This document shows positions 1 to 64,000 of a DNA stretch of 64,000 nt, one piece after another. The stretch covers positions 105,408 to 169,407 of the forward strand of contig CAYOLW010000001.1 of the NCBI GenBank assembly GCA_964404925.1, read 5' to 3'. A model generated the notes under the pieces. It ran no database searches, was not told the origin of the DNA, and saw only the letters and a list, made by a program, of their open reading frames with translations. Made by a program: the position numbers and the translations under genes. Positions within the stretch are counted from its first letter, which is position 1, and each line of letters opens with the position of its first letter. Source of the stretch: an uncultured Candidatus Saccharibacteria bacterium. GTDB lineage: Bacteria; Patescibacteriota; Minisyncoccia; Phycocordibacterales; UBA9973.

Positions 1-357
1 AGAGCAGAATAGATGTGTCCTTCCATGTGGTTGATACCTATTAAAGGTTTATTATATTTTTCCGCCAATTCTTTTGCTTTATTAATACCAACACCAAGAG
101 CAATAGCCAGTCCGGGTCCATAGGTTACTGCTATTGCATCGATTTCTTCTATTTTTACTTTCGCACCTTCGAGTGCTGCTTCGATAACAAAATCAATATT
201 TTCCTCGTGCATGGTGCGAGCAATACCTGGTACAACTCCACCCCATTTTTTATGAATCTCAATCTGAGAAGAAATTTTATTAGTTAAAACCCGAGTGCCG
301 TTTGTTATGGCAACAGAAGTTTCATCACAGGATGTATCAATGGCTAATATATACATG
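1..357 (-). CDS. tsaD: tRNA N6-adenosine threonylcarbamoyltransferase TsaD (Kae1/YgjD family), N-terminal part. The gene continues beyond the window start.
   Basis: The minus-strand translation begins [20 protein letters not shown]...[19 protein letters not shown]...GINHMEGH, with ATG at 355-357. These are typical TsaD N-terminal motifs. Confidence 0.8.
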
Positions 358-1458
358 TTAGTTTGAATAATCGCTTACTGTAATTATCCTCTCATTTTCG
401 TGCGGTCCGTGCTCTATTTTAACCCAAATAATAATGGCGTTTTCAGAAGCTTTGCTCAAGAAGCCTGGAACTTTGTTAGCCCATTCGATCGAGAAGACAT
501 GCCCTTCGTTTATTTTATCCAAAAGACCTAATTCTTCTAGTTCATTTTCATCTGTTAGTCTCCAGGTATCGAGATGGTATAGCTTTGGATTTTTTTCTGC
601 ACTGTATGATCCGGCTACTGTTTCTATACTATATTCTTTTTCAATTATGAAAGTGGGGGATTGCACTGCACCTTTAATGCCGAGTGCGCTAGCAATACCT
701 TTCGTCATTTCTGTTTTGCCTGCGCCGAGCTCACCCTCAAGTGCTAAAATGACTGATTTGTATCCTAAATAATGTTTATACTTACTGATCAATTTAGCAC
801 CGAAAGATTGTGTTTCTTCACCATTCTCGGTTTTGAGTTTTTCTACTTCGGTTAACTTCATGTCGCCTTGGCGTAAAACCACCTCGCCACCTAATGTTGT
901 GTCTACAACAGTAGAAGGTTCACGTTTTGGTAGTTCTCCAGCGTCAATAATTAGATCAATTAATTCTTTTTGTTTATCTGAGATGTTTTCTAGGATATCA
1001 GAAATATCGTAGGGTTTTTTCTTGTACGATGCGTTAGCTGATGTGGCGGTAATAGGGTAACCAAGAGTGGATACAATTTTGCGTACAAGCTCGTAGTCAG
1101 GTATTCGTATACCTAAGGTTCCAGTTTCAGATTCAACCCCGGATGCTACAGTGTGTAGTCCACGAGAAACTACAGTGAGCGGTCCGGGCAAGAAGTTTTC
1201 GTACAAGTTGCGGGCAGTTTCGTTAATCTCAACATACTTTTGCGCCATGTCGATAGAATCAACAGCAATAGAAAGAGGCTTGCCTTCACGTCTGGTCTTG
1301 TATGAGAGTAATTTATTCACTGCTTCTTGGTTGGTAGCCATTGCACCGATTCCATAAACAGTTTCTGTAGGGAAAATGACCAATCCGCCACTTTGTAGTG
1401 TTAGGACAGCAGCTTCTATCACAGCTTCTTCATTGTCTATTTTTAGCACTTTCGGCAT
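358..1458 (-). CDS. tsaC/tsaE: Fusion protein: an N-terminal YrdC/Sua5 (TsaC) threonylcarbamoyl-AMP synthase domain and a C-terminal TsaE (YjeE) P-loop ATPase domain.
   Basis: The N-terminal half carries the YrdC motifs ([25 protein letters not shown]). The C-terminal half carries the TsaE motifs (GELGAGKT Walker A, SPTF, HLDTWRL). It lies immediately upstream of tsaD. Confidence 0.8.
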
Positions 1459-1534
1459 GTCTGGTTATTATACATTTTATACACAATTCGCAACTATTAT
1501 TGAAGTTAAAGCATTTTTTGTTTATTATGTGTAT

Positions 1535-2068
1535 ATGGAAGAAAGTAAACATGCTTCGTTTGTTAGAAACCTATTTGAGGAGAAGGCTGAACCACGACGG
1601 AAGATATATCACAGTATCAAGGCTAAGATAAATGCTCGCAGGACGTACATGGAAAAAGTAGCCGATGCAATGACCTCAAAATTCGGTAGTAATATATTCT
1701 TGCTAGCTAACGTGTGTCTTTTTGTTTGTTGGATTTTGATAAACACAGGGCAAATACAAAGCATCCCTGCGTTTGATCCATTTCCTTTTAGTCTACTTAC
1801 CACTATAGTTTCACTAGAAGCAATCATATTGGCTATCTTTGTTTTAATTTCTCAAAACAGAACTGCTAAAGTCGACGACCTGCGGGAAGAAATACACTTA
1901 CAACTTAACATTATTGCTGAACGGGAAATAACCAAGTTAATAAAGATGACTGCAATTTTACTTGAAAAACAGGGAGTAGATTTATCTAAAGACCCAGAAC
2001 TAAAAAAGATGATTCATCCAGTTGATGAGGCAGAAATACAAAGACAGTTAGAGAAAGAAATCTTGTAA
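1535..2068 (+). CDS. DUF1003-family small membrane protein
   Basis: It has two predicted TM helices and the motifs FDPFPF..LL...VSLEAI and SQNR that are typical of DUF1003. The start was chosen at the internal ATG at 1535 to avoid overlap with the tsaC/E gene. Confidence 0.7.
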   Translation: MEESKHASFVRNLFEEKAEPRRKIYHSIKAKINARRTYMEKVADAMTSKFGSNIFLLANVCLFVCWILINTGQIQSIPAFDPFPFSLLTTIVSLEAIILAIFVLISQNRTAKVDDLREEIHLQLNIIAEREITKLIKMTAILLEKQGVDLSKDPELKKMIHPVDEAEIQRQLEKEIL

Positions 2069-2069
2069 A

Positions 2070-3101
2070 ATGGAAATTTTAGAAAACGTAGATTTAACAC
2101 CTTACAACACTTTCGGTGTTAGAGCTCAAGCAAAATTTTTTTGTGTTCTTGAAAGCACGAGCGATATACCAAGACTTTTTACACACAAGGAGTTTATTCA
2201 GAATAAAAGGCAATTCTTGGGTGGTGGAAGCAATGTTCTGTTCGTGCAGGATTTTCCAGGTCTGGTTATTTTAAACAAGCTAACAGGTATAGAAATATTA
2301 AAGGAAGAAAGGGAGGATGTTTTTATTCGAACCTTAAGCGGTACAAATTGGCATGAGTTTGTTCTGTTTGCGGTAGATCATAATTGGTGGGGGGTCGAAA
2401 ACCTGTCATTGATACCAGGTACTGTAGGTGGTGCGCCGATGCAGAATATAGGTGCGTACGGGGTAGAAGTTAAAGAAAGTGTATATGAAGTAGAAGCTTA
2501 CAATATATCTACTGGAGAAAAGAAGATTTTTCCAAATTCAGAATGCCAGTTTGGCTATAGAGACAGTATATTTAAACAAGAATTAAAAGAAAAGTATTTT
2601 ATTTCTGCAGTGGTTTTTAAACTAAGTAAAATTCCTAGAATCAATACTTCTTATCGAATATTAGCTGATTACCTGGATAAAAATAACATTAATATAAAAA
2701 CACCCAAAGACATTAGTGACGTAGTTATTGCTATTAGAGAGAGTAAATTACCAAATCCAAAAATAATTGGTAATGCCGGAAGTTTCTTTAAAAATGTTTA
2801 TGTAGAAAAAGAAAAATTAACAGAGCTTTTAAAAACTTTTCCAGACATGCCTTTTTTTGACGAGGATCAAAAAATTAAAATTCCAACAGGCTGGTTAGTC
2901 GAACAATGTGGACCTGAAGATGGTGTGAGCTGGAAGGGGTCTCGAGTTGGTAATGTGGGTGTACACGACAAACAAGCTTTGGTTTTAGTAAACCATGGTG
3001 GTGGAACTGGTATGGAACTTTATGATCTAGCGCAGCTTATTATATCTAGTGTGTATACTAAATTTGGTTTAAATATTGCTCCAGAGGTTAATATTGTTTA
3101 G
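2070..3101 (+). CDS. murB: UDP-N-acetylenolpyruvoylglucosamine reductase (MurB)
   Basis: A 343-aa protein with an FAD-binding N-terminus (GGGSNVLF) and MurB-like N- and C-terminal regions. Confidence 0.85.
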   Translation: MEILENVDLTPYNTFGVRAQAKFFCVLESTSDIPRLFTHKEFIQNKRQFLGGGSNVLFVQDFPGLVILNKLTGIEILKEEREDVFIRTLSGTNWHEFVLFAVDHNWWGVENLSLIPGTVGGAPMQNIGAYGVEVKESVYEVEAYNISTGEKKIFPNSECQFGYRDSIFKQELKEKYFISAVVFKLSKIPRINTSYRILADYLDKNNINIKTPKDISDVVIAIRESKLPNPKIIGNAGSFFKNVYVEKEKLTELLKTFPDMPFFDEDQKIKIPTGWLVEQCGPEDGVSWKGSRVGNVGVHDKQALVLVNHGGGTGMELYDLAQLIISSVYTKFGLNIAPEVNIV

Positions 3102-3165
3102 TTTGGTTAAATAAGTTCCTCGCGGTATAATATTGTTGCATTATTAACGATAATTTATTTTTTTT

Positions 3166-3636
3166 ATGAAAAACAAGATGTGGCTTTGGATATTAATAGT
3201 AGTCGTAGTTGTGGCTGGTTTGGTCTTTGTGACCTATAGAGGCTATAACTCAAAAGAAAATAGTATGGTAGAAGGAGTAAAGATAACAATATTACAAGAA
3301 GGTAGTGGTGATGTGGCTAAATTCGGCGACCGAGTTTCCATGAACTATACGGGTAAATTAACCAACGGAACTGTGTTTGATTCAAACATAGATCCTAAGT
3401 TTAACCATCCGGTACCATTTGAGTTTACATTAGGTGGAGGCGAGGTTATAAAAGGCTGGGATAACGGTATCGATGGAATGAAGGTTGGAGAGAAAAGAAC
3501 TTTAGAGATTGAACCTGCATATGCCTACGGCGAGCGTGGTATCGGACCCATTCCTCCAAATTCAACTTTAGTTTTTGATGTTGAACTATTATCAATTAAT
3601 AAAGCTAGTGAAGGTGCACAAGATGCAGCTAACTAA
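3166..3636 (+). CDS. FKBP-type peptidyl-prolyl cis-trans isomerase with an N-terminal membrane anchor
   Basis: It has an N-terminal hydrophobic helix and an FKBP domain (FDS...F.F.LG.G.VI.GWD.G..GM..GE.R.L.IP...AYG). Confidence 0.85.
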   Translation: MKNKMWLWILIVVVVVAGLVFVTYRGYNSKENSMVEGVKITILQEGSGDVAKFGDRVSMNYTGKLTNGTVFDSNIDPKFNHPVPFEFTLGGGEVIKGWDNGIDGMKVGEKRTLEIEPAYAYGERGIGPIPPNSTLVFDVELLSINKASEGAQDAAN

Positions 3637-3645
3637 TAAAAATAT

Positions 3646-4449
3646 ATGGAAATAGAAACAAAACAAAAAAATAGAATTCTACGTTCATTTTGGATTTTAC
3701 TTATAATTTTGTGTGTATATTTTGGTGTGTTGACCGCCAAGTCTATGGATAATGGACCAAAAGATGTTCAGAACACTATTACTGTGACTGGTCACGGGGA
3801 AGTAACCGCTGTGCCTGATTTGGCTACTATTTACTTCACCGTAGAGTCTAGTAAAGACACCCAGAAAGCAGCTGGTGAAGAAGTAAACGGTAAAGTAAAA
3901 AACATTTTAGCTTTCTTGAAAGACAATGACATTGCTGACAAGGATATCAAGACTGATGCATATAATTCATATCCAAAATACTCACAACAAAGACCATGCC
4001 CTGTGTACTATGGTGCGCCTGTTGACGTAGCGCCATGTGAAGTAGGAGAATCAAAAATTATTGGATATACCGTATCTCAAAGCATAACAGTAAAAATTAG
4101 AAAGATTGATGATAGTTTGTCTACTGTTATTGATGGTATAAATAAATTTGGTGTAACCAACATGAATGGTCCTTCAATGACCATCGACAAGCAAGATGAT
4201 CTAAAAGTTGAAGCTCGCAAGAAAGCTATAGATGAGGCAAAAAAGAAAGCTAAGGTTTTAGCAAAAGACTTGGGTGTTAGGTTGGGCGATGTCACATCTT
4301 TTAGCGAAAATGGAGGTGGATACCCTATGTATTTCGCAAAAAGTGAAGTAATGATGGATAGTGCTGCAGGTTCCGCCCCAACTCCAGAACTTCCAAAGGG
4401 CGAGAACACTATTTCCTCTGATATAACTATTGTTTACGAAATCAAGTAA
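3646..4449 (+). CDS. SIMPL-domain (DUF541) secreted or periplasmic protein
   Basis: It has an N-terminal TM or signal anchor. The TVTGHGEVTAVPDLA... region and the lysine-rich coiled region resemble the SIMPL/26 kDa periplasmic immunogenic protein family. Confidence 0.65.
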   Translation: MEIETKQKNRILRSFWILLIILCVYFGVLTAKSMDNGPKDVQNTITVTGHGEVTAVPDLATIYFTVESSKDTQKAAGEEVNGKVKNILAFLKDNDIADKDIKTDAYNSYPKYSQQRPCPVYYGAPVDVAPCEVGESKIIGYTVSQSITVKIRKIDDSLSTVIDGINKFGVTNMNGPSMTIDKQDDLKVEARKKAIDEAKKKAKVLAKDLGVRLGDVTSFSENGGGYPMYFAKSEVMMDSAAGSAPTPELPKGENTISSDITIVYEIK

Positions 4450-4495
4450 TTAAGAGGGGTCTCGTTTGACTAATTCGTAAAAAAAGAGTATATTT

Positions 4496-4522
4496 AAAGA
4501 GCCCCCTAAAAGGGCTTTTTAA
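4496..4522 (+). terminator. Intrinsic terminator-like hairpin (agagcccc...gggcttttt)
   Basis: A GC stem followed by a T-run, seen directly in the sequence. Confidence 0.5.
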
Positions 4523-4540
4523 ATAACAGAAAAATTTAAA

Positions 4541-4729
4541 ATGTCTAAAATCACTGAATATTTTAAGGAAACAAAGACTGAATTAACACACGTTGTGTGG
4601 CCGACAAGGAGTTTGACCATTTTTTACACTATTGTGGTTATTATTTTGTCTGTTTTGGTGGCTTATTTCTTGGGTGCATTTGATGCATTATTCTCATTCG
4701 GACTTAAGCAAATTATTTTCTTTAGATAA
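4541..4729 (+). CDS. secE: Preprotein translocase subunit SecE
   Basis: A 62-aa protein with a single C-terminal TM helix, located directly upstream of nusG in the conserved secE-nusG-rplK order. Confidence 0.85.
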   Translation: MSKITEYFKETKTELTHVVWPTRSLTIFYTIVVIILSVLVAYFLGAFDALFSFGLKQIIFFR

Positions 4730-4742
4730 TTATTTTTTAAAT

Positions 4743-5288
4743 ATGGCAAAACAAGAAGAACAAGGTAAAAGGAATTGGTATGCAATCCACACTTATGCTG
4801 GTTATGAAAATGTGGTTTTGCGTAATCTAAAACAGCGTACTGAATCCCTGGGCATGCACGATAAGATTTTTAATGTGATTGTACCAGTTGAGAAGAAAAT
4901 CAAAATTAAAGCTGGTAAAAGAGTAGAAGTGGAAGAAAAGATATACCCTGGCTATGTGCTCGTAGACATGATTGTAACCGATGATTCTTGGTATGTAGTA
5001 CGTAATACACCTCGTGTGACAGGATTCGTTGGTGCAGGAGTTAATCCTGTTCCACTTGCTAAAGAAGAAGTTGATTATCTCTTTAAGAAAATGGAAGGCA
5101 ACCAAACTAAACACAATATTGATTTGGCTATTGATGAATCAGTGCTTATTACCGACGGACCGTTTAAAGATTTAGAAGGTAAGGTAAATACAGTTGATAA
5201 CGAACGCGGCAAGGTAAAAGTATTAGTATCAATGTTCGGTCGTGAGACACCAGTAGAACTTGATTTCTTGCAAGTTAAGAAGATATAA
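4743..5288 (+). CDS. nusG: Transcription termination/antitermination factor NusG
   Basis: It begins MAKQEEQGKRNWYAIHTYAGYENVV, has an NGN domain and a C-terminal KOW motif (GKV..V...ERGKVKVLVSMFGRETPVEL). The start is the ATG at 4743. Confidence 0.9.
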   Translation: MAKQEEQGKRNWYAIHTYAGYENVVLRNLKQRTESLGMHDKIFNVIVPVEKKIKIKAGKRVEVEEKIYPGYVLVDMIVTDDSWYVVRNTPRVTGFVGAGVNPVPLAKEEVDYLFKKMEGNQTKHNIDLAIDESVLITDGPFKDLEGKVNTVDNERGKVKVLVSMFGRETPVELDFLQVKKI

Positions 5289-5354
5289 AACCATATATTT
5301 AACTAGCTTCTAAGTTAAATTATGTATAAAGATTAAAAAAGTAATAAAAAAGAT

Positions 5355-5780
5355 ATGGCAAAGAAAGTAACAAAAAAGATTAAATTACAGATTGAAGCAG
5401 GTAAAGCAACCCCAGCTGGAAAGCTTGGTCCTGCGCTTGGTCAGGCTGGTATTAACATCGGAGACTTCGTAACTAAATTCAACGCAGCTACTTCTAAGAT
5501 GATGGGACACGTGGTATCAGTAGTTATATCAGTTTTCGAAGACCGAACATATGATTTCATAGTAAAGACTCCTCCAGCTACTGGACTAATACTGAAGGCT
5601 GCTGGCATAACCAAAGGTTCAGGTAAAAATGCAGTTTCTAAAGTTGGTAAAATTACCCGCGCTCAAGCATTGGAAATCGCAAATTTCAAAGGTGCTGACA
5701 TAAACGCAAAAGACGACGAAGGTAAGATAGCTATTATTGCTGGATCTGCTCGAAGTATGGGCATCGAAGTTAAAGACTAA
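5355..5780 (+). CDS. rplK: 50S ribosomal protein L11
   Basis: MAKKV...KLQIEAGKATPAGKLGPALGQAGINI is canonical L11. Confidence 0.95.
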   Translation: MAKKVTKKIKLQIEAGKATPAGKLGPALGQAGINIGDFVTKFNAATSKMMGHVVSVVISVFEDRTYDFIVKTPPATGLILKAAGITKGSGKNAVSKVGKITRAQALEIANFKGADINAKDDEGKIAIIAGSARSMGIEVKD

Positions 5781-5784
5781 CAAC

Positions 5785-5866
5785 AAAAACCAAAGATAGT
5801 AAAATTTTCGAGGGTATAGGGCCAATTCTAGAGACCATTCAAAAATTTTCTATCTTTGGTTTTTTA
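5785..5866 (+). terminator. Long hairpin terminator after rplK. Its loop carries a conserved motif (CAATTCTAGAGACCA) that is also found in the hairpin after rpsG.
   Basis: A 24-bp stem (aaaaaccaaagatagtaaaatttt / aaaattttctatctttggtttttt) followed by a T-run. The loop motif recurs at 12455-12495. Confidence 0.6.
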
Positions 5867-5879
5867 ATTTCTAATTTAT

Positions 5880-6416
5880 TTAGAACTCATTCTTCCACAT
5901 CATGGACTCGCGAGGGAGGTGTTCTTGATTTACGTATTTTGGATTCTTTTTCTTGCTATATAGTCGGTCTACTTTACCATCTACTTTATAGTAAATAAGC
6001 TGCCCGATAGGCATGCCGGCATAAATGCGGACTGGCTTTGAAGTTGAAAGTTCAAGTGTCCAGTAGCCACAGAATCCTACATCACCTTTACCAGCGGTGG
6101 CATGAATGTCTATACCAAGTCTGCCGGTGGAAGACTTACCTTCAACGAAAGGAACGTGTTCATGCGTTTCAGTGTATTCTAGTGTTGATCCAAGGTAGAG
6201 TTGTCCTGGTTTTAAAACAAATCCGGATTTTGGTATTTTGAAATGTTTAATTTTATTGTGCTTTTTAGCATCCAGTGTTTTGTCGGTGTATTGGGCTAGG
6301 TGAGGGGAAAGGTGTACATCGTAGGAATTGCTACCCATATTCTCCACATCAAAAGGGGTAATAACTATTGTGCCTTTTTTAATTTCGGACAAGATTTTTT
6401 TATCAGATAAAATCAT
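5880..6416 (-). CDS. dcd: dCTP deaminase
   Basis: A 178-aa dUTPase-superfamily protein (MILSDKKI...GRLGIDIHATAG...GYWTLEL) matching the dCTP deaminase architecture. Confidence 0.8.
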   Translation of the reverse strand: MILSDKKILSEIKKGTIVITPFDVENMGSNSYDVHLSPHLAQYTDKTLDAKKHNKIKHFKIPKSGFVLKPGQLYLGSTLEYTETHEHVPFVEGKSSTGRLGIDIHATAGKGDVGFCGYWTLELSTSKPVRIYAGMPIGQLIYYKVDGKVDRLYSKKKNPKYVNQEHLPRESMMWKNEF

Positions 6417-6428
6417 GGTGTTAGTTTC

Positions 6429-6914
6429 TCATATTCGCTCATATTCCGCAAACTCCATATCGTATGGATTTTCTGCGTCTTTTGCACGGAAAGTGCTTTT
6501 TATTTTTTTCCATTTGGTGATATCGATAACGGGTAAGAAGACATCAGATTCTTTGAATTCTCCGTTTACGTGTGTGATATATAATTTATCTGCATTTTCT
6601 ATCGATTCTTTATAAATCTCTGCACCACCGATTATAAACACTTCTTCTTTTTCGTCTGTTAGTCTCAATGCTTCTTTAAGGGTGTGAGATACCTCGACGT
6701 TTTCAAATTTATATTCAGGGTTTCGAGTAATTATTATATTTTTCCTATTTGGTAGCGCTTTGCCAATACTTTCAAAAGTTTTGCGACCCATGATGACGGA
6801 GTGTCCACGAGTAGTGTCACGAAAATGCTGCATATCAGAAGGCAGATGCCACAGCAGGGAATTATTACCACCTAGTTCGTTATTTTTACCAATTGCTGCA
6901 ATAAGAGAAATCAT
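6429..6914 (-). CDS. folA: Dihydrofolate reductase
   Basis: MISLIAAIGKNNELG...LPW...IMGRKTF.SIG..LP.R.NII.TR is the DHFR signature. Confidence 0.9.
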   Translation of the reverse strand: MISLIAAIGKNNELGGNNSLLWHLPSDMQHFRDTTRGHSVIMGRKTFESIGKALPNRKNIIITRNPEYKFENVEVSHTLKEALRLTDEKEEVFIIGGAEIYKESIENADKLYITHVNGEFKESDVFLPVIDITKWKKIKSTFRAKDAENPYDMEFAEYERI

Positions 6915-6916
6915 AA

Positions 6917-7927
6917 TTATACAGCTATGGGAGCCTTAATACTTTCATGCGGATTATAATCGACTAATTCAAAATCCTCGATAACAAAATCCTCTATATT
7001 CTTTTTATCCGGATTTATTTTAATTGTTGGCAATTTACGAATGTCTGACTTGCGTGATATTTGCAAACGAGCTTGCTCGAAGTGGTTGGAGTATAAATGC
7101 ACATCGCCTCCGGTCCAGACGAATTCACCTGGTGTGAGCCCGGTGATTTGAGCTATGATCATGACCAGTAGGGCATATGACGCTATGTTGAAGGGTAATC
7201 CAAGGAATGTGTCACAACTCCTTTGATATAGCTGGCAGGAGAGTTTACCATCCGCTACATAGAACTGAAAGAAGCAATGACACGGCGGAAGACCAGACTT
7301 GGCCATCTCGTCTATGTCCGCCACATTCCAAGCAGAGACTATCATCCGGCGAGAGTCAGGAGTATTTTTTATTTGTTCTATTACATTTTTTAGCTGGTCT
7401 ATGTGACCACCATTCGGTGTCGGCCAGTTTCTCCACTGATATCCATAGATGGGTCCAAGATTACCGTATTTTTTTGCAAAGTCTTCGTCTTCTTTTATTT
7501 TTTCAATAAAGACCTTAAGACCTTCTTTCCATTCCAAGCTATCACTTTTTGGTACTGGTAAATTGTTTTTTATTAAGTAAGCCTTGTAAGGCCATTCATC
7601 CCATATGTGCACATTGTTGTCTGCTAGATATTTTAAATTGGTGTCTCCACGCAGGAACCAGAGTAGTTCATGAATAATTGCCTTTATAGGCACCTTCTTG
7701 GTGGTGAGTAGGGGAAAGCCATCTGCTAAATTAAATCGTATTTGATAACCTAAAACACTCTTTGTCCCAGTGCCAGTGCGGTCTGTTTTGTCGGCACCAT
7801 TTTTTAAAATATGTTCCAGTAGTTCAATATAGGACTCATCTGCATGTTTACCCGAAAGACCATTTTGCATGTATTCATTATGCCCGACTAAGAAAGCATT
7901 TACAAATTTGACAATTTTTGTAATCAA
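6917..7927 (-). CDS. thyA: Thymidylate synthase (ThyA) with an N-terminal extension and an internal insertion of about 50 aa
   Basis: It has DRTGTGT and LPPCH..FQFYV, and the C-terminal ThyA motifs ([21 protein letters not shown]). The true start may be an internal Met. Confidence 0.85.
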
Positions 7928-8138
7928 TGCTATTCTTTAAACATCATTCTCAATCCCTATCGAAAGGGAACAGTCCTGCATTAGGTAGGACAACTTATTT
8001 ATAAAGAGACTGACATTCCCACTACGCTTACAGCTACGCGGGATAAGTGTGGAGATCATTTATGACTTTTGTGTTCGCCCGGCCAAAGCCCTTGGCGACG
8101 GCGGGTCGTGGTGATGATATCCAGACACAAAAAATTAT

Positions 8139-9503
8139 ATGATGAAAACACGCAGTCATGCGGGACAGAAATCTTCTGGTCCACGCAAATCTTCTCATGC
8201 TATTGGCGGGGGAAGCTACAGGTTTGGGGGCACTGGTTCAAAACCAGCACCATCAAGACCAGCTTATAAAGGAGGAGGCTCCGCTCATGCGGCTTCTTTT
8301 TCTAGTAGACCAAAACCAAGTTTTAATGTATCTACTCGTCCATTTCGTGGTAAAGGTGGAGCAGGTTTTGGAGGTGGTCGCGGCCGGGGTAAAGCTCGTG
8401 GTGAGCGTATCGACTTTTCTCGCTTTATTCAAAAGGCAGTTTATGTAGAAGAAAAGCCTTACGTTTCAAAGCATACTTTTGCAGACTTTCCCTTTGATGC
8501 TCATTTGAAGAAAAATATTGAAAAGAAGGGTTATGTAAGCCCACGTCCAATTCAAGATCAATCGATTCCTTCTGTTTTAGAGGGTAAGGACGTTTTCGGT
8601 ATGGCAAACACAGGTACAGGTAAAACCGCAGCATTCTTACTGCCGCTTGTAGACAAAGTGATGAAGAATAAAAGCGAGAAAGTTCTCGTACTTGCACCGA
8701 CACGCGAACTGGCTATTCAAATAGAAGAAGAACTACGTTCACTTGCAACTGGTACTGGATTCTACGGAGTATGTGTGGTGGGAGGCATGCCTATTAATAA
8801 ACAGATTAATGAAATAAAACGTGGAGTGTCTTTTGTCATTGGTACTCCAGGACGAGTAACAGACTTGATCAAAAGGAAGATTCTAGATTTATCTAATTAT
8901 AGATCTGTTGTATTAGACGAAGCAGACCGAATGCTTGATATGGGATTCCGTGAAGACATGGTTTCTATATTAGGTAAAATGCATGCAGATAGGCAGACAC
9001 TTTTCTTCTCGGCGACTCTCTCACCTGAGATTAAGAAATTAACAAATGATTTCTTGAAAGACCCAGTATTCATATCCGTTATCAAGGGTGAAACTGCAAA
9101 AAATATTGATCAAGATGTAGTCCGAGTAAAAACCGAACAAAAATTCGACAAGCTTTGCGAAGTCCTAAAGGAAGAAGGCACAGACAAAATTCTAATTTTC
9201 CGGGAAATGAAACACGCTGTAGATACCTTAACCAAAGACTTGCACAAGGCTGGTTTTAAGGTTGGATGTATTCATGGTGATAAACGAAGCCGCGAGAGAT
9301 TGCGAACACTCGACCTATTCAAGAAAGATCAGATCAATATTCTAATCGCTACTGATGTGGCCGCTCGCGGACTTGATATCCCAGACGTGACTCACGTTAT
9401 CAATTACGATGTGCCGCAGACTTACGACACCTATGTGCACCGCATCGGCCGAACCGGACGTGCCGGCAAAAAGGGAACTGCACTAACTTTCGTCCCTGCG
9501 TAA
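8139..9503 (+). CDS. DEAD-box ATP-dependent RNA helicase with a Gly/Arg-rich (RGG-like) N-terminal extension
   Basis: It has the Q-motif, GTGKT (motif I), VLDEADRMLDMGF (motif II), SAT and HRIGRTGRAG (motif VI). The N-terminal ~95 aa are rich in G, R, S and K. Confidence 0.9.
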   Translation: MMKTRSHAGQKSSGPRKSSHAIGGGSYRFGGTGSKPAPSRPAYKGGGSAHAASFSSRPKPSFNVSTRPFRGKGGAGFGGGRGRGKARGERIDFSRFIQKAVYVEEKPYVSKHTFADFPFDAHLKKNIEKKGYVSPRPIQDQSIPSVLEGKDVFGMANTGTGKTAAFLLPLVDKVMKNKSEKVLVLAPTRELAIQIEEELRSLATGTGFYGVCVVGGMPINKQINEIKRGVSFVIGTPGRVTDLIKRKILDLSNYRSVVLDEADRMLDMGFREDMVSILGKMHADRQTLFFSATLSPEIKKLTNDFLKDPVFISVIKGETAKNIDQDVVRVKTEQKFDKLCEVLKEEGTDKILIFREMKHAVDTLTKDLHKAGFKVGCIHGDKRSRERLRTLDLFKKDQINILIATDVAARGLDIPDVTHVINYDVPQTYDTYVHRIGRTGRAGKKGTALTFVPA

Positions 9504-9545
9504 AATTTCATATAATACCAGTATTACCAATTCACATTTTTATAT

Positions 9546-9743
9546 ATGGCAAAAGGAATGGAGAGAGGTTGGGATCCAGGAATGAAGAAACCTAAGCATG
9601 ATACTGGTGGAGTCAAGGTAAATCAAGATGGTAGCCTGGAGGAGAAAAAAAGAATAATGCCTTGTGGTGCACAAGTGGCAGATACCGAAGAAGCTGAATA
9701 CAGTTACAGATCTAACTGTGATAAGTGTACAACATTATTTTAA
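9546..9743 (+). CDS. Small hypothetical Cys-containing protein of 65 aa
   Basis: An ORF with ATG, followed by the rho-independent terminator at 9751-9775. No recognisable family. Confidence 0.4.
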   Translation: MAKGMERGWDPGMKKPKHDTGGVKVNQDGSLEEKKRIMPCGAQVADTEEAEYSYRSNCDKCTTLF

Positions 9744-9750
9744 GTAACTA

Positions 9751-9775
9751 AAAACACCCCTCGGGGTGTTTTTAG
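9751..9775 (+). terminator. Intrinsic terminator (aaaacacccctcggggtgttttt)
   Basis: A perfect GC hairpin plus a T-run. Confidence 0.7.
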
Positions 9776-9817
9776 TTTGACAAATCATGATTATTCATGT
9801 ATATTGATTTTGAATCG

Positions 9818-9846
9818 AAGAACGCACCGTGCGTTCTTTTTTATTG
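9818..9846 (+). terminator. Second tandem intrinsic terminator (gaagaacgcaccgtgcgttcttttttatt)
   Basis: A hairpin plus a T-run located 40 nt after the first terminator. Confidence 0.6.
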
Positions 9847-9871
9847 TTGTACATTTAAAAATTTATTCTCA

Positions 9872-10285
9872 ATGAGGAAAGAAAAGTCCATTTACAACCT
9901 CTCTCCAGGTTGGTTGATGCATCGTTTGACCTTGAAGAAAACATTACAAAACACAGAACTCTTTAATCAGATTTGCATTCTTGTGTCCAGGAGATTGCAA
10001 GAGCGAAAGAGGCATTATAAAAAACCTTTTCCGGATGGAGAGTATAGGTTTTCTGTGTCTTTAAGTGGAACAACTTTTGACGGTTGTATTTTTAAAGAAA
10101 GTTTTGAAGATATTTCATTATTGTCTGGCAACAGGAAACAAATAGCAGTGTTTTTGATTGAAATCCAGGGCAATAATGTGGTGTTTCAGGACTTAGAGTC
10201 AAAAGGTTCAAAACTTAGTCCGATAACATGTAAAGAAATTGGGATAGTGATTCTTAAGCAAATGGGATTTAAAATTTTAAACTAG
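9872..10285 (+). CDS. Hypothetical protein
   Basis: The ORF was re-started at the ATG at 9872, because the longer ORF-track start at 9797 would include the terminator hairpin. No family recognised. Confidence 0.4.
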   Translation: MRKEKSIYNLSPGWLMHRLTLKKTLQNTELFNQICILVSRRLQERKRHYKKPFPDGEYRFSVSLSGTTFDGCIFKESFEDISLLSGNRKQIAVFLIEIQGNNVVFQDLESKGSKLSPITCKEIGIVILKQMGFKILN

Positions 10286-10438
10286 TTCGTCATGGCAAAA
10301 CACTCGCACATTTTTTACTTCACAGGCACAACTAAGCCTGGCATGTTTGGAACCCTAAAATTGTATGCATGTAGCTACCCAGGCTGCAACAAAACCGATT
10401 GGAAATACTATTAGTGTTTAGACCCGCATAAATAACTT

Positions 10439-10473
10439 GGCCGGTGCTCAATCGAGAGCACCGGCCTTTTTAA
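10439..10473 (+). terminator. Intrinsic terminator (ggccggtgctcaatcgagagcaccggcc+ttttt)
   Basis: A 10-bp GC-rich stem plus a T-run. Confidence 0.65.
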
Positions 10474-10490
10474 TTTAATATGAATAGATA

Positions 10491-10522
10491 AAAAAACTCC
10501 GACGTAACGTCGGAGTTTTTTT
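10491..10522 (-). terminator. Bidirectional intrinsic terminator serving rpmB on the minus strand (aaaaaactccgacgtaacgtcggagttttttt)
   Basis: A perfect hairpin flanked by an A-run on one side and a T-run on the other. Confidence 0.7.
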
Positions 10523-10536
10523 ATTGTAAGTTTTAA

Positions 10537-10779
10537 TTATTTGATCAATCCGGCTTTTTTGAGGGTAGGGTAAACTCCGTTTTTCTTGATGGTTTTGAAT
10601 CCTCGAGTAGTAGCTTCAACGATTACAGTTTTGCCTAATTCTGGCACAAACAATCGTTTCTTTTGCAGATTAATATGTTTCCTGACCTTGCCGGTAGGAT
10701 TGAATTTGGTAGCACGGGTTCTGTTTGAATATCCGCCGCCCACTACACTTGTCTTTTTGGTTATTGCACATGTTTTCAT
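10537..10779 (-). CDS. rpmB: 50S ribosomal protein L28
   Basis: MKTCAITKK...GGYSNRTRATKFNPTGKVRK resembles the L28 consensus. Confidence 0.85.
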   Translation of the reverse strand: MKTCAITKKTSVVGGGYSNRTRATKFNPTGKVRKHINLQKKRLFVPELGKTVIVEATTRGFKTIKKNGVYPTLKKAGLIK

Positions 10780-10810
10780 AACAGTGTTTGCATGCTATCA
10801 TAGAATCTAC

Positions 10811-11428
10811 ATGAACGCAATAGATACCATATTCTTCCTGGCCGTACTTATAATGTCAGTGGTTATACACGAAGTCTCTCACGGCTTTATGGCAGAATAC
10901 CTGGGGGACAAGACTGCTCGTTTGGCCGGCCGTTTGACCCTGAACCCTATTCGCCATTTAGACCTATTTGGTTCTGTTATACTACCTGCAATCTTGTATT
11001 TTAGTACTGGTTTTGCCTTTGGTTGGGCGAGGCCTGTACCATATAACCCAGCAAATCTAAGGAATGAAAGGTGGGGTACGGTGGCGGTGGCTGCAGCTGG
11101 GATACTGGCCAATATTTTTATTGCTTTATTTTTTGGATTAATGCTACGGGGTTTATACCCAGGTTACGCATCAGAGAATTTAGTTTCTTTTGTTTCGTCT
11201 ATAGTTTTCGTAAATTTAGCCCTGGCTTTCTTTAACCTGGTGCCGATTCCTCCGCTTGATGGATCTAAGATTCTTTTTGGTATACTGCCATTTCGCTTTT
11301 CTGCTGCCGTAAACGTAATTGAGCGTTACTCTTTGTTTTTGTTAATAGCGTTCATTTTCTTTTTTTCTCAATACTTATCCCCAATTATAATTCATGCTTT
11401 TCAACTAATAACAGGGATTAACCTGTAG
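10811..11428 (+). CDS. Site-2 protease family (peptidase M50) integral membrane zinc metalloprotease
   Basis: It has an HEVSHGF (HExxH) motif in the first TM region and multiple TM helices. The start is the ATG at 10811; the longer ORF-track start overlaps rpmB. Confidence 0.75.
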   Translation: MNAIDTIFFLAVLIMSVVIHEVSHGFMAEYLGDKTARLAGRLTLNPIRHLDLFGSVILPAILYFSTGFAFGWARPVPYNPANLRNERWGTVAVAAAGILANIFIALFFGLMLRGLYPGYASENLVSFVSSIVFVNLALAFFNLVPIPPLDGSKILFGILPFRFSAAVNVIERYSLFLLIAFIFFFSQYLSPIIIHAFQLITGINL

Positions 11429-11537
11429 GCCCAGACTAAAGGGGACTTGCAATTTTTTCTAACCTATAGTAGATTACTTGCGTGCACATAGAGTCCTTGA
11501 GACTCTTTTAATTTACATACACATACACAAACACAGA

Positions 11538-11957
11538 ATGCCAACAATTAATCAATTAGTCAGAAAAAGCCGCAAGGCACCAAAAGGTAAAGACAAGACT
11601 GTGGCTTTAACTCGCGGATTTAACCTGCTTAAGAACAAGCCGGTTTATTACTCTTCACCATTTAAAAGAGGTGTTTGTACCAAAGTTACAACTACCACTC
11701 CAAAAAAGCCTAACTCTGCTCTCCGAAAGATTGCTCGTGTACGATTAACTAACGGTATGGAAGTTACTGCTTATATTCCAGGTGAAGGACACAACCTACA
11801 GGAACACTCAGTGGTTATGCTTCGAGGAGGTCGTGTTAAAGACTTGATTGGAGTACGTTATCACATCGTTCGTGGTGTATTAGATACCCAAGGTGTAGAA
11901 AAACGACGACAAGGACGATCTCTATACGGTAACAAGAAACCAAAAGATAAAAAATAA
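11538..11957 (+). CDS. rpsL: 30S ribosomal protein S12 with a short basic C-terminal tail
   Basis: [10 protein letters not shown]...[10 protein letters not shown]...[14 protein letters not shown] is canonical S12. Confidence 0.95.
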
Positions 11958-11963
11958 AATTAT

Positions 11964-12434
11964 ATGCGACGTAAAGTAAAAAATCGAAATAAAGTAAATC
12001 CAGACTTCGTTTACAACTCACCAAAGCTTGAGAAGTTTATCAACTACATGATGATTGCTGGCAAGAAGGAAACTGCTCGCAAGATCGTTTATGGAGCTTT
12101 TGAAGTAATCAAAGAAAAGACTGGTAATCCAAATCCTCTAGAAGTTTTTGACCTAGCAATGAAAAACGCTGGCCCCCTCACAGAAGTACGATCCAAGCGT
12201 ATCGGTGGTGCAAACTACCAGGTACCCCGAGAAGTACGTGCTGAACGCAGACTTGCGCTCGCTATGCGATGGATTCGTGATGCTGCTCGCGGCAAGAAGG
12301 GAAGTCCAATGCATATCAAACTAGCTGACGAATTAATTGCTGCATCTAAGAACGAAGGTTCTGCTGTGAAGAAGAAAGACGATACTCACAAGATGGCAGA
12401 TGCCAACAAAGCCTTCGCCCACTTCGCTTGGTAA
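11964..12434 (+). CDS. rpsG: 30S ribosomal protein S7
   Basis: Follows rpsL and shows the S7 consensus (…DPVY.S..L.KFIN..M..GKK..A..IVY.A). Confidence 0.95.
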   Translation: MRRKVKNRNKVNPDFVYNSPKLEKFINYMMIAGKKETARKIVYGAFEVIKEKTGNPNPLEVFDLAMKNAGPLTEVRSKRIGGANYQVPREVRAERRLALAMRWIRDAARGKKGSPMHIKLADELIAASKNEGSAVKKKDDTHKMADANKAFAHFAW

Positions 12435-12436
12435 TT

Positions 12437-12508
12437 GAAACATTCAAAAGCCCTGTTGTTTTTCTCGGGTCCTCGGGTCAATTCTAGAGACCACTCGAAA
12501 AACAACAG
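12437..12508 (+). terminator. Hairpin terminator after rpsG that shares the conserved loop motif (CAATTCTAGAGACCA) with the rplK terminator
   Basis: The stem is aaaagccctgttgtttttctcgggt / accactcgaaaaacaacagggctttttt, followed by a T-run. Confidence 0.6.
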
Positions 12509-12526
12509 GGCTTTTTTCTTTGCTAG

Positions 12527-12555
12527 TTCATTTTGTTTGCAAAAAGTAGCTTTGT
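12527..12555 (+). promoter_or_regulatory. Sigma70-like promoter candidate for fusA (TTGCAA -17- TATATT), followed by a small hairpin and T-run (12562-12586) that could act as an attenuator
   Basis: Hexamers with 17-bp spacing, about 65 nt upstream of the fusA ATG. Confidence 0.45.
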
Positions 12556-12619
12556 AGGTTATATTGCACTTAGCGCTAGGACGCGCTTTTTTATTAGTTG
12601 TTATTAATTTTAATTATAT

Positions 12620-14770
12620 ATGGAAAGAGATTATCCACTAGAGAAAGTTAGAAATTTCGGGATTATTGCACACATCGATGCTGGTAAGACTACCACTACC
12701 GAGCGCGTGCTTTTTTATACAGGTGTGTCACATAAAATAGGTGAAGTTCACGATGGTGAAACCACTACCGACTGGATGGAACAGGAGCGAGAGAGAGGTA
12801 TCACTATTACCTCCGCTGCGGTAACCTGTTTCTGGACACCAACTTATGCTGCGCCGACAGATAAGAAATTGAAACATCGTTTCAACATCATCGATACTCC
12901 TGGGCACATTGACTTTACTGTTGAGGTAAAGCGTTCACTTCGCGTACTTGACGGTGCGGTTGTTGTGTTTGACGGTGTGGCTGGTGTAGAACCTCAGTCT
13001 GAAACCAACTGGCGTTATGCTGATGAAGCTAATGTTCCACGTATTTGTTTTATCAACAAGCTCGACCGAACAGGCGCGTCCTTTGAACACTCATATAAAA
13101 CGATCTTAGATCGTCTAACCAAAAAAGCAGTTCGTTTACAAATACCTATTGGACTTGAAGATAAACACGAAGGTGTTATTGATCTTTTGAAAATGAAGGC
13201 CTTCTATTTCGAAGGAGATATGGGTAACCAAGTTCTTGAAAAAGATATTCCAGAAGAATACAAAAAAGAAGCAGAAGGTTATCACGCAGAACTTATTGAA
13301 AAGATTGTTGAGCAAGATGATGCTTTAATGACTGAATACCTAGAAGGTATTGTGCCAAGCGCAGATACTCTTAAAAAAGTATTGCGTAAAGCTGTAATTG
13401 CTAACAATATTTTCCCAGTTTTTGCTGGTAGCGCTCTTAAAAACAAGGGAGTGCAGTTAGTGCTTGATGCTGTTGTAGACTACCTACCGGCACCAACTGA
13501 TATTCCACCTATCCCTGGTATTGACCCGAACACAGAAGAACCAACAGTTCGTAAAGCCTCAGATGCAGAACCTTTCTCAGCACTTGCTTTCAAGGTTGCT
13601 ACCGATCCATTCGTAGGACAGATTATTTTCTTCCGAGTATATTCTGGTTCTCTTTCTGCTGGAAGTTATATTTATAACCCCCGAACTAGAAACAAAGAAA
13701 GAATTGGACGTATTCTGCGAATGCACGCTAATGATCGAGAAGAAGTAAAGAAAGTATATGCAGGAGAAATTGCAGCTGCTGTAGGACTTAAAGACACCAT
13801 TACTTCTGATACTATTTGTGATGAAAATGCACCAGTAGAATTGAACAGAATAGTTTTCCCAGAGCCTGTTATTTCTTTGCGTATTGAACCAAAGACAAAA
13901 GCTGACCAAGAAAAAATGGGTATGGCACTTAACCGCCTTGCTCAAGAAGACCCAACCTTTAGAGTTACAACTGATCAAGAAACAGGGGAGACAATCATCG
14001 CAGGTATGGGAGAACTACACCTTGAAATTATCGTTGATCGTCTGAAGCGCGAGTTTACAGTAGAAGCAAATGTTGGTAAGCCACAGGTTGCATACCGAGA
14101 AACTATTAACGGAAACTCTGAAACTGAAGGTAAATACATCAAACAGTCTGGTGGACGTGGTAACTACGGTCATGTGAAGATTAAGGTTAAGCCAATGGTT
14201 GCTTTAACCAAAGAAGAAATCGAAGACCTGCCAAAGAACACCAAGCGATCTGAAGGATTCGAATTCATCAACAGTATCAAAGGAGGTGCTATTCCTCAGG
14301 AATATATTGCCCCTTGTGAAAAAGGCTTCAAAGAAGGACTTGATCGAGGTATCTTGGCTGGATTTAAAATGGTTAATGTTTCAGTAGAACTTTGGGACGG
14401 ATCTTTCCACGAAGTGGACTCCAACGAAATGGCTTTCAAAATCGCAGCTTCTATGGCTATCCAAGATGCATGTCGTGCTGCTCGTCCAGTAATACTTGAA
14501 CCGATGATGAAGGTTGAAGTAGTAACTCCAGATAAATTCATGGGTGATGTTACAGGAAACTTGTCATCTAAACGTGGACTTATCGAAGGTATGGAAGACC
14601 GAGGAATGAATAAGGTTGTTAAGGCTGTAGTACCATTATCTGAAATGTTCGGTTACATGACAGGCTTGCGTTCTATGACCGAAGGACGTGCGTCTTTCAC
14701 AATGGAATTCCTAAGGTATGATATCGTGCCTCAAAACGTAGCTGACACTATAATTGCAGCTAGAAAGTAA
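12620..14770 (+). CDS. fusA: Translation elongation factor G
   Basis: [25 protein letters not shown] and full-length EF-G domains across 716 aa. Confidence 0.95.
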
Positions 14771-14793
14771 TCTTTTAAAAATCTTAAAGATGA

Positions 14794-14817
14794 AAAAAGA
14801 GCCCCAGGCTCTTTTTT
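14794..14817 (+). terminator. Intrinsic terminator (aaaaaagagccccaggctctttttt)
   Basis: A hairpin plus a T-run immediately after the fusA stop codon. Confidence 0.7.
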
Positions 14818-14818
14818 C

Positions 14819-16366
14819 ATGTATGCTATAATCAACAATATGTTAGAAAAAATAAAAAGTTTTATAATTCGTAAGAAATTACTAGTGCTTGTTGTTGTAG
14901 TTTTGCTGGTTGCTGGTTATTTCGTTTTAAACGAAAACAACACTTCAAACTATGCTTTTATAACACCAACCAAAGGCACCTTGACTCGCACAGTACGAGC
15001 AACTGGTCAGGTGGTATCAGCTGTGGACTTGGACCTTTCTTTTTCAAAGTCTGGTTTTGTTAGTCTGGTTAAAGTAGCTGTGGGGGATAAGGTTAAAAAA
15101 GGTGATGTATTGCTTAGCCTAGATGCGGGTGGTGATTTGGCTAATGTAACTAAAGCCCGAGCAGCCTTGCTGGGGGCTGAAGCTAAGCTCAAGAAGACAA
15201 TTGACGGAGCTTCAAATGAAGAAATTTCTCTGGCACGAGTTAATTTAGAAAACGCTAAACAAGATTTAATTAACACAAAAAATACACAAAACACTCTTGT
15301 ATCAAATGCTTATAGTAAACTGCTGAACTCTACTCCAGAGGCATTGCCTGGAGGTTCTCAGAGTACTACCGTTATAGCACCAACCATTAGTGGTACTTAT
15401 AATCTATCTAAAGAATCATCAATCAATATCAATATTTACACTACTGGCAACGGTTTGATGTTTTCTACTAGTGGTGCTGTTGCAAGTGAGGGGGTTGTTA
15501 GCACTACCACACCGCAACCCATAGGTAATTCTGGTCTATACATTCTATTTTCTTCAACATCTAATATTAGTAACTCTAATTGGGTGCTTAATTTTCCCAA
15601 CAAAAAAGCAGCTGATTACCTCACCAATGAAAATGTATATCAATCTGCGTTAAATACCAAAGAAGCAGCTATATCTAGTGCGCAGTCTTTGGTAAATCAG
15701 CGTGAAGCAGAACTTAATCTGAAGCTAGCTGCGGCCCGTGATGCAGATATAGATTTGGCCAAGGCAGATGTCCTGTCTGCTCAAGGTGGGTTAGAACAAG
15801 CACAAAATACTTATAGCGATAATATAATTAAAGCTCCAGCTAACGGAACTATTACAAAGCTTGATACAAAGTATGGTGAATTGGCTACTTCAAACTCACC
15901 AGTTATCACTCTTGAAGACATTGATAATTTGTACGTTGAAGCTTTAATCAATGAATCAAATATTTCTGAAATAGCGCTTAATCAATCTGTGAGTGTTGTT
16001 TTTGATGCTTTGCCTGGCCAACAATTTACAGGCACTGTGTACCACATCGACCCTTCTTCTCTGACTTCTGATGGGGTAGTGAACTACAAAATTAAAGTTT
16101 TATTGAATGACAAGAACCCAAACATACGATCTGGCATGAATGCTGAAATTGCCATTACAATTAAAAGTAAAGAAAACGTACTTTCAATACCTGAGGCTTC
16201 TATCAAAAACGTAGATGGTAAAAAATTTGTTGATGTTGCGACTGGAAAAGATAAAAGTGATTTAACCCAAACAGAGATTGTAACCGGTGAAAGCGGTGAC
16301 GGTAATATGATTGAAGTAGTGTCTGGTTTGACTGAGGACGCTAGCATAGCAATTGTCGAAAAATAA
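14819..16366 (+). CDS. Efflux transporter periplasmic adaptor (HlyD/MacA-like membrane fusion protein) with a long Ser/Thr/Asn-rich insertion
   Basis: It has an N-terminal TM helix, a biotinyl/lipoyl-like hairpin (VKVAVGDKVKKGDVLLSLD), coiled-coil stretches and a C-terminal beta-barrel. It is followed by the MacB-like permease and ATPase. Confidence 0.75.
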   Translation: MYAIINNMLEKIKSFIIRKKLLVLVVVVLLVAGYFVLNENNTSNYAFITPTKGTLTRTVRATGQVVSAVDLDLSFSKSGFVSLVKVAVGDKVKKGDVLLSLDAGGDLANVTKARAALLGAEAKLKKTIDGASNEEISLARVNLENAKQDLINTKNTQNTLVSNAYSKLLNSTPEALPGGSQSTTVIAPTISGTYNLSKESSININIYTTGNGLMFSTSGAVASEGVVSTTTPQPIGNSGLYILFSSTSNISNSNWVLNFPNKKAADYLTNENVYQSALNTKEAAISSAQSLVNQREAELNLKLAAARDADIDLAKADVLSAQGGLEQAQNTYSDNIIKAPANGTITKLDTKYGELATSNSPVITLEDIDNLYVEALINESNISEIALNQSVSVVFDALPGQQFTGTVYHIDPSSLTSDGVVNYKIKVLLNDKNPNIRSGMNAEIAITIKSKENVLSIPEASIKNVDGKKFVDVATGKDKSDLTQTEIVTGESGDGNMIEVVSGLTEDASIAIVEK

Positions 16367-17637
16367 TGTCATTAAATACTAAAAATTCTTTTAAAAGAAA
16401 TGTCCGAGTTGGTTGGTTTCTAGCTAGACGTGAGTTAAAACGTGCCAATATATGGACCACCACCCTTATTGTAGCGGTGATGACCTTAACCTTTCTGAAT
16501 TTGGTTGTAGTTTCAGGTATTCTGATTGGGCTTATTCAAGGTTCTGAAGATGCACAGAAGAAATACGCTATTGGTGATATCATCATTTCTCCTTTCTTGA
16601 GTCGTACTACAATTCTACAAACTCCCGAAGTTGAAAGCATTGTAAAAACAATCCCAGGTTATAGAAATCATACTGTACGGTATGCGGGCTCAGCTAGGGT
16701 AGAGGACACCTATCGTGAGACCACCAAACCTGGTGAGAAGAAGGGTGGAGCAGGCGCACCTATTTTAGGTATTGATCCAAAAGAAGAAGATAAATTTTCT
16801 GGAGTTTCTAAATTTGTTCTGCGTGGTGAGTACTTGGACGAGAACGATGCAGACAGTATTCTGATTGGTAAGAATTTTCTTTATGAATTTACCCCGATTG
16901 ATGCACCTGGATTTGAGAGTTTGAAAAACACTGATGTTGGTTCTAGAGTAAAACTCACTTCTGGAAATTTAGAAAAAGAATATTTCGTCAAAGGTATTCT
17001 AAGTTCTAAAGTAGATACTTTTGACTTTTCGGTAGTGATGCTTGCCAGCGAAGCCAGAAAGTTATCAAATCAAACTGATTTAAACGCAGGTTCAATAGCA
17101 ATACAATTACAACCAGGCGTTGACCCAAATGTAGCAAAACAATTCTTGTTAGACAGTGGAGTGGGGGATTGGGCTCGAGTACAGACGGCTGAAGAAGCTT
17201 TCCCTAAATTCTTGAAAGATATTAAAGCAACTTTCGGTATATTGGGTTCAGCTATATCTGGTATTGGTTTGGTTGTAGCATCTATCACAATATTTATTGT
17301 TATATTCGTGAACGCGATAACTCGCCGAAGGTATATTGGTATATTGAAAGGTATCGGTATTAACAAGCAAGCCATATTGTTTTCCTATATGTATCAGGCA
17401 ACCATCTATGCTTCGCTTGGTATCTTGTTCGGTATGGTCTTAACTTTTGGATTAATCAAACCTTATTTCACTGAAAATCCGATAGACTTCCCATTCTCAG
17501 ATGGAATTTTAGTAGCCACTCTGTCTGGAACTATGACTCGTGCTTTTATCCTACTTATAACCACCATGATTGCCGGTTATATACCAGCTAGAATCGTTAT
17601 TAAACAAAACACATTATCAGCAATCTTAGGAAGATAA
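16366..17637 (+). CDS. ABC transporter permease (FtsX/MacB-like)
   Basis: It has an N-terminal TM helix, a large periplasmic domain and C-terminal 3-TM FtsX-like helices. It overlaps the adaptor gene stop codon. Confidence 0.75.
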   Translation: MSLNTKNSFKRNVRVGWFLARRELKRANIWTTTLIVAVMTLTFLNLVVVSGILIGLIQGSEDAQKKYAIGDIIISPFLSRTTILQTPEVESIVKTIPGYRNHTVRYAGSARVEDTYRETTKPGEKKGGAGAPILGIDPKEEDKFSGVSKFVLRGEYLDENDADSILIGKNFLYEFTPIDAPGFESLKNTDVGSRVKLTSGNLEKEYFVKGILSSKVDTFDFSVVMLASEARKLSNQTDLNAGSIAIQLQPGVDPNVAKQFLLDSGVGDWARVQTAEEAFPKFLKDIKATFGILGSAISGIGLVVASITIFIVIFVNAITRRRYIGILKGIGINKQAILFSYMYQATIYASLGILFGMVLTFGLIKPYFTENPIDFPFSDGILVATLSGTMTRAFILLITTMIAGYIPARIVIKQNTLSAILGR

Positions 17638-17639
17638 AA

Positions 17640-18317
17640 ATGATTCAAATTAAAAATCTAACGAAAATATTTCAAAGTGGAGATGCTGAGATTATTGCTT
17701 TAAACAATCTTACTTTTTCTGTACCAGAAGGGCAGTTCCTGACAGTTACTGGCAAATCAGGTAGTGGTAAATCAACCTTGCTTTATCAGCTTGGGCTACT
17801 TGATTTACCAACCTCTGGAGATGTGTATATAGACGGTATTGAATACACTAAACTTGATGAGAATTCTCGCACACTGTCGCGTTTAAATGACCTGGGGTAT
17901 ATATTCCAAGACTATGCTATTTTGCCTTCACTCACGGCGCTTGAGAACACAATGCTGCCACTCCTCATGCAGGGGTACGATATGAAAGAATCAGAAGAAA
18001 AGGCGAAAAAGGCACTAGACAAGGTTGGATTGCTTGACCGTATGAATAATTTGCCTTCGGCCCTATCCGGAGGTCAGCAGCAGCGTGTATCTATTGCACG
18101 AGCGATATCGCACGAGCCGAAAATTATCTTTGCTGATGAACCAACAGCGAACCTGGACTCTGAGACATCCAAGCACGTCATTGATGCTTTTGTAAAATTA
18201 AACCAAGAAGGGCAGACCATAATTATGGTAACCCACGAAGAAGAATATGCCCGCCTGGCACACCGCACCATCACCATGGCTGATGGAAGTATTGTTTCTG
18301 ATACAATGAACCGCTAA
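17640..18317 (+). CDS. ABC transporter ATP-binding protein (MacB/LolD-like)
   Basis: GKSGSGKST (Walker A), LSGGQQQRVSIARA (ABC signature) and IIFADEPTANLD (Walker B). Confidence 0.9.
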   Translation: MIQIKNLTKIFQSGDAEIIALNNLTFSVPEGQFLTVTGKSGSGKSTLLYQLGLLDLPTSGDVYIDGIEYTKLDENSRTLSRLNDLGYIFQDYAILPSLTALENTMLPLLMQGYDMKESEEKAKKALDKVGLLDRMNNLPSALSGGQQQRVSIARAISHEPKIIFADEPTANLDSETSKHVIDAFVKLNQEGQTIIMVTHEEEYARLAHRTITMADGSIVSDTMNR

Positions 18318-18332
18318 GCCCATAGGCTAAAT

Positions 18333-19133
18333 CTATTTAGAAATATTGCAGACAACAGCCATGTGGTCGCTGACTCCGTCTTTTAATACAACGTTTGTTA
18401 CTGTGTAAGTAGGAGTAGTAAAAACCACATCTACCATGAGAGGTAAAGATCCGGCTCTGTGTAAAGACCCATCAATGCTTGTTTTGTAGATTTCTGGAAT
18501 ATTATCCTTTAATTTTTCAGCAAACAAAGCAAAGTTCTTCTGCCCTCGGGGGCAATTAGTGTCTGCACAGAAAACAAATTCACCCATATTGGAAAATATT
18601 TCGAGGAGTCTTGTTGCATCCTCAGATTGTTGTGTTGTTGAAGGTTCATCTATATCCCAAACAAATTCGTCCGTTACCTGGTTCATGTATCCATAATATG
18701 CCCAAGTGAAGTGTGTATTCGCGAAAACAAATTCTTCTTCACCTTTATTTATTTTTACAAAAAGAACTTTTCTGGCGTATTGTGAATTTGCACTATTTTT
18801 GTTTTCTTTTTTCTCTGAATGTGTTTTTGTCTCTATTGGATCTAGGCTTGCAATCTGGTTTGTATAAGGGATAGATTCGTGAGATAAAATGGGGCAGCGT
18901 GATAGTACGGCTACTCCTTGGTTGTGTACTGCACCACCAGCGTCTTTAAATATTAACTGGGAGTCAAATACTCCTGTTAAGTTAAGTTCCTTAGTCAGTA
19001 ATTCAAAATCAGGTTGGAAAATTTCTTGAAGGCAGATCACATCAGGATCCTCGTTTTTTAGAAAAGATAAAACCGCTGGGATGTGTTTATTTGTTTGAAT
19101 GTTTAAAGAAACTAGTTTTAAATTTGTGGACAT
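18333..19133 (-). CDS. Endonuclease/exonuclease/phosphatase (EEP) family protein
   Basis: VSLNIQ...VICLQEI at the N-terminus and DHMAV at the C-terminus are typical EEP fold motifs. Confidence 0.7.
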   Translation of the reverse strand: MSTNLKLVSLNIQTNKHIPAVLSFLKNEDPDVICLQEIFQPDFELLTKELNLTGVFDSQLIFKDAGGAVHNQGVAVLSRCPILSHESIPYTNQIASLDPIETKTHSEKKENKNSANSQYARKVLFVKINKGEEEFVFANTHFTWAYYGYMNQVTDEFVWDIDEPSTTQQSEDATRLLEIFSNMGEFVFCADTNCPRGQKNFALFAEKLKDNIPEIYKTSIDGSLHRAGSLPLMVDVVFTTPTYTVTNVVLKDGVSDHMAVVCNISK

Positions 19134-19365
19134 TAGATATGATTTTATACCATCCAGTACTGTTTAATCAAATTGCGCACTAAGATTAATCTATGCCCAA
19201 GACGAACCAAATCATTTTTCTAACTACCAAAGCACCGTCGAGCCGCGCGGGGACTGCATTGAGGTTTTAAACACCTCACAATTCTTCGCCGGTGAATTCG
19301 GTGGTAATAACGGTACGGCATCAATCTGTTTTGAGTTTCCATCTACTTGTGGAGCAGAGATCCAC

Positions 19366-20616
19366 TTGAACAGTAACCACGTAGTTGATTTCTTGCAATT
19401 TACAAGAGAAGACGGAACTAAATCAGGAATTATTGGGGTTGGTAAATCCGATTTTAACCCAATTGAAAATTTGGTCGTTGGTGAAGTTACCATATTTCCT
19501 TTTAATTTTTCGTCAGCCAGAGTATTCCAAGGACCAATTCAAGTAGATGTTTCAGAAGACGGGTTTATTGTTGAAAAACTTGCAGACGGTGCAGTGGGGG
19601 ACATGTTTGTAAATGCTGACCTGTATAATTTCACTGCTACAGTTTTATCAAACCAGTCTAATTTCACAAATTGGTCGGTGGAATGCAAACCAGTAAATAT
19701 CTGTTTAGATTATCAGTCCGTTCAGTATGCCGTTGCCTGTCCTGGCGAAGACCTTTTTCTCGTGTCCAAATGTTACGATCAAGATTATAAAACCACATGG
19801 TTAAATCCGTACGGTGATACCATTATCTGTGACAAAGACACGCTTAGAGTCAATAACCCAGTTCCGGTAGGTTTGTATCAATGGATAACCCCATGCAATA
19901 AGGGGTATGTATTGGTCTACCATCCAGACTCAATCCGTATAGAGGCGAAACAAGTTTTTTGTTCGTCAAAACAAAAACTTTTTCTGCCTACGGGGCTAAA
20001 AGGCGATTGGTCTAGCAGCGCTAAAAACGTTAATTACATTTATGTTAGTCAGCCTGGATGGTATTTTGTCACAGTTTCCGATTGCCTTATTGATTCTATT
20101 TTTGCGGAACCACAGTATAAGGCTATTGATCTCGAATTAAACTTTGCGCCGAACGTTGACACTTTATTGTTCAATAAAGAACTAGATATCTCTGTCGATG
20201 CAATTAGTAATGTAAATATTATGTGGTACAAAGATGGCAGTCCCGTTGGAGGCTATCTCAGAAGACCAGGCCTGTACACTATTATTGGTACATTGGATGA
20301 ATGCCGAGAGTATGACACTCTTCTCATGATCCCGCATTTGTTTTCTGAATGCGATTGGGATGTCTATAAACCTAATGTTTTTTCCCCAAATGATGACGGG
20401 GACAATGATCTGTTTCAGGTATTTGGACCCGACGGATCAGTTTCAGAAATATGGGTTTATAACAGGTGGGGAGGGTTAATATACTCTGGCCATGCTTGGG
20501 ACGGTACTTGTGGTGGTAAAGAGCTTCAACCCGATGTATATACATTTCGTGCTCATGTTGTTTGGAAATTCGAAGAGTGTAATAAAATCTACGGAGACGT
20601 TACCCTGATTAGGTGA
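19366..20616 (+). CDS. Cys-rich protein with a C-terminal T9SS type-B sorting / gliding-motility C-terminal domain (CHU_C-like). The N-terminus is undefined: no in-frame ATG or GTG and no signal peptide were found.
   Basis: The C-terminal ~80 aa read YKPNVFSPNDDGDNDLFQVFGPDGSV.EIWVYNRWGGLIYSGHAWDGTCGGKELQPDVYTF...GDVTLIR, which matches the PN.F.PN.DG.ND.F...I.NRWG.L...WDG...GK.L....Y consensus. The open frame extends upstream to 19168 without a canonical start. Confidence 0.6.
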   Translation: MNSNHVVDFLQFTREDGTKSGIIGVGKSDFNPIENLVVGEVTIFPFNFSSARVFQGPIQVDVSEDGFIVEKLADGAVGDMFVNADLYNFTATVLSNQSNFTNWSVECKPVNICLDYQSVQYAVACPGEDLFLVSKCYDQDYKTTWLNPYGDTIICDKDTLRVNNPVPVGLYQWITPCNKGYVLVYHPDSIRIEAKQVFCSSKQKLFLPTGLKGDWSSSAKNVNYIYVSQPGWYFVTVSDCLIDSIFAEPQYKAIDLELNFAPNVDTLLFNKELDISVDAISNVNIMWYKDGSPVGGYLRRPGLYTIIGTLDECREYDTLLMIPHLFSECDWDVYKPNVFSPNDDGDNDLFQVFGPDGSVSEIWVYNRWGGLIYSGHAWDGTCGGKELQPDVYTFRAHVVWKFEECNKIYGDVTLIR

Positions 20617-20647
20617 CAAAAAAAGAAAAAATGGAACCAATAACTTA

Positions 20648-20694
20648 GGCCCGGTACGCGCAGATCAATCATTGCGTATCGGGCCTTTAAATTT
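20648..20694 (+). terminator. Long hairpin terminator (ggcccggtacgc...gcgtatcgggcc + T-rich tail)
   Basis: An inverted repeat plus tttaaatttt downstream of the 19366-20616 gene. Confidence 0.5.
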
Positions 20695-21510
20695 TCCCAT
20701 ATGTCCGATAGGAAAGCGGGGTTATGTCCTTTATGTGTTTTATTTATTCTTGGCAAATATCAATGTTCGGGAAAGATTCGGAAAAAGCTTTTTTTAAAGC
20801 CTCTTTATGACTCATACTTCGAGAATTGTGTATTGCCTTGTCTTTAAAAGAATCTAAGGCTTCCATAAAGGTATCATCTTCTAGGGTTGGTGGCATTAAC
20901 TTTTTTTCAAATTTTTGTTCATTCATAGATTAATTATATACCTATAAAAAATTTTTGCGACATTACAAAAAAACTATAAGTTCTTGTTTTTCCGCTCAAA
21001 TGTACTATAGTGAGCGAAATAATTCATTGAAATAAAATAACATATCTCATCTCATGGACAATAAAAGCGCTCAGTACTGGCTTCCGGTGATCCTGCTAGA
21101 TCTAAGGAAGCCCGAGAACATGGACAAGGGGAGAGAATTTTTCTCCGAATATGCCAAAAAATACGTTCTTCCGATTAGTGTTCAGTACGCTACTCTAAAA
21201 CATAGAAATATGTTGAAAGAACGATTTTTTGTGACACTTGGCCCAATTCGGCATATTTTCGAACGCACAGTCACCTCAATGCTTTTTTCTTTTCACGTAA
21301 GTGAGTGGGAAAAAGTCTCATCTTAAATTTTTAGTGTATGCTCAATTCTAAAAAGAAAAAAAGGCGCATCTGGCTTATACAGTTATTGGTATGGGCAGGC
21401 AGGATTGCAAATCCCAAAAAACGTAAAAAAACACAGCAAAACATCATTCAAAAAATCCATCCACCAAAAACAGACTAAAATGCTTATTTCATAAAAACAT
21501 TTTTCACCAT

Positions 21511-21546
21511 AAACCCCCGGACTTAAAACTCCGGGGTGTATTTTTT
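21511..21546 (+). terminator. Intrinsic terminator (aaacccccggacttaaaactccggggtgtatttttt)
   Basis: A GC stem plus a T-run upstream of the tuf promoter. Confidence 0.65.
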
Positions 21547-21558
21547 AGGGTAGTGTGT

Positions 21559-21586
21559 TTGACATTAAAAATTTATCTGCTAATAT
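21559..21586 (+). promoter_or_regulatory. Strong sigma70-like promoter for tuf (TTGACA -16- TAATAT with an extended -10 TGCTAATAT)
   Basis: The sequence is TTGACATTAAAAATTTATCTGCTAATATGAG. The ATCTGCTAATAT motif recurs upstream of rpsS and ndk. Confidence 0.65.
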
Positions 21587-21730
21587 GAGTGGCAACTGCA
21601 CTTTCGCAGTTTTTTCGTTGCTAATTTATAAATTATTAATAATTCTTTAGTAATCGAGCCTTAGTAAATTCTCGTATACCAAGTCTCAGTTATTAAAACC
21701 ACCCGACGCCAGAGGCGCGGGAAAAATCAT

Positions 21731-22924
21731 ATGGCAGAAGAATTTAAAAGAGATAAGCCACACGTAAACGTAGGTACCATCGGTCACGTTGACCATGGAA
21801 AGACCACTTTAACTGCGGCTATTTTGAATTGTCTTAATTTGGCAGGTAACACTGTTCGAATGAAGAGTGTTGACCAAATCGACGGTGCTCCAGAAGAAAA
21901 AGCTCGTGGTATCACCATTAACATTTCCCACAACGAGTACGAAACAGCTGCTCGCCACTATGCTCACATTGATGCTCCTGGTCACGCTGACTACATCAAG
22001 AACATGATCACCGGTGCTGCTCAGATGGACGGTGCTATCCTTGTGGTGGCTGCTACTGACGGTGCTATGCCTCAGACTCGTGAACACGTTCTTTTGGCAA
22101 AACAAGTTGGTGTGCCAAAAATCATTGTTTTCCTTAACAAATGTGACATGGTTGACGACAAAGACATGATCGACCTTGTTGAAGAAGAAATCCGTGAACT
22201 CCTTACAAAACAAGGCTTTGATGGTGCAGCTTGCCCGGTTATCCGTGGTTCTGCTCTTAAGGGTCTTGAAGCTTCAGACGCTTCAGATGAATGGGCAAAG
22301 AAGATTCTTGAACTTACAAATGCTCTTGATACTTACATCCCAGTTCCAGAACGCGATACTGCAAAGCCATTCTTGATGCCTGTAGAAGACATCTTCTCAA
22401 TCGAAGGCCGCGGTACAGTTGTTACTGGTAAAATCGAAAGAGGTATCGTAAAGGTTGGTGAAGAAATCGAAATCGTGGGTGTTAAAGCAACTGCGAAGAC
22501 CACTGTTACTGGTATTGAAATGTTCAACAAGAACCTTCAAGAAGGTATGGCTGGAGACAACGCTGGTATATTGCTACGAGGTCTTAAGAAAGACGACATC
22601 ACTCGAGGACAGGTTCTTGCAAAGCCAGGTACTGTTACTCCTCATGATAGCTTTACTGCTGAAGTTTACGTTCTAAAGAAGGAAGAGGGAGGTCGTCACA
22701 CACCATTCTTCAAGGGTTACAAGCCTCAATTCTACATCCGAACCACTGACGTAACTGGAGAAGTTGTACTAGAAGAAGGCACAGAAATGGTTATGCCAGG
22801 AGATACAGTTAAGATAACTGTAACATTGGTTACTCCAGTTGCCCTAGAAGAACAACAGAGATTTGCTATCCGAGAAGGAGGTAAGACTGTAGGTGCTGGT
22901 GTTGTAACAAAGATATTGAAATAA
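21731..22924 (+). CDS. tuf: Translation elongation factor Tu
   Basis: [26 protein letters not shown] and full-length EF-Tu across 397 aa. Confidence 0.97.
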
Positions 22925-22942
22925 TTATTTTAGATTAAATTC

Positions 22943-23305
22943 ATGGCGAAAGAAGCGACAAATAAAAAGTCCAAGACTGAACCAAAGAAAAAGGACGATC
23001 GTGTGGTGCTACGTATACGAGTGCGAGCTTATGAGAGTAAAATTCTCGACGCATCAGTCAAGCAGATCATTGATACTGCTATTCGTCACGACGCTACTGT
23101 CTTGGGCCCAGTTCCACTACCAACTGAAATTAAGAAATACACTGTGAACCGCGCTTCTTTTGTCTACAAGAACGCTCGTGAACAGTTCGAAATACGAGTC
23201 CACAAAAGACTTATTGACATAGTTAATCCAAATCCAAAAACTGTTGAAGCGCTAACCAATCTTTCTCTCCCTTCAGGAGTTGATATTGATGTAAAGATGC
23301 TCTAG
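22943..23305 (+). CDS. rpsJ: 30S ribosomal protein S10 with a short basic N-terminal extension
   Basis: The [23 protein letters not shown]... core matches S10. Confidence 0.93.
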
Positions 23306-23324
23306 TTTGGAGAATTAGAAAATC

Positions 23325-23933
23325 ATGAAATTCATTCTGGGAACAAAAGAAGAAATGACCGAATACTTTACCGAAGATGGTAAGGTAGTTCCGGTAACGG
23401 TTGTCGTAACTGGTCCGCACATCGTGACTCAGGTCAAGACAAAGGCAAAGGACGGCTACGACGCTGTGCAGGTTGGTTTCGGTACTCGAAATGCTAAAAA
23501 AATTTCCAAGGCTGTAAAAGGTCACCTTAAAGATTTAGGTAGTTTCCGATATTTGCGTGAATTTACAGCAAATAGCGAACACAAAGTTGGAGACACTTTA
23601 AATCCTAGTGAAGTTTTTGCTGCAGGGGAGAAGGTAACAATATCTGGTACCTCAAAAGGTAAAGGATTCCAAGGTGTTGTAAAACGTCATGGTTTTAAAG
23701 GAGGACCTCGAACTCACGGACAGAAACACTCTGAACGAGAACCAGGATCTATTGGTGGCGGTCTCCGTACACACGTACCAAAAGGTATGCGTATGGCTGG
23801 TCGCATGGGTAGTGATCGAATCACAGAAAAGAACAAAGAAATTGTAGCAATTGATACTGAACAAAATGTTATCTTAATTAAGGGTGCGCTACCAGGTCGC
23901 CGCGGAACCCTGCTTGAAATCTGCGCAAAATAA
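23325..23933 (+). CDS. rplC: 50S ribosomal protein L3
   Basis: GTKEEMTEYFTEDGKVVPVTVV and GKGFQGVVKRHGF are L3 motifs. Confidence 0.95.
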   Translation: MKFILGTKEEMTEYFTEDGKVVPVTVVVTGPHIVTQVKTKAKDGYDAVQVGFGTRNAKKISKAVKGHLKDLGSFRYLREFTANSEHKVGDTLNPSEVFAAGEKVTISGTSKGKGFQGVVKRHGFKGGPRTHGQKHSEREPGSIGGGLRTHVPKGMRMAGRMGSDRITEKNKEIVAIDTEQNVILIKGALPGRRGTLLEICAK

Positions 23934-23934
23934 A

Positions 23935-24597
23935 ATGGAAGCAAAAATCTACAATCAAAAAGGTGAAGTGGCTGGTAGTATTAAATTACCTGAAAGAGTT
24001 TTCGCTGCAAAGTGGCGCTCTGACTTAGTACACCAGGTAGTCGAAGGCATGCGTTCAAACAAGCGTGCTGGAACAGCTGACACTAAAGACCGAGGTGAGG
24101 TTTCTGGTGGTGGTAAAAAGCCTTGGAAACAAAAAGGAACTGGACGAGCACGACATGGATCTACTAGAAGTCCAATCTGGGTTGGTGGTGGTGTGGCACA
24201 CGGTCCTTTGTCTGACAAAAACTACAAGAAAAAGATATCTAAGAAAATGCGTGCACAAGCTTTGTTCTCAGTACTTTCTCGCAAGTTCAAAGAAGGTGAA
24301 ATACTATTCGTTGATAAACTTGCAGGAGCTAAAATCAAAACTAAGGATGCTATCATTGTGACTGAAAAACTAGGCAAGGCATCAGGTTGGAACGACTTAG
24401 CTAAGGCTAAGAAGGCAAAGGCACTTATGGCCTTAGATGGACGCAACGAAATTGCTGAGAAGAGTTACCGCAATATCCCTGCATTTGATATAGTCTTCCT
24501 GAAGAATTTGAACCCACTTGAAGTTTTGAATCATAAATATTTAATAATCGAAAATCCAGAAGAATCAATTAAATTCTTGGATACTCGAGGAATATAA
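23935..24597 (+). CDS. rplD: 50S ribosomal protein L4
   Basis: The start is the ATG at 23935 (MEAKIYNQKGE...). The KPWKQKGTGRAR motif is present. Confidence 0.93.
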   Translation: MEAKIYNQKGEVAGSIKLPERVFAAKWRSDLVHQVVEGMRSNKRAGTADTKDRGEVSGGGKKPWKQKGTGRARHGSTRSPIWVGGGVAHGPLSDKNYKKKISKKMRAQALFSVLSRKFKEGEILFVDKLAGAKIKTKDAIIVTEKLGKASGWNDLAKAKKAKALMALDGRNEIAEKSYRNIPAFDIVFLKNLNPLEVLNHKYLIIENPEESIKFLDTRGI

Positions 24598-24602
24598 AAA
24601 TT

Positions 24603-24920
24603 ATGGCTAAAGAAAAGAAAACAAAAGAAAAAAAAGAAGCAAAGAAAGAGCTATCAAAGCCAATCATTTCTCCTCGAGTTACTGAAAAAGCTTCAATGTT
24701 AGCAGAAGGTAATATATATACTTTTAATGTTGAAAAGGGTGCTACTAAAAATGAAGTGGCTAAAGCAATTTTTGCTTCATTTAAAGTAAAGCCAGTCCGA
24801 GTAAATATATTAGCTATTGAAAAGAAAACTGTTCGTTTCCGAGGTAGACCAGGAGTTCGTGGAGGAGGTCGCAAAGCTCTGGTTTATTTGAAAAAAGGAG
24901 ATAAAATCGAATTTGTATAA
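24603..24920 (+). CDS. rplW: 50S ribosomal protein L23
   Basis: Assigned by operon position and an L23-like core (...IISPRVTEKASMLAEGNIYTFNV...). Confidence 0.9.
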   Translation: MAKEKKTKEKKEAKKELSKPIISPRVTEKASMLAEGNIYTFNVEKGATKNEVAKAIFASFKVKPVRVNILAIEKKTVRFRGRPGVRGGGRKALVYLKKGDKIEFV

Positions 24921-24929
24921 TACAAGACC

Positions 24930-25778
24930 ATGAAGAAATATAAACCAACAAGTAAATCTCGTCGAAACATGACTACCGTGACATATCGCGGAGTCATCAC
25001 TACATCAACCCCAGAAAAGTCCCTTACCTATGGTAGGAAGCGATCTGTCGGACGTAACAGCTTTGGCCGTATTACTACACGCCACAAGGGTTCTGGACAC
25101 AAGAAACTATATCGTGCTGTAGACTTTTTATACGACAAGAAAAACATTCCAGCTAAAATAAAAAGTGTTGAGTATGATCCAAACCGAACTGCTTTTATCG
25201 GATTAGCTGTTTACCAAGATGGAGAAAAGAGGTATGCAATAGTACCAAAATCAGTTAAACCAGGTGATACATTTATCGTTTCTGAGAAAGCTGATTTGAA
25301 TCCTGGAAATCGAATGATGTTGAAAAACATCCCAGTTGGTACATTTGTATACAACATCGAACTTAAACCGAATGGTGGTGCCAAAATAGCCCGATCTGCT
25401 GGTATTGCAGCTCAGGTGGTAGCTAATGCTGACGGTTACACTAATTTAAAAATGCCTTCTACCGAAGTTCGTAAGGTAAGTGAAAACTGCTACGCATCTA
25501 TCGGTAATGTATCAAACGAAGAACATCACCTTGAGAACCTTGGTAAAGCTGGACGCAGTCGCTGGAAAGGTATCCGCCCAACAGTTCGTGGTACTGCCAT
25601 GAACCCAGTTGACCACCCATATGGTGGTGGTGAAGGACGACAAGGCCGAGGTACCAAGCGACCGAAGACTCTATGGGGTAAAGTAACTGGTGGACGCAAG
25701 ACCAGAACTCCAAAGAAATACTCAAATGTATTTATCGTATCTCGAAGAAAGGTTGGGAAAGGAAAAAAATCAAAATAA
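24930..25778 (+). CDS. rplB: 50S ribosomal protein L2
   Basis: GRNSFGRITTRHKGSGHK and GTAMNPVDHPYGGGEGR are L2 motifs. Confidence 0.96.
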   Translation: MKKYKPTSKSRRNMTTVTYRGVITTSTPEKSLTYGRKRSVGRNSFGRITTRHKGSGHKKLYRAVDFLYDKKNIPAKIKSVEYDPNRTAFIGLAVYQDGEKRYAIVPKSVKPGDTFIVSEKADLNPGNRMMLKNIPVGTFVYNIELKPNGGAKIARSAGIAAQVVANADGYTNLKMPSTEVRKVSENCYASIGNVSNEEHHLENLGKAGRSRWKGIRPTVRGTAMNPVDHPYGGGEGRQGRGTKRPKTLWGKVTGGRKTRTPKKYSNVFIVSRRKVGKGKKSK

Positions 25779-25785
25779 ATAACAA

Positions 25786-25814
25786 TAAAAAATCCCCGAA
25801 AGGGGATTTTTTAT
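25786..25814 (+). terminator. Intrinsic terminator inside the ribosomal cluster, between rplB and rpsS (aaaaaatccccgaaaggggatttttt)
   Basis: A perfect hairpin plus a T-run. Confidence 0.7.
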
Positions 25815-25823
25815 TGTTATCAT

Positions 25824-25852
25824 TTGACATTGATAAAAAATCTGCTAGTATA
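25824..25852 (+). promoter_or_regulatory. Sigma70-like promoter for rpsS-rplV-... (TTGACA -17- TAGTAT; TTGACATTGATAAAAAATCTGCTAGTAT)
   Basis: It shares the TTGACATT...ATCTGCTA(A/G)TAT architecture with the tuf promoter. Confidence 0.55.
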
Positions 25853-25923
25853 GGCAAAAGCTCGGTTAGAGCTTTTTGTTTATCAGTTTTTCTATTACAA
25901 AGGCTGATAACATTAAATAATTT

Positions 25924-26280
25924 ATGACAAGATCAGTTAAAAAAGGACCATACGTAGACGAGAGAGTACTCAAGAAAGTACTAGGCAAAAGCCCGCTTCA
26001 AACCCCACCAATTAAGACTTGGATTCGAGCATGTGTTATATCTCCAGAAATGGTAGGTTTCACTTTTGCTGTTTATAACGGCAAGAATTTTATTGAGGTA
26101 CTAGTAAACGAAGACATGATTGGACACAGACTAGGTGAATTCTCTCCAACCAAGAAGTTTATTAAGCACGGAGGTAAAATGCAGAAAGAATTAGAAGCCA
26201 AGAAGAAAGAGACTGAAATAGCTCAGGCTAAGGCTGCAACTGCGGCTACCACCGGAGCAGCTGGTGCCAAAAAGAAATAA
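25924..26280 (+). CDS. rpsS: 30S ribosomal protein S19 with an Ala/Lys-rich C-terminal extension
   Basis: [12 protein letters not shown]... and NGK.FI.V.V.E.M.GH.LGEF match S19. Confidence 0.93.
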
Positions 26281-26308
26281 TCTCAGAGTTTACCAATAAT
26301 TAACAATC

Positions 26309-26716
26309 ATGAAAGCATTTTTAAAAAATTACAGACAATCACCACGTAAAGTACGCTTAGTTGCAACACTAGTAAAAGGCAAGCCTGTTGCTGATGCTTT
26401 GATTTCTTTGCAAATGCTTACTAAAAGAGCAAGTACTCCTTTGCACAAATTACTACTATCTGCTGTAGCTAACGCTAAGTCACAAGGCCTTGATGTAGAA
26501 AATCTATTCATTAAAGAATTTTCAGTTGACAAAGGAATAGTTATGAAACGCATGATGCCGAGAGCTATGGGCCGTGGTGCTAGAATCAACAAAAGAACTA
26601 GCCACGTTACCGTTGTGTTAGGGGAGCGTGCCGTAAAAACAAAAAAAGTAAAAGCAGAAAAAGCCCCAAAGTCGAAAGTTGTAACCAAAAAGCCAAAAGC
26701 AAAAGCTAATAAATAA
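26309..26716 (+). CDS. rplV: 50S ribosomal protein L22 with a Lys-rich C-terminal tail
   Basis: Assigned by operon position and an L22-like core (...QSPRKVRLVA..VKGK.V..AL..L). Confidence 0.92.
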   Translation: MKAFLKNYRQSPRKVRLVATLVKGKPVADALISLQMLTKRASTPLHKLLLSAVANAKSQGLDVENLFIKEFSVDKGIVMKRMMPRAMGRGARINKRTSHVTVVLGERAVKTKKVKAEKAPKSKVVTKKPKAKANK

Positions 26717-26717
26717 T

Positions 26718-27383
26718 ATGTCTAAAATCGTTCATCCTTATGCACACAGATTGGTAATCCTAAGAGACTGGAAAAGTCGCTGGTTTGCTGACCCAAAGAA
26801 ATACCCAACCTATTTAAAGGCTGATGTATTACTACGAGAATGGCTAGAAAAGAAACTACGAGGTTTGTACGTATCTTCTATCGAAATCGAACGAAATCGT
26901 AAGATGACACGTTATATCCTAAAGACTTCACGACCAGGTCTTCTAATCGGAAGATCAGGTGAGGGCGCAACTAAACTCAAAGAAGAAATTGTAAAAAAGA
27001 TGGCAAAGCTTGGACTACCTAAGATTGAAGATTTTAAGCTTGAAGTAGTAGAAGTAACCAACCCTGAATCTGATGCATCTATCGTTGCTTATATGATTGC
27101 TGAAGGTTTAGAAAAAAGAATTACCTACCGACGTGTTATGAAACAAACTGTAGAGAAGGTGATGGCTGCTCCAGGAGTACAAGGAGTACGTATAGTTCTA
27201 TCAGGACGTCTAGGTGGTGCTGAAATTGCTCGAACCGAAGAATTGAAGCGTGGTTCTATCCCTCTTCAGACTTTCCGTGCAGATATCGATTTCAAGCGTG
27301 AAAGAGCAACCCTTTCCTACGGTACCATTGGTATCAAGGTTTGGATTTATCGAGGTAAAATCTTTGCTAAAAAAGAAGCATAA
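26718..27383 (+). CDS. rpsC: 30S ribosomal protein S3
   Basis: It has a KH domain and the GRLGGAEIARTE motif. Confidence 0.95.
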   Translation: MSKIVHPYAHRLVILRDWKSRWFADPKKYPTYLKADVLLREWLEKKLRGLYVSSIEIERNRKMTRYILKTSRPGLLIGRSGEGATKLKEEIVKKMAKLGLPKIEDFKLEVVEVTNPESDASIVAYMIAEGLEKRITYRRVMKQTVEKVMAAPGVQGVRIVLSGRLGGAEIARTEELKRGSIPLQTFRADIDFKRERATLSYGTIGIKVWIYRGKIFAKKEA

Positions 27384-27392
27384 TAAAATCCC

Positions 27393-27818
27393 ATGTTAAT
27401 ACCTAAAAAAGTAAAATTCAGAAAGTGGCAGTCTGGCAGGTCCAAGAACAAGCTAACGACTCCAGAGACCCGAGGAACTAAAATTTCTTTTGGATCTTTT
27501 GGATTGAAAGCTGAATCTGGTGCTCGTGTTAAATCTAATCAGATTGAGTCTGCACGTAAGGCTATGTCTCGACAGTTAACTAAAACTGGTAAGTATTGGA
27601 TTCGCATTTTCCCTGATCGACCTTATACTCAGAAAGCTGCACAGGTAGGTATGGGTAAGGGTAAAGGTGATCCACAAGGATATGTTTTTGAAGTACAACC
27701 TGGACGCGTTATTTTTGAAGTAGATGGCGTAGACGAATCAGTTGCTCGCGAAGCATTGCGCAAAGCAGGCAGCAAGTTACCAGTTAAGACTCGAGTTGTT
27801 GCTCGCGCTAATAAATAA
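27393..27818 (+). CDS. rplP: 50S ribosomal protein L16
   Basis: MLIPKKVKFRK... and ARKAMSR.L are L16 motifs. Confidence 0.95.
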   Translation: MLIPKKVKFRKWQSGRSKNKLTTPETRGTKISFGSFGLKAESGARVKSNQIESARKAMSRQLTKTGKYWIRIFPDRPYTQKAAQVGMGKGKGDPQGYVFEVQPGRVIFEVDGVDESVAREALRKAGSKLPVKTRVVARANK

Positions 27819-27823
27819 TTTAT

Positions 27824-28084
27824 ATGCCAAAGAAGAAAGTTGAAAAAAAAGAAGTTAGTGTAAAGGGTACTCTAGAAGGAACTGTGTTTTCTGCTAAAAT
27901 GCAGAAAACAATCGTTGTAGAAGTATCCAGATTCGTGAAGCATCCAAAATACGGAAAGTACTACAAAATCAGCAAGAAATATAAGGTGCACGATGAAAAT
28001 AATAAATTCAAGGTTGGTGACAAAGTTTCCATTGTTCCAACTCGCCCGATTTCAAAAGATAAAAAGTTTAAAGTTTTAGATTAA
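27824..28084 (+). CDS. rpsQ: 30S ribosomal protein S17. It directly follows rplP with no rpmC (L29) gene in between.
   Basis: GTVFSAKMQKTIVVEV.R...HPKYGK is an S17 motif. The rplP-rpsQ gap is only 5 nt. Confidence 0.92.
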   Translation: MPKKKVEKKEVSVKGTLEGTVFSAKMQKTIVVEVSRFVKHPKYGKYYKISKKYKVHDENNKFKVGDKVSIVPTRPISKDKKFKVLD

Positions 28085-28088
28085 TAAC

Positions 28089-28460
28089 ATGATACAACAC
28101 GGAACATTAGTAAAAATAGCAGATAACTCAGGTGGAACATTGGCCCAGGTTTTCAAGGTCCTTGGTTCTTCCAAGAAGCGTTATGCATCAATCGGTGAGA
28201 AGGTTATTATTGCTGTAAAAGTTGCAACTCCTCGCAAGGCAGTAAAGAAGAAGGATGTGCATCAAGCTGTGGTAGTAAGGACTCGTCAGGCATATCGCCG
28301 ACGCGATGGTTCATATATTCGTTTTGATGACAATGCGGTGGTAATACTCGAAAAAGGTAAACTTGACCCTAAGGCAGGACGTGTATTCGGACCAATGCCT
28401 CGAGAACTTTCTGAAATGGGTTACCAGAAAATTATTTCTCTAGCTCCAGAAGTTATTTAA
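28089..28460 (+). CDS. rplN: 50S ribosomal protein L14
   Basis: MIQHGTLVKIADNSGG and AVVVRT are L14 motifs. Confidence 0.96.
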   Translation: MIQHGTLVKIADNSGGTLAQVFKVLGSSKKRYASIGEKVIIAVKVATPRKAVKKKDVHQAVVVRTRQAYRRRDGSYIRFDDNAVVILEKGKLDPKAGRVFGPMPRELSEMGYQKIISLAPEVI

Positions 28461-28475
28461 TTTCAATTCAAAATC

Positions 28476-28781
28476 ATGAAACTAAAAAAAGGAGACAATG
28501 TAATAGTGATAGCTGGTCGCGATAATGGCAAAAAGGGAACAATCGCACGAGTTTTATCCAAAGAAAATAAAGTTGTAATCGAAGGTATCAACTTGGTCAA
28601 GAAGCATCAGAAACCACGAAAAGGAGGTGAGAAGGGCAGTACTATTACTATAGCTATGCCTATCAATGCTTCTAATGTAATGGCACTTGATCCAAAAGGA
28701 GGAAAACGTACACGAGTAGGTTATAAGACTGTTGGCGATAAAAAGGTTCGAATCGCCCGAAAAAGCGGACAGGAAATTTAA
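28476..28781 (+). CDS. rplX: 50S ribosomal protein L24
   Basis: MKLKKGDNVIVIAGRDNGKKGTI contains a KOW motif. Confidence 0.95.
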   Translation: MKLKKGDNVIVIAGRDNGKKGTIARVLSKENKVVIEGINLVKKHQKPRKGGEKGSTITIAMPINASNVMALDPKGGKRTRVGYKTVGDKKVRIARKSGQEI

Positions 28782-28790
28782 GCTAAAAAT

Positions 28791-29351
28791 ATGGCATACA
28801 AAACTGTAAAAGAAAAAGAACAAATGGCGTACGAAGTGTTGAAAGGCACTTTTGGCTACAAGAACAAAATGGCAGCACCTCGATTGTCCAAGGTTGTTGT
28901 AAACGTTGGTACTGGTACCTACATGAAAAAGGACAAGAATAAGAATACCGACATCGCAGCTCGCTTGGCCAAAATAACCGGACAAAAGCCAGCTTTGCGT
29001 GGAGCCAAGAAATCTATTGCTACCTTCAAAATTCGCCAGGGTGACCCTGTAGGTATAACTATTACTCTACGTGGTTCTCGCATGTATGGATTCTTGGAGA
29101 AGCTTTTCAATGTGGCATTACCTCGAACTAAAGACTTCCGTGGAGTGAACAAATCAGGAGTTGATAATATTGGTAATTTCACAATGGGTATCAAAGAACA
29201 CACAATTTTCCCAGAAACTGCTGATGAAGATATCAAAGACGTTTTCGGTCTTGCTATCACTATTGTATCTACCGCTAAAAATAAAAAAGAAGCTACAAAT
29301 TTCTTTGAACTCCTTGGTGTTCCGTTTAAAAAAGAAGAAGGAAAGAGATAG
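28791..29351 (+). CDS. rplE: 50S ribosomal protein L5
   Basis: Assigned by operon position and an L5-like core (...PRLSKVVVNVG..., FNVALPRTKDFRG). Confidence 0.93.
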   Translation: MAYKTVKEKEQMAYEVLKGTFGYKNKMAAPRLSKVVVNVGTGTYMKKDKNKNTDIAARLAKITGQKPALRGAKKSIATFKIRQGDPVGITITLRGSRMYGFLEKLFNVALPRTKDFRGVNKSGVDNIGNFTMGIKEHTIFPETADEDIKDVFGLAITIVSTAKNKKEATNFFELLGVPFKKEEGKR

Positions 29352-29357
29352 TTTTAT

Positions 29358-29408
29358 CCGCACACTTATTTTACTGAGACTCTCGGTGTTAGTAAAATAA
29401 GTGTGCGG
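29358..29408 (+). other. Strong 16-bp stem-loop between rplE and rpsN (ccgcacacttatttta...taaaataagtgtgcgg). It has no T-run, so it may be an RNA stability, processing or protein-binding element.
   Basis: A perfect inverted repeat with a 19-nt loop, seen directly in the sequence. Confidence 0.5.
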
Positions 29409-29409
29409 A

Positions 29410-29438
29410 TTGACATTATAAAAGTTTTTAGTTAGTAT
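29410..29438 (+). promoter_or_regulatory. Sigma70-like promoter for rpsN-rpsH-... (TTGACA -17- TAGTAT)
   Basis: TTGACATTATAAAAGTTTTTAGTTAGTATGG has the same TTGACATT...TAGTAT architecture as the rpsS promoter. Confidence 0.5.
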
Positions 29439-29557
29439 GGGGCGCAGGGTAGGAGGTTTGGATTGAATCCGCTTTTCTCCTTAAGTCTTTATAGATTTAA
29501 GAAAAGAAGCGAGATATTCCCAAGCAAAGTACCCAGATTATTTTTTAATATTTATTT

Positions 29558-29743
29558 ATGGCAAAAACATCAGTCATAGCACGATCACAAAAGAAACCGA
29601 AATTTAGTACACGAGCTAAGAATCGTTGTTTTCGTTGCGGACGCGGTAAGGCATTTATGAGAGATTTCGATTTGTGTCGTATCTGTTTCCGTGAATTAGC
29701 CAATGAAGGCAATTTGCCTGGCGTTAGGAAGTCAAGTTGGTAA
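29558..29743 (+). CDS. rpsN: 30S ribosomal protein S14, type Z (zinc-binding, 61 aa)
   Basis: CFRCGR...CRICFRE are the four Cys of the zinc ribbon. Confidence 0.93.
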
Positions 29744-29768
29744 ATCTACTATTCAATAGAAAAAACAT

Positions 29769-30158
29769 ATGGATCAAATAGCAAACATGATAATAGCCAT
29801 CAAGAATGCCAGCCTAAGAGGCAAGACTGATGTTTCTGTACCTTACTCAAAACTGAAGGAGGCAATAGCTGCTTGCTTGGTGAAAGAAGGTTACTTAACT
29901 TCTGCAACTAAAAAAGTAAAGAAAGGCAAGAACGAATTGGAATTAGGTTTAGTTTATTCTGAAGCTGGTAAGCCAAAAGTAGCCAACGTAGAACGTATTT
30001 CCAAGCAGTCACGACGAGTTTATTTCGGTACAAAAGACATTAACAAGGTTCGTGGTGGCACAGGTCTTTTGGTTCTTTCAACACCAAAAGGTATCCTAAG
30101 TGGCGCCAACGCACGTCGCGAACAAGTTGGTGGAGAAGCATTATTCAAAATTTGGTAA
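29769..30158 (+). CDS. rpsH: 30S ribosomal protein S8
   Basis: MDQIANMIIAIKNA and the C-terminus LSTPKGILSG...GGE.L match S8. Confidence 0.95.
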   Translation: MDQIANMIIAIKNASLRGKTDVSVPYSKLKEAIAACLVKEGYLTSATKKVKKGKNELELGLVYSEAGKPKVANVERISKQSRRVYFGTKDINKVRGGTGLLVLSTPKGILSGANARREQVGGEALFKIW

Positions 30159-30164
30159 AATATC

Positions 30165-30698
30165 ATGTCAAGAATAGGAAAAAAAGAAATTTTAATACCA
30201 AAGACAGTCAAGATCACTTTTGATTCTGGCGTTATGACTGTAACCGGTTCAAAAGGTGCAGTGAAGAAAATCTTCCGAGATGATATTGCTATCACTATGG
30301 ACGGAGACAAGGTGGTTTTAACTCCAAAGCGTAACGATAAATTTTCAAAAGCTTTGTGGGGTACTTACGCTTCTCATATCATGAATATGATCACTGGCGT
30401 AGAAACACCATATCAAAAGAAATTAATTTTAGAAGGTGTCGGATTTAAATCAGAAGTAAAAGGCAAGGACTTGAATCTAGCTTTAGGTTTCTCTCACCCT
30501 GTTATAGTTGCTATCCCAGAAGGACTTACTGTTACAGCTGAAAAGAACTTGATAACTGTTACTGGTATCGACAAAGAATTAGTTGGTTCATTTACTGCTG
30601 CACTCAGAGCTCGCAAGAAGCCAGAACCATATAAGGGTAAAGGTTTCCGTTACGATGATGAGGTTATTCGTCGCAAGCAGGGTAAGAAAACTGCATAA
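30165..30698 (+). CDS. rplF: 50S ribosomal protein L6
   Basis: MSRIGKK.I.IP..V and the two-domain L6 architecture. Confidence 0.95.
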   Translation: MSRIGKKEILIPKTVKITFDSGVMTVTGSKGAVKKIFRDDIAITMDGDKVVLTPKRNDKFSKALWGTYASHIMNMITGVETPYQKKLILEGVGFKSEVKGKDLNLALGFSHPVIVAIPEGLTVTAEKNLITVTGIDKELVGSFTAALRARKKPEPYKGKGFRYDDEVIRRKQGKKTA

Positions 30699-30708
30699 TT
30701 AAAAAGCC

Positions 30709-31050
30709 ATGCAAAACAAACAAGATAAAAGAATAAGACTAAAGAAAAAAATTCGATCTAAGATTAATGTATCTGGACTCCGATTACGTCTTTCAGTTTT
30801 CCGATCAAACAAATTTATTTATGCACAGATTATTGATGACCAAAAGGGTGTTACTTTGGTTTCTGCAAATGACGTAAAGGCAAGTACTGGTACTAAACTA
30901 GAAAGAGCCAAAATGGTAGGCAAGACTATAGCTGAAGCTGCTTTAGCAAAAAAGATAAACGAAGTTGTTTTTGATCGTAATGGTTTTAAATACACAGGCC
31001 GAGTAAAATTAGTAGCCGAAGCAGCTCGCGAGGCAGGATTAAAATTTTAA
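30709..31050 (+). CDS. rplR: 50S ribosomal protein L18
   Basis: LRLSVFRSNKFIYAQIIDD matches L18. Confidence 0.93.
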   Translation: MQNKQDKRIRLKKKIRSKINVSGLRLRLSVFRSNKFIYAQIIDDQKGVTLVSANDVKASTGTKLERAKMVGKTIAEAALAKKINEVVFDRNGFKYTGRVKLVAEAAREAGLKF

Positions 31051-31059
31051 TAAGAAATT

Positions 31060-31614
31060 ATGGATAAAAGAGAAGGAAAAAAAAATAATCACAAATCATC
31101 CTTTGCTAGACCAAAGCCTGAGTTCGATCAGAAGATTGTAAGTATCAGACGTGTAACTCGTGTTGTGGCTGGTGGACGACGTTTCTCATTTTCAGTTGCA
31201 CTAGTTGCAGGGGACAGGAAAGGTGCTGTGGGCTTGGGCTTGGGTAAAGCAGGTGATACTTCTCTGGCTATTAACAAAGCTTTAAGAGACGCTAAGAAAA
31301 GAATGGTTAAACTTAGCTTGAACAAGAACCAATCTATTCCTCACCAAGTTTTTGCTAAATTCGGAAGTTCTAAGGTTATGATTATGCCGAATAAAGGTAA
31401 AGGTTTAGTGGCTGGTACTGTTGTTCGCGACATTTTGAAGTTAGCTGGTGTAAAAGATGCAACTGCTAAAGTTCTCGGCGGAACCAAGAATCGACTAAAC
31501 AACTCTAAGGCAGTTATGGCAGCTTTGTCTGAAATATCCAGTCCCTACCAAAAAGTTACCAAATTACCTGAGGATAGTATTAAAACACTAGCTCAGAGTG
31601 AAGCAAATAATTAA
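31060..31614 (+). CDS. rpsE: 30S ribosomal protein S5
   Basis: IRRVTRVVAGGRRFSFSVALVAGD..G.VG.G.GKA matches S5. Confidence 0.95.
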   Translation: MDKREGKKNNHKSSFARPKPEFDQKIVSIRRVTRVVAGGRRFSFSVALVAGDRKGAVGLGLGKAGDTSLAINKALRDAKKRMVKLSLNKNQSIPHQVFAKFGSSKVMIMPNKGKGLVAGTVVRDILKLAGVKDATAKVLGGTKNRLNNSKAVMAALSEISSPYQKVTKLPEDSIKTLAQSEANN

Positions 31615-31626
31615 TTTTGAAGTGTC

Positions 31627-31932
31627 ATGCAAATCAATACATTAAAACGAGTACATAAGAACAGAAAAGACCGAGTAATCGGTCGTGGTGGTAAACACGC
31701 TAAAACATCTGGACGTGGAGGTAAAGGTCAGACTGCTCGTGCTGGTAACAAGAGACGACCAGAGTTACGTGATATAATTAAGAAGCTGCCAAAGCTTCGA
31801 GGTTATGCTTTTAATTCTCGAATTAAAGCCGTAGAAATAAAAGAAAAAGACCTAGCTAAAAAAGACGAAAAATTCAGCGAGATTCGCAAGCGAACAGGCA
31901 TGAAGGGTGGCAAGATTGTTATCAGGAAGTAA
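31627..31932 (+). CDS. rplO: 50S ribosomal protein L15, short form of 101 aa. There is no L30 gene between rpsE and rplO.
   Basis: It has the Gly/Arg-rich N-terminus (GRGGKHAKTSGRGGKGQTARAG) of L15, but the C-terminal half is truncated. The gap to rpsE is 12 nt. Confidence 0.85.
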   Translation: MQINTLKRVHKNRKDRVIGRGGKHAKTSGRGGKGQTARAGNKRRPELRDIIKKLPKLRGYAFNSRIKAVEIKEKDLAKKDEKFSEIRKRTGMKGGKIVIRK

Positions 31933-33204
31933 ATGCAAAATTTTTGGAATAAAATTAAATTAGTTTGGGTTGATAAGGGTCTACGATCTAGGGTTTTTGC
32001 TGTGTTAGGTTTTTTAATTATATTCCGTTTATTAGCAGCTATTCCAATTCCAGGAGTAGACACAGCTGCCTTAAATAGATTTTTGAACAATAACCAGTTT
32101 TTCGGAATATTAAACCTTTTCTCTGGTGGTGGATTATCTAACCTTTCAATAATTATGCTTGGTGTTGGTCCATATATTACTGGATCTATCATTATGCAGC
32201 TTCTCACTATTATGGTTCCTTCGCTAAAGCGTATGTACCAAGAAGAAGGCGAACTAGGACGCCGGAAGTTTACTCAATATTCAAGGCTTCTTACTGTGCC
32301 GCTAGCTATTATTCAGGGTTACAGTCTACTCACTGTATTGGGTTCACAAGGTATTTTAGTAGACCTGACTGCTTTCGAAAAAATAGTTAACCTGATTATC
32401 GTTGTTGCTGGTTCTATTCTAATAATGTGGATTGGAGAATTGATGTCAGAGTTCGGTATCGGTAATGGTCTATCTATGATAATCTTTGCAGGTATTGTTT
32501 CTCAAATCCCTACAGAGATCGGTCAATTAGTTTATACTTTTGATGTTTCCCAGATCCCACTATACATTGCCTTTGCTGTTGTCGGTATATTGGTTGTAGC
32601 TGGAGTGGTTGTGGTTACTGAGGCTGAACGACCTATACCAGTCACATACGCTAAAAGAGTTCGTGGTAATAAAGTTTATGGAGGAGGTTCTACCTATCTA
32701 CCACTACGTGTAAACCAGGCTGGAGTTATACCAATTATTTTCGCACTTTCAATATTACTGTTCCCAACCATGATTGGTAATGCATTGTCTGGGGCAACCA
32801 ATCCATTTGTTGCTAAAGTCGCTACTGCATTAGCTAACTTCTCACAAACATCAGTACTTTATGGTGTACTATACTTCGTGCTAGTTTTCTTGTTTACATA
32901 TTTTTATACTGCTGTTACCTTTGATCCACACGCATTGGCTGAGAACCTACAGAAAAATGGTGCATTTATTCCAGGTATCAGACCAGGTGTTTCAACTGAA
33001 ACTTATATTTCAAAAGTGCTAGGACGTATTACTCTACTCGGTGCACTCTTCCTCGGATTTATCGCTGTTTTACCTATAATTATGCAGAGTATCACTGGTA
33101 TTACAGCTTTAGCACTTGGTGGTACAGCTTTACTTATCGTCGTGTCTGTATTACTTGATTTGATTAAAAAGGTTGATGCTCAGGTATCAATGCGAGAATA
33201 CTAA
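31933..33204 (+). CDS. secY: Preprotein translocase subunit SecY
   Basis: A 423-aa protein with 10 TM helices. It follows rplO directly, as in the spc operon. Confidence 0.95.
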   Translation: MQNFWNKIKLVWVDKGLRSRVFAVLGFLIIFRLLAAIPIPGVDTAALNRFLNNNQFFGILNLFSGGGLSNLSIIMLGVGPYITGSIIMQLLTIMVPSLKRMYQEEGELGRRKFTQYSRLLTVPLAIIQGYSLLTVLGSQGILVDLTAFEKIVNLIIVVAGSILIMWIGELMSEFGIGNGLSMIIFAGIVSQIPTEIGQLVYTFDVSQIPLYIAFAVVGILVVAGVVVVTEAERPIPVTYAKRVRGNKVYGGGSTYLPLRVNQAGVIPIIFALSILLFPTMIGNALSGATNPFVAKVATALANFSQTSVLYGVLYFVLVFLFTYFYTAVTFDPHALAENLQKNGAFIPGIRPGVSTETYISKVLGRITLLGALFLGFIAVLPIIMQSITGITALALGGTALLIVVSVLLDLIKKVDAQVSMREY

Positions 33205-33216
33205 AAGAATTTAAAA

Positions 33217-33247
33217 CAAAAACCCCGACATAATGTCGGGGTTTTTG
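33217..33247. terminator. Bidirectional intrinsic terminator between secY (+) and cmk (-) (aaaaaccccgacataatgtcggggttttt)
   Basis: A perfect hairpin flanked by an A-run and a T-run. Confidence 0.7.
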
Positions 33248-33248
33248 T

Positions 33249-33827
33249 TTAGTTCTTAAGCCAATTTTTGTATTCAGTTAGTATTTTTTCTGCGGTTTGT
33301 TCGATACTGTTAGCGTGAGTATCTATAACTAAATTATAGTTCTGTAAGTCTGTATTATTGATTTGATATAAATCCCAGTAACGTTTTTGCTCACTTTCAA
33401 ATCTCTTGACCATATTTGCATAAACTTCTTCTGAGGTGCCGCTTTGTTCACTTTTTTTACGCATCTCGTCTTCAGATAAACTTCGGATAATTCTCTCCTT
33501 GGCAATTTCTCGGGGTAGGGTAAGGTATACCTTAAAAGACTCTGGTATCCAATGGTAAGCAGTACGTGAGTCTATGACCACATCATGCGCATTTCGCATG
33601 CCACGAAGCTTGTCATCGGTCATAACATCTATTTGGGGGTCTGTTTCGGCTCGAATGTTTAGTTCGGTTACAGTGATACCCAAATCCATACCTACTTGTC
33701 TAAAAAAATCTCCAGATGAGAAGTGTTGATAGCCAAGTTCTTTAGCTATTCTTTTGGCAGTAGTAGACTTTCCGCTACCGAGCCACCCATTAATAGTTAT
33801 TATTGTCTTCTTGTTTTGCTGCTCCAT
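33249..33827 (-). CDS. cmk: Archaeal-type cytidylate (CMP) kinase
   Basis: TINGWLGSGKST (P-loop), then SSGDFFR and a short (192 aa) architecture that resembles the archaeal/short CMK family rather than bacterial Cmk. Confidence 0.65.
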   Translation of the reverse strand: MEQQNKKTIITINGWLGSGKSTTAKRIAKELGYQHFSSGDFFRQVGMDLGITVTELNIRAETDPQIDVMTDDKLRGMRNAHDVVIDSRTAYHWIPESFKVYLTLPREIAKERIIRSLSEDEMRKKSEQSGTSEEVYANMVKRFESEQKRYWDLYQINNTDLQNYNLVIDTHANSIEQTAEKILTEYKNWLKN

Positions 33828-33899
33828 GCCACATTAAAGCATATTTGGCTTAAAAAATAAAATTTGATTTTATGGCCTTTTTGCTGTAATGTAGGAATC

Positions 33900-34490
33900 A
33901 TGAGTCAGCCTAAAACATATGTATTTTTTGGCATTATTGGTTCCGGCAAAGGAACTCAAATAGACCTCCTTAAAAAGTTTTTTAAAGATAAATATAATCA
34001 AGAAAACGTATATGCGTACCCCGGGGCAATGTATCGCAAACTAGTTGGGGAGGGTAATCACTTCGGAAATCTTGTTAAAGCTTCTTTGGATCGTGGTGAA
34101 TTACAACCTGATTTACTAACCACTTCACTGGTGGTAAATGTTTTAATAAATTCTTATACCCCGGAGAAGGTGTTGTTTTTTGACGGATATCCAAGAACCA
34201 TAGAACAATCGAAGAGTTTTGAAACATTGTTAGATATTTTAAAAATTACAGAAGTCGAAATTATTTATATTGAATTGAGTAAGGAAGAAGCCATGCGTAG
34301 GAATCTGGCTCGAGGAAGAACCGACGATACAATTGATGCAATAAATAAACGTTTTGACGAGTATATAAACAATGTCGTTCCAGCAATGAAATATTTTGAG
34401 AATATGTCGAACTATTCTATTCATAAAATAAATGGTGAACAAAGCATTGAAGCAGTCCATGCGGATATTATTAAATCTCTAAATATCTAA
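33900..34490 (+). CDS. adk: Adenylate kinase
   Basis: GIIGSGKGTQ (P-loop), FDGYPRT and an AK-like LID/NMP layout. The start is the ATG at 33900. Confidence 0.8.
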   Translation: MSQPKTYVFFGIIGSGKGTQIDLLKKFFKDKYNQENVYAYPGAMYRKLVGEGNHFGNLVKASLDRGELQPDLLTTSLVVNVLINSYTPEKVLFFDGYPRTIEQSKSFETLLDILKITEVEIIYIELSKEEAMRRNLARGRTDDTIDAINKRFDEYINNVVPAMKYFENMSNYSIHKINGEQSIEAVHADIIKSLNI

Positions 34491-34491
34491 T

Positions 34492-35181
34492 ATGGAAGAA
34501 GAAAGAATTGTTATTTCATTAGGAGGGTCGCTCATCGTGCCAGAAAACATAGACTCTGATTTCGTTAAGAAATTTAAAGAAACAATTCTTTCTCACGTTA
34601 AGGAGGGAAAAAAATTCGTTATTATAACTGGTGGTGGCAGGACTAGTCGTAAATACACAGATGCCCTTTCTGTTATTATGCAAGATGTAACTACTAAGCA
34701 ATTAGATTGGTTGGGTATTTATGCGACTAGATTAAATGCACATATGTTGCAGATGGCTATAGGTGAGGATTTTGCCAAAAGGGAAATAATAGAAAATTTA
34801 GACGAAGATATAGATTTTTCTACGCCAATTCGTATTGGTGGTGGTACAAAACCAGGACACAGTTCCGATGGTGCAGCGGTTGAAATAGCTAAAAAGATTG
34901 GTGCAAAGAAAATAATAAACTTATCAAACATAGATCATGTTTATGATTCTGACCCACGCAAAAACAGCAATGCTAAAAAGTTTGAAAAAATTTCTTGGAG
35001 TCAATATTTGGATTTAATTCCAAAAGAATGGACTCCTGGTCTATCAACCCCATTTGACCCAATCGCTTCCAAAGAAGCACAGGAGTCTGGTATACAGGTC
35101 ATAATAATGAATGGTAAACCCACAAGTAATCTAGATACTTATTTATCTGGCGGTGAATTAGATGGTACTTTAATTGGTTAA
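34492..35181 (+). CDS. pyrH: Uridylate (UMP) kinase, archaeal-like short form (amino-acid kinase fold)
   Basis: VISLGGSL, ITGGG and IGGGTKPGHSSD are carbamate/UMP kinase family motifs in a 229-aa protein. Confidence 0.75.
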   Translation: MEEERIVISLGGSLIVPENIDSDFVKKFKETILSHVKEGKKFVIITGGGRTSRKYTDALSVIMQDVTTKQLDWLGIYATRLNAHMLQMAIGEDFAKREIIENLDEDIDFSTPIRIGGGTKPGHSSDGAAVEIAKKIGAKKIINLSNIDHVYDSDPRKNSNAKKFEKISWSQYLDLIPKEWTPGLSTPFDPIASKEAQESGIQVIIMNGKPTSNLDTYLSGGELDGTLIG

Positions 35182-35182
35182 T

Positions 35183-35953
35183 ATGGCAATAATTATAAAA
35201 ACTAAAAAAGAAATAGAGAATTTACGCGTTGCGGGAAAGCATTTAGCCCAAGTATTGCAAAAAGTAAAAGCAAAAGTGGCACCTGGTGTATCAACTTTAG
35301 AACTTGACCAATATGCTGAAAAACTAATTCGTGAACTTGGTGATACTCCAGCTTTTTTAAATTATCGACCAGTCGGAGCGCGGACTCCTTTTCCAGCAAC
35401 ACTTTGTGTATCAATTAATGATGAAGTTGTACATGGTATCCCAAAAGCAAATAGAATACTAAAAGAAGGAGATATTATTTCTATCGATCTTGGGCTTAAA
35501 CACGAAGGAGTATTTACCGACCATGCGATGACTGTACCAGTAGGGAAGATAGATTCTGTGTCAAAAAAACTACTTGAAATTACGGAGAAAGCTTTAGAAG
35601 TAGGTATCGCTGCAGCTCAGTCGGGTTTCCATACAGGTGATATTGGTGCAGCTATTGAACAGTTTGTAAAAGTACACAAATACGGCATAGTTGATATTTT
35701 AGCGGGACACGGGGTAGGTAGATATATTCATGAAGATCCATATATTCCAAATTTTGGTAAACCAAGTACCGGAGCAAAGCTTGTGCCGGGTATGGTAATA
35801 GCCATAGAACCGATGCTTAACATCGGAACTAAGAATGTTTTCCTGGAAAAAGATGATTGGACTTTTAAAACAGCTGATGGTAAACGCAGTGCTCATTTTG
35901 AACACACTGTTTTGATAACCGAAGAAGGTCCAGAGATTTTAACTCTACCGTAA
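35183..35953 (+). CDS. map: Type I methionine aminopeptidase
   Basis: MAIIIKTKKEIENLRVAG..., and the metal ligands D...D...H...E...E (pita-bread fold) across 257 aa. Confidence 0.9.
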   Translation: MAIIIKTKKEIENLRVAGKHLAQVLQKVKAKVAPGVSTLELDQYAEKLIRELGDTPAFLNYRPVGARTPFPATLCVSINDEVVHGIPKANRILKEGDIISIDLGLKHEGVFTDHAMTVPVGKIDSVSKKLLEITEKALEVGIAAAQSGFHTGDIGAAIEQFVKVHKYGIVDILAGHGVGRYIHEDPYIPNFGKPSTGAKLVPGMVIAIEPMLNIGTKNVFLEKDDWTFKTADGKRSAHFEHTVLITEEGPEILTLP

Positions 35954-35984
35954 ACTATAAAATTTTGATGTATAATATAGAGTA

Positions 35985-38771
35985 ATGGATATACTTTCAT
36001 TTAAAGGTGTACCAAAATTCAAAACAGCTGAAGAAGAACTGCATTTTTTACGTAATCAAGTAGCTGAAAAAGAGAAGGCTTTGATCGAGCAAGGTCATTT
36101 TGAACACGCACAAGAAAAAGCTATAACCAGTACAATTGCTGAATATAAAAATATTCCAGTAGACGATGTTGTCCATAAAGAGAATGCAATCAAAGAAGAA
36201 GATACTGAAAACATTGTACTTAAGCTAAGACCTGAAACACACGATACCGTTATGGAAGAACTGTTAGGTTTAATGATTACTAAGGGTATTAGGAATGTGA
36301 TGTCTGTGGTTGAGTCAATGAATGATCCACATATTGATGATGACTTCCACAGATTACTGATTCAATATTTAAAAACTGGCCAAGCAATCCCAGGCATGAT
36401 TGATGGTTCACCTCTTTGGAAGCAGCTCAACATGACTCTTTTTGAAGTTACGTTACCAGCGCCTAAGGATGAGGCAGATAAAAGCAAAGGATTTAAAGAA
36501 TTCATTGGTGCCATGGAGCAGTTCTATGCTGGTATGCACTCCATATCTGGAGACCCACGTAATTTAAAAGAAAACTATTTTACTTTAGAAATTGCACTTT
36601 CTAGTTCTTCGGATCAGGTGGTGGTATATGCGGCTGTGCCGAATAAGTATTTAGCTTTGTTTGAAAAACAAGTGCTAGCTTTCTATCAAGATGCCAAGGT
36701 AGAGGAAGTGAATGATGACTATAATGTGTTTAGTAGTGGTGGGGTTTCCGTCGGTGCTTATGCGACATTTTCTGAAAAACCAGTTTTACCTATTAAGACC
36801 TATGATGTGATTGATCATGATCCGATGAATACTCTTTTAAATGTATTCTCTAAATTAAAAACCCATGGCGAGGGTGCAGCTATTCAATTAGCTATTGCAC
36901 CGGCTGGAGATAAATTTATTAATGATTTTACTTCTATCTTGCGTGAGGTTAAAAAGGGTACTTCCGTTAAATATGCATCAGACGAATTTTATAAATTCAG
37001 CGCAGCTTTTATCAAGGTTGGACGAGAGATATTTATGGGACATGAGAAGAAAAATGAAGACGGTGAAAAAGCCATGCCGGGACGCCGATCTGTAGATGAA
37101 GGAGCGGCCGAGAAAATAGCTAATAAAATAAAAAGCAGCATCATGCGAGCGAATATTAGATTCGTTGCTTCAGCAGAGACCAAGGAAAGGGCAGAAGCTA
37201 TCCTGGCAGAAATTGAATCTTCTTTCAATCAGTTTACTGAACCAGCTAGTAATTCTTTCTTGTTTGAGAAGTTGAAGGGTAGCGATTTGAAAAAGCTATT
37301 CCACGACTACTCATACCGTGCCTTTAATCCAGATAAAGTAATGCCAATGAACCTAAAAGAGCTTGCTTCAGTTTTCCACTTCCCAGTTGGTATTGGTTCA
37401 CAACCTGCACTTAAAGAAGCAAAGGCTGGTATGGCACCTGCGCCTATGGAGCTGTCTACTGGTCCAGCCAAGGATGGTATATTGCTCGGTATTAATAGTT
37501 ATCGAGGTAAAGATACAGAGATTTGGATGTCTAGAGAAGATCGTATGCGTCATATGTATGTAATCGGACAGACCGGTACCGGTAAGACCACCATATTGAA
37601 AAACATGATTGCTCAAGATATCAAAAACGGCGATGGTTGCTGTTTTATTGATCCGCACGGTACGGATGTTCAGGAAATATTGTCTTATGTTCCCAAAGAA
37701 CGTATGGATGATGTTATCTACTTTGACCCTGCCTACACAGCTCGTCCGATGGGACTTAACCTACTTGAGTATGATCCAAATTACCCTGAACAGAAAACAT
37801 TCGTGGTAAACGAACTTATGGGAATTTTCAATAAACTTTTTGATATGAAAGTTGGTGGTGGTGCGATGTTTGAACAGTATTTCCGTAACAGTGCATTTCT
37901 AGTGATGGAAGATCCAGATTCAGGTTCAACATTGCTTGAAATTACTCGGGTCCTGGCCGACAAAAACTTCCGTGACATGAAACTCGCCAAGTGTAAAAAT
38001 CCAATCATCAAACAATTCTGGATTTCAGCTGAGGAGACTACTGGTGATCAATCATTGGCAAACTTCGTTCCATATATTTCTTCAAAGTTTGATAACTTTA
38101 TTTCTAACGACATTATGCGTCCGGTGGTATTGCAGCAGAATTCTGTATTTGATTTTCGTAAGATTATGGATGAGAAGAAAATACTCTTGGTAAACCTCTC
38201 AAAGGGTAGACTAGGGGACATTAATGCGAACCTGATTGGTCTTGTGCTAGTGGGTAAGATTCAGATGGCTGCACTTTCTCGTGTGGACATGTTTGGTAAG
38301 AAGATGAATGACTTCTATCTATATATCGACGAGTTCCAGAACGTAACAACTGATTCTATTGCTTCTATACTTTCTGAAGCTCGTAAATACCGCCTGTCAC
38401 TCAACGTTGCCCACCAGTATATTTCTCAGCTTGAGGATAATATTAAAAATGCTGTTTTCGGTAACGTAGGATCTATGGCTATATATCGTATTTCGCCAGA
38501 GGACGCTAATTTCGTGGAGCCTAAATTTAAACCAATGTTTACTGCGAATGATATTACTAAACTTGATAACTTTAATTCTTATGTAAACATGTTGGTGCGA
38601 GGTACACCAGTAAAACCATTCTCGATGACGTCCCACTGGACACTCCTCGGAGATAAGGGAAATCCAGATATTGTTGAGCCACTCAAAGAACTTTCGTATT
38701 TAAAATACGGTCGTCCTCGAGAAGAGGTCGAGTCAGAAATATTAGCACGATACGATTCGTTGAAATCGTAG
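35985..38771 (+). CDS. Large (928 aa) P-loop NTPase. The C-terminal half resembles a TraD/TraG/VirD4 (type IV coupling protein, AAA_10-like) ATPase. The ~500-aa N-terminal region has no recognised family and no predicted TM helices.
   Basis: Walker A is HMYVIGQTGTGKTT, followed by DPHG. Walker B plus the sensor reads LYIDEFQN...ARKYRLSLNVAHQYISQL, which fits the T4CP DEF..QL pattern. Confidence 0.55.
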   Translation: MDILSFKGVPKFKTAEEELHFLRNQVAEKEKALIEQGHFEHAQEKAITSTIAEYKNIPVDDVVHKENAIKEEDTENIVLKLRPETHDTVMEELLGLMITKGIRNVMSVVESMNDPHIDDDFHRLLIQYLKTGQAIPGMIDGSPLWKQLNMTLFEVTLPAPKDEADKSKGFKEFIGAMEQFYAGMHSISGDPRNLKENYFTLEIALSSSSDQVVVYAAVPNKYLALFEKQVLAFYQDAKVEEVNDDYNVFSSGGVSVGAYATFSEKPVLPIKTYDVIDHDPMNTLLNVFSKLKTHGEGAAIQLAIAPAGDKFINDFTSILREVKKGTSVKYASDEFYKFSAAFIKVGREIFMGHEKKNEDGEKAMPGRRSVDEGAAEKIANKIKSSIMRANIRFVASAETKERAEAILAEIESSFNQFTEPASNSFLFEKLKGSDLKKLFHDYSYRAFNPDKVMPMNLKELASVFHFPVGIGSQPALKEAKAGMAPAPMELSTGPAKDGILLGINSYRGKDTEIWMSREDRMRHMYVIGQTGTGKTTILKNMIAQDIKNGDGCCFIDPHGTDVQEILSYVPKERMDDVIYFDPAYTARPMGLNLLEYDPNYPEQKTFVVNELMGIFNKLFDMKVGGGAMFEQYFRNSAFLVMEDPDSGSTLLEITRVLADKNFRDMKLAKCKNPIIKQFWISAEETTGDQSLANFVPYISSKFDNFISNDIMRPVVLQQNSVFDFRKIMDEKKILLVNLSKGRLGDINANLIGLVLVGKIQMAALSRVDMFGKKMNDFYLYIDEFQNVTTDSIASILSEARKYRLSLNVAHQYISQLEDNIKNAVFGNVGSMAIYRISPEDANFVEPKFKPMFTANDITKLDNFNSYVNMLVRGTPVKPFSMTSHWTLLGDKGNPDIVEPLKELSYLKYGRPREEVESEILARYDSLKS

Positions 38772-38779
38772 TTGTATAA

Positions 38780-39310
38780 ATGAAGAAAGTCGTTATTGCA
38801 TCGGAAAACCCAACCAAGATTGAAGCAGCTAGGCTGACTTTTGCTGCTGTATTTCCGGATGAGGTTTTTGAATTTGTTGGGGTTAAATCTGATTCTGGTG
38901 TTCCAGATCAACCAATGAATGAGCAAACTCGAAAAGGCGCTGAAAACAGATTGGCTTTTATTCGTGAAAAATATCCAGATGCAGACTATTGGATGAGCCA
39001 AGAAGGTGGAACTTTTGAAGAAGGGGATAAACTGTATAACCGAGCTTGGATTATGGTATGTGATAAAGATGGTTTTGTGGGCGAAAGTTCTACTTCTCAT
39101 TTTTATTTACCAACTGAGATGGTTAGCCATATTCGTAATGGCTTAGAAATGGGTCATGCTGGAGATAAATTTTTTAATACCCAGAATATAAAACACTCAA
39201 ATGGAGTTGTTGGTGAATTAACCCGCGGTGTGTATTCTAGAGCAGAATACTACTCACAGGCAGGGATAATCGCACTATCTACAGTGGTGCATAAAGAATG
39301 GTTTAACTAA
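38780..39310 (+). CDS. yjjX: Non-canonical purine NTP phosphatase (inosine/xanthosine triphosphatase, YjjX family)
   Basis: SENPTKI, GVPDQP, TRKGAENR and GELTRGVYSRAEYYSQAGIIALS closely parallel YjjX. Confidence 0.75.
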   Translation: MKKVVIASENPTKIEAARLTFAAVFPDEVFEFVGVKSDSGVPDQPMNEQTRKGAENRLAFIREKYPDADYWMSQEGGTFEEGDKLYNRAWIMVCDKDGFVGESSTSHFYLPTEMVSHIRNGLEMGHAGDKFFNTQNIKHSNGVVGELTRGVYSRAEYYSQAGIIALSTVVHKEWFN

Positions 39311-39311
39311 G

Positions 39312-39340
39312 TTGTAGAATATAGATAAATCTGCTAATAT
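39312..39340 (+). promoter_or_regulatory. Promoter candidate for ndk (TTGTAG -17- TAATAT; extended -10 ATCTGCTAATAT)
   Basis: The AAATCTGCTAATAT stretch is identical to the tuf promoter -10 region. Confidence 0.5.
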
Positions 39341-39368
39341 AGCGTTATTATTAACTATTTTTAAAGTT

Positions 39369-39884
39369 ATGCAATTAGAACGTACGCTTATTGTTTTTAA
39401 ACCAGATGCTGTGTCTCGTGGGGTTGTTGGAGAAATTTTAGCTCGTTTTGAAAAAGTTGGGCTCAAAATCATTGGATCAAAAATGCTGAAACCAGATTAT
39501 GATCACTTCTTTCATCACTACGAAAACATTGGGAAAGTTATATCTCGCCGTGGGCAGAAAGTTTTTGATATAACCCTTGAAATGATGACCACTGGTCCTG
39601 TTATCGCTTTTGTGCTTGAAGGTATTGAAGCAGCAGCCCTTGTACGCAAGATGGTTGGTGCTACAGAACCTAAGTCAGCTTTGCCTGGAACTATTCGTGG
39701 AGATTATTCACATATTAGTTACGGTTATGCAGATCAAAACGAGGTAGGTATACCTAATTTGATTCATGCTTCTGGTGATGCAGAAGAAGCCAAGCAAGAA
39801 ATCGCTCACTGGTTTTCAGAAAATGAATTATTCGACTACGAAACAGTGCACGAGAAGTTTACTCAAGTGAAAAAGAAAAACTAG
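39369..39884 (+). CDS. ndk: Nucleoside diphosphate kinase
   Basis: ERTLIVFKPDAV.RG..G.I..RFE..GL and the GSD...A..E C-terminal region match NDK. Confidence 0.9.
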   Translation: MQLERTLIVFKPDAVSRGVVGEILARFEKVGLKIIGSKMLKPDYDHFFHHYENIGKVISRRGQKVFDITLEMMTTGPVIAFVLEGIEAAALVRKMVGATEPKSALPGTIRGDYSHISYGYADQNEVGIPNLIHASGDAEEAKQEIAHWFSENELFDYETVHEKFTQVKKKN

Positions 39885-40089
39885 TTTTATCTTGTCAACT
39901 TGTTTTTTAAATATTTCGTGTTTTTTTAAAAAATTTTCTTGCAAAATTTTTTGCAGTAGGTAATATACAAGTAGGGTTATTTTTGATTATTACCTAGAAC
40001 ACTTTTTTCAGGGAGAATCGATCGAATATGACTTTGGTCACATACGTCTTTCACCCACTTAGCTTAAAACGCTATGGTAATAAGTTGAA

Positions 40090-40170
40090 GATAGCCCTAA
40101 GAAACATCCGCCTCAATGGCGGATTTTTCTTTGCGCCTCCTCGGTGCATTCGCCGTTGAGGCGAATTGAT
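40090..40170 (+). promoter_or_regulatory. Candidate structured leader or attenuator upstream of the membrane protein gene. A terminator-like hairpin (atccgcctcaatggcggat+ttttt) has alternative pairing partners (cgcctcaatggcg versus cgccgttgaggcg).
   Basis: The hairpin and the mutually exclusive complementary segments can be seen directly in the sequence. Confidence 0.35.
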
Positions 40171-40193
40171 AATTGGGATATAATTAAAAGTAT

Positions 40194-40613
40194 ATGAATC
40201 GGAAGAAGTTGTTTAATCGTCTGGCAAGTCTCGTGATTTTTATATCACTCATTAATTTTCTAGCGATAAAATTTCATTGGTACTACTCTATCTGGTGGTT
40301 TGATATGCCGATGCATTTCCTTGGAGGTATGTGGGTAGGACTTTTCCATATATGGTATTTAATACACCGAGAACTCTCGGCTAAGGAGATTGGGCAAGTT
40401 ATTCTGGGTGTGTTTATTGTAGCTTTCGCTTGGGAGGCTTTTGAATTTATTTTAAATGCTCAAACGGTAAAAAATGCCTTTGATTTACGGGATACAGTAT
40501 CTGACCTGTTCTTTGGTCTATCGGGTGGATTTACTGCAATATTCTATGTGTTTCTAAGGATTATGAACATTCCAAAAAGTACGCTACAATTCTATAATGC
40601 AGAAAAAAATTAA
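40194..40613 (+). CDS. Hypothetical integral membrane protein, possibly VanZ-like
   Basis: A 139-aa protein with 3-4 TM helices and an FDLRD...SD...G.SGG motif reminiscent of the VanZ family. Weak assignment. Confidence 0.4.
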   Translation: MNRKKLFNRLASLVIFISLINFLAIKFHWYYSIWWFDMPMHFLGGMWVGLFHIWYLIHRELSAKEIGQVILGVFIVAFAWEAFEFILNAQTVKNAFDLRDTVSDLFFGLSGGFTAIFYVFLRIMNIPKSTLQFYNAEKN

Positions 40614-41961
40614 GATAACCTTTTGCGGCGGAGCAGGATCAGTAACTGGCGCCAATTTTTTAATAGAAGTTGAAAATAAAAAAATTCTTGTAGACTGTGG
40701 ATTACAGCAGGGGACAAAAATGGCCGATGAAGTAAACTGGCAGCCATTTGCCTATGACGCACACTCTATTGATATTTTGTTTGTTACGCATGCTCACATA
40801 GACCACTTGGGCAGGGTACCGAAATTAATTGAGGATGGTTTTGCTGGCAAAATATATTCCACATTACCGACCAAAGCACTCGCTTTGCCTATGCTTGAAG
40901 ACACTGCTTTTATTCTAGGACATAATCACGAACTTAATTTGGGTGAGATTTATAGTGATCATAATTTAAAAACGGCATTGTCCCTATGGGAAGGCTTTCC
41001 ATACTACGAGAAGACTGAGATAACACCAGAATTATCTTTCACCTTATACAATGCTGGGCACATATTGGGTTCTGCGATGATTGCTTTTGACTACAATGGT
41101 AAAAGAATTTTGTTTACTGGAGATTTGGGTAATAGTCCTTCACCAATTTTACCAGACACTGATAAGGTGGAAAACGTAGATTACTTGATTATGGAATCCG
41201 TATATGGAGACAGAAATCATGAATCAAGAGACGAACGTAAAAAAATGCTTGAAACGGTTATTGAAGATAACTATAAACGTAAGGGTACACTCATGCTACC
41301 AACTTTCTCACTAGAGCGTTCACAAGAATTACTCTTTGAACTTAATGATTTGGTAGAAAACAAACGAATTCCAATGATGCCGATATTTTTTGATTCTCCT
41401 CTGGCTATTCGTTTGACCGAGATATTTAAACAATTCAAAGACTATTTCAATGAAAATGCACAGAAAGCTATGGTGCATGACAAGTATATTTTTGAATTTC
41501 CAGGCTTAAAAACAACATTAAAAACCGAGGAATCAAAAATGATTGTGAATACCCCAGATCCAAAGGTCATCATTGCTGGTAGTGGTATGTCCAATGGTGG
41601 TAGAATAGTGCACCACGAGAAGGAATACTTACCAAGTGCTAAAAATACGTTGTTGTTAACTGGTTACCAGTCAGCAGGAACCTTGGGTAGACTTATTCAG
41701 GAAGGTGTAAAAACCGTTAGAATAGCCGGTGAAGAGGTTAAGGTAAAAGCCAATATTGTTACCATACTTGGATATTCTGGGCACAAAGATTCTGATGGAT
41801 TGGTTAATTTTGTCTCAGATATGCAGGATACTCTGCAGAAAGTTTTTGTTGTAATGGGTGAACCTAAATCCTCGATGTTCTTGGTTCAAAAGTTGAAAGA
41901 CAACTTAGGACTTGATGCGGTTATGCCACAAGAAGGCGATAGTATTACGCTCGAGTTATAA
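40597..41961 (+). CDS. MBL-fold metallo-hydrolase of the beta-CASP ribonuclease type (CPSF/RNase J-like)
   Basis: VDCG, THAHIDHLG (HxHxDH), GD..N and H..D in a 454-aa protein typical of bacterial beta-CASP RNases. Confidence 0.7.
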   Translation: MQKKIKITFCGGAGSVTGANFLIEVENKKILVDCGLQQGTKMADEVNWQPFAYDAHSIDILFVTHAHIDHLGRVPKLIEDGFAGKIYSTLPTKALALPMLEDTAFILGHNHELNLGEIYSDHNLKTALSLWEGFPYYEKTEITPELSFTLYNAGHILGSAMIAFDYNGKRILFTGDLGNSPSPILPDTDKVENVDYLIMESVYGDRNHESRDERKKMLETVIEDNYKRKGTLMLPTFSLERSQELLFELNDLVENKRIPMMPIFFDSPLAIRLTEIFKQFKDYFNENAQKAMVHDKYIFEFPGLKTTLKTEESKMIVNTPDPKVIIAGSGMSNGGRIVHHEKEYLPSAKNTLLLTGYQSAGTLGRLIQEGVKTVRIAGEEVKVKANIVTILGYSGHKDSDGLVNFVSDMQDTLQKVFVVMGEPKSSMFLVQKLKDNLGLDAVMPQEGDSITLEL

Positions 41962-41983
41962 TATTAATATATAATATTCAAGA

Positions 41984-42589
41984 ATGGACGCACTAAAGAA
42001 AAATCCATACGACAAACACGGACATCAACAGATTAAAATTTGTGTAGCTGGTGCAGCGGAAACAGGTATCTGTGGTATTGATGCGTTAGACAAAGCCAAG
42101 GACTTGGGTAAAGAAATAGCTCGCAGTGGTGCCATACTCATAACCGGGGCTACTGGGGGTTTCCCGATGTGGGTGGCTATGGGTGCCAAGGAAGTTGGTG
42201 GATTGGTTATTGGCTTTTCTCCAGCAGCCAATGAGAACGAACATGCGAATATATACAAGCTTCCATTAGATTATCTAGATTTGGTTGTTTATACTGGGTT
42301 TGGTTATCCTGGACGAGATATACTAATGACTCGTTCTGCTGATGCTGTTATTTGCGGTTGTGGACGCATTGGTACAGTGCATACATTCACTGTAGCTTTC
42401 GAAGAAAATAAACCTATTGGTATTTATAAGGGACCTTGGGAGACCGGGGAGGAGCTTGAAGAAATACTAAAGAAGAGTCAGCATAGCAGAGAAAAAATAT
42501 TTACCGGCGATGAACCTAAAAAATTACTACAAGATATAATAACGGCTGTCCGTAAAGAAAAGGTAGAGGAATATAAAATAGTAAATTAA
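41984..42589 (+). CDS. LOG/TIGR00725-family Rossmann-fold nucleotide-binding protein
   Basis: GAAETG...ITGATGGFPMWVAMGAKEVGGLVIGFSP is a SLOG/LOG-like signature. Confidence 0.6.
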   Translation: MDALKKNPYDKHGHQQIKICVAGAAETGICGIDALDKAKDLGKEIARSGAILITGATGGFPMWVAMGAKEVGGLVIGFSPAANENEHANIYKLPLDYLDLVVYTGFGYPGRDILMTRSADAVICGCGRIGTVHTFTVAFEENKPIGIYKGPWETGEELEEILKKSQHSREKIFTGDEPKKLLQDIITAVRKEKVEEYKIVN

Positions 42590-42617
42590 ACCCCGTCGCT
42601 CGCGAGCGACGGGGTTT
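42588..42617. terminator. Bidirectional intrinsic terminator (aaaccccgtcgctcgcgagcgacggggttt)
   Basis: A perfect 12-bp palindrome flanked by an A-run and a T-run, between convergent genes. Confidence 0.7.
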
Positions 42618-42648
42618 AATTGGGTGGTGGTGAATTAATCAGATATTA

Positions 42649-42993
42649 TTACTTCGCCTTGATCAGAACTCTTTTGAATGTTTCTGGATTGTTTTCGGCT
42701 AGGTTGGCTAGGATTTTGCGATCAAGGGCGATTTTGTTTTTCTTTAAAGCGGCGATAAGCTTGGAGTAGGTAATACCGTTCTCTCGGCCAGCTGCGTTAA
42801 TCTTTAGATTCCATAGCTTACGGAAGTCTGACTTCTTGTCCTTGCGGTGAGCGAAAGCATAGGTACCAGCGTGCAGTAATCCTTCTTTTGCTTGTCGTTC
42901 CTTGCTACTGCGTCCGTGCCTAAAGCCTTTTGCCTGCTTTAGAATACTTCTCCTTCTTTTTAATGCGTGAACTCCTTTCTTAACTCTTGTCAT
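42649..42993 (-). CDS. rplT: 50S ribosomal protein L20
   Basis: MTRVKKGVHALKRRRSILKQAKGFRHGRS matches L20. Confidence 0.93.
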   Translation of the reverse strand: MTRVKKGVHALKRRRSILKQAKGFRHGRSSKERQAKEGLLHAGTYAFAHRKDKKSDFRKLWNLKINAAGRENGITYSKLIAALKKNKIALDRKILANLAENNPETFKRVLIKAK

Positions 42994-43011
42994 GGTAGAT
43001 TTCTACTGTTT

Positions 43012-43197
43012 TTAGCTAAATGGTAATAAATGGCTTTTTGGCTTGTTCTTCATTATGAAGTTGGTGCCTTTCTTGCCGGCTAATTGGGTACTGCGAGATT
43101 GCTTGGCGTTAAAGTGGTTAAAGCCAGGCTTTCGTGCAATCAATTTTCCCGTTTTTGTTAACTTCAGTCTTTTTGTAAATGACTTATTTGTTTTCAT
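43012..43197 (-). CDS. rpmI: 50S ribosomal protein L35
   Basis: A 61-aa basic protein (MKTNKSFTKRLKLTKTGKL..RK) located between infC and rplT, as in the conserved infC-rpmI-rplT operon. Confidence 0.85.
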   Translation of the reverse strand: MKTNKSFTKRLKLTKTGKLIARKPGFNHFNAKQSRSTQLAGKKGTNFIMKNKPKSHLLPFS

Positions 43198-43205
43198 AAA
43201 AAATA

Positions 43206-43712
43206 TTATTTGGCTTTCTCGATTGTTATTGTTAGCCCTTTTGGACCTTTTTTATAATTTTCTGCTATCTTGTAGTTTTCTGTAATTAAATGTAGTACTC
43301 TATCCAACCTTTCTCTTAGGAACCTTTCATCCATGAATTTGGTACGGCCGGTTAGATACAATTCTATTTTTATTCGATGACCTTCTTTAATCCACTTAGA
43401 AGCAGTTTTGGCTTTAAGTCCTAAATCGTGATCACCGGTACCGATTTTAATCTGAATAGATTTGGTTTCGGTTGGCTTTGCGCCTTGTTTGTTTTTCTTT
43501 AATTTTTTGCTTTGTTCGTATTGATACTTACCAAAATCCATTATCTTCGCAACTGGAGGAAGGGCATTAGGCGATATTTCAATAAGGTCTAAATCAGCCG
43601 CCTGGGCTTGTTCCAATGCTTCTTTGAGACTCAAAAGGCCAATATTTTCATTGTTTGGACCGATGACTCGAAGTTCCGCTGCTCGTATTTGGTTGTTGAT
43701 TCGTTCACGCAA
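43206..43712 (-). CDS. infC: Translation initiation factor IF-3
   Basis: RINNQIRAAELRVIGPNNENIG... and a C-terminal IF3 domain. The true start codon may be non-AUG. Confidence 0.9.
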   Translation of the reverse strand: MRERINNQIRAAELRVIGPNNENIGLLSLKEALEQAQAADLDLIEISPNALPPVAKIMDFGKYQYEQSKKLKKNKQGAKPTETKSIQIKIGTGDHDLGLKAKTASKWIKEGHRIKIELYLTGRTKFMDERFLRERLDRVLHLITENYKIAENYKKGPKGLTITIEKAK

Positions 43713-43800
43713 GGCAATAAGCTAAAGCTAGCTAGATATTATCTTAGATTCAAGCGAAAGTCAATAAGCGCAACTTGCTAAACTATGCTAAGCTCAAAGC

Positions 43801-44502
43801 ATGGATAGCCGGTTTCATAAAGACGAAAAAGTGCTTATTTTAGACTTTGACCATACACTGTATGACACAGATGCATTACTACTGTTTGAAATGAGACACC
43901 GGATACTTGATCTGTTTAAAATAAACCAAGAAGTGTGGGAGAGCACTTACGAGGCCGCTGTGATGCGTGGATACACCCTCAAGGTCCACGGTGAGGAAAT
44001 AGCCAAGGTTTTGGGCAAAGACGCTTTGCCGGAGGAAGCTATAGAGAAGCTTGAAGAAGCGATGGATTTCTCAAAATATTTGTATCCGGACACAGTAGAA
44101 TTTATAAACAAGGCCAAGGAGGCAGGATACAAAACCATGATTTTGTCTTTTGGTGCAGAAAGTTGGCAGAAAAAGAAAATACATGCCACTGGGCTTGATT
44201 CGATAGTAGATGTTATTAAATACACTCGTGAACAGGGAGGTAAGGTTGGTGTAATTGGTAAATATACTGAAGGTTGCCGCAAGGTTATGTTCATAGATAA
44301 TTCTGCACGAGAGATAGACAATGTCCGCAGATTCTTGCCCTATATCGAAACATATATCATGAACAGGGTTCCACCTGTGCCTCGGAATAAAGATGAAGAA
44401 AAGTATATGCAAATGCGCTACATGGAATCTAGAAAAATGTCAGAAAAGAAACCTGCCTTTTTGCATAAAAAATGCAAGGATTTAAACGAAGTTAAAATAT
44501 AA
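43801..44502 (+). CDS. HAD-superfamily hydrolase
   Basis: ILDFDHTLYDTD is HAD motif I (DxDxT), and downstream HAD motifs are present. Confidence 0.6.
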   Translation: MDSRFHKDEKVLILDFDHTLYDTDALLLFEMRHRILDLFKINQEVWESTYEAAVMRGYTLKVHGEEIAKVLGKDALPEEAIEKLEEAMDFSKYLYPDTVEFINKAKEAGYKTMILSFGAESWQKKKIHATGLDSIVDVIKYTREQGGKVGVIGKYTEGCRKVMFIDNSAREIDNVRRFLPYIETYIMNRVPPVPRNKDEEKYMQMRYMESRKMSEKKPAFLHKKCKDLNEVKI

Positions 44503-45492
44503 ATGAATCCAGCAGAAGTTTTAAAAAAATATCCAAATTTTGAAAAAGATTTTTCTATCCACGAATTCGGTGTGGGTGCGACGAACACAACCTATCGAGT
44601 AGACAGAGGAGGTGAATTATTTATTTTACAAAAAATGCATGCTGTGTTTAGCAGAGAATTAATAGAGGACATAGATACTGTCACCAAGCATTTAGCAGGG
44701 CAGGGTATTTTAACAGGGCAGGTGATCCGGACCCTAGACGGAAGGCTGTTCGTAGAAGACGCAGATTCTTGGTGGAGAATGTTTACTTATGTAACAGGGA
44801 ATATTTTTACTGCAATTGAAGGTGAACAAATGGCAGAGAGTGCGGGCAGACTGATTGGTACTTGGCATCAGGCTTTAGCTAATCTGGAATATGATTTCAA
44901 ATTTCAAATTCCTGATTTTCATAATGTTGAATTAACTCTTGAAAAGCTTGCAGAAATACTTATAGAGTGTGTGCACGATGCTAAATATGAATCATTAAAA
45001 CCCTTGGCTTTGAATGTACTAAAAGACTATAAATCCTTACCGAAAATTGATAACCTACCGATCCGTATTATTCACGGAGACTTGAAAATTAGTAATGTTG
45101 TTTTTGATGAAAATGGTGAAGCTGTTTCAATCATCGACCTTGATACATTTATGCATTCGACTATTGCCATCGAGATGGGGGATGCGCTACGCAGCTGGTG
45201 CATGCCGGGTGGGGAGGATACCGACTATGTCAGGTTTGACCGGGGGATATATGACGCAGCGCTTAAAGGGTATTTTGAAACAGCAGAATTCTTAACAGAA
45301 GAAGAAAAAGCATCTATACCTTATGGAGTAAAATTAATTACACTTGAGTTAACAGCGAGATTCATCATTGATGCTTTCACCGAAAGTTATTTCAAATTGA
45401 ATAGCAGCTACCCGAGCCTGTACGAGCAAAACAAAAAACGCGCAGAGAATCAATACGCGTTTTTCCAATCTTTTAGCGAAGCAGAAATGTAG
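44503..45492 (+). CDS. Phosphotransferase of the APH/choline-kinase-like kinase fold
   Basis: The HGDLKISNVVFD catalytic loop and the IIDLD motif are present. Confidence 0.65.
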   Translation: MNPAEVLKKYPNFEKDFSIHEFGVGATNTTYRVDRGGELFILQKMHAVFSRELIEDIDTVTKHLAGQGILTGQVIRTLDGRLFVEDADSWWRMFTYVTGNIFTAIEGEQMAESAGRLIGTWHQALANLEYDFKFQIPDFHNVELTLEKLAEILIECVHDAKYESLKPLALNVLKDYKSLPKIDNLPIRIIHGDLKISNVVFDENGEAVSIIDLDTFMHSTIAIEMGDALRSWCMPGGEDTDYVRFDRGIYDAALKGYFETAEFLTEEEKASIPYGVKLITLELTARFIIDAFTESYFKLNSSYPSLYEQNKKRAENQYAFFQSFSEAEM

Positions 45493-45583
45493 CTTTTCTC
45501 CAGTACGGAATTTTTGAAGCTTAAAAATTCCTGAAGTTGGCTCGCCGTCGCTCGCCAAACCCCTCCGAAAAGCTACATTTCTG
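45482..45583. repeat. Complex palindromic region between convergent genes. It comprises a 17-bp perfect inverted repeat (cagaaatgtagcttttc / gaaaagctacatttctg) spanning both stop codons, an inner 25-bp palindrome (ggaatttttgaagcttaaaaattcc) and a gctcgcc direct repeat.
   Basis: All three elements can be seen directly in the sequence. The region probably acts as a bidirectional terminator. Confidence 0.55.
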
Positions 45584-46342
45584 CTAGCTCATTTCCTGAA
45601 TAATTTGATCCATCATGAGTGCTGCCGGGAGGCGAGCGACATCAAGCGGTACAAAGTAATCTCCTTCAACCTTGCTTGCGTCCGCTGATACGGATATACC
45701 TGCAGCATCAATCATTTCTTTATCATTTAGATTGTCTCCAATAGCCAGCACTTCACCCTCGGCCAAGCCCAGGTAGTTCCTGTATGCAGAGAGGCCCACT
45801 GCTTTGTTCTGAATTCCTTTGACCCCGATGTCATATGCTTCGCCGTTCCAGATGGCATACAGGCGGTCATTCTCGGCGACGATGTTTTCAATCTCTGGGA
45901 CTCTATCTGTACAATGGATGGTGATTATTAATTCTTTGGGTTCAAAGCCTTTCACGTTTTCGTGTCTGGACTCGATGCCGCGTAATTTCAAAAAAGTTTC
46001 TTGCAAATGGTCAAAGCTGTTCACGTGCTGGATTATTTCTCCGCGGTGCCAGGTGGCGCTGCCGTTCTCGTATGTGAGACTGGTAAAGGGAAGTATGTCT
46101 CGGAAAACTTCTTGCAGCATATACAACCCGCGTCCAGAATTGATATTGATCATGAACCCTAGTTCTTTTAATTTCTTGATCTGCTCAATCTGCTCGGGGG
46201 CGATGTGTTTCGTCTCGAGTGTTGTAATGTTATTTGATTGTTTTATATTCGTTCCACGGGGGACCAATACTCCATCTACATCGAAAACTATTAGTTTAAT
46301 ATTTTTCAAAACATCCTTCGTTAGTTCCTCAATTGGTTTCAT
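45584..46342 (-). CDS. HAD-IIB (Cof-like) hydrolase
   Basis: LIVFDVDGVL (motif I) and GDNLNDKEM (motif IV) are present. Confidence 0.7.
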   Translation of the reverse strand: MKPIEELTKDVLKNIKLIVFDVDGVLVPRGTNIKQSNNITTLETKHIAPEQIEQIKKLKELGFMININSGRGLYMLQEVFRDILPFTSLTYENGSATWHRGEIIQHVNSFDHLQETFLKLRGIESRHENVKGFEPKELIITIHCTDRVPEIENIVAENDRLYAIWNGEAYDIGVKGIQNKAVGLSAYRNYLGLAEGEVLAIGDNLNDKEMIDAAGISVSADASKVEGDYFVPLDVARLPAALMMDQIIQEMS

Positions 46343-46376
46343 GAGTTAATTCTAAGCTTTTTATTCCTAGCGTCAA

Positions 46377-47570
46377 ATGGGAAAATTATGTTATTATAAC
46401 AATATGCAAAAGGAAACTGTTCCATTTGTGAATAAAAATAATCTAGTTTGGTGTCGAGAAAAATCTGGTTTAACTATTAATCAGGTCTATGAAAAAGCTA
46501 AGTGGTCATCAAAAACTCATAAAATTGAAAAATGGGAAGCCGGTTCAGATTTTCCTACCATAGATGACTTAAAAAAGCTTGGTAAAATTTACAAAAAGGC
46601 TTGGACACTTTTTGTTTTTGAGCAAGATTTGAAAAATTTAGATTTCATGGTAATGAAAGATTTTCGTGGCTGTATCTCAGATTCTAAAGGGGAAGAAAAG
46701 AGTGAAATAATTCAGTTTCTAAATGAAATAGAACGTCGACAACTATTTGTCATTGAATTCTCTAATGCCCTTGAAATTATCGGTAATAAAAGTTTTGGTT
46801 CGTTGACTGAAGTAAAGGATGTTAATGTCGTTGCGAATAAAATAATCCAAAATCTTAATCTTAATATGGAAGAATTTCGCAGAAAGAAAACAAGATTAGA
46901 AGCCTTAAATTTCTTGCAAGAAGAATTGGGGCGAAATAATATATTTGTTTCTTTTTCTAGCACCAATCCACATAAAAAAATAAGTCTTGAACATATGCGT
47001 GGGGTTTTAATGAGGTCTTTTCTGGCACCAATTATTGGTATTAATTCTGCAGAAAAGTCGGTGGGCGCTAAGATTTTTACTATTTTTCATGAGCTTGCAC
47101 ACCTGTACACAGAAAAGGTTGATCATGATGTTTTAATTGACACTATTAATTTTCGAGATTTAGGTAAGCGTAATACAAAAGAGGGCTTGTGTGATCAGAT
47201 AGCTGCAGAAATATTAGTACCCCGTAATATTCTTGTTGAATTAAAAGGCACTTCATTCAATCCAGAGATTGTTAAGAAATATTGTATTTATTTGAAAGTT
47301 AATCGTGAGCCTTTTTTAATACGTGCAAAAGAACATGGTTTAATTAGTGAACAAGAATTTAACTCATTAAAAAATATTTCGGTTGAAGAACAAATTAAAA
47401 AAAATAAAAAAGGTAATCCGGATGGCGGTTTATTGCATATTTTGAAAAATGGCAAGTCTTTTATGCGGCTTGTTAATTCTCTTTACTCAACAGGCCTAAT
47501 ATCATATTCACAAGCACTAGGTGCTTTAAATACAAAATCCAATGCTTTTAATAAATATGTAATTAGATAG
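46377..47570 (+). CDS. XRE-family HTH domain fused to an ImmA/IrrE-family (COG2856, DUF955) zinc metallopeptidase
   Basis: The N-terminal HTH reads LVWCREKSGLTINQVYEKA. HELAHL (HExxH) lies in the C-terminal domain. Confidence 0.7.
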   Translation: MGKLCYYNNMQKETVPFVNKNNLVWCREKSGLTINQVYEKAKWSSKTHKIEKWEAGSDFPTIDDLKKLGKIYKKAWTLFVFEQDLKNLDFMVMKDFRGCISDSKGEEKSEIIQFLNEIERRQLFVIEFSNALEIIGNKSFGSLTEVKDVNVVANKIIQNLNLNMEEFRRKKTRLEALNFLQEELGRNNIFVSFSSTNPHKKISLEHMRGVLMRSFLAPIIGINSAEKSVGAKIFTIFHELAHLYTEKVDHDVLIDTINFRDLGKRNTKEGLCDQIAAEILVPRNILVELKGTSFNPEIVKKYCIYLKVNREPFLIRAKEHGLISEQEFNSLKNISVEEQIKKNKKGNPDGGLLHILKNGKSFMRLVNSLYSTGLISYSQALGALNTKSNAFNKYVIR

Positions 47571-47574
47571 ATTT

Positions 47575-48063
47575 ATGGAAGTAAACAAATCAGCACTATA
47601 TGTTTTCGATAGTAACTGTTTTATTGAGCCTTGGAATAAGTTTTATTCTTACGAATTTTTTGAGCAATACTGGGATAAGTTTTTAAAAAAAAGTTTAAGC
47701 GATTGCACAGTCTTAATTCAAGAAGAAGTTTATAATGATATTCTAAAAAAAGATGATGGTCTTAATCGTTGGTTGAAAGGTTTTAAGATAGAAATTGTTA
47801 AAACTGATATAAGTATAACTCGAGAAGTTGCGGCTATAAATAATAAATTCCCAAAGTTGACAAAAGAATATAGTGGTAGATCTTTTTCAGATCCTTTTGT
47901 AATAGCACTAGCTAGGTTTCGTAAGGCAACAGTTGTAACCATGGAAGATTTCGGTAGTGAAAATAAACCAAAAATACCATTTGTATGTGACCAAATGGGT
48001 GTTAAATGTATTGATTTATTTAAGTACTTAAAGATTGAAGGCGTATCTTTTTCAATCAAATAA
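47575..48063 (+). CDS. DUF4411-like PIN-like nuclease-fold protein, partner of the ImmA/IrrE gene
   Basis: YVFDSNCFIE, SDPFVIALA and VVTMED fit the PIN-like acidic-residue pattern. It lies 4 nt downstream of the ImmA-HTH gene. Confidence 0.6.
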   Translation: MEVNKSALYVFDSNCFIEPWNKFYSYEFFEQYWDKFLKKSLSDCTVLIQEEVYNDILKKDDGLNRWLKGFKIEIVKTDISITREVAAINNKFPKLTKEYSGRSFSDPFVIALARFRKATVVTMEDFGSENKPKIPFVCDQMGVKCIDLFKYLKIEGVSFSIK

Positions 48064-48239
48064 TTTTTTGTTGTGGACTTAGTAGCGAAAAGTGCGAACC
48101 AAATGAGAGCCTTTATAAATCAATGGTCAGAGTTCTTTAAACATAACAAACCAAACTTTCAAACAACCTAAAACCTTTATTTTAAAACATTTTATTGCTT
48201 ATTAGATATCACAATAAGAGTATTGAATACTATCTATTA

Positions 48240-49517
48240 CTACAGGTTCTTAAAATAAAAGTCTGGCAGAACAACTTTTAATTCTTCGTTAGCTGCACGA
48301 TAGCGATCTGGCGAGTGCGGAGTTGATGGATATTTATCAACGTCTTGAGGATTAGGTCTTTCTATTAGTTTTATGTCAAAAGTATTAAGTATTTCCTTGT
48401 CTTCACCGACAACTAACCTGTTTGTATATTGTAAGTAGGAATTGTTTGTTATTAATATAAGTCTAGCTATTTCATTTCCAGCACTAATAGCTTTTACCTT
48501 AACAAACTGTTTAAAGTAAGAGTAATTATCTTGGACATTAATGTATTTTGATGCTGTAACAGCAATACATATAAGTCTATTAGGTTTATATCCCAGCCTT
48601 GATAGTTCAATGTAATCAAGATTGGCTTGTCTTAATATGAGCTTTATTTTTCTCATAGTCATTTCGGGATATCTTATGTGTATGTACTCTAAAAACTCAG
48701 TAAGTTTTTTATCTTCACCTATAGTGTCAGTTGGATCAGCTTCAAATACATCAGCTACAAAATCTTGTAAATTACTCTCACTTTTTTTATTAAAAAACTC
48801 AATATAATCAAAACATTTTAAGTATGTTTCAATGTTGTCTTCATAACTTTTATTTGATACAGCAACAATAACGGTAACTTGTTTTTGTAAGGTATTTTTA
48901 GTTAAAAACTGTCTAAATGTTTCTAAAAAGAAAAGTCCATCTGGTCCTGATCTATCTATGTCTTCAATAACAAAAACTATCTTATCTTTATCCACTGCAT
49001 TAATAAGTGAGGTAAAAATATCTTGTATTTCAAACACTCGTCTTGCTGGAGACTTATCAGCAAAGTATTCAAGATTTTTTACAAGTCCAAATAGTGGTTC
49101 AAGTAACTTAGGTAACCCAAAAGCAGTAGTTGCAACATTCAAGATAGAACCAGCGGTATTTATTCCTAGTTTCTTGTCTTTACCAGATTGCCCATCAACT
49201 TCTCGTTTAACTTTTTCAAGCATACTTAGTTGTCTAGCTGTTTCAAGGATTAGCCCGTCCCATAATTCTTTGCGCTCTGGAAATTGCCAAGCATCAAAAT
49301 GGACCCACTGCTCAGTTGTTTCTTTTTGTTTTCTAATCTGTTCAATCAAGGTACTCTTTCCAACACCAAAAGGTCCGATAATTCCTATTATTTGAGAACC
49401 TTTCTTTGATTGCAACTTCTCAGTTAGCGTACTTACCGAAGAAGAGATATTAAGATAGTCTTTATCAGAAACTTTTTCTTCTAGTAAATCAACATTTTTT
49501 ATAAAACCATTTTTCAT
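48240..49517 (-). CDS. KAP-family P-loop NTPase
   Basis: IGIIGPFGVGKSTL (Walker A) and IVFVIEDIDRSGPD (the KAP-type DDLDR Walker B) are present. It lies 15 nt downstream of the Abi-alpha::Nudix gene. Confidence 0.7.
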   Translation of the reverse strand: MKNGFIKNVDLLEEKVSDKDYLNISSSVSTLTEKLQSKKGSQIIGIIGPFGVGKSTLIEQIRKQKETTEQWVHFDAWQFPERKELWDGLILETARQLSMLEKVKREVDGQSGKDKKLGINTAGSILNVATTAFGLPKLLEPLFGLVKNLEYFADKSPARRVFEIQDIFTSLINAVDKDKIVFVIEDIDRSGPDGLFFLETFRQFLTKNTLQKQVTVIVAVSNKSYEDNIETYLKCFDYIEFFNKKSESNLQDFVADVFEADPTDTIGEDKKLTEFLEYIHIRYPEMTMRKIKLILRQANLDYIELSRLGYKPNRLICIAVTASKYINVQDNYSYFKQFVKVKAISAGNEIARLILITNNSYLQYTNRLVVGEDKEILNTFDIKLIERPNPQDVDKYPSTPHSPDRYRAANEELKVVLPDFYFKNL

Positions 49518-49532
49518 AACGCCTAAATCTTA

Positions 49533-50933
49533 TTAATTAGATTTAATTATTAAAGTATTTTTTACTTCTTTAAAAATAGCCAACATATCATCACTTAAAA
49601 TTAAATTTATGAACTTCTTTTTGTCTTCTTCAGATAAGTTTGGTAAATCGTCAATTTTCCAAGCTTCAAAACCTTCTGCTTTACCTTCTTCAACTTTTAG
49701 ATCTGAGATAGGACCTTCATAAAGATAGGCATACTGGCTACGGATTGTGTTATTAGTAAGTTTAGTTACCTCATCAAAACTTTCCTTTCTCATTTTTCTT
49801 AGAAAAGTTAGCTTTGAAAGATCAATATCAATACCTGTTTCTTCTTTGCATTCTTTTACAGCGGTTTCTTCATATGACATTTTGGGTTCAACGTGTCCTC
49901 CAACAGTAGCGTCTAATTTATCAGGATAGGTATCTTTGTTTTTTGCTCTATGTTGAAAAATAATCTCTCCTTGAGGCGTAATAAACCAGATATGTATTTC
50001 CCGATGGAGAAGTCCGTCTTTGTGTATTTTTGAACGAGTTTGAAGACCCACTACTTTATCATCCTCATCAATTACCTCAAGGATTTCTTGGTATTTATAA
50101 TTTGATATTGAGTAGTGTTCTTTTAACCACTCAGTATACCCATCAACCTTTTTTGTTTTCAGATGTTGCAATATTTCTTTACCAGCAACAGAAATTGCAT
50201 AAAAAGTAGGTATTCTTAAATCTGCATTATTTTCTATGATTGGTTCAAAAACAATTTGCTCATCAAAGTAATCAATTATATACGGTAAGCCATCAGGGTT
50301 AGATATATTTCTAGTCATATCGTTTGGTAAAAATAAGCCTAAACTTTGCAGTGCTTGGAGACTACCAAAATGTAAACCTAATCCAGACATCATTTCTTTA
50401 ACATTTTCACTGCCACTGAATAAATCTTTTGGAAGTTGCTCATTATTTAACAATAGCCCAGATATTTTTTCAAAAAGCTCTAGTTCTTTTTTACCTATGG
50501 ATTTTAATGTTTGCAAAGTGCTCATTGAATAAGTTTCAGGATTGTTGTATTCTCCAGCGATTATTTTTGCAATCAAATCTTGAACCTCTTCATTTGAAAC
50601 TTCTTTTGCGTGTTCAAGAAGTCCCCAGAAGACGTCATTGTCATCTTTTATATTATTTTCAGAACTCGTAATCAAGTCTTTGGTTTTAAGTAAAGCATTA
50701 CCCAAGTTGGCATATTGGCGACCCATTTTTTGAGCTTCCGCTTGTAACCAAAAAGGTTTTTCTAAAAGTTCCCATTTTGTTTTAACCTTGTCAGCTTCAA
50801 TATCTCCCTCAGCTTCAAAAACTTTTATGGATTTACCTGTATACTTTGTAATTACAAAATCAACAAACTTATCAGCCACCTTTGTTAAGGTCGCTTTTCC
50901 TAGATCTTTTAATGGTTGAGGTAAATCGCTCAT
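49533..50933 (-). CDS. Fusion protein: an N-terminal Abi-alpha-like (DUF4393-like) domain and a C-terminal Nudix hydrolase domain
   Basis: The N-terminal region has ...DVFWGLLEHAKEVSNEEVQDLIAKIIAGEYNNPETYSMSTLQTLKSIGKKELELFEKISGL, which resembles Abi-alpha. The C-terminus has the Nudix box GGHVEPKMSYEETAVKECKEETGI. The start is the ATG at 50933, preceded by an extended -10 TGTTAGAAT. Confidence 0.6.
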   Translation of the reverse strand: MSDLPQPLKDLGKATLTKVADKFVDFVITKYTGKSIKVFEAEGDIEADKVKTKWELLEKPFWLQAEAQKMGRQYANLGNALLKTKDLITSSENNIKDDNDVFWGLLEHAKEVSNEEVQDLIAKIIAGEYNNPETYSMSTLQTLKSIGKKELELFEKISGLLLNNEQLPKDLFSGSENVKEMMSGLGLHFGSLQALQSLGLFLPNDMTRNISNPDGLPYIIDYFDEQIVFEPIIENNADLRIPTFYAISVAGKEILQHLKTKKVDGYTEWLKEHYSISNYKYQEILEVIDEDDKVVGLQTRSKIHKDGLLHREIHIWFITPQGEIIFQHRAKNKDTYPDKLDATVGGHVEPKMSYEETAVKECKEETGIDIDLSKLTFLRKMRKESFDEVTKLTNNTIRSQYAYLYEGPISDLKVEEGKAEGFEAWKIDDLPNLSEEDKKKFINLILSDDMLAIFKEVKNTLIIKSN

Positions 50934-50998
50934 AATTGCTATTCTAACATTTTTAAGATTAAAAAATAAGTCTAAAAATGGTATAATTAGGTGTATAA

Positions 50999-51370
50999 AT
51001 GGTGGAAAAAACATATAACTTTAATAATCTTAAAATCCGATCAAAAGCTATTGCAAAAGCTCGTATTTCAACTCGTCCAAAGACATATAACTCTAAGAAA
51101 AAACGCTTGGAAGACATACAAAGAGAACTGATAAAATCAGAACTTATAAAAGAAGGATTTTTAGACCAATTAAAGCCACATATGCCAAAAATAACAGAGG
51201 CTGTTATTCAGAGTGCTTGTGATCCAAGCTCTAAGGGTACAAGTGACAGGAGAATTATATTTCAAGCGGTTGGTATTTTAGGAAAAGATACTCAAGTAGA
51301 GCCAAGCCAGACAATAGCGGATGTGTTAGCTGAGATTTTTAGTGAAGAAGTAGTAAACAGTAAAAGCTAG
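50999..51370 (+). CDS. Hypothetical protein (island cargo)
   Basis: An ORF with ATG, transcribed divergently from the Nudix gene and preceded by TGGTATAAT. No family recognised. Confidence 0.4.
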   Translation: MVEKTYNFNNLKIRSKAIAKARISTRPKTYNSKKKRLEDIQRELIKSELIKEGFLDQLKPHMPKITEAVIQSACDPSSKGTSDRRIIFQAVGILGKDTQVEPSQTIADVLAEIFSEEVVNSKS

Positions 51371-51418
51371 GAAAATCTAGGGAATTATAAATATATCCCT
51401 TGATATGCTATAGGTAGT

Positions 51419-51634
51419 CTATGTTTTTTCTTTATTAGAAGTTATTTTGTAATAATTTGGAAATAGAACTTTAACTTTGTCTTTTTTAGTGGCTAATTTA
51501 GCCAAAAATGGCTTCATAACGAGCTTTGGACGCTCAGATATAGATTTGTTCCATAACCACTTTTTATAGCTATTTATGACTATTTTACTTAAGAAACTAG
51601 TCATACGACTATTTCTTAGATCTAAGCTTTTCAA
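51419..51634 (-). CDS. Hypothetical small basic protein
   Basis: The ORF overlaps the upstream membrane-protein ORF by 26 nt in another frame. It could be real or a frameshift remnant. Confidence 0.25.
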   Translation of the reverse strand: MKSLDLRNSRMTSFLSKIVINSYKKWLWNKSISERPKLVMKPFLAKLATKKDKVKVLFPNYYKITSNKEKT

Positions 51635-52007
51635 CTTTATAAGCTTTATATAAGAAAAATACGGTAAGCCCAGTAAAAAAGATTATAAAGTAAAGGATAT
51701 CTGGACTACTTGAAAAGTCACCATTTATATCTCTTCTACTTTCAACATATCTAGCTAAAATAATAAAACCTAAAATAATAGAATATATTTTTGTTGTGAT
51801 AACCAAACCAACACTAGCTTTCTTGATAAGTAGGTAAGAAAATATAAATCCTAAAATAGTAAAGACTAAAGGTGCAGCTAAGGATAAGAGTATTAAAAAA
51901 ATAGCTGCAACACCTCTGTTTGTTTTGTGCCATTTAAGACTTTTGTATTGTTCTACTTGCTTTATAAAAGAACTTTCTTTTTGCTTGATTTCTTCAGTTG
52001 TGATCAT
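51609..52007 (-). CDS. Hypothetical membrane protein
   Basis: A 132-aa protein with 3-4 predicted TM helices. Confidence 0.4.
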   Translation of the reverse strand: MITTEEIKQKESSFIKQVEQYKSLKWHKTNRGVAAIFLILLSLAAPLVFTILGFIFSYLLIKKASVGLVITTKIYSIILGFIILARYVESRRDINGDFSSSPDILYFIIFFTGLTVFFLYKAYKVEKLRSKK

Positions 52008-52671
52008 ATTTTTTGTATAAAAAATAGGCTAATAATTTAGCCTATAAACAAATATAGGCAACCCAGTGGGTGCTCACAAAACCAATAGACAAGCTACTGA
52101 TTATGCTTCCCACATAGGTCGCCTATGCTTGGCACAATCAGTAACTAACCCTTTTTAAGGGTTCGCTTGATGTCTTTTTATTGGTTTTGTGAGCAAGTTA
52201 ATGATAACATAATTTGATTTTATTTTTAAGTTATAAATGTTATAATGTACCTAACTAGAGATTTTCTAGTTAGGTCTGACACAACCTTAAGCTCAAAAAA
52301 GACACTTTTTAATTTTTACAATAGTCTTGAGAGTAATAATGTGATTAAGCTAGTTTTGAAACATAAAAATGTACCCACTAGTTAAAAGAAAGCTAGCCGA
52401 GTTGTATGCTTTATTTATGTTAGAAAATGCACAAAGTAGCTTAGTGTGAAGTTGCAACTTATCACCTCGTGATATTTCCAATCAAGTACACAGAGTAAAT
52501 AAATAAATCCTCCTGCCTCTTACAGGAAATCCTTGAAGATAGTATCTCCAAGCCGATTAAGGGTTTATTTGCCACTCTGTCTAGCTGATTAGACGTATCG
52601 CAAAGACACAGCCTTTATGGGCTGTTTTTTTGTTTTATTAGGTGTCACACAAACCCACTATGCCAAACTAA

Positions 52672-52830
52672 AATGACATTAGAGGAGTTTAAAAAACATT
52701 TTAAAAACAAAAATGTAAATGATGAGCGTATAAAAGAAATACGCGATTATTTGTATGCAATTTCAAGAGAAATTGTCTTAAACAATTTAAACGAATACGA
52801 AAAACAGATAAAAGAAAAAGGTGTAAAGTA
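52672..52830 (+). CDS. Small ORF (52 aa) immediately upstream of the recombinase. It could be a recombination directionality factor or Xis-like helper, or a spurious ORF.
   Basis: It runs from an ATG at 52672 to a TAG at 52828-52830 (MTLEEFKKHFKNKNVNDERIKEIRDYLYAISREIVLNNLNEYEKQIKEKGVK). The assignment rests on position only. Confidence 0.25.
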
Positions 52831-52843
52831 GTATAATGAATAT

Positions 52844-54490
52844 ATGAGTAAGCATAAAAAAACTATTGTTAAAAACCCAAAACAGCAATTTTCTCTTGAT
52901 GGATATGTAGGTTTGCCTTATTTACGTGTTTCAAGTAAGAGACAAGAAATTGAGGGTACTGGCTTACAAAGCCAAGAAAAAAGATGTTTAATGGAGCTTT
53001 CTAATATAGGTATTCCTCACGAGAAAAGTTTTTTTGATAGCTATACAGGGGGTGGGGATTTTATGAACCGACCAGCAATGAGATCTTTACTTGCGTATGT
53101 TGATGCGCATCCTCATAAAAAGTTTGTAGTCATTTTTGATGATTTAAAAAGATTTGCTAGAGATACCGAATTCCACTTAAAGCTTAGACTGGCTTTTAAA
53201 AATAGAGGTATAGTTCCAAAATGTTTAAACTATAATTTTGACGACAGTCCAGAAGGGATGTTTGTTGAAACTGTTTTGGCTGCATCAAATGAATTAGAAA
53301 GAAAACAAAACGCTAGACAGGTAGTGCAGAAACAAAAAGCACGACTTGAGGCTGGGTATCGCGCGTTTCCGTCTGTTAAAGGGTACACAAGAGTAAAAGA
53401 TCCTATTCACGGAAAGATTGATATTCAGAACGAACTTGCTATATATGTAAAAGAAGCTTTAGAAGGATTTGCAAGTATGCGTTTTGTTCACAAAATTGAT
53501 GGGGCTAAGTTCTTACAAGAAAAAGGAGTAATAAGTAAAAAACAAAATGCTGATAAAGCAATTTCTACTTTTGATAAGATGCTAAGAGAAGTCTTCTATG
53601 CTGGATACATAGAATACGAGCCTTGGGAGGTAAATAGAAGGGTTGGACACCATAAGAGCTTGATTGGTCTTGATACTTTTAATAAAAACCAAAATAGGCT
53701 GATTAAAAACGCAGTTTCTTTTACTAGGCAAGATATACGAGAAGGGTTTGAGTTAAGGGGATTAATAAACTGTGCATACTGTAATAAAAAGTATACTGGT
53801 GGACCTTCAACTGGTAGGAGTGGTAAAAAATATAATCTATATAAATGCCCAACAGTAGGCTGTGAAAGATATGGTAAAAGTATAAGTACAAAAATTGTTC
53901 ACACGCATTTTGAAGACTTATTAAAAAATATAAAACCGTGCGAAGAAATAATTGATCTAGCTAAGAGTGTTTTTGAAGAAGTGTGGAACGAGGAAATTAA
54001 AAACAGATCAAGCCTGCATAGTTCAATCATTAAGCATAAAAATGATTTAGAAAATGATATCTCAACTTTTACTGACAGAATATCAAAAGCAGTAGAAACA
54101 GGGGCAAGTGAACTTGTAATAAAACAATATGAAAAGCAAATACATAAAATTGCCACTGAATTAGAAGATCTTGAAGAAAACATAAGCTTAGCGTATGACT
54201 ACAGTATTCCTTATAGAACCGCTAGTGAAGAAGTGTTAGGTGTGTTAAAAAGCCCTTATGCTGTATGGAAAAATTACAATCCAGCACAAAAACAAAGGTT
54301 CTTCTCTTTTATATTTGAGACTAATTTAATTTATAGTAAAGAAGAGGGTTATAGAACACCAAGTTATTCTTTACCTATAAGGATATTTGAGGAAATAAGT
54401 ACCTCAAAACCCCTTGATGTGGAACTGGGGGGAATTGAACCCCCGTGCAGAAAGTGTGTGCCAAGAAATCTACATGTGTATTTTGTTTAA
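52844..54490 (+). CDS. Large serine recombinase (resolvase/integrase family). The last ~23 codons are read across the antisense of the tmRNA 3' end.
   Basis: It has an N-terminal resolvase catalytic domain (YLRVSSKRQE with the catalytic Ser; FDDLKRFARD), then a recombinase domain, a zinc-ribbon-like CxxC...CxxC region (CAYCNK...CPTVGC) and a coiled-coil. Confidence 0.8.
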   Translation: MSKHKKTIVKNPKQQFSLDGYVGLPYLRVSSKRQEIEGTGLQSQEKRCLMELSNIGIPHEKSFFDSYTGGGDFMNRPAMRSLLAYVDAHPHKKFVVIFDDLKRFARDTEFHLKLRLAFKNRGIVPKCLNYNFDDSPEGMFVETVLAASNELERKQNARQVVQKQKARLEAGYRAFPSVKGYTRVKDPIHGKIDIQNELAIYVKEALEGFASMRFVHKIDGAKFLQEKGVISKKQNADKAISTFDKMLREVFYAGYIEYEPWEVNRRVGHHKSLIGLDTFNKNQNRLIKNAVSFTRQDIREGFELRGLINCAYCNKKYTGGPSTGRSGKKYNLYKCPTVGCERYGKSISTKIVHTHFEDLLKNIKPCEEIIDLAKSVFEEVWNEEIKNRSSLHSSIIKHKNDLENDISTFTDRISKAVETGASELVIKQYEKQIHKIATELEDLEENISLAYDYSIPYRTASEEVLGVLKSPYAVWKNYNPAQKQRFFSFIFETNLIYSKEEGYRTPSYSLPIRIFEEISTSKPLDVELGGIEPPCRKCVPRNLHVYFV

Positions 54491-54812
54491 AGTTTTAAAC
54501 TCATAGATTATTAAACGAACAAAATATCTTTGAGTCGATTCCTAAGTTTTCGTGAGTTGTGCGGACGGGCAACTCCTTATTCCGATAATATTACACCTTA
54601 ACCCATGCATCGGAAGTCGATGGGCAAGACGCCAGATTCGACTAAGCGAAAGCTGGAGCAAAAGCGAAATCCTTCATACCGAAGTATGGAGATTTCATTC
54701 CTGCCTTAGATGCTAATTTTGCAATTAGACTTTGAACGCTTATTAACGAGCATGCGTTCATCCTCGACATGCATCAAGACACGACGGCTTACTGTCTATG
54801 CCTGGCAGTCCC
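54419..54812 (-). ncRNA. ssrA: tmRNA (ssrA)
   Basis: On the minus strand the 5' end is GGGACUGCCAGG and the 3' end is GGGGGUUCAAUUCCCCCCAGUUCCAC (tRNA-like T-arm). The acceptor stem has the G3:U70 wobble typical of Ala charging. The conserved UGCAUGUCGAGG box and PK1 are present, followed by an internal ORF ending GCU UUC GCU UAG. It is adjacent to smpB. Confidence 0.85.
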
Positions 54813-54831
54813 ATATTTTTTTCTCAATGTT

Positions 54832-55281
54832 CTACCTCTTATACTGACGGCGAATGTCTATATCCGTTTCACGTTTCTTGATAGTCTCGCGTTTATCGAA
54901 CTTCTTTTTACCGCGAGCAACCGCAATTTCTAATTTAACTTTGCGGTTTTTACTATACAACGAAAGTGGCACTATCGTCAAACTTTTGTTTGCTTCTGTT
55001 TCAGATAATTCTTTGATTTCTTTTTTGGTTAAAAGTAGCTTACGATTACGCAATGGATCATATCCCTGTGGTGCATTGATTTCTTGGTAAGGTTGTATAT
55101 TAGCATTGATTATAAAAGCTTCTCCTCCGCGAATAATGACAAAAGCACCCAAGAGGGATACCTTGCCTGCGCGGATGGCTTTAACCTCGGTGCCGATTAG
55201 TTCGATACCGCATTCGTATTTTTCCTGTATTTCATAGTCAAACCAGGCTTTTTTGTTTTCAGCATATACTGCCATAGTCAT
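54832..55281 (-). CDS. smpB: SsrA-binding protein SmpB
   Basis: A 149-aa protein (...NKKAWFDYEI...GIEL.GTEVK) with a basic C-terminal tail. Confidence 0.9.
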   Translation of the reverse strand: MTMAVYAENKKAWFDYEIQEKYECGIELIGTEVKAIRAGKVSLLGAFVIIRGGEAFIINANIQPYQEINAPQGYDPLRNRKLLLTKKEIKELSETEANKSLTIVPLSLYSKNRKVKLEIAVARGKKKFDKRETIKKRETDIDIRRQYKR

Positions 55282-55350
55282 ATTTTAACACAAAGAATCG
55301 CACTACTAAATAATTTTCTAAAAGTTGATTTTGTTTGATATAATTATTAT

Positions 55351-55755
55351 ATGAGTTTTTTCAAATTTGAAGGTAAAAATACAATAAAGGAAGGAGAAGA
55401 ACACACACCTATTAATGAGATTTTATCTTATGGAGTAATGAAAGATAACTTACATATACATTTAATTCCAACTTATTCTTTTAGCCGACAGGATAAAGTA
55501 GATTACCTGCGTTCGGGGATTGTCCCTAATAATTTAATTGATGGTCTGAAAAAGTTGGCTATTATTGTGCAAGGCGATAATAAGATTAAAAAAATATCAG
55601 CCACATCTCCCGTTGTTTCTAATCATCCAGAAATTTTTGAAAAATTAGGTTTTAAGTATCATGGAAAAGTTGAATACAAACAGTATAACAATCTTGGTTA
55701 TGCGGAAATTTCTAGAGAGGATTTTTTAAAAAAATATTGTTTAGAACAACAATAG
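55351..55755 (+). CDS. Hypothetical protein
   Basis: An ORF with ATG. No family recognised. Confidence 0.35.
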   Translation: MSFFKFEGKNTIKEGEEHTPINEILSYGVMKDNLHIHLIPTYSFSRQDKVDYLRSGIVPNNLIDGLKKLAIIVQGDNKIKKISATSPVVSNHPEIFEKLGFKYHGKVEYKQYNNLGYAEISREDFLKKYCLEQQ

Positions 55756-55792
55756 AATTCCAATTCTTGTTTTTTTGTGTTAACATTTCCAC

Positions 55793-57700
55793 ATGGAATT
55801 TAAATTTTTAAACCAAGAAGAATCAAAAGAAAAAGGAAAAGGGAAGAAGAAGCCTAATGAGCCCAAGTTTATGGGTAGCATTGCTTCCACTGTCCTGATT
55901 TTCATGATTTTAACTGCATTATACCTAGTACTATCTGGTTCTGGTGCGGAAAAAACAACTCAAGTACCCATCTCGGCTGTTGCCGGTGAGGTCGCCGCAG
56001 GACAGGTGCAGGGAATAGTGGTTGAAGGCGAATCCCTCAAAGTTTCCTTAAACGACGGTTCTATTCAAGAATCTAAAAAAGAAGCCGAGGCTTCACTTTC
56101 AGAAACATTATCTAATTATGGAGTTACCAGAGAAGAACTATCAAAAGTAAAAATTGAAATCAAAAATGAATCCGGATGGGGATTCTGGCTCGGCAATATT
56201 CTGCCTTTTGCTTTGCCGATAATATTTATTGTCTTTTTCTTCTGGTACATGTCTCGCAGTGTGAAGGGTGCTGGTATGCAAGCGTTTACCTTCGGCCAAT
56301 CCAAGGCTCGCATAACGGATCCGGATGATAAAAATAATCGAGTAACTTTCAAAGACGTGGCTGGCTGCAAAGAAGCTAAAGAAGAATTAAAAGAAATCGT
56401 AGACTTCCTGAAAAGTCCAAAAAAGTTCCTAGATATTGGCGCCCGTATTCCCAAGGGTGTGATTCTAACTGGTGGCCCAGGTACTGGTAAAACATTGCTT
56501 GCCCGCGCTGTAGCGGGGGAGGCATCGGTTCCATTCTTTCATTTGTCTGGTTCTGAATTCGTAGAAATGTTCGTGGGTGTGGGTGCATCTCGAGTACGCG
56601 ATTTGTTCAAGATGGCTAAGAGGTCAGCCCCAGCAATAATATTCGTCGACGAAATAGACGCTATTGGACGTACTCGTGGAGGGGGATTCGGTGGAGGAAA
56701 CGACGAACGCGAGCAGACCCTAAACCAAATATTGGTTGAAATGGATGGATTTGAACCCAATGACAAGGTGATAGTGATGGCCGCTACCAACAGACCGGAT
56801 GTTCTCGACCCGGCGCTTGTGCGCCCAGGACGTTTTGACCGCAAAGTAATACTTGATTTACCGGACCGTGCTGACCGTGAAGCTATACTTGGAATTCATG
56901 CACTTAAAAAGCCTTTGGCTGAAGATATAAATTTGAAATTAATTGCTGAGCGTACTCCGGGGTTCTCGGGCGCGGATTTGTATTCTGTGATGAACGAAGG
57001 TGCTATTTTAGCCGCTCGCGAGAACAGGAAAAAGGTTTCTCAATTTGACTTAATTCGTGCAATTGAAAAGGTGATGCTGGGCCCTGAGAGAAAGAGTCAT
57101 CTACTCAGTGATATGGAAAAGAAAATCACTGCCTACCATGAGGCCGGCCATGCATTGGTTGCCTCTGTGCTGCCGTATGCAGATCCAGTGCACAAGGTTT
57201 CTATTGTAGCTCGTGGTTCAGCTGGTGGATATACGCTGAAGCTTCCACTCGAAGATCGCAAACTACAATCTAAAAAAGAATTCCTAGACGACATCGCAAT
57301 GTCTTTGGGTGGTTATGTGGTGGAAAAAATGATTTTCGGCGATGTGACTACCGGCCCTTCTTCTGATCTACAAGTAGCTTCCAACTTAGCTCGCGCTATG
57401 GTTACCCGCTGGGGTATGTCGGATTTGATTGGTCCAGTGGCTCTTTCCGAAGGTAGCAAGAATCCATGGTCTGATCACACAGACAAAGAGTACTCCGAAG
57501 CATTGGCGGAGAAAGTTGACTCTGAAGTTTCTAAGATTATCCAAGGAGGGCTCCAGTCTGCAGAGCAGGTTGTAAATGATAATCGCAAGGCTCTGGATGC
57601 GATAGCCGCGAAACTAATTGAAGTTGAAACCCTAGAACAAGAAGAATACGAAAAGATAATTATTGCCCACGGAATATTACCAAAGAAAAAAGCCGAGTAA
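55793..57700 (+). CDS. ftsH: ATP-dependent zinc metalloprotease FtsH
   Basis: Two TM helices, then an AAA module (GPPGTGKT Walker [10 protein letters not shown] Walker B), an SRH, and the HEAGHA zinc-binding motif. Confidence 0.95.
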
Positions 57701-57712
57701 TCGGCTTTTTTC
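57686..57712 (+). terminator. Intrinsic terminator after ftsH (aaaaaagccgagtaatcggcttttttc)
   Basis: A hairpin plus a T-run that overlaps the ftsH stop codon. Confidence 0.7.
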
Positions 57713-57721
57713 TTTCTATTG

Positions 57722-57795
57722 TCCACCCTCATGGATTCGAACCATGGACCCCAGAGGTATAAGCTCTGTGCTCTAACCAACTGAGCTAAGGGTGG
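57722..57795 (-). tRNA. tRNA-Ile with anticodon UAU (74 nt; CCA not encoded; C1:G72; discriminator A)
   Basis: A cloverleaf can be drawn by eye: acceptor CCACCCU/AGGGUGG, D-arm GCUC/GAGC, anticodon stem CAGAG/CUCUG with loop CUUAUAC, and T-arm CAUGG-UUCGAAU-CCAUG. Confidence 0.7.
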
Positions 57796-57821
57796 AAGAG
57801 TAAGTAATTTATACTACAAAT

Positions 57822-60038
57822 TTACTCAAAATGGAAATCCAAATTCTTTTTCTCCACTTTTTCTTTGAGGAAGGGGTATTCGGTAAGTAATGGGTCCTCA
57901 GATATCATGCGTACAGCTTCGGTGCGAGCGGCTTCAACCATTTTGATATTTTTGATTGCTTCCATCCCGAGGTCGGATATACCCCATTGCTTGGTCCCGG
58001 CCAGTTCACCAGATCCGCGCAGTGCCAGGTCGAGCTCGGAAAGCTCAAATCCATTTTTGGCAGTTTTGAGTGCATTTAACCGGTCCATGGTTTTGTCACT
58101 TTTTGCATCAGCGAACACATAGCAGTATGCCTGGTGGTTGCTGCGGATAACTCGTCCACGAAGTTGGTGTAGTTGAGCCAATCCGAATCGTTCTGCGCCC
58201 TCGATAATTATCACGGTAGCATTCGGTACATTAACCCCAACCTCAACCACCGAGGTAGCCACCAATATATCAATTCCTTTATTGGCGAATTTCTGCATCA
58301 CTTCTTCTTTTTTTTGTTTGCTCATTTTACTATGCAGGATTCCTATTTCGTATTTTTGGAAAACTTCTTTCTTGAGTCTTTTTGCTTCTGAGGTAACAGA
58401 TTTCATTTCGAGCGCGGCTTCTTCATCGTCTGCAATACGTGGACATATTACATATAATTGTCTTCCAGCTGCGAGCTCGATGTGGATTTTTTCATATACA
58501 TTTTCGCGTTTGTCTGGAGATACTATATCGGTCAGTACTTGTTTGCGTCCAGCCGGCATTTCCGCAAGCAAAGATAAATCCAAGTCACCGTATATAGTAA
58601 GCGCCAGTGTGCGTGGAATGGGCGTGGCAGTCATCGATAGGAGGTGTGGGGCAGTATTGTCCTTCCTAACTAATTTTTGTCTCTGGGCTGTGCCGAATCG
58701 GTGCTGTTCATCTATAATTACGAGTCCCAAGTCTTTAAATTTGACTGACTTTTGAATCAGCGCATGTGTGCCGACGACGATTGGAACCTCACCATTAGCT
58801 ACCCATTTTAAAAGCTGACTCCTTGAAATATCAGTCCAAGATTTAGGATTAATTTTAGAAGGGAATTTACGGCAGCCGCTGCCGGTGATTAGTCCAACAT
58901 TTATATTTAAGTATTCAAAATATTTAATGAAAGATTCGAATTGCTGCACAGCCAATATCTCTGTTGGTGTCATATAGGCTACCTGCAGATTTCCAAAAGT
59001 TTGTTTTCCGGGTCGGGTATTTACTGTGGCATATGCGGCGGCTGCAGCGACGAGTGTCTTGCCGGAACCCACATCACCTTCGAGTAATCGAGACATTGGA
59101 TAGTCGCGTGTCATGTCTGACAATATCGTGTCTATGGATTTTCCTTGTGAATCAGTAGGTTTAAAAGGGAAGCGTTTCAGAAATTCATCAGCATTGTTTT
59201 GTGACACCTTAAAGCTTTTGTGTTTTTTATATGCATTTTTATCTTGCTGTCGCCCGAGCTGGATTAGGAATACGTCTTCAAAGGCAAACCTTTTGCGGGC
59301 GGCTATTGCGTCGGACTCTTTGCGTGGGCGATGAATCCAAACTAGGGCAGTGGATAGAGTTGGCAGGTTGTATTTAGTAAGTATGTCTTTAGGTATGTAA
59401 TCCTCCATTCCATCAATGGTTTTTTCTTTCAGTATTTTTTCTACAGCATGATAAAACCATTTAGAAGTAATACCACGACTCTCTCGGTAAATTGGGTAGG
59501 AGAGACCACTCGTATACACAGGATTTTTCTGTGTTCCTCGCACACTTACCGCCTTGTCGGTAGAAAAATCCTGTGTATTCTCGTTACTATTTTTTTGTTG
59601 AAATAATGAATTGTGCAGATCAATCGGTAGGTCAGGTATCCGCTCGAATTCTGGGTTGGTTAGATAGTCTCCATTTTTACCGCCAGCTACCTTGCCGGTC
59701 ATTTTTACAGATTCTCCATCATGTAGCATTTTGGCTAGATATGCCTGGTTGAACCACATTATTTTTATCCGCCCAGACGTGTCCTCAATATAGCCTTCGG
59801 CCATAGGTATTTTAGATTTCCATGCTTTTTTAGTTTTAAGTCCAGAGACTTTGCCGAATACTGTGGCAACTTCTCCGGAGACGAGCTCATTAATTCTTTT
59901 GACTGTACTGATGTCGCTATAACGAGTAGGGAAGTAAAACAGGAGGTCCGCCACACTAAAAATGCCAAGACGCTTCAAAGCAGACTTGGCACCATCGTCG
60001 AGGCGAAAGTGATTTTCTAATTTATCACTGAGCTTCAT
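57822..60038 (-). CDS. recG: ATP-dependent DNA helicase RecG
   Basis: An N-terminal wedge/OB region, then the helicase motifs (GDVGSGKT, DEQHRFG, the SMTATPIPRT region) and the C-terminal QLHQLRGRVIR motif. Confidence 0.9.
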   Translation of the reverse strand: MKLSDKLENHFRLDDGAKSALKRLGIFSVADLLFYFPTRYSDISTVKRINELVSGEVATVFGKVSGLKTKKAWKSKIPMAEGYIEDTSGRIKIMWFNQAYLAKMLHDGESVKMTGKVAGGKNGDYLTNPEFERIPDLPIDLHNSLFQQKNSNENTQDFSTDKAVSVRGTQKNPVYTSGLSYPIYRESRGITSKWFYHAVEKILKEKTIDGMEDYIPKDILTKYNLPTLSTALVWIHRPRKESDAIAARKRFAFEDVFLIQLGRQQDKNAYKKHKSFKVSQNNADEFLKRFPFKPTDSQGKSIDTILSDMTRDYPMSRLLEGDVGSGKTLVAAAAAYATVNTRPGKQTFGNLQVAYMTPTEILAVQQFESFIKYFEYLNINVGLITGSGCRKFPSKINPKSWTDISRSQLLKWVANGEVPIVVGTHALIQKSVKFKDLGLVIIDEQHRFGTAQRQKLVRKDNTAPHLLSMTATPIPRTLALTIYGDLDLSLLAEMPAGRKQVLTDIVSPDKRENVYEKIHIELAAGRQLYVICPRIADDEEAALEMKSVTSEAKRLKKEVFQKYEIGILHSKMSKQKKEEVMQKFANKGIDILVATSVVEVGVNVPNATVIIIEGAERFGLAQLHQLRGRVIRSNHQAYCYVFADAKSDKTMDRLNALKTAKNGFELSELDLALRGSGELAGTKQWGISDLGMEAIKNIKMVEAARTEAVRMISEDPLLTEYPFLKEKVEKKNLDFHFE

Positions 60039-60039
60039 T

Positions 60040-60411
60040 TTAGCTAACTAGGGATTTAACGCGTTCAGCGAGTTGGTCTAGGGTAAAATTGGATTTAACC
60101 ATAAATTCACTAATGCCGAGTTCGTTGGCTTTTTTGATATCTTTTTCTTCTGAGAGGTTAGAGAAAACAATAACTGGAGTTTTAGCATGTTTAGGCTCTT
60201 CTCGCATTTTCTCAAGCACTCCAAATCCATCTACTCCCGGCAGCATAAGGTCGAGCAATACAATATCTATGTGTACGTTTTTAGCAAAGAGTTCTAAGGC
60301 TTCTTCTCCATTATTGGAAGTCAAAACTTCATAACCTTCTTTGGTCATTTTCTTGGCTTCTAGCCCTTGTAGGAAATTGTCGTCTTCAACTATTAAAACT
60401 GTTTTAGCCAT
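60040..60411 (-). CDS. Single-domain response regulator (CheY-like receiver only)
   Basis: The acidic pocket is DD...D (VEDDNF...LLDLMLPGVDG) and the conserved K is in FMVKSNF. There is no output domain. Confidence 0.85.
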   Translation of the reverse strand: MAKTVLIVEDDNFLQGLEAKKMTKEGYEVLTSNNGEEALELFAKNVHIDIVLLDLMLPGVDGFGVLEKMREEPKHAKTPVIVFSNLSEEKDIKKANELGISEFMVKSNFTLDQLAERVKSLVS

Positions 60412-60412
60412 A

Positions 60413-60787
60413 TTAGTTTATTAACATTTTTATCTTCTCTACTAGTTCGTCTAGAGTGAAGTTGGATTTAACCATAAAGTTGGAAATACCAAGCTTGGTA
60501 GCTTCTTTCACGTCTTTCTCTTCGTATAGGTTAGAGAATACAATAACAGGCACCTTACCAATAACCTCGTCTTTGCGGATAGTGCGTAAAATCTCGAATC
60601 CATCTACTCCCGGCAGCATAAGGTCGAGCAATACCAAATCAACCTCGCCCTTGCGGTCAGCAATAGCTTTGAATGCTTCATCGCTGTTTGAAGCGGTGAG
60701 CACTTCGTAACCTTTCTCTTTAAGTTTTTTTGCTTCTAGACCGGAGAGGAAATTATCATCTTCGATCACAAGTATTGTTTTAGCCAT
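60413..60787 (-). CDS. Single-domain response regulator (receiver only), a tandem paralogue of the downstream gene
   Basis: It is about 60% identical to the adjacent RR, and the two genes share an exact 26-nt DNA repeat (cccggcagcataaggtcgagcaatac). Confidence 0.85.
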   Translation of the reverse strand: MAKTILVIEDDNFLSGLEAKKLKEKGYEVLTASNSDEAFKAIADRKGEVDLVLLDLMLPGVDGFEILRTIRKDEVIGKVPVIVFSNLYEEKDVKEATKLGISNFMVKSNFTLDELVEKIKMLIN

Positions 60788-60826
60788 ATGATAATTATAC
60801 TAATAATAGGGACTAGCGCAAGGATG

Positions 60827-61579
60827 CTATTTATATACTGGTAGGGTAAAGAAGAAAGTGGTGCCTTCGCCATGATTACTTTCAAACCATATTTTACCGT
60901 TGTTATCCTCGATTATTTTCTTGCTGGTAAACAGTCCAATGCCAGAACCCATGATTTCTTTTTTCTCAGCTTCTGGATCGCGGTAAAACTTTTGGAAAAT
61001 TTTGCTTTTACCTTCTGCAGATATACCAACTCCGGTATCTTTAACCGAAACTTGCATCATGCCATCAAGTTCTTTAATAGTGACGAAAATCTTGCCATGC
61101 ATATCACTGTATTTGACCGCATTTTCTATTAAGTTTTGTAAAACAACTCGCACTTTTTCTTTATCAGCATTTACTGCATGTAAGCGCTCAGGTTTTAGGA
61201 ATATTATTTCTACACCCTTGGCATAGGCTTCGCCGGTAAAGTCGAATATTACTCCATTGATGAGTTCAGATAAATCTACTTTACTAAATACATATTTTTT
61301 ATCTAGGATGTCTTCTGTTTTATTCGCTAGCAAAAGCTCGCTCACTATGCCGATAGCTCGGTCGTTGCCTTCGTAGGCTTTGCGCATTAGGTTTTCTTGC
61401 TCAGGGGTCATTTTGCCCAAATCGCCATCTAAGAACATTTTGATTATCCATTTAAGCGCAGAAAGGGAAGTACGCACTTGGTGCGCTGCAATAGACACAA
61501 TATCTGATTTGACTGAGTGGACTTCTTTTAAGTGTCCAACTTCTTCTTCTAATTTCTTTATCTGCTCGTCTTTTTCCAT
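60827..61579 (-). CDS. Cytoplasmic sensor histidine kinase (HisKA + HATPase_c). It has no TM or sensor domain, only an N-terminal coiled-coil.
   Basis: The H-box is SIAAHQVRTSL. The N-box is LIENAVKYS. G1 is VKDTGVGI and G2 is GSGIGL. Confidence 0.85.
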   Translation of the reverse strand: MEKDEQIKKLEEEVGHLKEVHSVKSDIVSIAAHQVRTSLSALKWIIKMFLDGDLGKMTPEQENLMRKAYEGNDRAIGIVSELLLANKTEDILDKKYVFSKVDLSELINGVIFDFTGEAYAKGVEIIFLKPERLHAVNADKEKVRVVLQNLIENAVKYSDMHGKIFVTIKELDGMMQVSVKDTGVGISAEGKSKIFQKFYRDPEAEKKEIMGSGIGLFTSKKIIEDNNGKIWFESNHGEGTTFFFTLPVYK

Positions 61580-61611
61580 AGACTATATTATAGCATTAGT
61601 TTTGTTTGGTG

Positions 61612-61698
61612 CGGATAGGGTGGGATTCGAACCCACGGTTCTTTTTACAGAACGGCGGTTTAGTAAACCGCTGCCTTAAGCCTCTCGGCCACCTATCC
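61612..61698 (-). tRNA. Class-II tRNA-Ser (G73 discriminator, long variable arm) with an apparent anticodon ACU
   Basis: The acceptor is GGAUAGG/CCUAUCC. The D-arm GCC-GAGAGGCUUAA-GGC is nearly identical to E. coli tRNA-Ser. The anticodon stem is GCGGU/ACCGC with loop UUACUAA. The variable arm is GUUCU-GUAAAA-AGAAC, and the T-arm is GUGGG-UUCGAAU-CCCAC. Confidence 0.7.
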
Positions 61699-61784
61699 GT
61701 CCACCCAATATACAACAAGATTATTTTTTCACAAAGGCTCAATGGAAAATATAAATATATATGCTAAACTAACCACGTCTAAAC

Positions 61785-61876
61785 GGAGACGTGTCAGAGT
61801 GGTCTAACGTACCTCTTTGCTAAAGAGGCAGGGGCTTCAAAACCCCTCGGGAGTTCGAATCTCCCCGTCTCCGCCA
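61785..61876 (+). tRNA. Class-II tRNA-Ser(GCU)-like gene with encoded CCA and a non-canonical D-arm
   Basis: The acceptor GGAGACG/CGUCUCC and the G73-CCA end are perfect. The anticodon stem is CCUCU/AGAGG with loop UUGCUAA. The variable arm is GGGG-CUUCAAAA-CCCC and the T-arm is GGGAG-UUCGAAU-CUCCC. No standard 3-4 bp D-stem can be drawn; the D region instead folds as a 6-bp stem with a 4-nt loop. Confidence 0.55.
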
Positions 61877-61960
61877 GAATTGACACATATATTTTATTGT
61901 GTTATTAATAAAAGAGATACACCTTTGTTTTTTTCACCTTTTAACCTTTTCAGTTTTCAG

Positions 61961-62111
61961 CATGAAAGGTACATTAATATTTTGCACCCTCGCTCTCGCT
62001 GCCTTATCTTTTATTGGCAAAATCGCTTTGCGTAGAAAGAAAAATTCTTCCATAAGAGAAGAACCGACGGATAATACTGGCACATTTATAGGGAGCGCAG
62101 GGCCCCAATAA
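61961..62111 (+). CDS. Small putative secreted or membrane peptide (49 aa) with a signal-peptide-like N-terminus
   Basis: MKGTLIFCTLALAALSFIGKIALRRKKN.... It is followed by a hairpin at about 62139-62166. Confidence 0.3.
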
Positions 62112-62183
62112 CAAAAAAACATTCAAAAACATTTAGCGGCCCACCTTCGGTGTCCGCTTTTTTATTTATGTTATAATTCCGAA

Positions 62184-62675
62184 ATGGAAGAAGAAATGTT
62201 AAACAGAAAGCAAAATCGTTTGTATTCTATATTTAAAAAATTACAAAAATTATTACACAAGACAAAAATACTTAAATACCCAGGTCGGCAGCCGTACCAT
62301 GTGGGGTGGTTAGCTCCGGGCAAATCTTTGGGTGACCTCAGGTTGTATTTGCATGCTAACTGGGGTTTCGGTGGTAAATTCATGTCTTTTGAGGATGCCG
62401 AGCAGGTTTTGAGTTGGCGTAAAATAGAACCACATGGTGGACAGTATCATATACGAGTTTTCAAAGACGGAGAAATTCGCGGTCACTATGAAAAAATGCC
62501 AGAAACTGGAGTGCTTGAACATCTGTCCGAGAGGGGTCAGCATGAAGCAAAAGAAGATTTTGTTAAATTCTTAGGGGACTGTATGGTAGAGAAAAAACAT
62601 TTGTCCAATATAACCAGAGACCCAAATGCTCTTGAACCAGAAGCTGAGATTCTGGAACCTAGTGAGCAAAAGTAA
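62184..62675 (+). CDS. Hypothetical protein
   Basis: An ORF of 163 aa. No family recognised. Confidence 0.4.
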   Translation: MEEEMLNRKQNRLYSIFKKLQKLLHKTKILKYPGRQPYHVGWLAPGKSLGDLRLYLHANWGFGGKFMSFEDAEQVLSWRKIEPHGGQYHIRVFKDGEIRGHYEKMPETGVLEHLSERGQHEAKEDFVKFLGDCMVEKKHLSNITRDPNALEPEAEILEPSEQK

Positions 62676-63306
62676 AAGCAATTACTTTTCGGGCACCATG
62701 TTTCTTTAAAGTTTTTTTAGCCTCGGCTAGTGTAGCCCCTGTAGTGGTTACATCATCTATCAATATAATATTTTTGCCTTTAACTAATTCCTGATTAGTG
62801 ATAGTAAATGTGTCTACTAGGTTTCTCATTCTTTCAGTTTTATTCTTGATGCGTGCTTGGTGTTCTGTTTCTCGAGTTTTTACTAAAGCATTATATATGG
62901 GTTTAAAATTAGTATTTTTGTCTAACTTCATTAACTCTCTTACTATTATTTCTGTTTGATTATATCCACGCTCGCGGAGTCGTTTTCTGGACAAGGGGAT
63001 GGGTATTATATATGGTTCACGAAAATTTTCTATTAAGTATAAATCTGATAAAGTTGGCAGCATAATACTGTATATTGATAGGGCTATAGTCTCAGCAAGT
63101 ACTTTACAGTGTTTGTATTTCAAGAACCAAACTATTTTTTTAATTTTTGCATCGCGATAGTCATAAACAGAAAATATCCATTCCAGGTTTTCTCGTTCAG
63201 CCGGCCGGCATTCTGAAATACACTTCCTGCATACAGCACCTTGTTTTCCACAGAAAAGACACCTCAATGGTAGTAGTATGTTTAATATAGCGTCTAATAT
63301 TTTCAT
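62659..63306 (-). CDS. comF: ComF-family protein (competence-associated, phosphoribosyltransferase-like)
   Basis: The N-terminal zinc finger reads CLFCGKQGAVCRKC. The C-terminal PRTase motif reads IILIDDVTTTGATL. The start is the internal ATG at 63306, to avoid overlap with pilM. Confidence 0.75.
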   Translation of the reverse strand: MKILDAILNILLPLRCLFCGKQGAVCRKCISECRPAERENLEWIFSVYDYRDAKIKKIVWFLKYKHCKVLAETIALSIYSIMLPTLSDLYLIENFREPYIIPIPLSRKRLRERGYNQTEIIVRELMKLDKNTNFKPIYNALVKTRETEHQARIKNKTERMRNLVDTFTITNQELVKGKNIILIDDVTTTGATLAEAKKTLKKHGARKVIAFTFAH

Positions 63307-63343
63307 TATGCTATAATTATAAAGCATTTTAGCAAGATCAATT

Positions 63344-64000
63344 ATGGATATTTTTAAGAAAATTTTTGGCACCGCTTCATCGATGATGGGCGGAGGGCAA
63401 GGGGATGCAGCACTTGGGATAGATATAGGCACGTCAGCTATCAAAGTCGTAGAAATAAAAAAGAAAGGAGGTAAAGCCATGCTTGAAACATATGGTGCAA
63501 TTTCTCTTGGCCCGTATGCTGAAATGGATATGGGGAAGGTGACAAATCTAAGTGAAGAAAAAATAGCCGAAGCGCTCAAAGAAGTATTAAAGCAATCAAG
63601 TGCAATGACCAAAAGCGCAGTTGTGGCGATACCTGTTCAATCAAGTTTGATTTTCAATATTGCTTTGCCTCCGCATGTGAATCCAAGTGAGATGGATCAG
63701 GTGATTAGAACCGAAGCACGTAAATACATACCGGTACCAATGGATGAAGTAAGTTTAGATTATTTCGTACTTCCAGAAAAAGAACCTTCCTTTGAAGAAT
63801 CTAACAATCCAGATCACATAGAAGGTGCCAAGCATACTGAGGTCCTATCAGTAGCCATTCAAAATGAAGCAGTAAATCGTATACGCAATATCACCACTCA
63901 AGCCGAAGTTGAATCTTCGGAAATGGAAGTGGAGATTTTCTCTTCAATCAGGGCGAATTTTGAACACGAGCTTTCTCCTGTATTGTTGGTTGATTTTGGT
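63344..64000 (+). CDS. pilM: Type IV pilus assembly ATPase-like protein PilM (actin-like), N-terminal part. The gene runs off the window end.
   Basis: The translation MDIFKK...ALGIDIGTSAIKVVEI... is an actin-fold phosphate-1 motif typical of PilM. Confidence 0.7.
   Translation, partial: MDIFKKIFGTASSMMGGGQGDAALGIDIGTSAIKVVEIKKKGGKAMLETYGAISLGPYAEMDMGKVTNLSEEKIAEALKEVLKQSSAMTKSAVVAIPVQSSLIFNIALPPHVNPSEMDQVIRTEARKYIPVPMDEVSLDYFVLPEKEPSFEESNNPDHIEGAKHTEVLSVAIQNEAVNRIRNITTQAEVESSEMEVEIFSSIRANFEHELSPVLLVDFG

Follow-up and report, generated by a model that had tools for sequence, protein, structure and literature searches.

The t6A37 modification is one of the few universal modifications of tRNA. 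The closest described bacterial machinery is the TsaBCDE system of E. coli and T. maritima, where TsaC (YrdC) and TsaE (YjeE) are separate proteins that act in the same pathway as TsaD. In this system TsaE and tRNA compete for one site on TsaBD, and multiple turnovers require the ATPase activity of TsaE (PMC6614819, PMC10484737). The intermediate, threonylcarbamoyl-AMP (TC-AMP), has a half-life of 9.4 min when free and of 160 min when bound to TsaC, and both the timing of its loading and the role of TsaC have been called open questions (PMC7913687). The literature also leaves open the route of TC-AMP from TsaC to TsaD, its timing relative to the binding of TsaE and tRNA, and the contact of TsaC with TsaBDE. 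In the proposal of Missoury et al., TsaE “prepares” TsaD for TsaC, with the transfer of TC-AMP preceding ATP hydrolysis; the four-protein complex itself has been seen only as a native gel shift (PMC6009658). The SyntTax paper noted that reports of a direct interaction between YrdC and the YgjD complex were lacking.

Gene fusions are known in this pathway and in related enzymes. Archaeal Kae1–Bud32 (MJ1130, HVO_1895) is a t6A fusion that includes a regulatory ATPase, Bud32 being the functional counterpart of TsaE (PMC4615747). TobZ and HypF, in which a YrdC-like domain is joined to a Kae1/TsaD-like domain, are natural fusions in the carbamoyl-adenylate enzyme superfamily, which shorten the path of a labile adenylate (PMC6009658, PMC10484737). 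Further t6A fusions are YeaZ::RimI::YgjD, Alr::YjeE, hydrolase::YeaZ, TsaC/HemK, and the Pandoravirus protein TsaN, with the order TsaD-TsaC-SUA5-TcdA (PMC3571937, PMC4615747, PMC10484737).

Here, we analyze a gene that encodes TsaC and TsaE as one near-linkerless polypeptide, located next to tsaD in a 64-kb stretch of DNA (the window, in the following). The two domain families, their motifs, and their folds are those of the E. coli and T. maritima proteins, and the fusion is a new arrangement within an otherwise known t6A system. It is of the Rosetta-stone type, as are the other bacterial and viral t6A fusions, none of which joins TsaC to TsaE. In Kae1–Bud32 the ATPase is attached to the transferase, whereas here it is attached to the TC-AMP synthase, and the fold of Bud32 is unrelated to that of TsaE. 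TobZ and HypF have the synthase joined to the transferase itself, with an internal channel; in the present protein the synthase is joined to a regulatory ATPase that binds the opposite face of TsaD. The original prediction regarded the arrangement as uncharacterized, which holds within the searchable literature: full-text searches, t6A reviews, a 2023 paper on the evolution of Sua5/TsaC, and a gene-fusion survey of the complex list other t6A fusions but contain no description of a TsaC–TsaE fusion.

A TsaC–TsaE fusion in a single reading frame

The fusion ORF has the exact boundaries 358..1458 on the minus strand, the strand having been left unnamed in the original prediction, and runs uninterrupted from ATG to TAA. 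It comprises the following features:

358..1458, minus strand: tsaC-tsaE fusion gene, a single ORF of 366 aa, with its TAA stop at 358-360
847..1458, minus strand: N-terminal TsaC (YrdC-type threonylcarbamoyl-AMP synthase) domain, residues 1-204
residues 54-61, minus strand: KTRREGKP, read from the sequence of the TsaC half
residues 137-144, minus strand: TATSANAS, read from the sequence of the TsaC half
829..864, minus strand: domain junction, residues 199-210, ordered and essentially without a free linker in the AF2 model
361..846, minus strand: C-terminal TsaE (P-loop ATPase) domain, residues 205-366
712..735, minus strand: Walker A motif (P-loop) GELGAGKT, residues 242-249
residues 267-270, minus strand: SPTF
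556..576, minus strand: switch II motif HLDTWRL, residues 295-301, aligned to HFDLYRL of E. coli
472..489, minus strand: IEWANK, residues 324-329, aligned to VEWPQQ of E. coli TsaE

The TsaC half is matched by PF01300 (Sua5/YciO/YrdC) over residues 21-198, corresponding to 865-1398 in the window (E=3e-48; 164.1 bits against a cutoff of 25.1), and by the TsaC equivalog model TIGR00057 (182.8 bits against 123.2). In the AF2 model it adopts the alpha/beta twisted open-sheet fold of YrdC, with target-normalised Foldseek TM scores of 0.86 to 1k7j and 0.80 to 1hru. In these comparisons E. coli YrdC and YciO come out at TM 0.80-0.86, and Sua5 structures at E=2e-19. K-x-R, S-x-N, and others are conserved ATP/threonine-binding motifs of the TsaC/Sua5 family. 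The corresponding motifs of the TsaC half align to those of E. coli TsaC, and in an alignment of 29 fusions (53-88% identity) the segments K54-T-R56, G59-K60-P61, S140-A141-N142, and P181-S-T-V-x-D-T-T188 are invariant or close to it. Conservation in this alignment extends to the PSTVVDTT and LRQG motifs. The TsaC half is predicted to be an active TC-AMP synthase.

YciO, a non-isofunctional paralogue, has a conserved active site as well and is told apart by gene context and a basic patch specific to YciO (bioRxiv 10.1101/2024.07.01.601547). The sequences most similar to the TsaC half are those of MTH1692, an archaeal TsaC homologue, and of Sua5 (E=1e-34 to 1e-31); E. coli TsaC is more distant, and the match to YciO has E=2e-17. 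It is joined to TsaE and adjoins tsaD, and no rnm neighbor is seen. This gene context strongly favors TsaC over YciO.

Like Sua5 (TsaC2), the protein consists of an N-terminal YrdC-type catalytic domain followed by a C-terminal alpha/beta domain. In Sua5, however, the latter is the SUA5 domain, which follows a linker, and a gating loop of ~20 residues carries an HY motif, whereas here it is the TsaE P-loop ATPase and no such loop is present. In agreement with this, the Pfam scan of the fusion returned PF01300 and PF02367 only, with no match to the SUA5 domain. The segment KYKHY, into which phmmer extended the Sua5 alignments, resembles K-Y-R-H-Y of the Sua5 gating loop; its reading as the relic of a Sua5 ancestor was rejected: Y227 is its only conserved residue, and the segment is helix 1 of TsaE.

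PF02367 (TsaE) matches residues 211-342 of the C-terminal half, that is 433-828 in the window (E=3.3e-28; 98.6 bits against a cutoff of 26.6), and TIGR00150 (TsaE) scores 78.7 bits against 60.1. The core is 34% identical to E. coli TsaE, and the predicted fold has target-normalised Foldseek TM scores of 0.82 to HI0065 (1htw), 0.77 to 6s84_B, which is TsaE within TsaBDE of T. maritima, and 0.75 to 5np9. Across the 29 fusions, G242, G245, G247, K248, and T249 of the P-loop are invariant, as are H295, D297, and W299 of switch II and E325, W326, and A327; R300 is nearly invariant, and S267-P-T269 are invariant or nearly so. We take E325-W326 to be Glu108/Trp109 of the published numbering (switch I/catalytic). 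The role of Trp109 in TsaE is covered in PMC6009658. A difference from canonical TsaE lies in switch II, where Tyr82 of the HxDxYR motif is replaced by tryptophan (W299) in 29/29 aligned fusions. The aromatic side chain is thereby retained; in T. maritima TsaE, Tyr82 stacks on Lys166 of TsaD (PMC6009658). The TsaE half would be expected to hydrolyze ATP and to dock on TsaD.

The AF2 model (pLDDT 91.7, pTM 0.85) shows two canonical folds with almost no linker between them; the orientation of the domains is that of this one model, as judged by its pTM. The YrdC fold closes with a strand at residues 193-196; TsaE opens with a strand at 206-210 and a helix at 213-225. No block has a pLDDT <76 and no disordered linker is seen. 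The Pfam boundaries agree, with PF01300 stopping at residue 198 and PF02367 starting at 211, and the length of the junction is conserved across the aligned fusions.

The original prediction had described one polypeptide with an N-terminal TsaC (YrdC-type) and a C-terminal TsaE, carrying GELGAGKT, SPTF, and HLDTWRL. All of this is borne out: Pfam and NCBIfam models exceed their cutoffs for both halves within one ORF, in the order PF01300 then PF02367 and with TIGR00057 and TIGR00150 in support, and the three motifs are read from the sequence at the claimed places, with no catalytic motif missing from either half. An alternative reading is an artefact, in which a sequencing or assembly error has joined two adjacent genes or the C-terminal half is another P-loop NTPase or kinase. 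One related MAG (L006) does carry a broken ORF, but the break sits within the TsaE domain and away from the junction, which points to an error or a pseudogene in that MAG. No frameshift is found between the halves; an identical 366-aa ORF is present in an independent Logan contig (L021, a separate read assembly), and the frame is kept in independent assemblies and in hundreds of homologues. The C-terminal half is a TsaE and not another P-loop kinase according to the curated cutoffs, the TsaE-specific SPT, HxDx(Y/W)R, and EW motifs, and the TsaE fold (TM 0.77-0.82). The existing data already refute an artefact, to which we assign a negligible chance, and the fusion is confirmed as genuine, a product of neither chance nor assembly.

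Distribution of the fusion in Patescibacteria

More than 230 database proteins and 57 distinct loci retrieved for this analysis share the TsaC-then-TsaE order, the most distant at about 41% identity. All of the best 120 homologues have the two-domain architecture, as does the large majority among 120 listed proteins of a second, Microgenomates-centered set. A search with the TsaE domain gave a similar result: the best 150 cluster representatives (50% identity) include at least 27 proteins of 350-450 aa with a C-terminal TsaE, and PF01300 and PF02367 are both present in 7/7 of those tested. Every named source of the fusion belongs to the Patescibacteria (CPR). Complete contigs with the fusion include JBEKNE010000001.1 (GCA_049523135.1) and CAYOFQ010000001.1 (GCA_964403585.1). 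The arrangement is thus not peculiar to this genome, and the conservation across relatives sought after the original prediction is observed, with the fusion common and recurring in many related lineages.

The distribution is also patchy. The cultured CPR bacteria Southlakia and Minisyncoccus have separate tsaC and tsaE genes, and some Microgenomates carry tsaE alone (L102-L104) at the exact syntenic position where a relative has the fusion (L012). Two proteins, P0193 and P0391, are true stand-alone TsaEs whose neighbor is tsaD and not tsaB. A third candidate for a stand-alone CPR TsaE, P0126 (208 aa), was discarded: its contig is 1.9 kb long and almost all of the relatives listed for it have two domains, so that it resembles a piece of a fusion.

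Linkage to tsaD and the question of TsaB

The surroundings of the fusion gene contain two further features:

3..356, minus strand: 5' part of tsaD with the first 118 codons, cut off at the start of the window
1459..1500, minus strand: upstream region of the fusion gene, in which TGTATAAT (extended -10-like) ends 9 nt before the ATG

A single base separates the TAA stop of the fusion from the tsaD ATG at 356. The 118-aa N-terminal fragment of TsaD matches PF00814 (E=7e-34) and TIGR03723 (E=7e-43), and a full-length tsaD occupies the corresponding place in the relatives L001-L008. Among 44 informative loci, tsaD lies <=100 nt downstream in 33 and <=2.5 kb downstream in 41. This tight linkage differs from the situation in most phyla, where the t6A genes are dispersed (PMC3571937). 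The one-base spacing is consistent with co-transcription and translational coupling of the two genes. Upstream, the extended -10-like element is a possible promoter, which would leave a very short leader or none; a scan for consensus promoters and terminators gave weak promoter-like sites only, with nothing above chance. ANN-decoding tRNA substrates with U36-A37-A38 are encoded in the window, namely tRNA-Ser(GCU) and tRNA-Ser(ACU), together with a tRNA-Ile(UAU) that has U36-A37-C38.

Both statements of the original prediction about the neighborhood stand, namely that tsaD is directly downstream and that tsaB lies outside the window. For the latter, four tests were negative within the 64 kb: phmmer with the E. 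coli and Vibrio TsaB sequences, an HMM of the TsaB/TsaD N-domain (--max), a GPGSFTG-type regular expression, and Pfam scans of the unassigned ORFs. The searches for tsaB also covered related CPR DNA of about 1 Mb, and matched TsaDs only. An ORF of 302 aa between the fusion and tsaD (L009/L010) was considered as a divergent TsaB and rejected, with no Pfam or NCBIfam match even at E<=10. It is found only in L009-L011, contigs with an identical fusion protein, and carries two DDxxD-like motifs, which counts against TsaB. Such motifs are typical of isoprenoid synthases.

TsaB may have been lost in the lineages with the fusion, in which case TsaCE and a TsaD homodimer would form a two-gene minimal bacterial t6A system, with TsaE docking on the TsaD–TsaD interface. 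The searches, which catch every TsaD and yet find no TsaB-like ORF, point in this direction, as do the part of the Minisyncoccus gene table covered here, in which no TsaB is annotated, and the mitochondrial protein Qri7, which works without partners (PMC6009658). However, the absence of TsaB from the flanks is weak evidence, since a sample of about 1 Mb from genomes of 0.6-1.5 Mb should by chance contain about one unlinked single-copy gene and no more. Furthermore, Southlakia encodes a mini-TsaB of 130 aa (SEML1_0713), and a Parcubacteria MAG has an ORF of 106 aa with a weak assignment to K14742 (the tsaB orthologue group), both located elsewhere in their genomes; TsaB therefore does exist in CPR bacteria, as a tiny protein that is easily missed. 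The retention of TsaE also argues against loss, since in known systems TsaE needs the TsaB–TsaD interface. On balance, we consider the loss of TsaB unlikely. Still more doubtful is a fuller version, in which the machinery has collapsed to two genes with TsaCE on a TsaD homodimer, TsaB is absent or reduced to a vestigial mini-TsaB, and the rigid junction would set the synthase at the entrance to the active site of TsaD, making loading and ATP-driven reset one concerted step. If true, no simpler bacterial t6A system would be known, and the structure itself would answer directly how and when the loading of TC-AMP takes place.

Possible roles of the TsaC–TsaE tether

We propose, with a probability of roughly 55%, that the fusion is a bifunctional t6A37 enzyme that tethers the TC-AMP synthase to the ATPase docking on TsaD. 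It would thereby couple TC-AMP synthesis physically to the regulatory ATPase, as envisaged in the original prediction. The TsaC domain would produce labile TC-AMP from threonine, bicarbonate/CO2, and ATP. The TsaE domain, a predicted P-loop ATPase, would in its ATP-bound form dock on TsaD(-TsaB) in the cavity of the tRNA, as in characterized bacteria, and its hydrolysis of ATP would reset TsaD for the next turnover. Since there is almost no linker between the adjoining domains, a TsaE half that docks would necessarily carry the synthase to TsaD. A cycle can be envisaged in which tRNA-free TsaD is bound by TsaCE-ATP and is loaded at short range with TC-AMP made or held by the TsaC half; TsaCE would then be released upon ATP hydrolysis, and tRNA would bind and take the threonylcarbamoyl group. 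The fusion would also set a 1:1 stoichiometry in an ultra-small cell.

The geometry of such a hand-off would differ from that of TobZ, where the TsaC-like module sits on the face of the TsaD-like module opposite the side to which TsaE binds (PMC6009658). For a TsaC tethered to TsaE, a TobZ-like channel on the same protomer of TsaD is consequently out of reach. Two further observations count against coupling: TC-AMP passes by diffusion, with no protein contact, in yeast mitochondria (cited in PMC7913687), and the searches of the window and of related DNA (about 1 Mb) found no TsaB, the protein that contributes half of the docking site for TsaE in known systems. The separate genes in cultured CPR bacteria and the lone tsaE at a syntenic site indicate that coupling is not obligatory and that the fusion is dispensable in evolution.

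The same patchy distribution, including the apparent fusion or fission at one syntenic locus within Microgenomates and the cultured CPR bacteria with separate genes, would fit a fusion that is mechanistically neutral. It would then be a by-product of genome compaction, in which adjacent genes lost the intergenic stop, the domains act as separate proteins, TC-AMP diffuses, and the gain is at most co-expression and stoichiometry. Sua5 and Qri7 manage by diffusion (PMC7913687), and the TsaE domain of the fusions is 35-50% identical to many stand-alone TsaEs, with no separate deep clade in the representative search. Set against this are the junction, which is near-zero in length, ordered, and length-conserved with no floppy intergenic remnant, and the single TsaC-then-TsaE order in 57/57 loci and >230 proteins over very divergent CPR lineages. 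The persistence of the fusion beside tsaD likewise argues for selection on a three-part unit. We regard a neutral fusion as a plausible alternative, short of an even chance.

The fusion gives Rosetta-stone support to a published but unproven model of the hand-off, and a widespread rigid TsaC–TsaE chain is classic evidence of this type for a synthase acting at TsaE-bound TsaD. Because the fusion recurs in many lineages and is undescribed in the searchable papers, it offers a ready-made test of how an unstable intermediate is handed over. TsaCE could serve as a single-chain reagent for studying the loading complex by cryo-EM or crystallography, and channelling and diffusion could be distinguished by measurement. 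The fusion also adds to the view that ultra-small CPR cells economize on multi-protein machines.

Among the records with a source name, most call the protein only “L-threonylcarbamoyladenylate synthase”, a label that by itself hides the TsaE function and leaves a gap in annotation. Both domains have already been seen by automated pipelines. The IMG product name of one protein (P0306) begins with a TsaC-family (Sua5/YciO/YrdC/YwlC) name, after which come a slash and a second, truncated product name.

The TsaC–TsaE fusion protein

The fusion gene, its motifs (by residue) and the adjacent tsaD are as follows.

358-1458 (-): tsaC-tsaE fusion (tsaCE), one ORF of 366 aa
Residues 54-61: KTRREGKP, TsaC motif
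Residues 137-144: TATSANAS, TsaC motif
Residues 242-249: GELGAGKT, TsaE half
Residues 267-270: SPTF, TsaE half
Residues 295-301: HLDTWRL, TsaE half
Residues 324-329: IEWANK, TsaE motif
Directly 3' of the fusion: tsaD, first 118 codons, cut by the window edge (PF00814, E=7e-34; TIGR03723, E=7e-43)

In Pfam, residues 21-198 match PF01300 (Sua5_yciO_yrdC, E=3e-48) and residues 211-342 match PF02367 (TsaE, E=3.3e-28). The NCBIfam equivalog models for L-threonylcarbamoyladenylate synthase (TIGR00057, 182.8 bits; cutoff 123.2) and TsaE (TIGR00150, 78.7 bits; cutoff 60.1) are likewise matched above their cutoffs. These results bear out the original prediction of TsaC and TsaE in a single polypeptide, and the motifs quoted there, GELGAGKT, SPTF and HLDTWRL, lie where it placed them.

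Invariant or nearly invariant residues were identified by aligning 29 fusions that share 53-88% identity. In the TsaC half these are K54, GKP (59-61), A141, N142, PSTV-DTT (181-188), R196 and G198, and in the TsaE half G242/G245/G247/K248/T249, S267-P-T269, H295/D297/W299 with R300, and E325-W326-A327. In pairwise alignment, W299 corresponds to Tyr82 in the HFDLYRL motif of E. coli TsaE, and E325-W326 to Glu108-Trp109. In the structure of the T. maritima TsaBDE complex, Tyr82 of TsaE stacks on Lys166 of TsaD and Trp109 contacts the γ-phosphate (PMC6009658). All 29 aligned fusions have Trp at the Tyr82 position, a change that, judging from the alignment, retains an aromatic side chain where TsaD Lys166 is contacted.

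The AlphaFold2 model of the fusion, built from the 29-fusion alignment, has a mean pLDDT of 91.7 and a pTM of 0.85, with no disordered segment. In this model the YrdC fold closes with strand 193-196 and the TsaE fold opens with strand 206-210, followed by helix 213-225, suggesting that the junction comprises only a handful of residues. In Foldseek searches against the PDB, the N-terminal half matches YrdC, YciO and Sua5 structures; for the C-terminal half the matches are TsaE structures, among them TsaE inside the T. maritima TsaBDE complex. Only Sua5 was aligned over both halves, at ~11-12 Å rmsd, and therefore only its N-terminal domain truly superposes; a PDB sequence search found no chain matching across both domains. 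The sequence and fold comparisons tested all make the fusion a member of two families, TsaC and TsaE, and we give this assignment a probability of about 95%.

In sequence, MTH1692 and the catalytic domains of Sua5 are nearer to the TsaC half than E. coli TsaC or YciO is. Its distinction as TsaC from the paralogue YciO is based on gene context and is tentative. Identity with Sua5/TsaC2 was rejected because the fusion has no SUA5 domain, and a likeness of the segment KYKHY to the Sua5 gating loop was discarded because the segment is not conserved among fusions.

Occurrence and gene neighborhood

The identical 366-aa ORF is present in an independent Logan assembly of run SRR12762285. Both Pfam domains occur in all of the best 120 database homologues (53-100% identity, 292-396 aa), whose source names include Patescibacteria, Paceibacteria, Nomurabacteria, Microgenomates, Collierbacteria, Dojkabacteria and Saccharimonadia. 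The great majority of the 120 proteins listed in a second set, obtained with a fragment query, are also two-domain and center on Woesebacteria and Microgenomates. For one protein of this second set (P0306) the IMG product name opens with that of the TsaC family and continues, after a slash, with another product name. The TsaE half was also scored by itself against 1.84 billion cluster representatives. Among the top 150, at least 27 were 350-450 aa long with a C-terminal TsaE, and PF01300 and PF02367 were both found in the seven of these tested (7/7). The related genome and metagenome loci fetched contain 57 distinct fusion ORFs, with identity down to ~41% and the order TsaC→TsaE in every one.

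A frameshift between the halves and a C-terminal half belonging to another P-loop protein had been named as possible objections. The ORF is intact in the Logan assembly and the homologues; in one MAG (L006) it is broken, within the TsaE domain and not at the junction. The TsaE family matches answer the second doubt. For practical purposes, these observations exclude both an artefact and the mistaking of another P-loop protein for TsaE. The fusion is real, was correctly interpreted, and is widespread in Patescibacteria (CPR).

Reported fusions in the t6A pathway and related proteins comprise Kae1-Bud32 and TsaC/HemK (among PMC4615747, PMC10484737, PMC3571937), YeaZ::RimI::YgjD, Alr::YjeE and hydrolase::YeaZ (PMC3571937), and TobZ, HypF and Pandoravirus TsaN (among PMC4615747, PMC10484737), none of which joins TsaC to TsaE. 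At the time of the SyntTax paper, direct interaction of YrdC with the complex had not been reported (PMC3571937). Full-text searches for a TsaC-TsaE fusion under several spellings returned only an engineered four-gene cassette, and searches joining t6A or TsaE with CPR gave nothing relevant; a 2023 paper on the evolution of Sua5/TsaC is silent on both CPR and TsaE. The fusion is thus undescribed in the searchable literature, as had been supposed. Annotation pipelines do see it, and as a domain architecture it is a new variation on the known t6A system.

As predicted, tsaD follows immediately, with one base between the fusion TAA and the tsaD ATG. Downstream sequence suffices for this comparison in 44 fusion loci. 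In 33 of them tsaD follows the fusion by no more than 100 nt on the same strand, frequently overlapping; in 8 more it lies within 2.5 kb, after a small inserted ORF or gap, and in the remaining 3 the flank does not contain it. Beyond this pair, no gene shows consistent linkage at the fusion loci. One lineage (GCA_964403585.1, 1.57-Mb contig; L009/L010 11080-11988 (+)) has a 302-aa all-helical ORF between tsaCE and tsaD. This ORF matches nothing in Pfam or NCBIfam, and with two DDxxD-like motifs resembles an isoprenoid or terpene synthase.

Upstream, an extended -10-like sequence, TGTATAAT, within 1459-1485 (-) ends 9 nt before the fusion ATG. The region before this ATG has no obvious Shine-Dalgarno sequence, and a promoter consensus scan was not significant. 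Judged from the sequence, tsaCE-tsaD may be transcribed with little or no leader.

The t6A genes are essential in most bacteria. In the cultured saccharibacterium Southlakia epibionticum, tsaC lies beside tsaD, and a 196-aa tsaE, annotated merely as 'hypothetical protein', beside a 130-aa tsaB; all four (SEML1_0047, 0048, 0713, 0714) scored non-essential by Tn-seq (supplement of PMC10633639). In Minisyncoccus archaeiphilus, tsaE, tsaD and tsaC are separate and dispersed (supplement of PMC12281837). Amesbacteria-like Microgenomates have a stand-alone tsaE (140-196 aa) directly 5' of tsaD. Another Microgenomates genome, which has the fusion, shares their gene order: SBP, VanW, X, TsaD, the gene for a class-I aminoacyl-tRNA synthetase, L25 and DUF4012. 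In this order X varies between loci.

L012 6001-7056: fusion
L102/L103 6001-6423 and L104 3625-4215: stand-alone TsaE

The same site with either form shows recent fusion or fission. Since the distribution is patchy within the radiation, the architecture has been gained or lost within the group.

No TsaB-like ORF was found in the window, as originally stated, or in ~1 Mb of related DNA, whether the search relied on TsaB from E. coli and Vibrio as queries (these pick up every TsaD), on a profile of the TsaB/TsaD N-domain or on a signature regex; Pfam scans of the window's unassigned ORFs added none. This shows that tsaB is unlinked to the tsaCE-tsaD pair. Genome-wide absence does not follow, because an unlinked single-copy gene is expected only about once in such a sample. 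Known CPR TsaBs are tiny, as in Southlakia (130 aa) and a Parcubacteria MAG (a 106-aa ORF weakly assigned to K14742).

Possible coupling of TsaC to TsaE and TsaD

Threonylcarbamoyl-AMP (TC-AMP), the labile TsaC product, has a half-life of 9.4 min when free, against 160 min when TsaC binds it (PMC7913687). TsaE with ATP occupies the TsaBD cavity used by tRNA, and its ATPase activity is needed for multiple turnovers (PMC6614819, PMC10484737). Missoury et al. proposed that TsaC meets TsaE-bound TsaD, that TC-AMP is transferred at that point, and that ATP hydrolysis frees TsaE, letting tRNA bind; the sole sighting of a TsaBCDE complex is a native gel shift (PMC6009658). Kopina et al. count the moment at which TC-AMP is loaded, and what TsaC contributes, among the questions still open (PMC7913687).

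A rigid TsaC-TsaE polypeptide encoded beside tsaD is what the Missoury et al. model predicts evolution could fix, and this fit favors a mechanism in which TC-AMP would be loaded at short range from the tethered TsaC half, during the TsaE-bound reset state of TsaD. We regard such coupling as an even bet. The main rival is a neutral fusion by genome compaction, with TC-AMP transferred by diffusion; in its favor are the patchy distribution and the Sua5/Qri7 system, where diffusion suffices (PMC7913687). Tethered loading would have its own geometry. The synthase module of TobZ occupies the transferase face opposite TsaE (PMC6009658), so a TsaE-tethered TsaC could not use a TobZ-like channel within one protomer. 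Such a TsaC would need to approach the mouth of the active site from where TsaE binds, or else act on the other protomer. The fusion would also guarantee a 1:1 TsaC:TsaE stoichiometry, a secondary advantage for cells of very small size. The finding matters as evidence for physical coupling of TsaC, TsaE and TsaD and as an experimental handle on it, and would gain in interest should fusion-bearing genomes turn out to be without TsaB.

Other features of the window

An apparent integrated island (46377-54812) lies at the 3' end of the tmRNA gene.

46377-48063: IrrE/Peptidase_M78 and DUF4411 pair
48240-49517: KAP/NB-ARC-like P-loop NTPase
49533-51014: DUF2806-NUDIX fusion
52844-54490: large serine recombinase, its end overlapping the tmRNA 3' end
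54419-54812 (-): tmRNA
54832-55281: putative SmpB-like ORF just past the island, judged from its N-terminal sequence

A 928-aa protein at 35985-38771 (+) has weak matches to TrwB/TraG-type coupling proteins and HerA/DUF87 ATPases and may be part of a type IV secretion or DNA-transfer system. An NTPase_I-T (DUF84) protein (38780-39310 (+)) and a SLOG cluster4 (LDcluster4) protein (41984-42589 (+)) are encoded near a beta-CASP RNase gene (40597-41961).

The tRNA genes called by ARAGORN include the following, the two for tRNA-Ser being divergent.

57721-57795 (-): tRNA-Ile(UAU)
61611-61698 (-) and 61785-61876 (+): tRNA-Ser, anticodons ACU and GCU

An unmodified A34 in the anticodon ACU would be unusual. 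Both tRNA-Ser have U36-A37-A38, and tRNA-Ile(UAU) has C38. The presence of tRNA-Ile(UAU) suggests that AUA is decoded without the lysidine route.

Follow-up and report, generated by a model that had tools for sequence, protein, structure and literature searches.

A probably beheaded copy of a T9SS type-B C-terminal-domain family between an efflux operon and tuf in a CPR genome

In this study, we describe an open frame that is probably a beheaded and recently disabled copy of an adhesin-like family belonging to a CPR clade, built from Bacteroidota-type modules and ending in a T9SS type-B C-terminal domain (CTD), with the TTG start assigned to it by gene callers being most likely an artefact. 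The frame lies in a 64-kb window, a term by which we mean the whole stretch of DNA that was analysed. It is closed upstream by a TAA at 19165-19167 and ended by the TGA at 20614-20616, and its 482 codons are free of internal stops and frameshifts. The sequence-only reading that drew attention to this locus had the frame running back to 19168 without an ATG or GTG, and direct reading bears this out, no such codon occurring in frame between 19168 and the TTG at 19366. The features of the frame and of its surroundings are collected in table 1.

Table 1. Positions of the frame, its parts and the neighbouring genes in the window
Feature	Position	Strand	Remarks
fusA	12620-14770		5' of the efflux operon, which is inserted after fusA
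HlyD-like membrane fusion protein, FtsX permease and ABC ATPase (MacAB-like) operon	14819-18317	+	Pfam
Exo_endo_phos (EEP) family gene	18333-19133	-	Pfam PF03372, 44 bits; points away from the CTD gene
Short ATG-initiated ORF in the neighbouring frame	19139-19183	+	MILYHPVLFNQIAH followed by a stop; possible relic of the original start
Whole open frame	19168-20616	+	482 codons + TGA; window copy of the CPR-clade type-B-CTD adhesin-like family
Signal-peptide remnant SNCALRLIYA (c-region to predicted cleavage site)	19168-19197	+	Gln next, 19198-19200
Predicted family-specific all-beta N-terminal domain	19234-19692	+	~residues 23-175; conserved Cys30, Cys54, Cys61
TTG start of the gene callers	19366-19368	+	product P0001, 416 aa
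Predicted Ig-like beta-sandwich modules (~three)	19720-20352	+	residues 185-395; repeated C...W...G.Y.V...C..D signature
T9SS type-B C-terminal domain (CHU_C / TIGR04131)	20353-20613	+	ends ...GDVTLIR; profiles TIGR04131, PF13585
Window-only stretch	20655-21551	.	897 nt; separates the CTD gene from the conserved promoter block of tuf
tuf (EF-Tu)	21731-22924	+	followed by the S10 ribosomal operon

The C-terminal domain and the family that carries it

The proposal that the protein ends in a T9SS type-B (CHU_C) domain was upheld by the profile models. NCBIfam TIGR04131 matched residues 402-482 above its curated cut-off (E = 7.6e-11; 42 bits, cut-off 35) over profile positions 4-85 of 85, reaching the last residue and thus placing the CTD at the extreme C-terminus of the window protein, and Pfam PF13585 (CHU_C) matched residues 402-461 (E = 9.2e-9; 35.8 bits, cut-off 27). 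The likeness to the consensus, which had been described as nearly residue for residue, extends to all 16 columns that are invariant or nearly invariant in a 40-sequence alignment with Bacteroidota-type proteins (P402, F405, P407, N408, D410, G411, N413, D414, R433, W434, G435, W444, D445, G446, G476 and L480). In the structure models, the CTD (residues 400-482) is predicted to form four long strands, with pLDDT above 90 in model 1 and of 76-91 in model 2. No second CTD-bearing ORF was found within the 64-kb window.

The protein is Cys-rich, as had been noted from its sequence (16 Cys in 482 residues). Structure models of the window protein and of the family are all-beta Ig-like arrays, suggesting an adhesin-like fold, and AlphaFold2 run on the family alignment predicted only strands in the N-terminal domain (pLDDT ~80-87). 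The signature repeated in the Ig modules is common to them and to Bacteroidota "gliding motility-associated" proteins. A PDB sequence search with the window protein gave no match to any chain.

The family comprises about nine sequence clusters of ~480-507 residues, found only in CPR-type contexts and in at least three genomic locations. Its members are 28-67% identical and share one architecture, in which the N-terminal beta domain of their own is followed by Bacteroidota-like Ig modules and the type-B CTD; TIGR04131 scored 38.9-55.4 bits (cut-off 35) in all five other full-length members. An exhaustive HMMER search over 1.84 billion representatives found the N-terminal domain only in P0001, P0091, P0092, P0093, P0095 and one unrelated repeat protein, and neither this search nor the profile searches found it in Bacteroidota-labelled proteins. 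When the full protein was searched for homologues, as the sequence-only reading had advised, the near relatives proved to be of CPR type, and beyond them all named homologues were Saprospiraceae, Chitinophagales, Aureispira or Bacteroidia proteins, which cover only the C-terminal 17-64% of the query. In the profile search, family members reached an E value of 1e-107, and significance dropped to 1e-32 with Bacteroidota proteins. As far as found, the family thus seems confined to this Paceibacterota (= Minisyncoccota, CPR) clade, placed by the NCBI taxonomy under the kingdom Bacillati.

One member, at locus L010, adjoins pilM/pilO/pilB and genes syntenic with 62-64 kb of the window, and another (L011) lies on a 423-kb contig. 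We looked for a conserved partner gene beside these members and rejected the candidates, as the neighbours of 521, 527 and 517 aa at L010 and L011 are mutually dissimilar and have no Pfam or NCBIfam match. A scan of genome contigs matched the sister genome and one Parvicellaceae CTD, and nothing else. A first metagenome scan found nothing, and a second returned generic CTD matches only, which we used as control loci.

Compared with the orthologue P0002 from a Ca. Paceibacterota MAG (67% identity over 99% of the window frame), the whole frame has a pN of 0.24 versus a pS of 0.76, the latter being saturated, indicating that purifying selection has acted on the lineage of the window frame. The CTD is the part best conserved between the two (pN 0.14 versus 0.23-0.29 elsewhere), and its mean identity in the family is 43.8% versus ~37% elsewhere. 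The excess of changes in the window lineage was not significant in relative-rate tests (38 versus 26, 24 versus 14 and 29 versus 19; p = 0.10-0.15). A decaying pseudogene, one of the options raised before, is therefore plausible at the 5' end only, the body being intact and showing no significant acceleration of rate.

A Gln directly after the signal-peptide cleavage site (the "Q-rule") is specific to Bacteroidetes (PMC5837995). With cleavage sites predicted by eye, not by a prediction tool, we found it in the window (...IYA/QD, the slash marking cleavage), in P0002 (ISA/QD), P0091 (AWS/QN), the L013 member (LFS/QM), P0093 (ASA/QD) and P0095 (AYS/QT), and also in a type-A CTD protein of L013 (LNA/QQ) and a 127-aa protein of L001 (ASA/QN); other exported proteins of the same loci lack it, for example those with SATA/YE and AEA/ST. 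The suspected Bacteroidota connection is supported on two sides, since the named distant homologues are all from Bacteroidota and the signal peptides of the family obey the Q-rule. Based on homologue distribution and the Q-rule, Bacteroidota are the most likely source of the Ig modules, of the CTD and of the signal-peptide style, and the acquisition would be old enough to allow the present divergence (28-67% identity). Patescibacteria are reported to have often received genes from Bacteroidota (PMC12455944). The idea of horizontal acquisition stands as regards these modules, but not as a recent one-off event, since we are dealing with a clade-specific family of such divergence and with several locations.

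The genomic slot and the lost 5' end

The gene had been placed between efflux genes and tuf, which is correct; the interval from the efflux operon to the CTD gene also holds the minus-strand EEP gene, and 34 nt separate the ATG of the latter from the point at which the CTD frame opens. The slot, with the order fusA / efflux / gene / tuf / S10, is likewise occupied by an orthologue in GCA_018062425.1 (loci L001/L008), whose record title, "Candidatus Paceibacterota bacterium", supplies the taxonomic label used here, and in loci L013-L015, each of these two slots having been recovered from several independent samples. The locus flanks are 82-91% identical in nucleotides to those of relatives; the efflux flank is syntenic in L001 and L013 (82% nucleotide identity to L001), and the window EF-Tu is 95.2% identical to that of L001 and 92.2% to that of L013. 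The GC content at the locus (0.38-0.40) equals that of the rest of the window. In the ribosomal operon of the window, L30 is missing between S5 and L15, an absence that is a hallmark of CPR. A Logan assembly of SRR12762285 agrees with window positions 17131-21632 at 100% identity without gaps, over 4502 nt that include both junctions. This second assembly and the conserved slot in two relatives refute the option of a chimeric contig, and from these sequence comparisons we conclude that the contig is not chimeric.

The slot between the efflux operon and tuf appears to be variable, and to have been remodelled in the window genome. The EEP gene is absent from L001, which has plus-strand genes for 282 and 127 aa there, and no remnants of these two genes were detected in the window by tblastn. 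On the other side, blastn blocks against L001 stop at 20654 and restart at 21552, the equivalent L001 stretch being only 66 nt long; the 897-nt stretch of the window carries ORFs of 60 aa (minus strand) and 90 aa (plus strand), neither with a Pfam match or a family match. A promoter-like TTGACA-16-TAATAT is found at 21559-21586, ahead of tuf. No plus-strand promoter-like site was seen 5' of the CTD frame, and a weak one on the minus strand (19171-19142) overlies its head.

The statement that the protein has no start codon or signal peptide is true of the window copy, but it is not a trait of the family, as each of the other five full-length members begins with an ATG and a hydrophobic signal peptide, followed by Gln at +1. 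In the window, the frame opens with SNCALRLIYA/QDEP, that is, with only the tail of a signal peptide, whose last 10 residues alone remain after the TAA. This remnant aligns in frame with ...AVDCISA/QD of P0002 and likewise with the sequence around the cleavage site in four other members. Our comparison of the heads relies on this in-frame protein alignment; a MAFFT DNA alignment of the 5' ends, which set the L001 ATG opposite the TTG at 19124 with a 2-nt gap, was rejected, as the protein alignment fits better.

We suggest that the window copy alone came to lack an ATG and a signal peptide because an inverted EEP gene now adjoins it on the 5' side, with loss or frameshift of the start codon and of the n- and h-regions of the signal peptide. 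The short ORF at 19139-19183 may be a relic of the original start codon. With the start and these regions lost, the window copy would not be exportable in the usual way. Most likely the gene was disabled only recently, before its body could decay, and we infer this inactivation solely from the missing head. In the intact relatives, Sec export and cleavage ahead of the Gln would yield a displayed Ig-like adhesin, stabilised by disulfides. CPR cells are not known to have an outer membrane or a T9SS, so that the CTD would not be a T9SS transit signal in its producer; the conserved domain is presumably a binding or anchoring module.

Alternative readings of the frame and of its C-terminal domain

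We hold it unlikely, though worth weighing, that the gene is intact and its product exported, with the true start at ATG 19139, the presequence MILYHPVLFNQNCALRLIYA before the Gln, and a frameshift that is either a one-base assembly or sequencing error or bypassed; the signal peptide could then be real but weak. The ATG lies at the right distance, as one base added anywhere in 19165-19181 fuses its ORF to the main frame and yields a presequence of 20 residues versus 19 in P0002; moreover, the remaining body is undamaged and its rates are not significantly accelerated. However, no base differs in the second assembly, which was built from k-mers of SRR12762285, and a programmed -1 frameshift from the ATG-19139 frame to the main one was rejected, there being no slippery heptamer (X XXY YYZ) in the overlap at 19168-19183. 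The repaired presequence has no basic n-region, its hydrophobic core is interrupted by residues H, P, N, Q and R, and its best 9-residue hydrophobicity is 1.66 versus 2.5-3.5 in the five intact relatives. The ATG is also only 5 nt from the divergent start codon of the EEP gene.

Another possibility, which we regard as quite improbable, is that the T9SS tags are a form of host-directed mimicry. The clade would then live on Bacteroidota hosts and its type-B CTDs, joined in L013 by type-A ones, would dock on host PorP/SprF shuttles or anchors and on PorV of the outer membrane or, in a variant of the same idea, the host's own T9SS would handle the Sec-exported CTD adhesins. If true, mimicry would explain, for a phylum that has no T9SS, the conservation of the CTD, the retention of Q-rule signal peptides and the presence of several Bacteroidota-style secreted proteins in one slot, and the CTD sequences would indicate which hosts these CPR bacteria live on.

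A working sorting signal in the producer itself, through a T9SS-like or other sorting or anchoring system, seems to us very unlikely. It would fit the CTD being the best-conserved part of the family, the presence of the CTD in 6/6 full-length members and of a signal peptide in 5/5 of the others, and the type-A CTD protein that one relative has in the same slot. Against it, the search for T9SS components that the sequence-only reading had called for matched none of the component families, with SprA/Sov, PorV, GldK/L/M/N and PorU as the core machinery, in the ~60 window ORFs (64 kb), and the precomputed Pfam tables for the related loci L001, L010, L011 and L013 list none either. PF11751 (PorP/SprF-like) was not found 3' of the CTD gene or among the scanned window ORFs, nor is it recorded for the same four loci. 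A PorP/SprF HMM gave 0 matches in 148.6 kb of CPR-type loci (64 kb of the window genome and ~85 kb of relatives); the same HMM gave 9 further matches in control loci. Adjacency to PorP/SprF is a weak criterion, since by a crude test the gene was directly downstream in 4 of 20 control loci, and orphan type-B substrates exist in F. johnsoniae (PMC12618676). In our literature searches, nothing relevant was found on T9SS or CTDs in CPR/Patescibacteria, bacteria without a known outer membrane. The T9SS has been described only in the FCB superphylum, and it requires such a membrane (PMC11205867, PMC10202324).

The TTG at 19366 is most likely an artefact of gene calling, because the 66 codons 5' of it are conserved as protein (pN 0.27 and pS 0.68 against P0002). 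It is highly improbable as the true start of a cytoplasmic product of 416 residues lacking a signal peptide, even though gene callers picked it (P0001), a GGAG lies 11 nt 5' of it and the aligned residue of P0002 is a Met. ATG starts were found in 35 of the 35 well-defined window genes checked, none of which begins with TTG, and their leaders are mostly A/T-rich without a Shine-Dalgarno motif, so that the clear genes of this genome make essentially no use of such motifs; the TTG has no leader of that kind. A start at this point would cut into the predicted N-terminal beta domain and would leave in the cytoplasm a Cys-rich Ig-like CTD protein with no known role there. Finally, there is a negligible chance that the segment is Bacteroidota DNA brought into a CPR bin by contamination or misassembly, for which the CTD and the Q-rule signal peptides could speak as Bacteroidota hallmarks (PMC5837995), given a slot shared by three related genomes from many independent samples, a second assembly 100% identical over both junctions, uniform GC and an N-terminal domain seen in no Bacteroidota-labelled protein.

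Relation to known systems

A C-terminal sorting domain of the T9SS is taken as the mark of the secretion system of Bacteroidota/FCB. Here, a type-B CTD family with its own N-terminal domain, signs of purifying selection and a conserved locus is found in CPR bacteria, thought to be without outer membrane and T9SS; CTD matches alone in CPR bins are evidence neither of a T9SS nor of contamination. Few hosts of Paceibacteria are known, and a surface module of Bacteroidota type that is conserved in the clade may provide a concrete and testable lead to a host or partner. The window copy is also a lesson in annotation, as a probably 5'-truncated gene was assigned an apparently false TTG start.

With the Aureispira grappling-hook protein GhpA, a Bacteroidota Ig array (PDB 9g8b and 9flp), the predicted fold shares only a generic Ig likeness (TM-scores 0.18-0.23), and eukaryotic Ig adhesion molecules match it as well as GhpA does. 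Type-A CTDs (TIGR04183 / Por_Secre_tail) are represented by a 479-aa L013 protein with a Q-rule signal peptide, which adjoins the family member in the same slot (38.3 bits, cut-off 23, and 35.3 bits, cut-off 27). This protein is an orphan, its nearest relatives being ~23% identical and one of them labelled Bacteroidia, and it is absent from the window.

The closest counterparts are the type-B CTD substrates of Bacteroidota (TIGR04131/CHU_C), such as SprB and Fjoh_3952 of F. johnsoniae and the "gliding motility-associated" proteins of Saprospiraceae and Chitinophagales. Unlike these, the CPR proteins are encoded in Paceibacterota/Minisyncoccota, a phylum without a described T9SS or outer membrane, have no PorP/SprF gene downstream or within 148.6 kb, carry an N-terminal domain found only in the CPR family and measure ~490 aa, whereas 550-890 aa is typical of the Bacteroidota matches; the window copy differs further in having neither start codon nor signal peptide. 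The two groups are alike in a CTD that exceeds both cut-offs, keeps all consensus residues and stands at the extreme C-terminus (PMC12618676), in Ig-like repeats with the C...W...G.Y.V...C..D signature, in a predicted all-beta adhesin-like architecture and, as regards the intact relatives, in the Gln at +1 after the signal peptide.

The sorting domain and its genome

The protein encoded by the open frame starting at 19168 had been read, from the sequence alone, as ending in a T9SS type-B C-terminal sorting domain (CTD), and both models of this domain matched above their cut-offs. TIGR04131 (NCBIfam, T9SS type B sorting domain) aligned to the last 81 residues with 42 bits (cut-off 35 bits; profile positions 4-85 of 85) and Pfam CHU_C to residues 402-461 with 35.8 bits (cut-off 27 bits). 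Of the CTD columns that are invariant or nearly so in a 40-sequence alignment with Bacteroidota-type proteins, all 16 were kept. By sequence and by fold, the window protein is a type-B CTD protein. It is Cys-rich, with 16 cysteines. The frame 19168-20616 has neither ATG nor GTG ahead of TTG 19366, its only canonical in-frame start codon, which gives the 416-aa product picked by gene callers (P0001). No signal peptide was found in the frame, the N-terminus of which reads SNCALRLIYA-QDEP. As an observation, the sequence-only reading was therefore correct in every particular; its interpretation is supported in part.

A chimeric contig, which that reading had also considered, is refuted by an identical second assembly, a gene order shared with relatives and uniform GC. 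The Logan assembly of SRR12762285 matched window 17131-21632 with 100% identity over 4502 nt, with no gaps and spanning both sides of the gene, and GC at the locus (0.38-0.40) did not differ from that of the remaining window. The closest homologue, P0002 (488 aa, 67% identical, 99% query coverage), is encoded on a 151-kb contig of the Candidatus Paceibacterota bacterium MAG isolate Gw_Eff_bin_313 (locus L001) and on contigs of five further samples; NCBI taxonomy treats Ca. Paceibacterota as identical with phylum Minisyncoccota, kingdom Bacillati. The P0002 contig and the window share the order EF-G, HlyD-like fusion protein, FtsX, ABC ATPase, variable genes, CTD protein and EF-Tu, and both continue with S10, L3, L4 and onward. 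DNA identity between window and L001 was 82% for the ABC genes, 91% for tuf and 66.6% for the CTD gene, and EF-Tu proteins of the window, L001 and the related locus L013 were 92-95% identical. The window ribosomal operon (31060-33204) encodes S5, a short 101-aa L15 and SecY, with L30 absent. The lack of L30 at this position is a CPR hallmark, and the operon is consistent with a CPR genome for the window. The genome is that of a CPR bacterium, and its contig is no chimera.

Other features of the window were observed. A low-GC island at 46000-54900 (0.30-0.33 vs 0.36-0.42 elsewhere) encodes an M78 peptidase with DUF4411, a KAP-family NTPase and a DUF2806-NUDIX protein. At its 3' side, the tmRNA gene (54419-54812), which adjoins smpB (54832-55281), is overlapped by the gene of a serine recombinase (52844-54490), likewise encoded in the island. 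The island resembles a mobile element that inserted at ssrA and carries defence-like genes. Weak matches of a 928-aa protein (35985-38771) to TrwB/TraG-type coupling proteins and HerA-like ATPases suggest that this small CPR genome encodes an ATPase for DNA translocation or a conjugation-like process. ARAGORN reported a tRNA-Ser whose anticodon, ACT, is unusual (61611-61698, minus strand), divergent beside tRNA-Ser(GCT), and a tRNA-Ile with anticodon TAT (57721-57795, minus strand).

Features of the CTD gene, its surroundings and its family (nucleotide positions in the window; a slash marks the predicted cleavage)
Feature	Position	Strand	Remarks
CTD gene open frame	19168 to TGA 20614-20616	+	482 codons; TAA 19165-19167 immediately 5'
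Exo_endo_phos (EEP) gene	18333-19133	-	its ATG 34 nt from CTD-frame opening
60-aa ORF in 897-nt stretch	20744-20926	-	no Pfam match
90-aa ORF in 897-nt stretch	21054-21326	+	no Pfam match
Terminator-like hairpin in 897-nt stretch	21515-21536		
All-beta N-terminal domain	residues ~25-175		AlphaFold2, pLDDT ~80-87
About three Ig-like sandwiches	residues 185-390		AlphaFold2
CTD	residues 400-482		AlphaFold2; pLDDT above 90 in another model
P0002 signal peptide			MKKLNLTLAFLVAVDCISA/QD
P0091 signal peptide			...CFTAWS/QN
L013 member signal peptide			MKAHYYFFLFFFSFIFSNLFS/QM
P0093 signal peptide			...YAHASA/QD
P0095 signal peptide			...QNAYS/QT

Distribution and structure of the family

A HMMER search of 1.84 billion representative proteins with the N-terminal 171 residues retrieved only five related clusters, namely P0001 (the window copy), P0091, P0092, P0093 and P0095, and one unrelated repeat protein; P0002, at 67% identity, would fall under the P0001 representative. 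When a profile was searched against 5.8 billion proteins, family members scored E 1e-107 or better and all others 1e-32 or worse. This sharp gap and the five clusters indicate that the N-terminal domain is private to the family. Non-family matches aligned only to the C-terminal 17-64% of the query, so that the Ig-like modules and the CTD are common to the family and Bacteroidota. Beyond the family, named matches were all of Bacteroidota type (Saprospiraceae, Chitinophagales, Saprospirales, Aureispira and 'Bacteroidota').

Family members have 461-507 aa and the same architecture end to end, and all pass the TIGR04131 cut-off (38.9-55.4 bits). P0002 is automatically annotated by NCBI as 'gliding motility-associated C-terminal domain-containing protein'; in our literature searches, no publication connected T9SS CTDs to CPR. 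The family contexts are CPR-like: P0092 (L013-15) occupies the same fusA / efflux / gene / tuf slot as in the window, P0093 (L011) is surrounded by housekeeping genes on a 423-kb contig, and P0091 (L010), a more distant member, adjoins pilM/pilO/pilB-type genes, three of its neighbours being syntenic with window 62184-64000 at 52-61% identity. In L010 (7416-11485), P0091 adjoins the same 165-aa, phosphoribosyltransferase and pilM genes as the window right end, which has two tRNA-Ser genes at the position of P0091. Given this different location, the family has either relocated within the clade or is present there as paralogues.

AlphaFold2 on a family-only alignment gave a mean pLDDT of 78.6. 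Because substrates with type-B CTDs are adhesins, whether established or predicted (PMC12618676), the intact family members look like Sec-exported, disulfide-stabilised adhesins.

The missing head of the window copy

Each of the five other full-length members starts with ATG and has a hydrophobic signal peptide with Gln at +1 of the predicted cleavage. The L013 member is one of them: its full ORF is 8737-10188, and P0092, the database call for it, was too short. In the window, the in-frame alignment with relatives extends back to ...LIYA/QD, and a TAA precedes it. The 66 codons from 19168 to the TTG are conserved relative to the orthologue (pN 0.27, pS 0.68), as is the whole gene (pN 0.24, pS 0.76, with synonymous sites saturated); the CTD is the most constrained region (pN 0.14). 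All 35 clear window genes checked start with ATG, after mostly A/T-rich leaders and with essentially no Shine-Dalgarno motif. TTG 19366 fits none of this pattern, and the start assigned there is most likely an annotation artefact. Among the full-length members, the head is missing from the window copy only, most likely as a lesion.

Recent remodelling of the slot most likely cost the window gene its start and export signal. In place of the EEP gene, L001 carries two genes on the plus strand (282 aa and 127 aa), and no remnants of either were found in the window. The only promoter-like site near the head (19171-19142, minus strand), a weak consensus match, faces the EEP gene. Downstream of the CTD gene, 897 nt (20655-21551) are absent from L001.

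The main alternative is a one-base assembly error, with ATG 19139, in the adjacent frame, as a possible old start: one extra base in 19165-19181 would join it to the frame and supply a 20-residue presequence, but with a poor hydrophobic core (1.66 vs 2.5-3.5 in relatives). Under slot remodelling, the gene would have been disabled too recently for its body to have decayed. The body carries no stop codon, and in relative-rate tests the window lineage had more changes, but not significantly so (e.g., 38 vs 26, p = 0.13). A decaying pseudogene, also considered earlier, is plausible through the head lesion only; the body is intact.

Of the products of the two L001 genes (8164-9941), the 282-aa one is Cys-rich, with weak EGF-like matches and a C-terminal membrane anchor, and the 127-aa one is secreted, with a ...SASA/QN Bacteroidetes-style signal peptide and no family match. 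The str operon of the window (S12, S7, EF-G, EF-Tu; 12620-22924) is interrupted between fusA and tuf by a MacAB-like efflux operon and then the variable slot, the content of which differs among window, L001 and L013.

The Bacteroidota link and comparison with T9SS substrates

Next to the family member in the fusA-tuf slot of L013, the protein encoded at 10318-11757 (479 aa) carries a type-A CTD (TIGR04183, 38.3 bits, cut-off 23; PF18962 Por_Secre_tail, 35.3 bits, cut-off 27) and a signal peptide reading ...LLNA/QQ. It is an orphan, its best relatives being about 23% identical and one of them labelled Bacteroidia. A CPR-type genome therefore encodes both T9SS tag classes. Gln at +1, reported as Bacteroidetes-specific and not common to the rest of the FCB group (PMC5837995), was not seen in other exported proteins of these loci. 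Taken together, the CTDs and Gln +1 indicate that a set of this clade's secreted proteins probably descends from Bacteroidota. Patescibacteria are reported to have received genes relatively often from Bacteroidota (PMC12455944). Of the earlier interpretation, a link to Bacteroidota is supported, though an old one, now at family level. That the CTDs are a host-directed mimicry of Bacteroidota T9SS cargo seems to us quite improbable.

The T9SS has been described in the FCB superphylum only and works across the outer membrane (PMC11205867, PMC10202324). The type-B CTD of a substrate binds to its cognate PorP/SprF shuttle, whose gene often follows immediately 3' (PMC12618676). T9SS component families had no match among about 60 window ORFs, nor in precomputed Pfam tables for L001, L010, L011 and L013. 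A PorP/SprF HMM, built from four control loci with the shuttle gene 3-125 nt 3' of a type-B CTD gene, had nine more matches in other control loci and 0 in 148.6 kb of CPR-type DNA. Over the window ORFs and this DNA, the results are suggestive of there being no T9SS nearby. The window copy lacks the signal peptide of a functional T9SS substrate, and within the same scopes neither a cognate shuttle nor the machinery was found; 'orphan' type-B substrates occur even in F. johnsoniae (PMC12618676).

Follow-up and report, generated by a model that had tools for sequence, protein, structure and literature searches.

The ribosomal protein cluster described here lies on the plus strand of the window, the 64-kb stretch of DNA that was analyzed, and all coordinates are positions in it. 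Best L16 matches are to Nomurabacteria/Paceibacterota MAGs only, at 71–90% identity (among the best 80 L16 loci in GTDB species representatives, a few of whose titles appear mislabelled), and the window nests inside the same group on concatenated trees. The source organism is a Nomurabacteria-like member of Parcubacteria (CPR), in agreement with the CPR/Patescibacteria membership proposed in the initial annotation.

The cluster consists of three promoter-led units: S10 to L2, S19 to L5, and S14 to secY. The first unit contains rpsJ (22943–23305), rplC (23325–23933), rplD (23935–24597, probable ATG at 23935) and rplW, and is closed by rplB (L2, 24930–25778). The assignments of rpsJ, rplC, rplD and rplB follow from the translations, and orthologues of the first three in relatives were called Ribosomal_S10, L3, and L4. 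The second unit begins with rpsS (25924–26280), rplV (26309–26716), and rpsC (26718–27383), likewise recognized by translation, and continues with rplP (L16, 27393–27818; translation and NCBIfam rplP_bact, 154 bits), rpsQ (S17, 27824–28084; Pfam Ribosomal_S17, E = 5e-30), rplN (28089–28460), rplX (28476–28781), and rplE (28791–29351). The third unit, read from the translations, comprises rpsN (29558–29743, a 61-aa short form with four Cys), rpsH (29769–30158), rplF (30165–30698), rplR (30709–31050), rpsE (31060–31614), and rplO, and ends with secY (31933–33204), which begins at the base directly after the rplO stop and whose orthologue is called SecY in relatives.

The units are separated by two breaks, both on the plus strand. 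Break 1 (25779–25876) contains a hairpin after rplB with a perfect 19-bp palindrome (25779–25820), a promoter-like element TTGACA-16-TAGTAT with an upstream TG (25824–25851), and a small hairpin (AGCUC) with a U run (25856–25876). The promoter and the small hairpin are kept upstream of rpsS in relatives, among which L2 and S19 lie between 3 nt and 3.8 kb apart and genes have been inserted. Break 2 (29358–29535) has a hairpin after rplE (29358–29408), a promoter-like TTGACA-17-TAGTAT (29410–29438), and a leader RNA. With a hairpin and a promoter-like element at both breaks, and with both promoter-like elements conserved in relatives, the earlier proposal that internal terminators and promoters split the cluster is borne out. 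The structured leader upstream of rpsN (29448–29535) is itself conserved, with one plus-strand match in 66 of 81 sources and compensatory changes in 17 of 20 pairs; it had no match in Rfam. In CPR bacteria it is a candidate for a new element regulating ribosomal proteins.

uL15, uL30 and the rplK unit

The 12-nt spacer between the end of rpsE (31614) and the start of rplO (31627) leaves no rpmD between them, and E. coli L30 found no match in the six-frame translation of the 64-kb window. By ORF coordinates the S5–L15 gaps of relatives do not exceed 76 nt; some come out negative, since the start of the longest ORF extends into rpsE. The absence of rpmD was noted in the initial annotation as a published CPR trait, and the window indeed resembles other CPR in this respect, uL30 being absent in all of them (Brown et al. 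2015, cited in PMC5220378 and PMC9297842).

The rplO gene (31627–31932, plus strand) abuts secY and encodes a short uL15 of 101 aa, identified by NCBIfam and PDB profile comparison. Its N-terminal residues, about 80, are canonical and include the conserved GRG...GxGxKGQ rRNA-binding region, and the C-terminal globular part of about 60 aa is replaced by about 20 residues. Residues 4–89 align with positions 3–94 of 144 of NCBIfam TIGR01071 (E = 8e-7), with a score of 28.9 bits that falls below the cutoff of 77.95; the Pfam search (PF00828 family) gave no match at E <= 0.01. Positions 1–81 of a short-L15 profile match residues 1–87 of 146 of L15 in the PDB (E = 3e-7). The locus between rpsE and secY is constant in all relatives, and long and short forms align. 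The initial annotation regarded this L15 as truncated; its length and the missing C-terminal part stand, but lengths of 99–106 aa are usual (about 37 of 52 relatives), and the 101-aa protein is the conserved majority form of the clade and not the product of a truncated gene.

Elsewhere in the window, rplK (L11, 5355–5780, plus strand; Pfam Ribosomal_L11_N and Ribosomal_L11) is the last gene of a secE/nusG–rplK unit. It is followed by a long hairpin with a U run (5785–5864; dG −29.1 kcal/mol, z = −6.0 vs shuffles), a likely bidirectional terminator, and by a convergent dcd gene on the minus strand (5880–6416, dCTP deaminase-like; Pfam DCD PF22769, E = 3.5e-37). The earlier reading of a terminator and convergent dcd in place of rplA-rplJ-rplL is thus confirmed as a description, but the arrangement is conserved synteny and says nothing about L10 or L12: in relative L173 the same nusG–rplK order is followed by nucleotide-metabolism genes, likewise without rplA. 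Searches of the 64-kb window with E. coli L1, L10, L7/L12, and L9 gave no matches, and rplA is found neither beside rplK nor elsewhere in the window. L10 and L12 are essential and must be encoded elsewhere in the genome. A group of Parcubacteria lacking uL1, "OD1-L1", has been described (Brown et al. 2015, cited in PMC5220378 and PMC9297842). The 64 kb of the window contain no rplA, but the gene may be encoded elsewhere in the genome, and the consulted parts of the PMC5220378 and PMC9297842 texts do not name Nomurabacteria as uL1-less. All three features, the missing L30, the shortened L15, and the surroundings of rplK, are lineage background, clade-typical or already published.

Deletion of rpmC at the L16–S17 junction

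The L16–S17 junction (27819–27823, plus strand; sequence TTTAT) is the slot that holds rpmC (L29) in 76 of 79 related species. On inspection the sequence reads TAA (rplP stop)-TTTAT-ATG (rpsQ, 27824), and this 5-nt spacer leaves no rpmC in the slot; coordinates and sequence agree with the initial annotation, which placed the end of rplP at 27818 and the start of rpsQ at 27824 and saw no room for the gene. Both flanking genes are intact and their products are of normal length (L16, 141 aa; S17, 86 aa), so L29 is fused to neither. Comparison with relatives showed that the N-terminal tail of S17 is of ordinary length among clade members, and S17 therefore contains no L29 remnant or fusion. In relatives with L29, the L16–S17 gap is 133–367 nt and contains an L29 ORF of 59–80 aa, of which the copy in relative L003 matches Pfam PF00831. 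An HMM trained on about 75 L29 sequences of the clade gave E-values of 1e-24 to 1e-30 for positive controls but no better than 4.6 in the six-frame translation of the 64-kb window, where it found no L29. It found none either in 172 kb covering the loci of other L29-less relatives, and a phmmer search of the window with E. coli L29 gave no match. Thus rpmC (uL29) has been cleanly deleted from the S10–spc cluster, with rplP and rpsQ left intact.

The identical junction is present in relative L001 and in an independent Logan assembly, SRR12762285, and junctions of 4–5 nt occur in four further relatives from different samples and assemblies (L002, L163, L165, and L174). Altogether the clade of the window includes at least five other assemblies with an L29-less junction, at up to about 13–15% ribosomal-protein divergence, and the deletion is inherited within the clade. 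That an assembly or binning artefact took out a gene of about 200 nt at 27.82 kb has a negligible probability and was rejected, given that the window has no N bases (an N gap being one concern of the initial annotation), that the flanking genes are intact, that the Logan assembly repeats the junction exactly, and that L002, L163, L165, and L174 share its type across different samples and assemblers.

Loss from this slot is uncommon, as had been anticipated. The L29 ORF is kept by all but 3 of the 79 related GTDB species (about 4% without), and the nearest neighbours of every L29-less lineage contain L29. Fitch parsimony on simple NJ trees (109 taxa, 1633 columns, 100 bootstraps) required six state changes in 97 of the 100 bootstrapped trees and five in the remaining three. 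The L29-less lineages all show clean deletions, with spacers of 4–22 nt. Within the group, uL29 has been lost from the slot about six independent times.

The lysine-rich tail of uL23 and its association with L29 loss

The uL23 protein (rplW, 24603–24920, plus strand; 105 aa) carries an N-terminal extension of about 13–15 extra lysine-rich residues (MAKEKKTKEKKEAKKELSKP, roughly 24603–24662) upstream of the conserved PRVTEK motif, which is preceded by 23 residues in the window as against 7–12 in L29-containing core relatives. The initial annotation does not mention this extension. The rplW ATG lies 5 nt downstream of the rplD stop and is the single possible start, since the codon for Leu17 is CTA. 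In six clade members (P0001–P0006) the extension is kept in frame, with lengths that vary in frame, and NCBIfam L23 models align to the window protein from about residue 16 on. The tail is genuinely coding. In the AlphaFold model, residues 1–17 have pLDDT <50 and no predicted secondary structure, so that an unstructured tail is predicted.

Of the ten L29-less loci with known L23, nine have this tail, as do five of the six loss lineages, the window included; it is absent from all of the roughly 66 core loci that contain L29. One lineage, L011, has lost the slot L29 and gained no tail, and four L29-containing outgroup loci (L115, L124, L145, and L170) have uL23 extensions; the tail is therefore neither necessary nor sufficient for the loss. 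A Fisher test by lineage gave p = 3e-5 (5/6 vs 4/74), a value subject to ascertainment bias because several tail-bearing loci were retrieved with the tailed L23 of the window as query. The L16-selected GTDB sample alone, which is unbiased but small, with three loss lineages, gave p = 0.002 (2/3 vs 0/52). As a prediction test, P0008 and P0106 were picked by their tails alone, and L29 proved absent from both contigs; P0055, whose extension is shorter and less lysine-rich, retains L29.

Absence of rpmC from the genome as a whole is probable; the search covered the 64 kb of the window. A functional L29 gene relocated outside the window is, in our judgement, improbable. In its favor, that stretch amounts to about 10% of a typical CPR genome; the genes rplJ and rplL must likewise have their place outside it, so the organism's ribosomal genes are dispersed; and L011, without slot L29 and without the uL23 tail, would fit relocation in its own lineage. 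Against this, no L29 homologue was found in the window or in the 172 kb of L29-less relatives' loci, each of the six independent clean deletions would need its own earlier duplication or relocation, genuine losses of rpmC are on record for other CPR and for endosymbionts, and the coupling to uL23 would be hard to account for if L29 were still produced.

Another explanation is that uL29 is truly lost and the uL23 tail is a coincidental, lineage-specific addition with no functional link. We consider this rather unlikely. In its favor, tails coexist with L29 in the four outgroup loci, L011 is a loss without a tail, and the sample is partly biased towards tail-bearing L23. CPR ribosomal proteins often carry lysine-rich tails, the N-terminus of S17 being one case, and such tails come and go; many CPR-specific additions of unknown role have been described (Tsurumaki et al., PMC9297842). 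Coincidence would nevertheless have to produce a tail in five of six loss lineages and in none of the core relatives with L29, an association that persists in the L16-selected sample, and two correct forward predictions from the tail alone. In addition, the two proteins are neighbours, uL29 adjoining uL23 on the ribosome surface (PMC6620043).

Proposed explanation and comparison with known systems

We regard as moderately probable an inherited and recurrent rpmC deletion in which the uL23 tail compensates for, or permits, the loss. In a Nomurabacteria-like Parcubacterium lineage, rpmC was cut out of the S10–spc cluster by a clean deletion, and the positively charged tail, in a placement that is inferred, may occupy or shield the rRNA and docking surface vacated by uL29. 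Alternatively, the tail may have come first and rendered uL29 dispensable. A tailed, L29-containing outgroup that groups beside an L29-less clade favors this order of tail first and loss second.

uL29 is a universally conserved ribosomal protein and part of the docking site at the tunnel exit for factors that act on nascent chains; SRP, trigger factor, and SecA use this polypeptide-exit platform. The stronger claim, that the uL23 tail repeatedly enables or compensates uL29 loss and that the exit docking platform has been rebuilt several times independently in one CPR clade, is put forward tentatively. If it is true, the presence of a uL23 tail would foretell that uL29 is dispensable. About six losses in one clade, usually with the same kind of change in a neighbour, amount to a natural replicated experiment on the removal of a core part of the ribosome, and they supply a concrete hypothesis for what makes uL29 dispensable. 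There is also a practical consequence: with L29 sporadically absent and the short uL15 missed by Pfam and scoring below the NCBIfam cutoff, estimates of completeness and trees from concatenated markers can be biased for these organisms if they depend on either of the two.

Loss of uL29 in some CPR lineages and a shortened uL15 are already published (PMC9297842). Tsurumaki et al. (2022, RNA 28:1041; PMC9297842) reported lineage-specific uL29 loss for some Peregrinibacteria, and a short uL15 and an N-terminal addition to uL23 for some CPR; according to these authors it is unclear whether added regions compensate for missing parts (PMC9297842). Both cases concern CPR lineages without the gene for a universal large-subunit protein, but the loss described here is in Nomurabacteria-like Parcubacteria, occurs sporadically, in about 4% of species, comprises about six separate events, and is coupled to a uL23 tail. 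Outside CPR, the consulted portion of one preprint lists L29 among frequently lost, surface-located large-subunit proteins and records rpmC loss in the tiny-genome endosymbionts Ca. Uzinura, Ca. Walczuchella, and Ca. Fokinia, the last lacking both L29 and L30 as the window does; that portion describes no accompanying change in uL23 (bioRxiv 10.1101/2021.01.31.429008). These endosymbionts live in insects or ciliates and have extremely reduced genomes, unlike the organism of the window.

What is new is the recurrence of the L29 loss together with the uL23 tail pattern. In mitochondrial and microsporidial ribosomes, structures have demonstrated that extensions of neighbouring proteins make up for ribosomal components that were lost. 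The logic proposed here is alike, with the basic tail of a neighbour filling or shielding a vacated rRNA surface; the mitochondrial and microsporidial cases are structural, whereas the link between uL23 and uL29 is drawn from phylogenetic correlation and the known adjacency of the two proteins.

Absence of uL29 from the rplP-rpsQ junction

In the ribosomal cluster of the window (22943–33204), the rplP stop codon (TAA at 27818) is followed by TTTAT and then by the ATG of rpsQ at 27824. This junction is the usual slot of rpmC, and the initial annotation regarded the absence of the uL29 gene from it as uncommon. It is: 76 of the 79 related species whose fetched locus includes rplP as well as rpsQ keep an ORF of 59–80 residues, with the conserved motif RFKAEGSKSKNVKE...IARILTE, in a gap of 133–367 nt, and the copy at one such locus, L003, matches Pfam Ribosomal_L29. 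The slot lacks L29 in the other three, namely L002, the sister of the window, with a gap of 5 nt, and L011 and L069, with gaps of 22 and 9 nt. Searched in six frames with an HMM of the clade L29 sequences, the window gave no hit (best E = 4.6; positive controls, 1e-24 to 1e-30), nor did 172 kb of other L29-less loci, and the six-frame translation of the window had no match to L1, L10, L7/L12, L30, L29, or L9 of E. coli.

Neither an assembly error nor a fused or decayed L29 gene accounts for the junction. The window contains no N bases, L16 and S17 on either side are of normal length, and the identical junction is present in an independent Logan assembly (SRR12762285). Junctions of 4–5 nt were also found in clade mates from other samples: L002, L163 (JACCDR01), L165 (CAYYQM01), and L174 (JGI Ga0172278_1764). 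Fusion of L29 to L16 or S17 was ruled out, since both proteins have normal lengths and the N-terminus of S17 is like that of L29-containing relatives; these features also speak against a remnant, for which the intergenic space of only 5 nt leaves no place. The L29 slot deletion is clean and not an assembly artefact, and because divergence between the ribosomal proteins of those clade mates and those of the window reaches about 13–15%, it must be old, inherited, and tolerated.

The 80 best L16 matches of the window among the GTDB species representatives all came from Nomurabacteria/Paceibacterota-type MAGs (71–90% identity), save for a few titles that are apparently mislabelled, and concatenated ribosomal-protein trees place the window within this group. 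A metagenome scan revealed no closer relatives (top L23 identity, 64%) and yielded additional L29-less lineages; with the protein-index loci, the further L29-less junctions comprise the L069/L128/L138 clade, L091, L166/L167, and L168. Fitch parsimony was applied to 100 NJ bootstrap trees (109 taxa, 1633 columns): the L29 state changed six times in 97 of them and five times in the remaining three. Bootstrap support was 100% for both the window clade and the L069 clade, and no support was obtained on these trees for grouping the separate loss lineages. These counts, and the fact that the nearest neighbours of every L29-less lineage are L29-containing genomes, argue for about six losses of uL29 from the slot, although it is absent in only about 4% of the species in the group.

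Gene order and lineage background

The window was mapped from the ORF listing and translation, and all positional statements of the initial annotation proved correct against the ORF coordinates and the sequence. The secE/nusG-rplK genes (rplK at 5355–5780, plus strand) are followed by a convergent dcd-folA-thyA block; rpsL-rpsG-fusA occupy 11478–14770, and tuf (21731–22924) lies directly ahead of the ribosomal cluster. The latter consists of rpsJ, rplC, rplD, rplW, and rplB (unit 1), rpsS, rplV, rpsC, rplP, rpsQ, rplN, rplX, and rplE (unit 2), and rpsN, rpsH, rplF, rplR, rpsE, rplO, and secY (unit 3). On the minus strand, a cytidylate-kinase-like gene (33249–33827), followed by a very strong hairpin (33214–33250), separates secY from adk, an amino-acid-kinase-family gene (pyrH-like), and map. 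This arrangement of secY, the minus-strand gene, and adk is kept in the relatives L163, L165, L166, and L174. The genes infA, rpmJ, rpsM, rpsK, rpsD, rpoA, and rplQ are not downstream of map in the window.

As annotated, uL30 is missing: the 12-nt spacer between the end of rpsE (31614) and the start of rplO (31627) has no room for rpmD. In the relatives, too, there is no space for this gene, as the S5–L15 gap, measured from ORF coordinates, does not exceed 76 nt, and uL30 is absent throughout CPR (PMC9297842). The rplO gene (31627–31932), which abuts secY, encodes 101 residues and had been described as a truncated L15. Its C-terminal part is indeed missing, but the gene is not truncated, as a form of about 101 residues is usual in the clade (99–106 residues in about 37 of 52 relatives; 144–180 in about 13). 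Residues 4–89 align with positions 3–94 of the 144-position NCBIfam profile, and PDB L15 chains are matched over residues 1–87 of 146. The canonical N-terminal ~80 residues are kept, and in place of the globular C-terminal part stand some 20 conserved residues, the last of them ...KGGKIxIK. This short protein has no match to Pfam PF00828 and scores 28.9 bits against an NCBIfam cutoff of 77.95 bits, and the gene tables of relatives list no Pfam family ('-') for it; marker-gene pipelines likely score L15 as missing in such genomes. C-terminal shortening of uL15 was reported in some CPR (Tsurumaki et al. 2022, PMC9297842).

The initial annotation noted a terminator and a convergent dcd gene after rplK. 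A very stable hairpin (5785–5864) does lie there, with a dG of −29.1 kcal/mol (z = −6.0), and dcd, on the other strand, matches Pfam DCD with E = 3.5e-37. In one relative, a 712-kb contig carries secE-nusG-rplK and then a deaminase, MazG-like, folA, thyA, DEAD helicase, M50 peptidase, and rpsL; the window has the same order, and the rplK context is therefore conserved synteny. Being essential, L10 and L12 must be encoded elsewhere. By analogy with the uL1-less Parcubacteria described in published studies (PMC9297842, PMC5220378), uL1 may be truly absent from the window organism. The missing uL30, the short uL15, and the rplK context are lineage background.

Elsewhere in the window, a stretch at about 46000–54900 has a low GC content (31–33%, compared with 38–41% for most of the rest) and ends at the tmRNA gene (54417–54812, minus strand). 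A 548-residue ORF (52844–54490) overlaps the end of this gene by about 70 nt, and its N-terminus resembles a serine recombinase by eye; together these features suggest integration of a mobile element at ssrA. ARAGORN identified a tRNA-Ile with anticodon UAU (57721–57795) and two divergent tRNA-Ser genes, one with the normal anticodon GCU (61785–61876, plus strand) and one with an unusual ACU (61611–61698, minus strand), which may be an erroneous call or an unusual decoding feature.

Internal promoters and the rpsN leader RNA

The cluster is split by internal terminators and promoters, as had been proposed, with a hairpin and a promoter-like element both past rplB and past rplE. The first site combines a perfect hairpin, the element TTGACA-16-TAGTAT plus its upstream TG, and a small AGCUC hairpin adjoining a U run; the second has a hairpin and then TTGACA-17-TAGTAT. 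Both promoter-like elements are kept in relatives. Ahead of rpsS (25824–25876, plus strand), the promoter conserved in the window and its relatives reads TTGACW...TTTGCTAnTAT, and no more than about 5–10 nt past it is a small conserved hairpin (AAGCUC-loop-GAGCUU) with a U run; this hairpin of the rpsS 5' UTR may serve for attenuation or for the binding of a protein. Among the related loci compared (L002–L174), the L2|S19 and L5|S14 junctions can be as short as a few nt or as long as about 4 kb, and they frequently contain unrelated genes such as TrmB with a phosphatase, TruD, or pilin-like genes. These junctions are insertion hot spots splitting the S10-spc cluster, which, given the conserved promoters and the variable, gene-holding junctions, seems to comprise three units in the clade.

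Between the conserved second promoter and rpsN (S14) lies a structured leader RNA (29448–29535, plus strand). RNAalifold on 30 sequences gave two helices around a conserved internal loop, UUUCUCC / AAGAAAA; compensatory changes affect 12 of the 20 pairs. With a covariance model, 66 of 81 sources each had a single copy, on the plus strand (E = 1e-8 to 1e-21). In the resulting alignment of the window with homologous sites of 65 other loci, 95.4% of cells pair and 17 of the 20 pairs have double changes; the covariation score was 0.60, compared with 0.24 for shuffles (0 of 500 reached it) and 0.07–0.18 for slid controls. The leader matched no family of Rfam 15, even at E <= 10, and the intergenic regions gave no meaningful Rfam match at the gathering threshold or at E <= 10. 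The rpsN leader is a candidate for a new ribosomal-protein autoregulatory leader, possibly with S8 or S14 as the ligand.

The lysine-rich tail of uL23 and its association with uL29 loss

Length comparison of the neighbouring proteins singled out L23, which has 105 residues in the window against a median of 91. The extra residues form a lysine-rich N-terminal segment (MAKEKKTKEKKEAKKELSKP) upstream of the conserved PRVTEK motif, and AlphaFold predicts residues 1–17 to be unstructured (pLDDT below 50). An ORF-calling artefact was ruled out for the window clade: the ATG of rplW lies 5 nt past the rplD stop, no other ATG, GTG, or TTG occurs between it and the motif (Leu17 is CTA), and the tail is kept in six clade members with in-frame length variation. 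Apparent extensions in L003, L012, L026, and L079 were artefacts of GTG/TTG over-extension and were corrected.

Nine of the ten L29-less loci with known L23 carry the tail, with 19–35 residues ahead of the motif, L011 being the sole exception; about 66 L29-containing core relatives have 7–12 residues there and no tail. Other L23 extensions occur in four L29-containing outgroup loci. Counted by lineage, the tail is associated with L29 loss (5/6 vs 4/74, p = 3e-5), and the association holds within the L16-selected GTDB sample alone, which is free of L23-based selection bias (2/3 vs 0/52, p = 0.002). In a forward test, P0008 and P0106 were picked from the protein index solely for a lysine-rich L23 tail, and both contigs lacked L29 (2/2 predictions). 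P0055, whose extension is shorter and poorer in lysine, has kept L29. Length changes of L22 and L24, near the tunnel exit, had no consistent pattern with L29 loss.

The glutamate of the PRVTEK-type motif is the L23 residue that docks trigger factor, and the residues just upstream are therefore in the right neighbourhood. On the ribosome surface, uL29 adjoins uL23 (PMC6620043). We infer that the uL23 tail would compensate for the missing uL29 or pre-adapt the ribosome to its absence. The outgroup locus L145, which has kept L29, has a long lysine-rich L23 tail, and groups beside the L29-less L069 clade, hints that the tail can precede the loss.

Loss of rpmC is described for the tiny-genome endosymbionts Uzinura, Walczuchella, and Fokinia (bioRxiv 10.1101/2021.01.31.429008). 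Tsurumaki et al. (2022, PMC9297842) reported uL29 loss in some Peregrinibacteria and an N-terminal addition to uL23 in some CPR, and did not settle whether the added regions make up for missing ones. Whereas their losses were in Peregrinibacteria, the slot loss described here is sporadic and repeated in Nomurabacteria-like bacteria, where it is a clean, inherited deletion. To this we add its tight association with a tail on the neighbouring uL23, an association that has predictive power.
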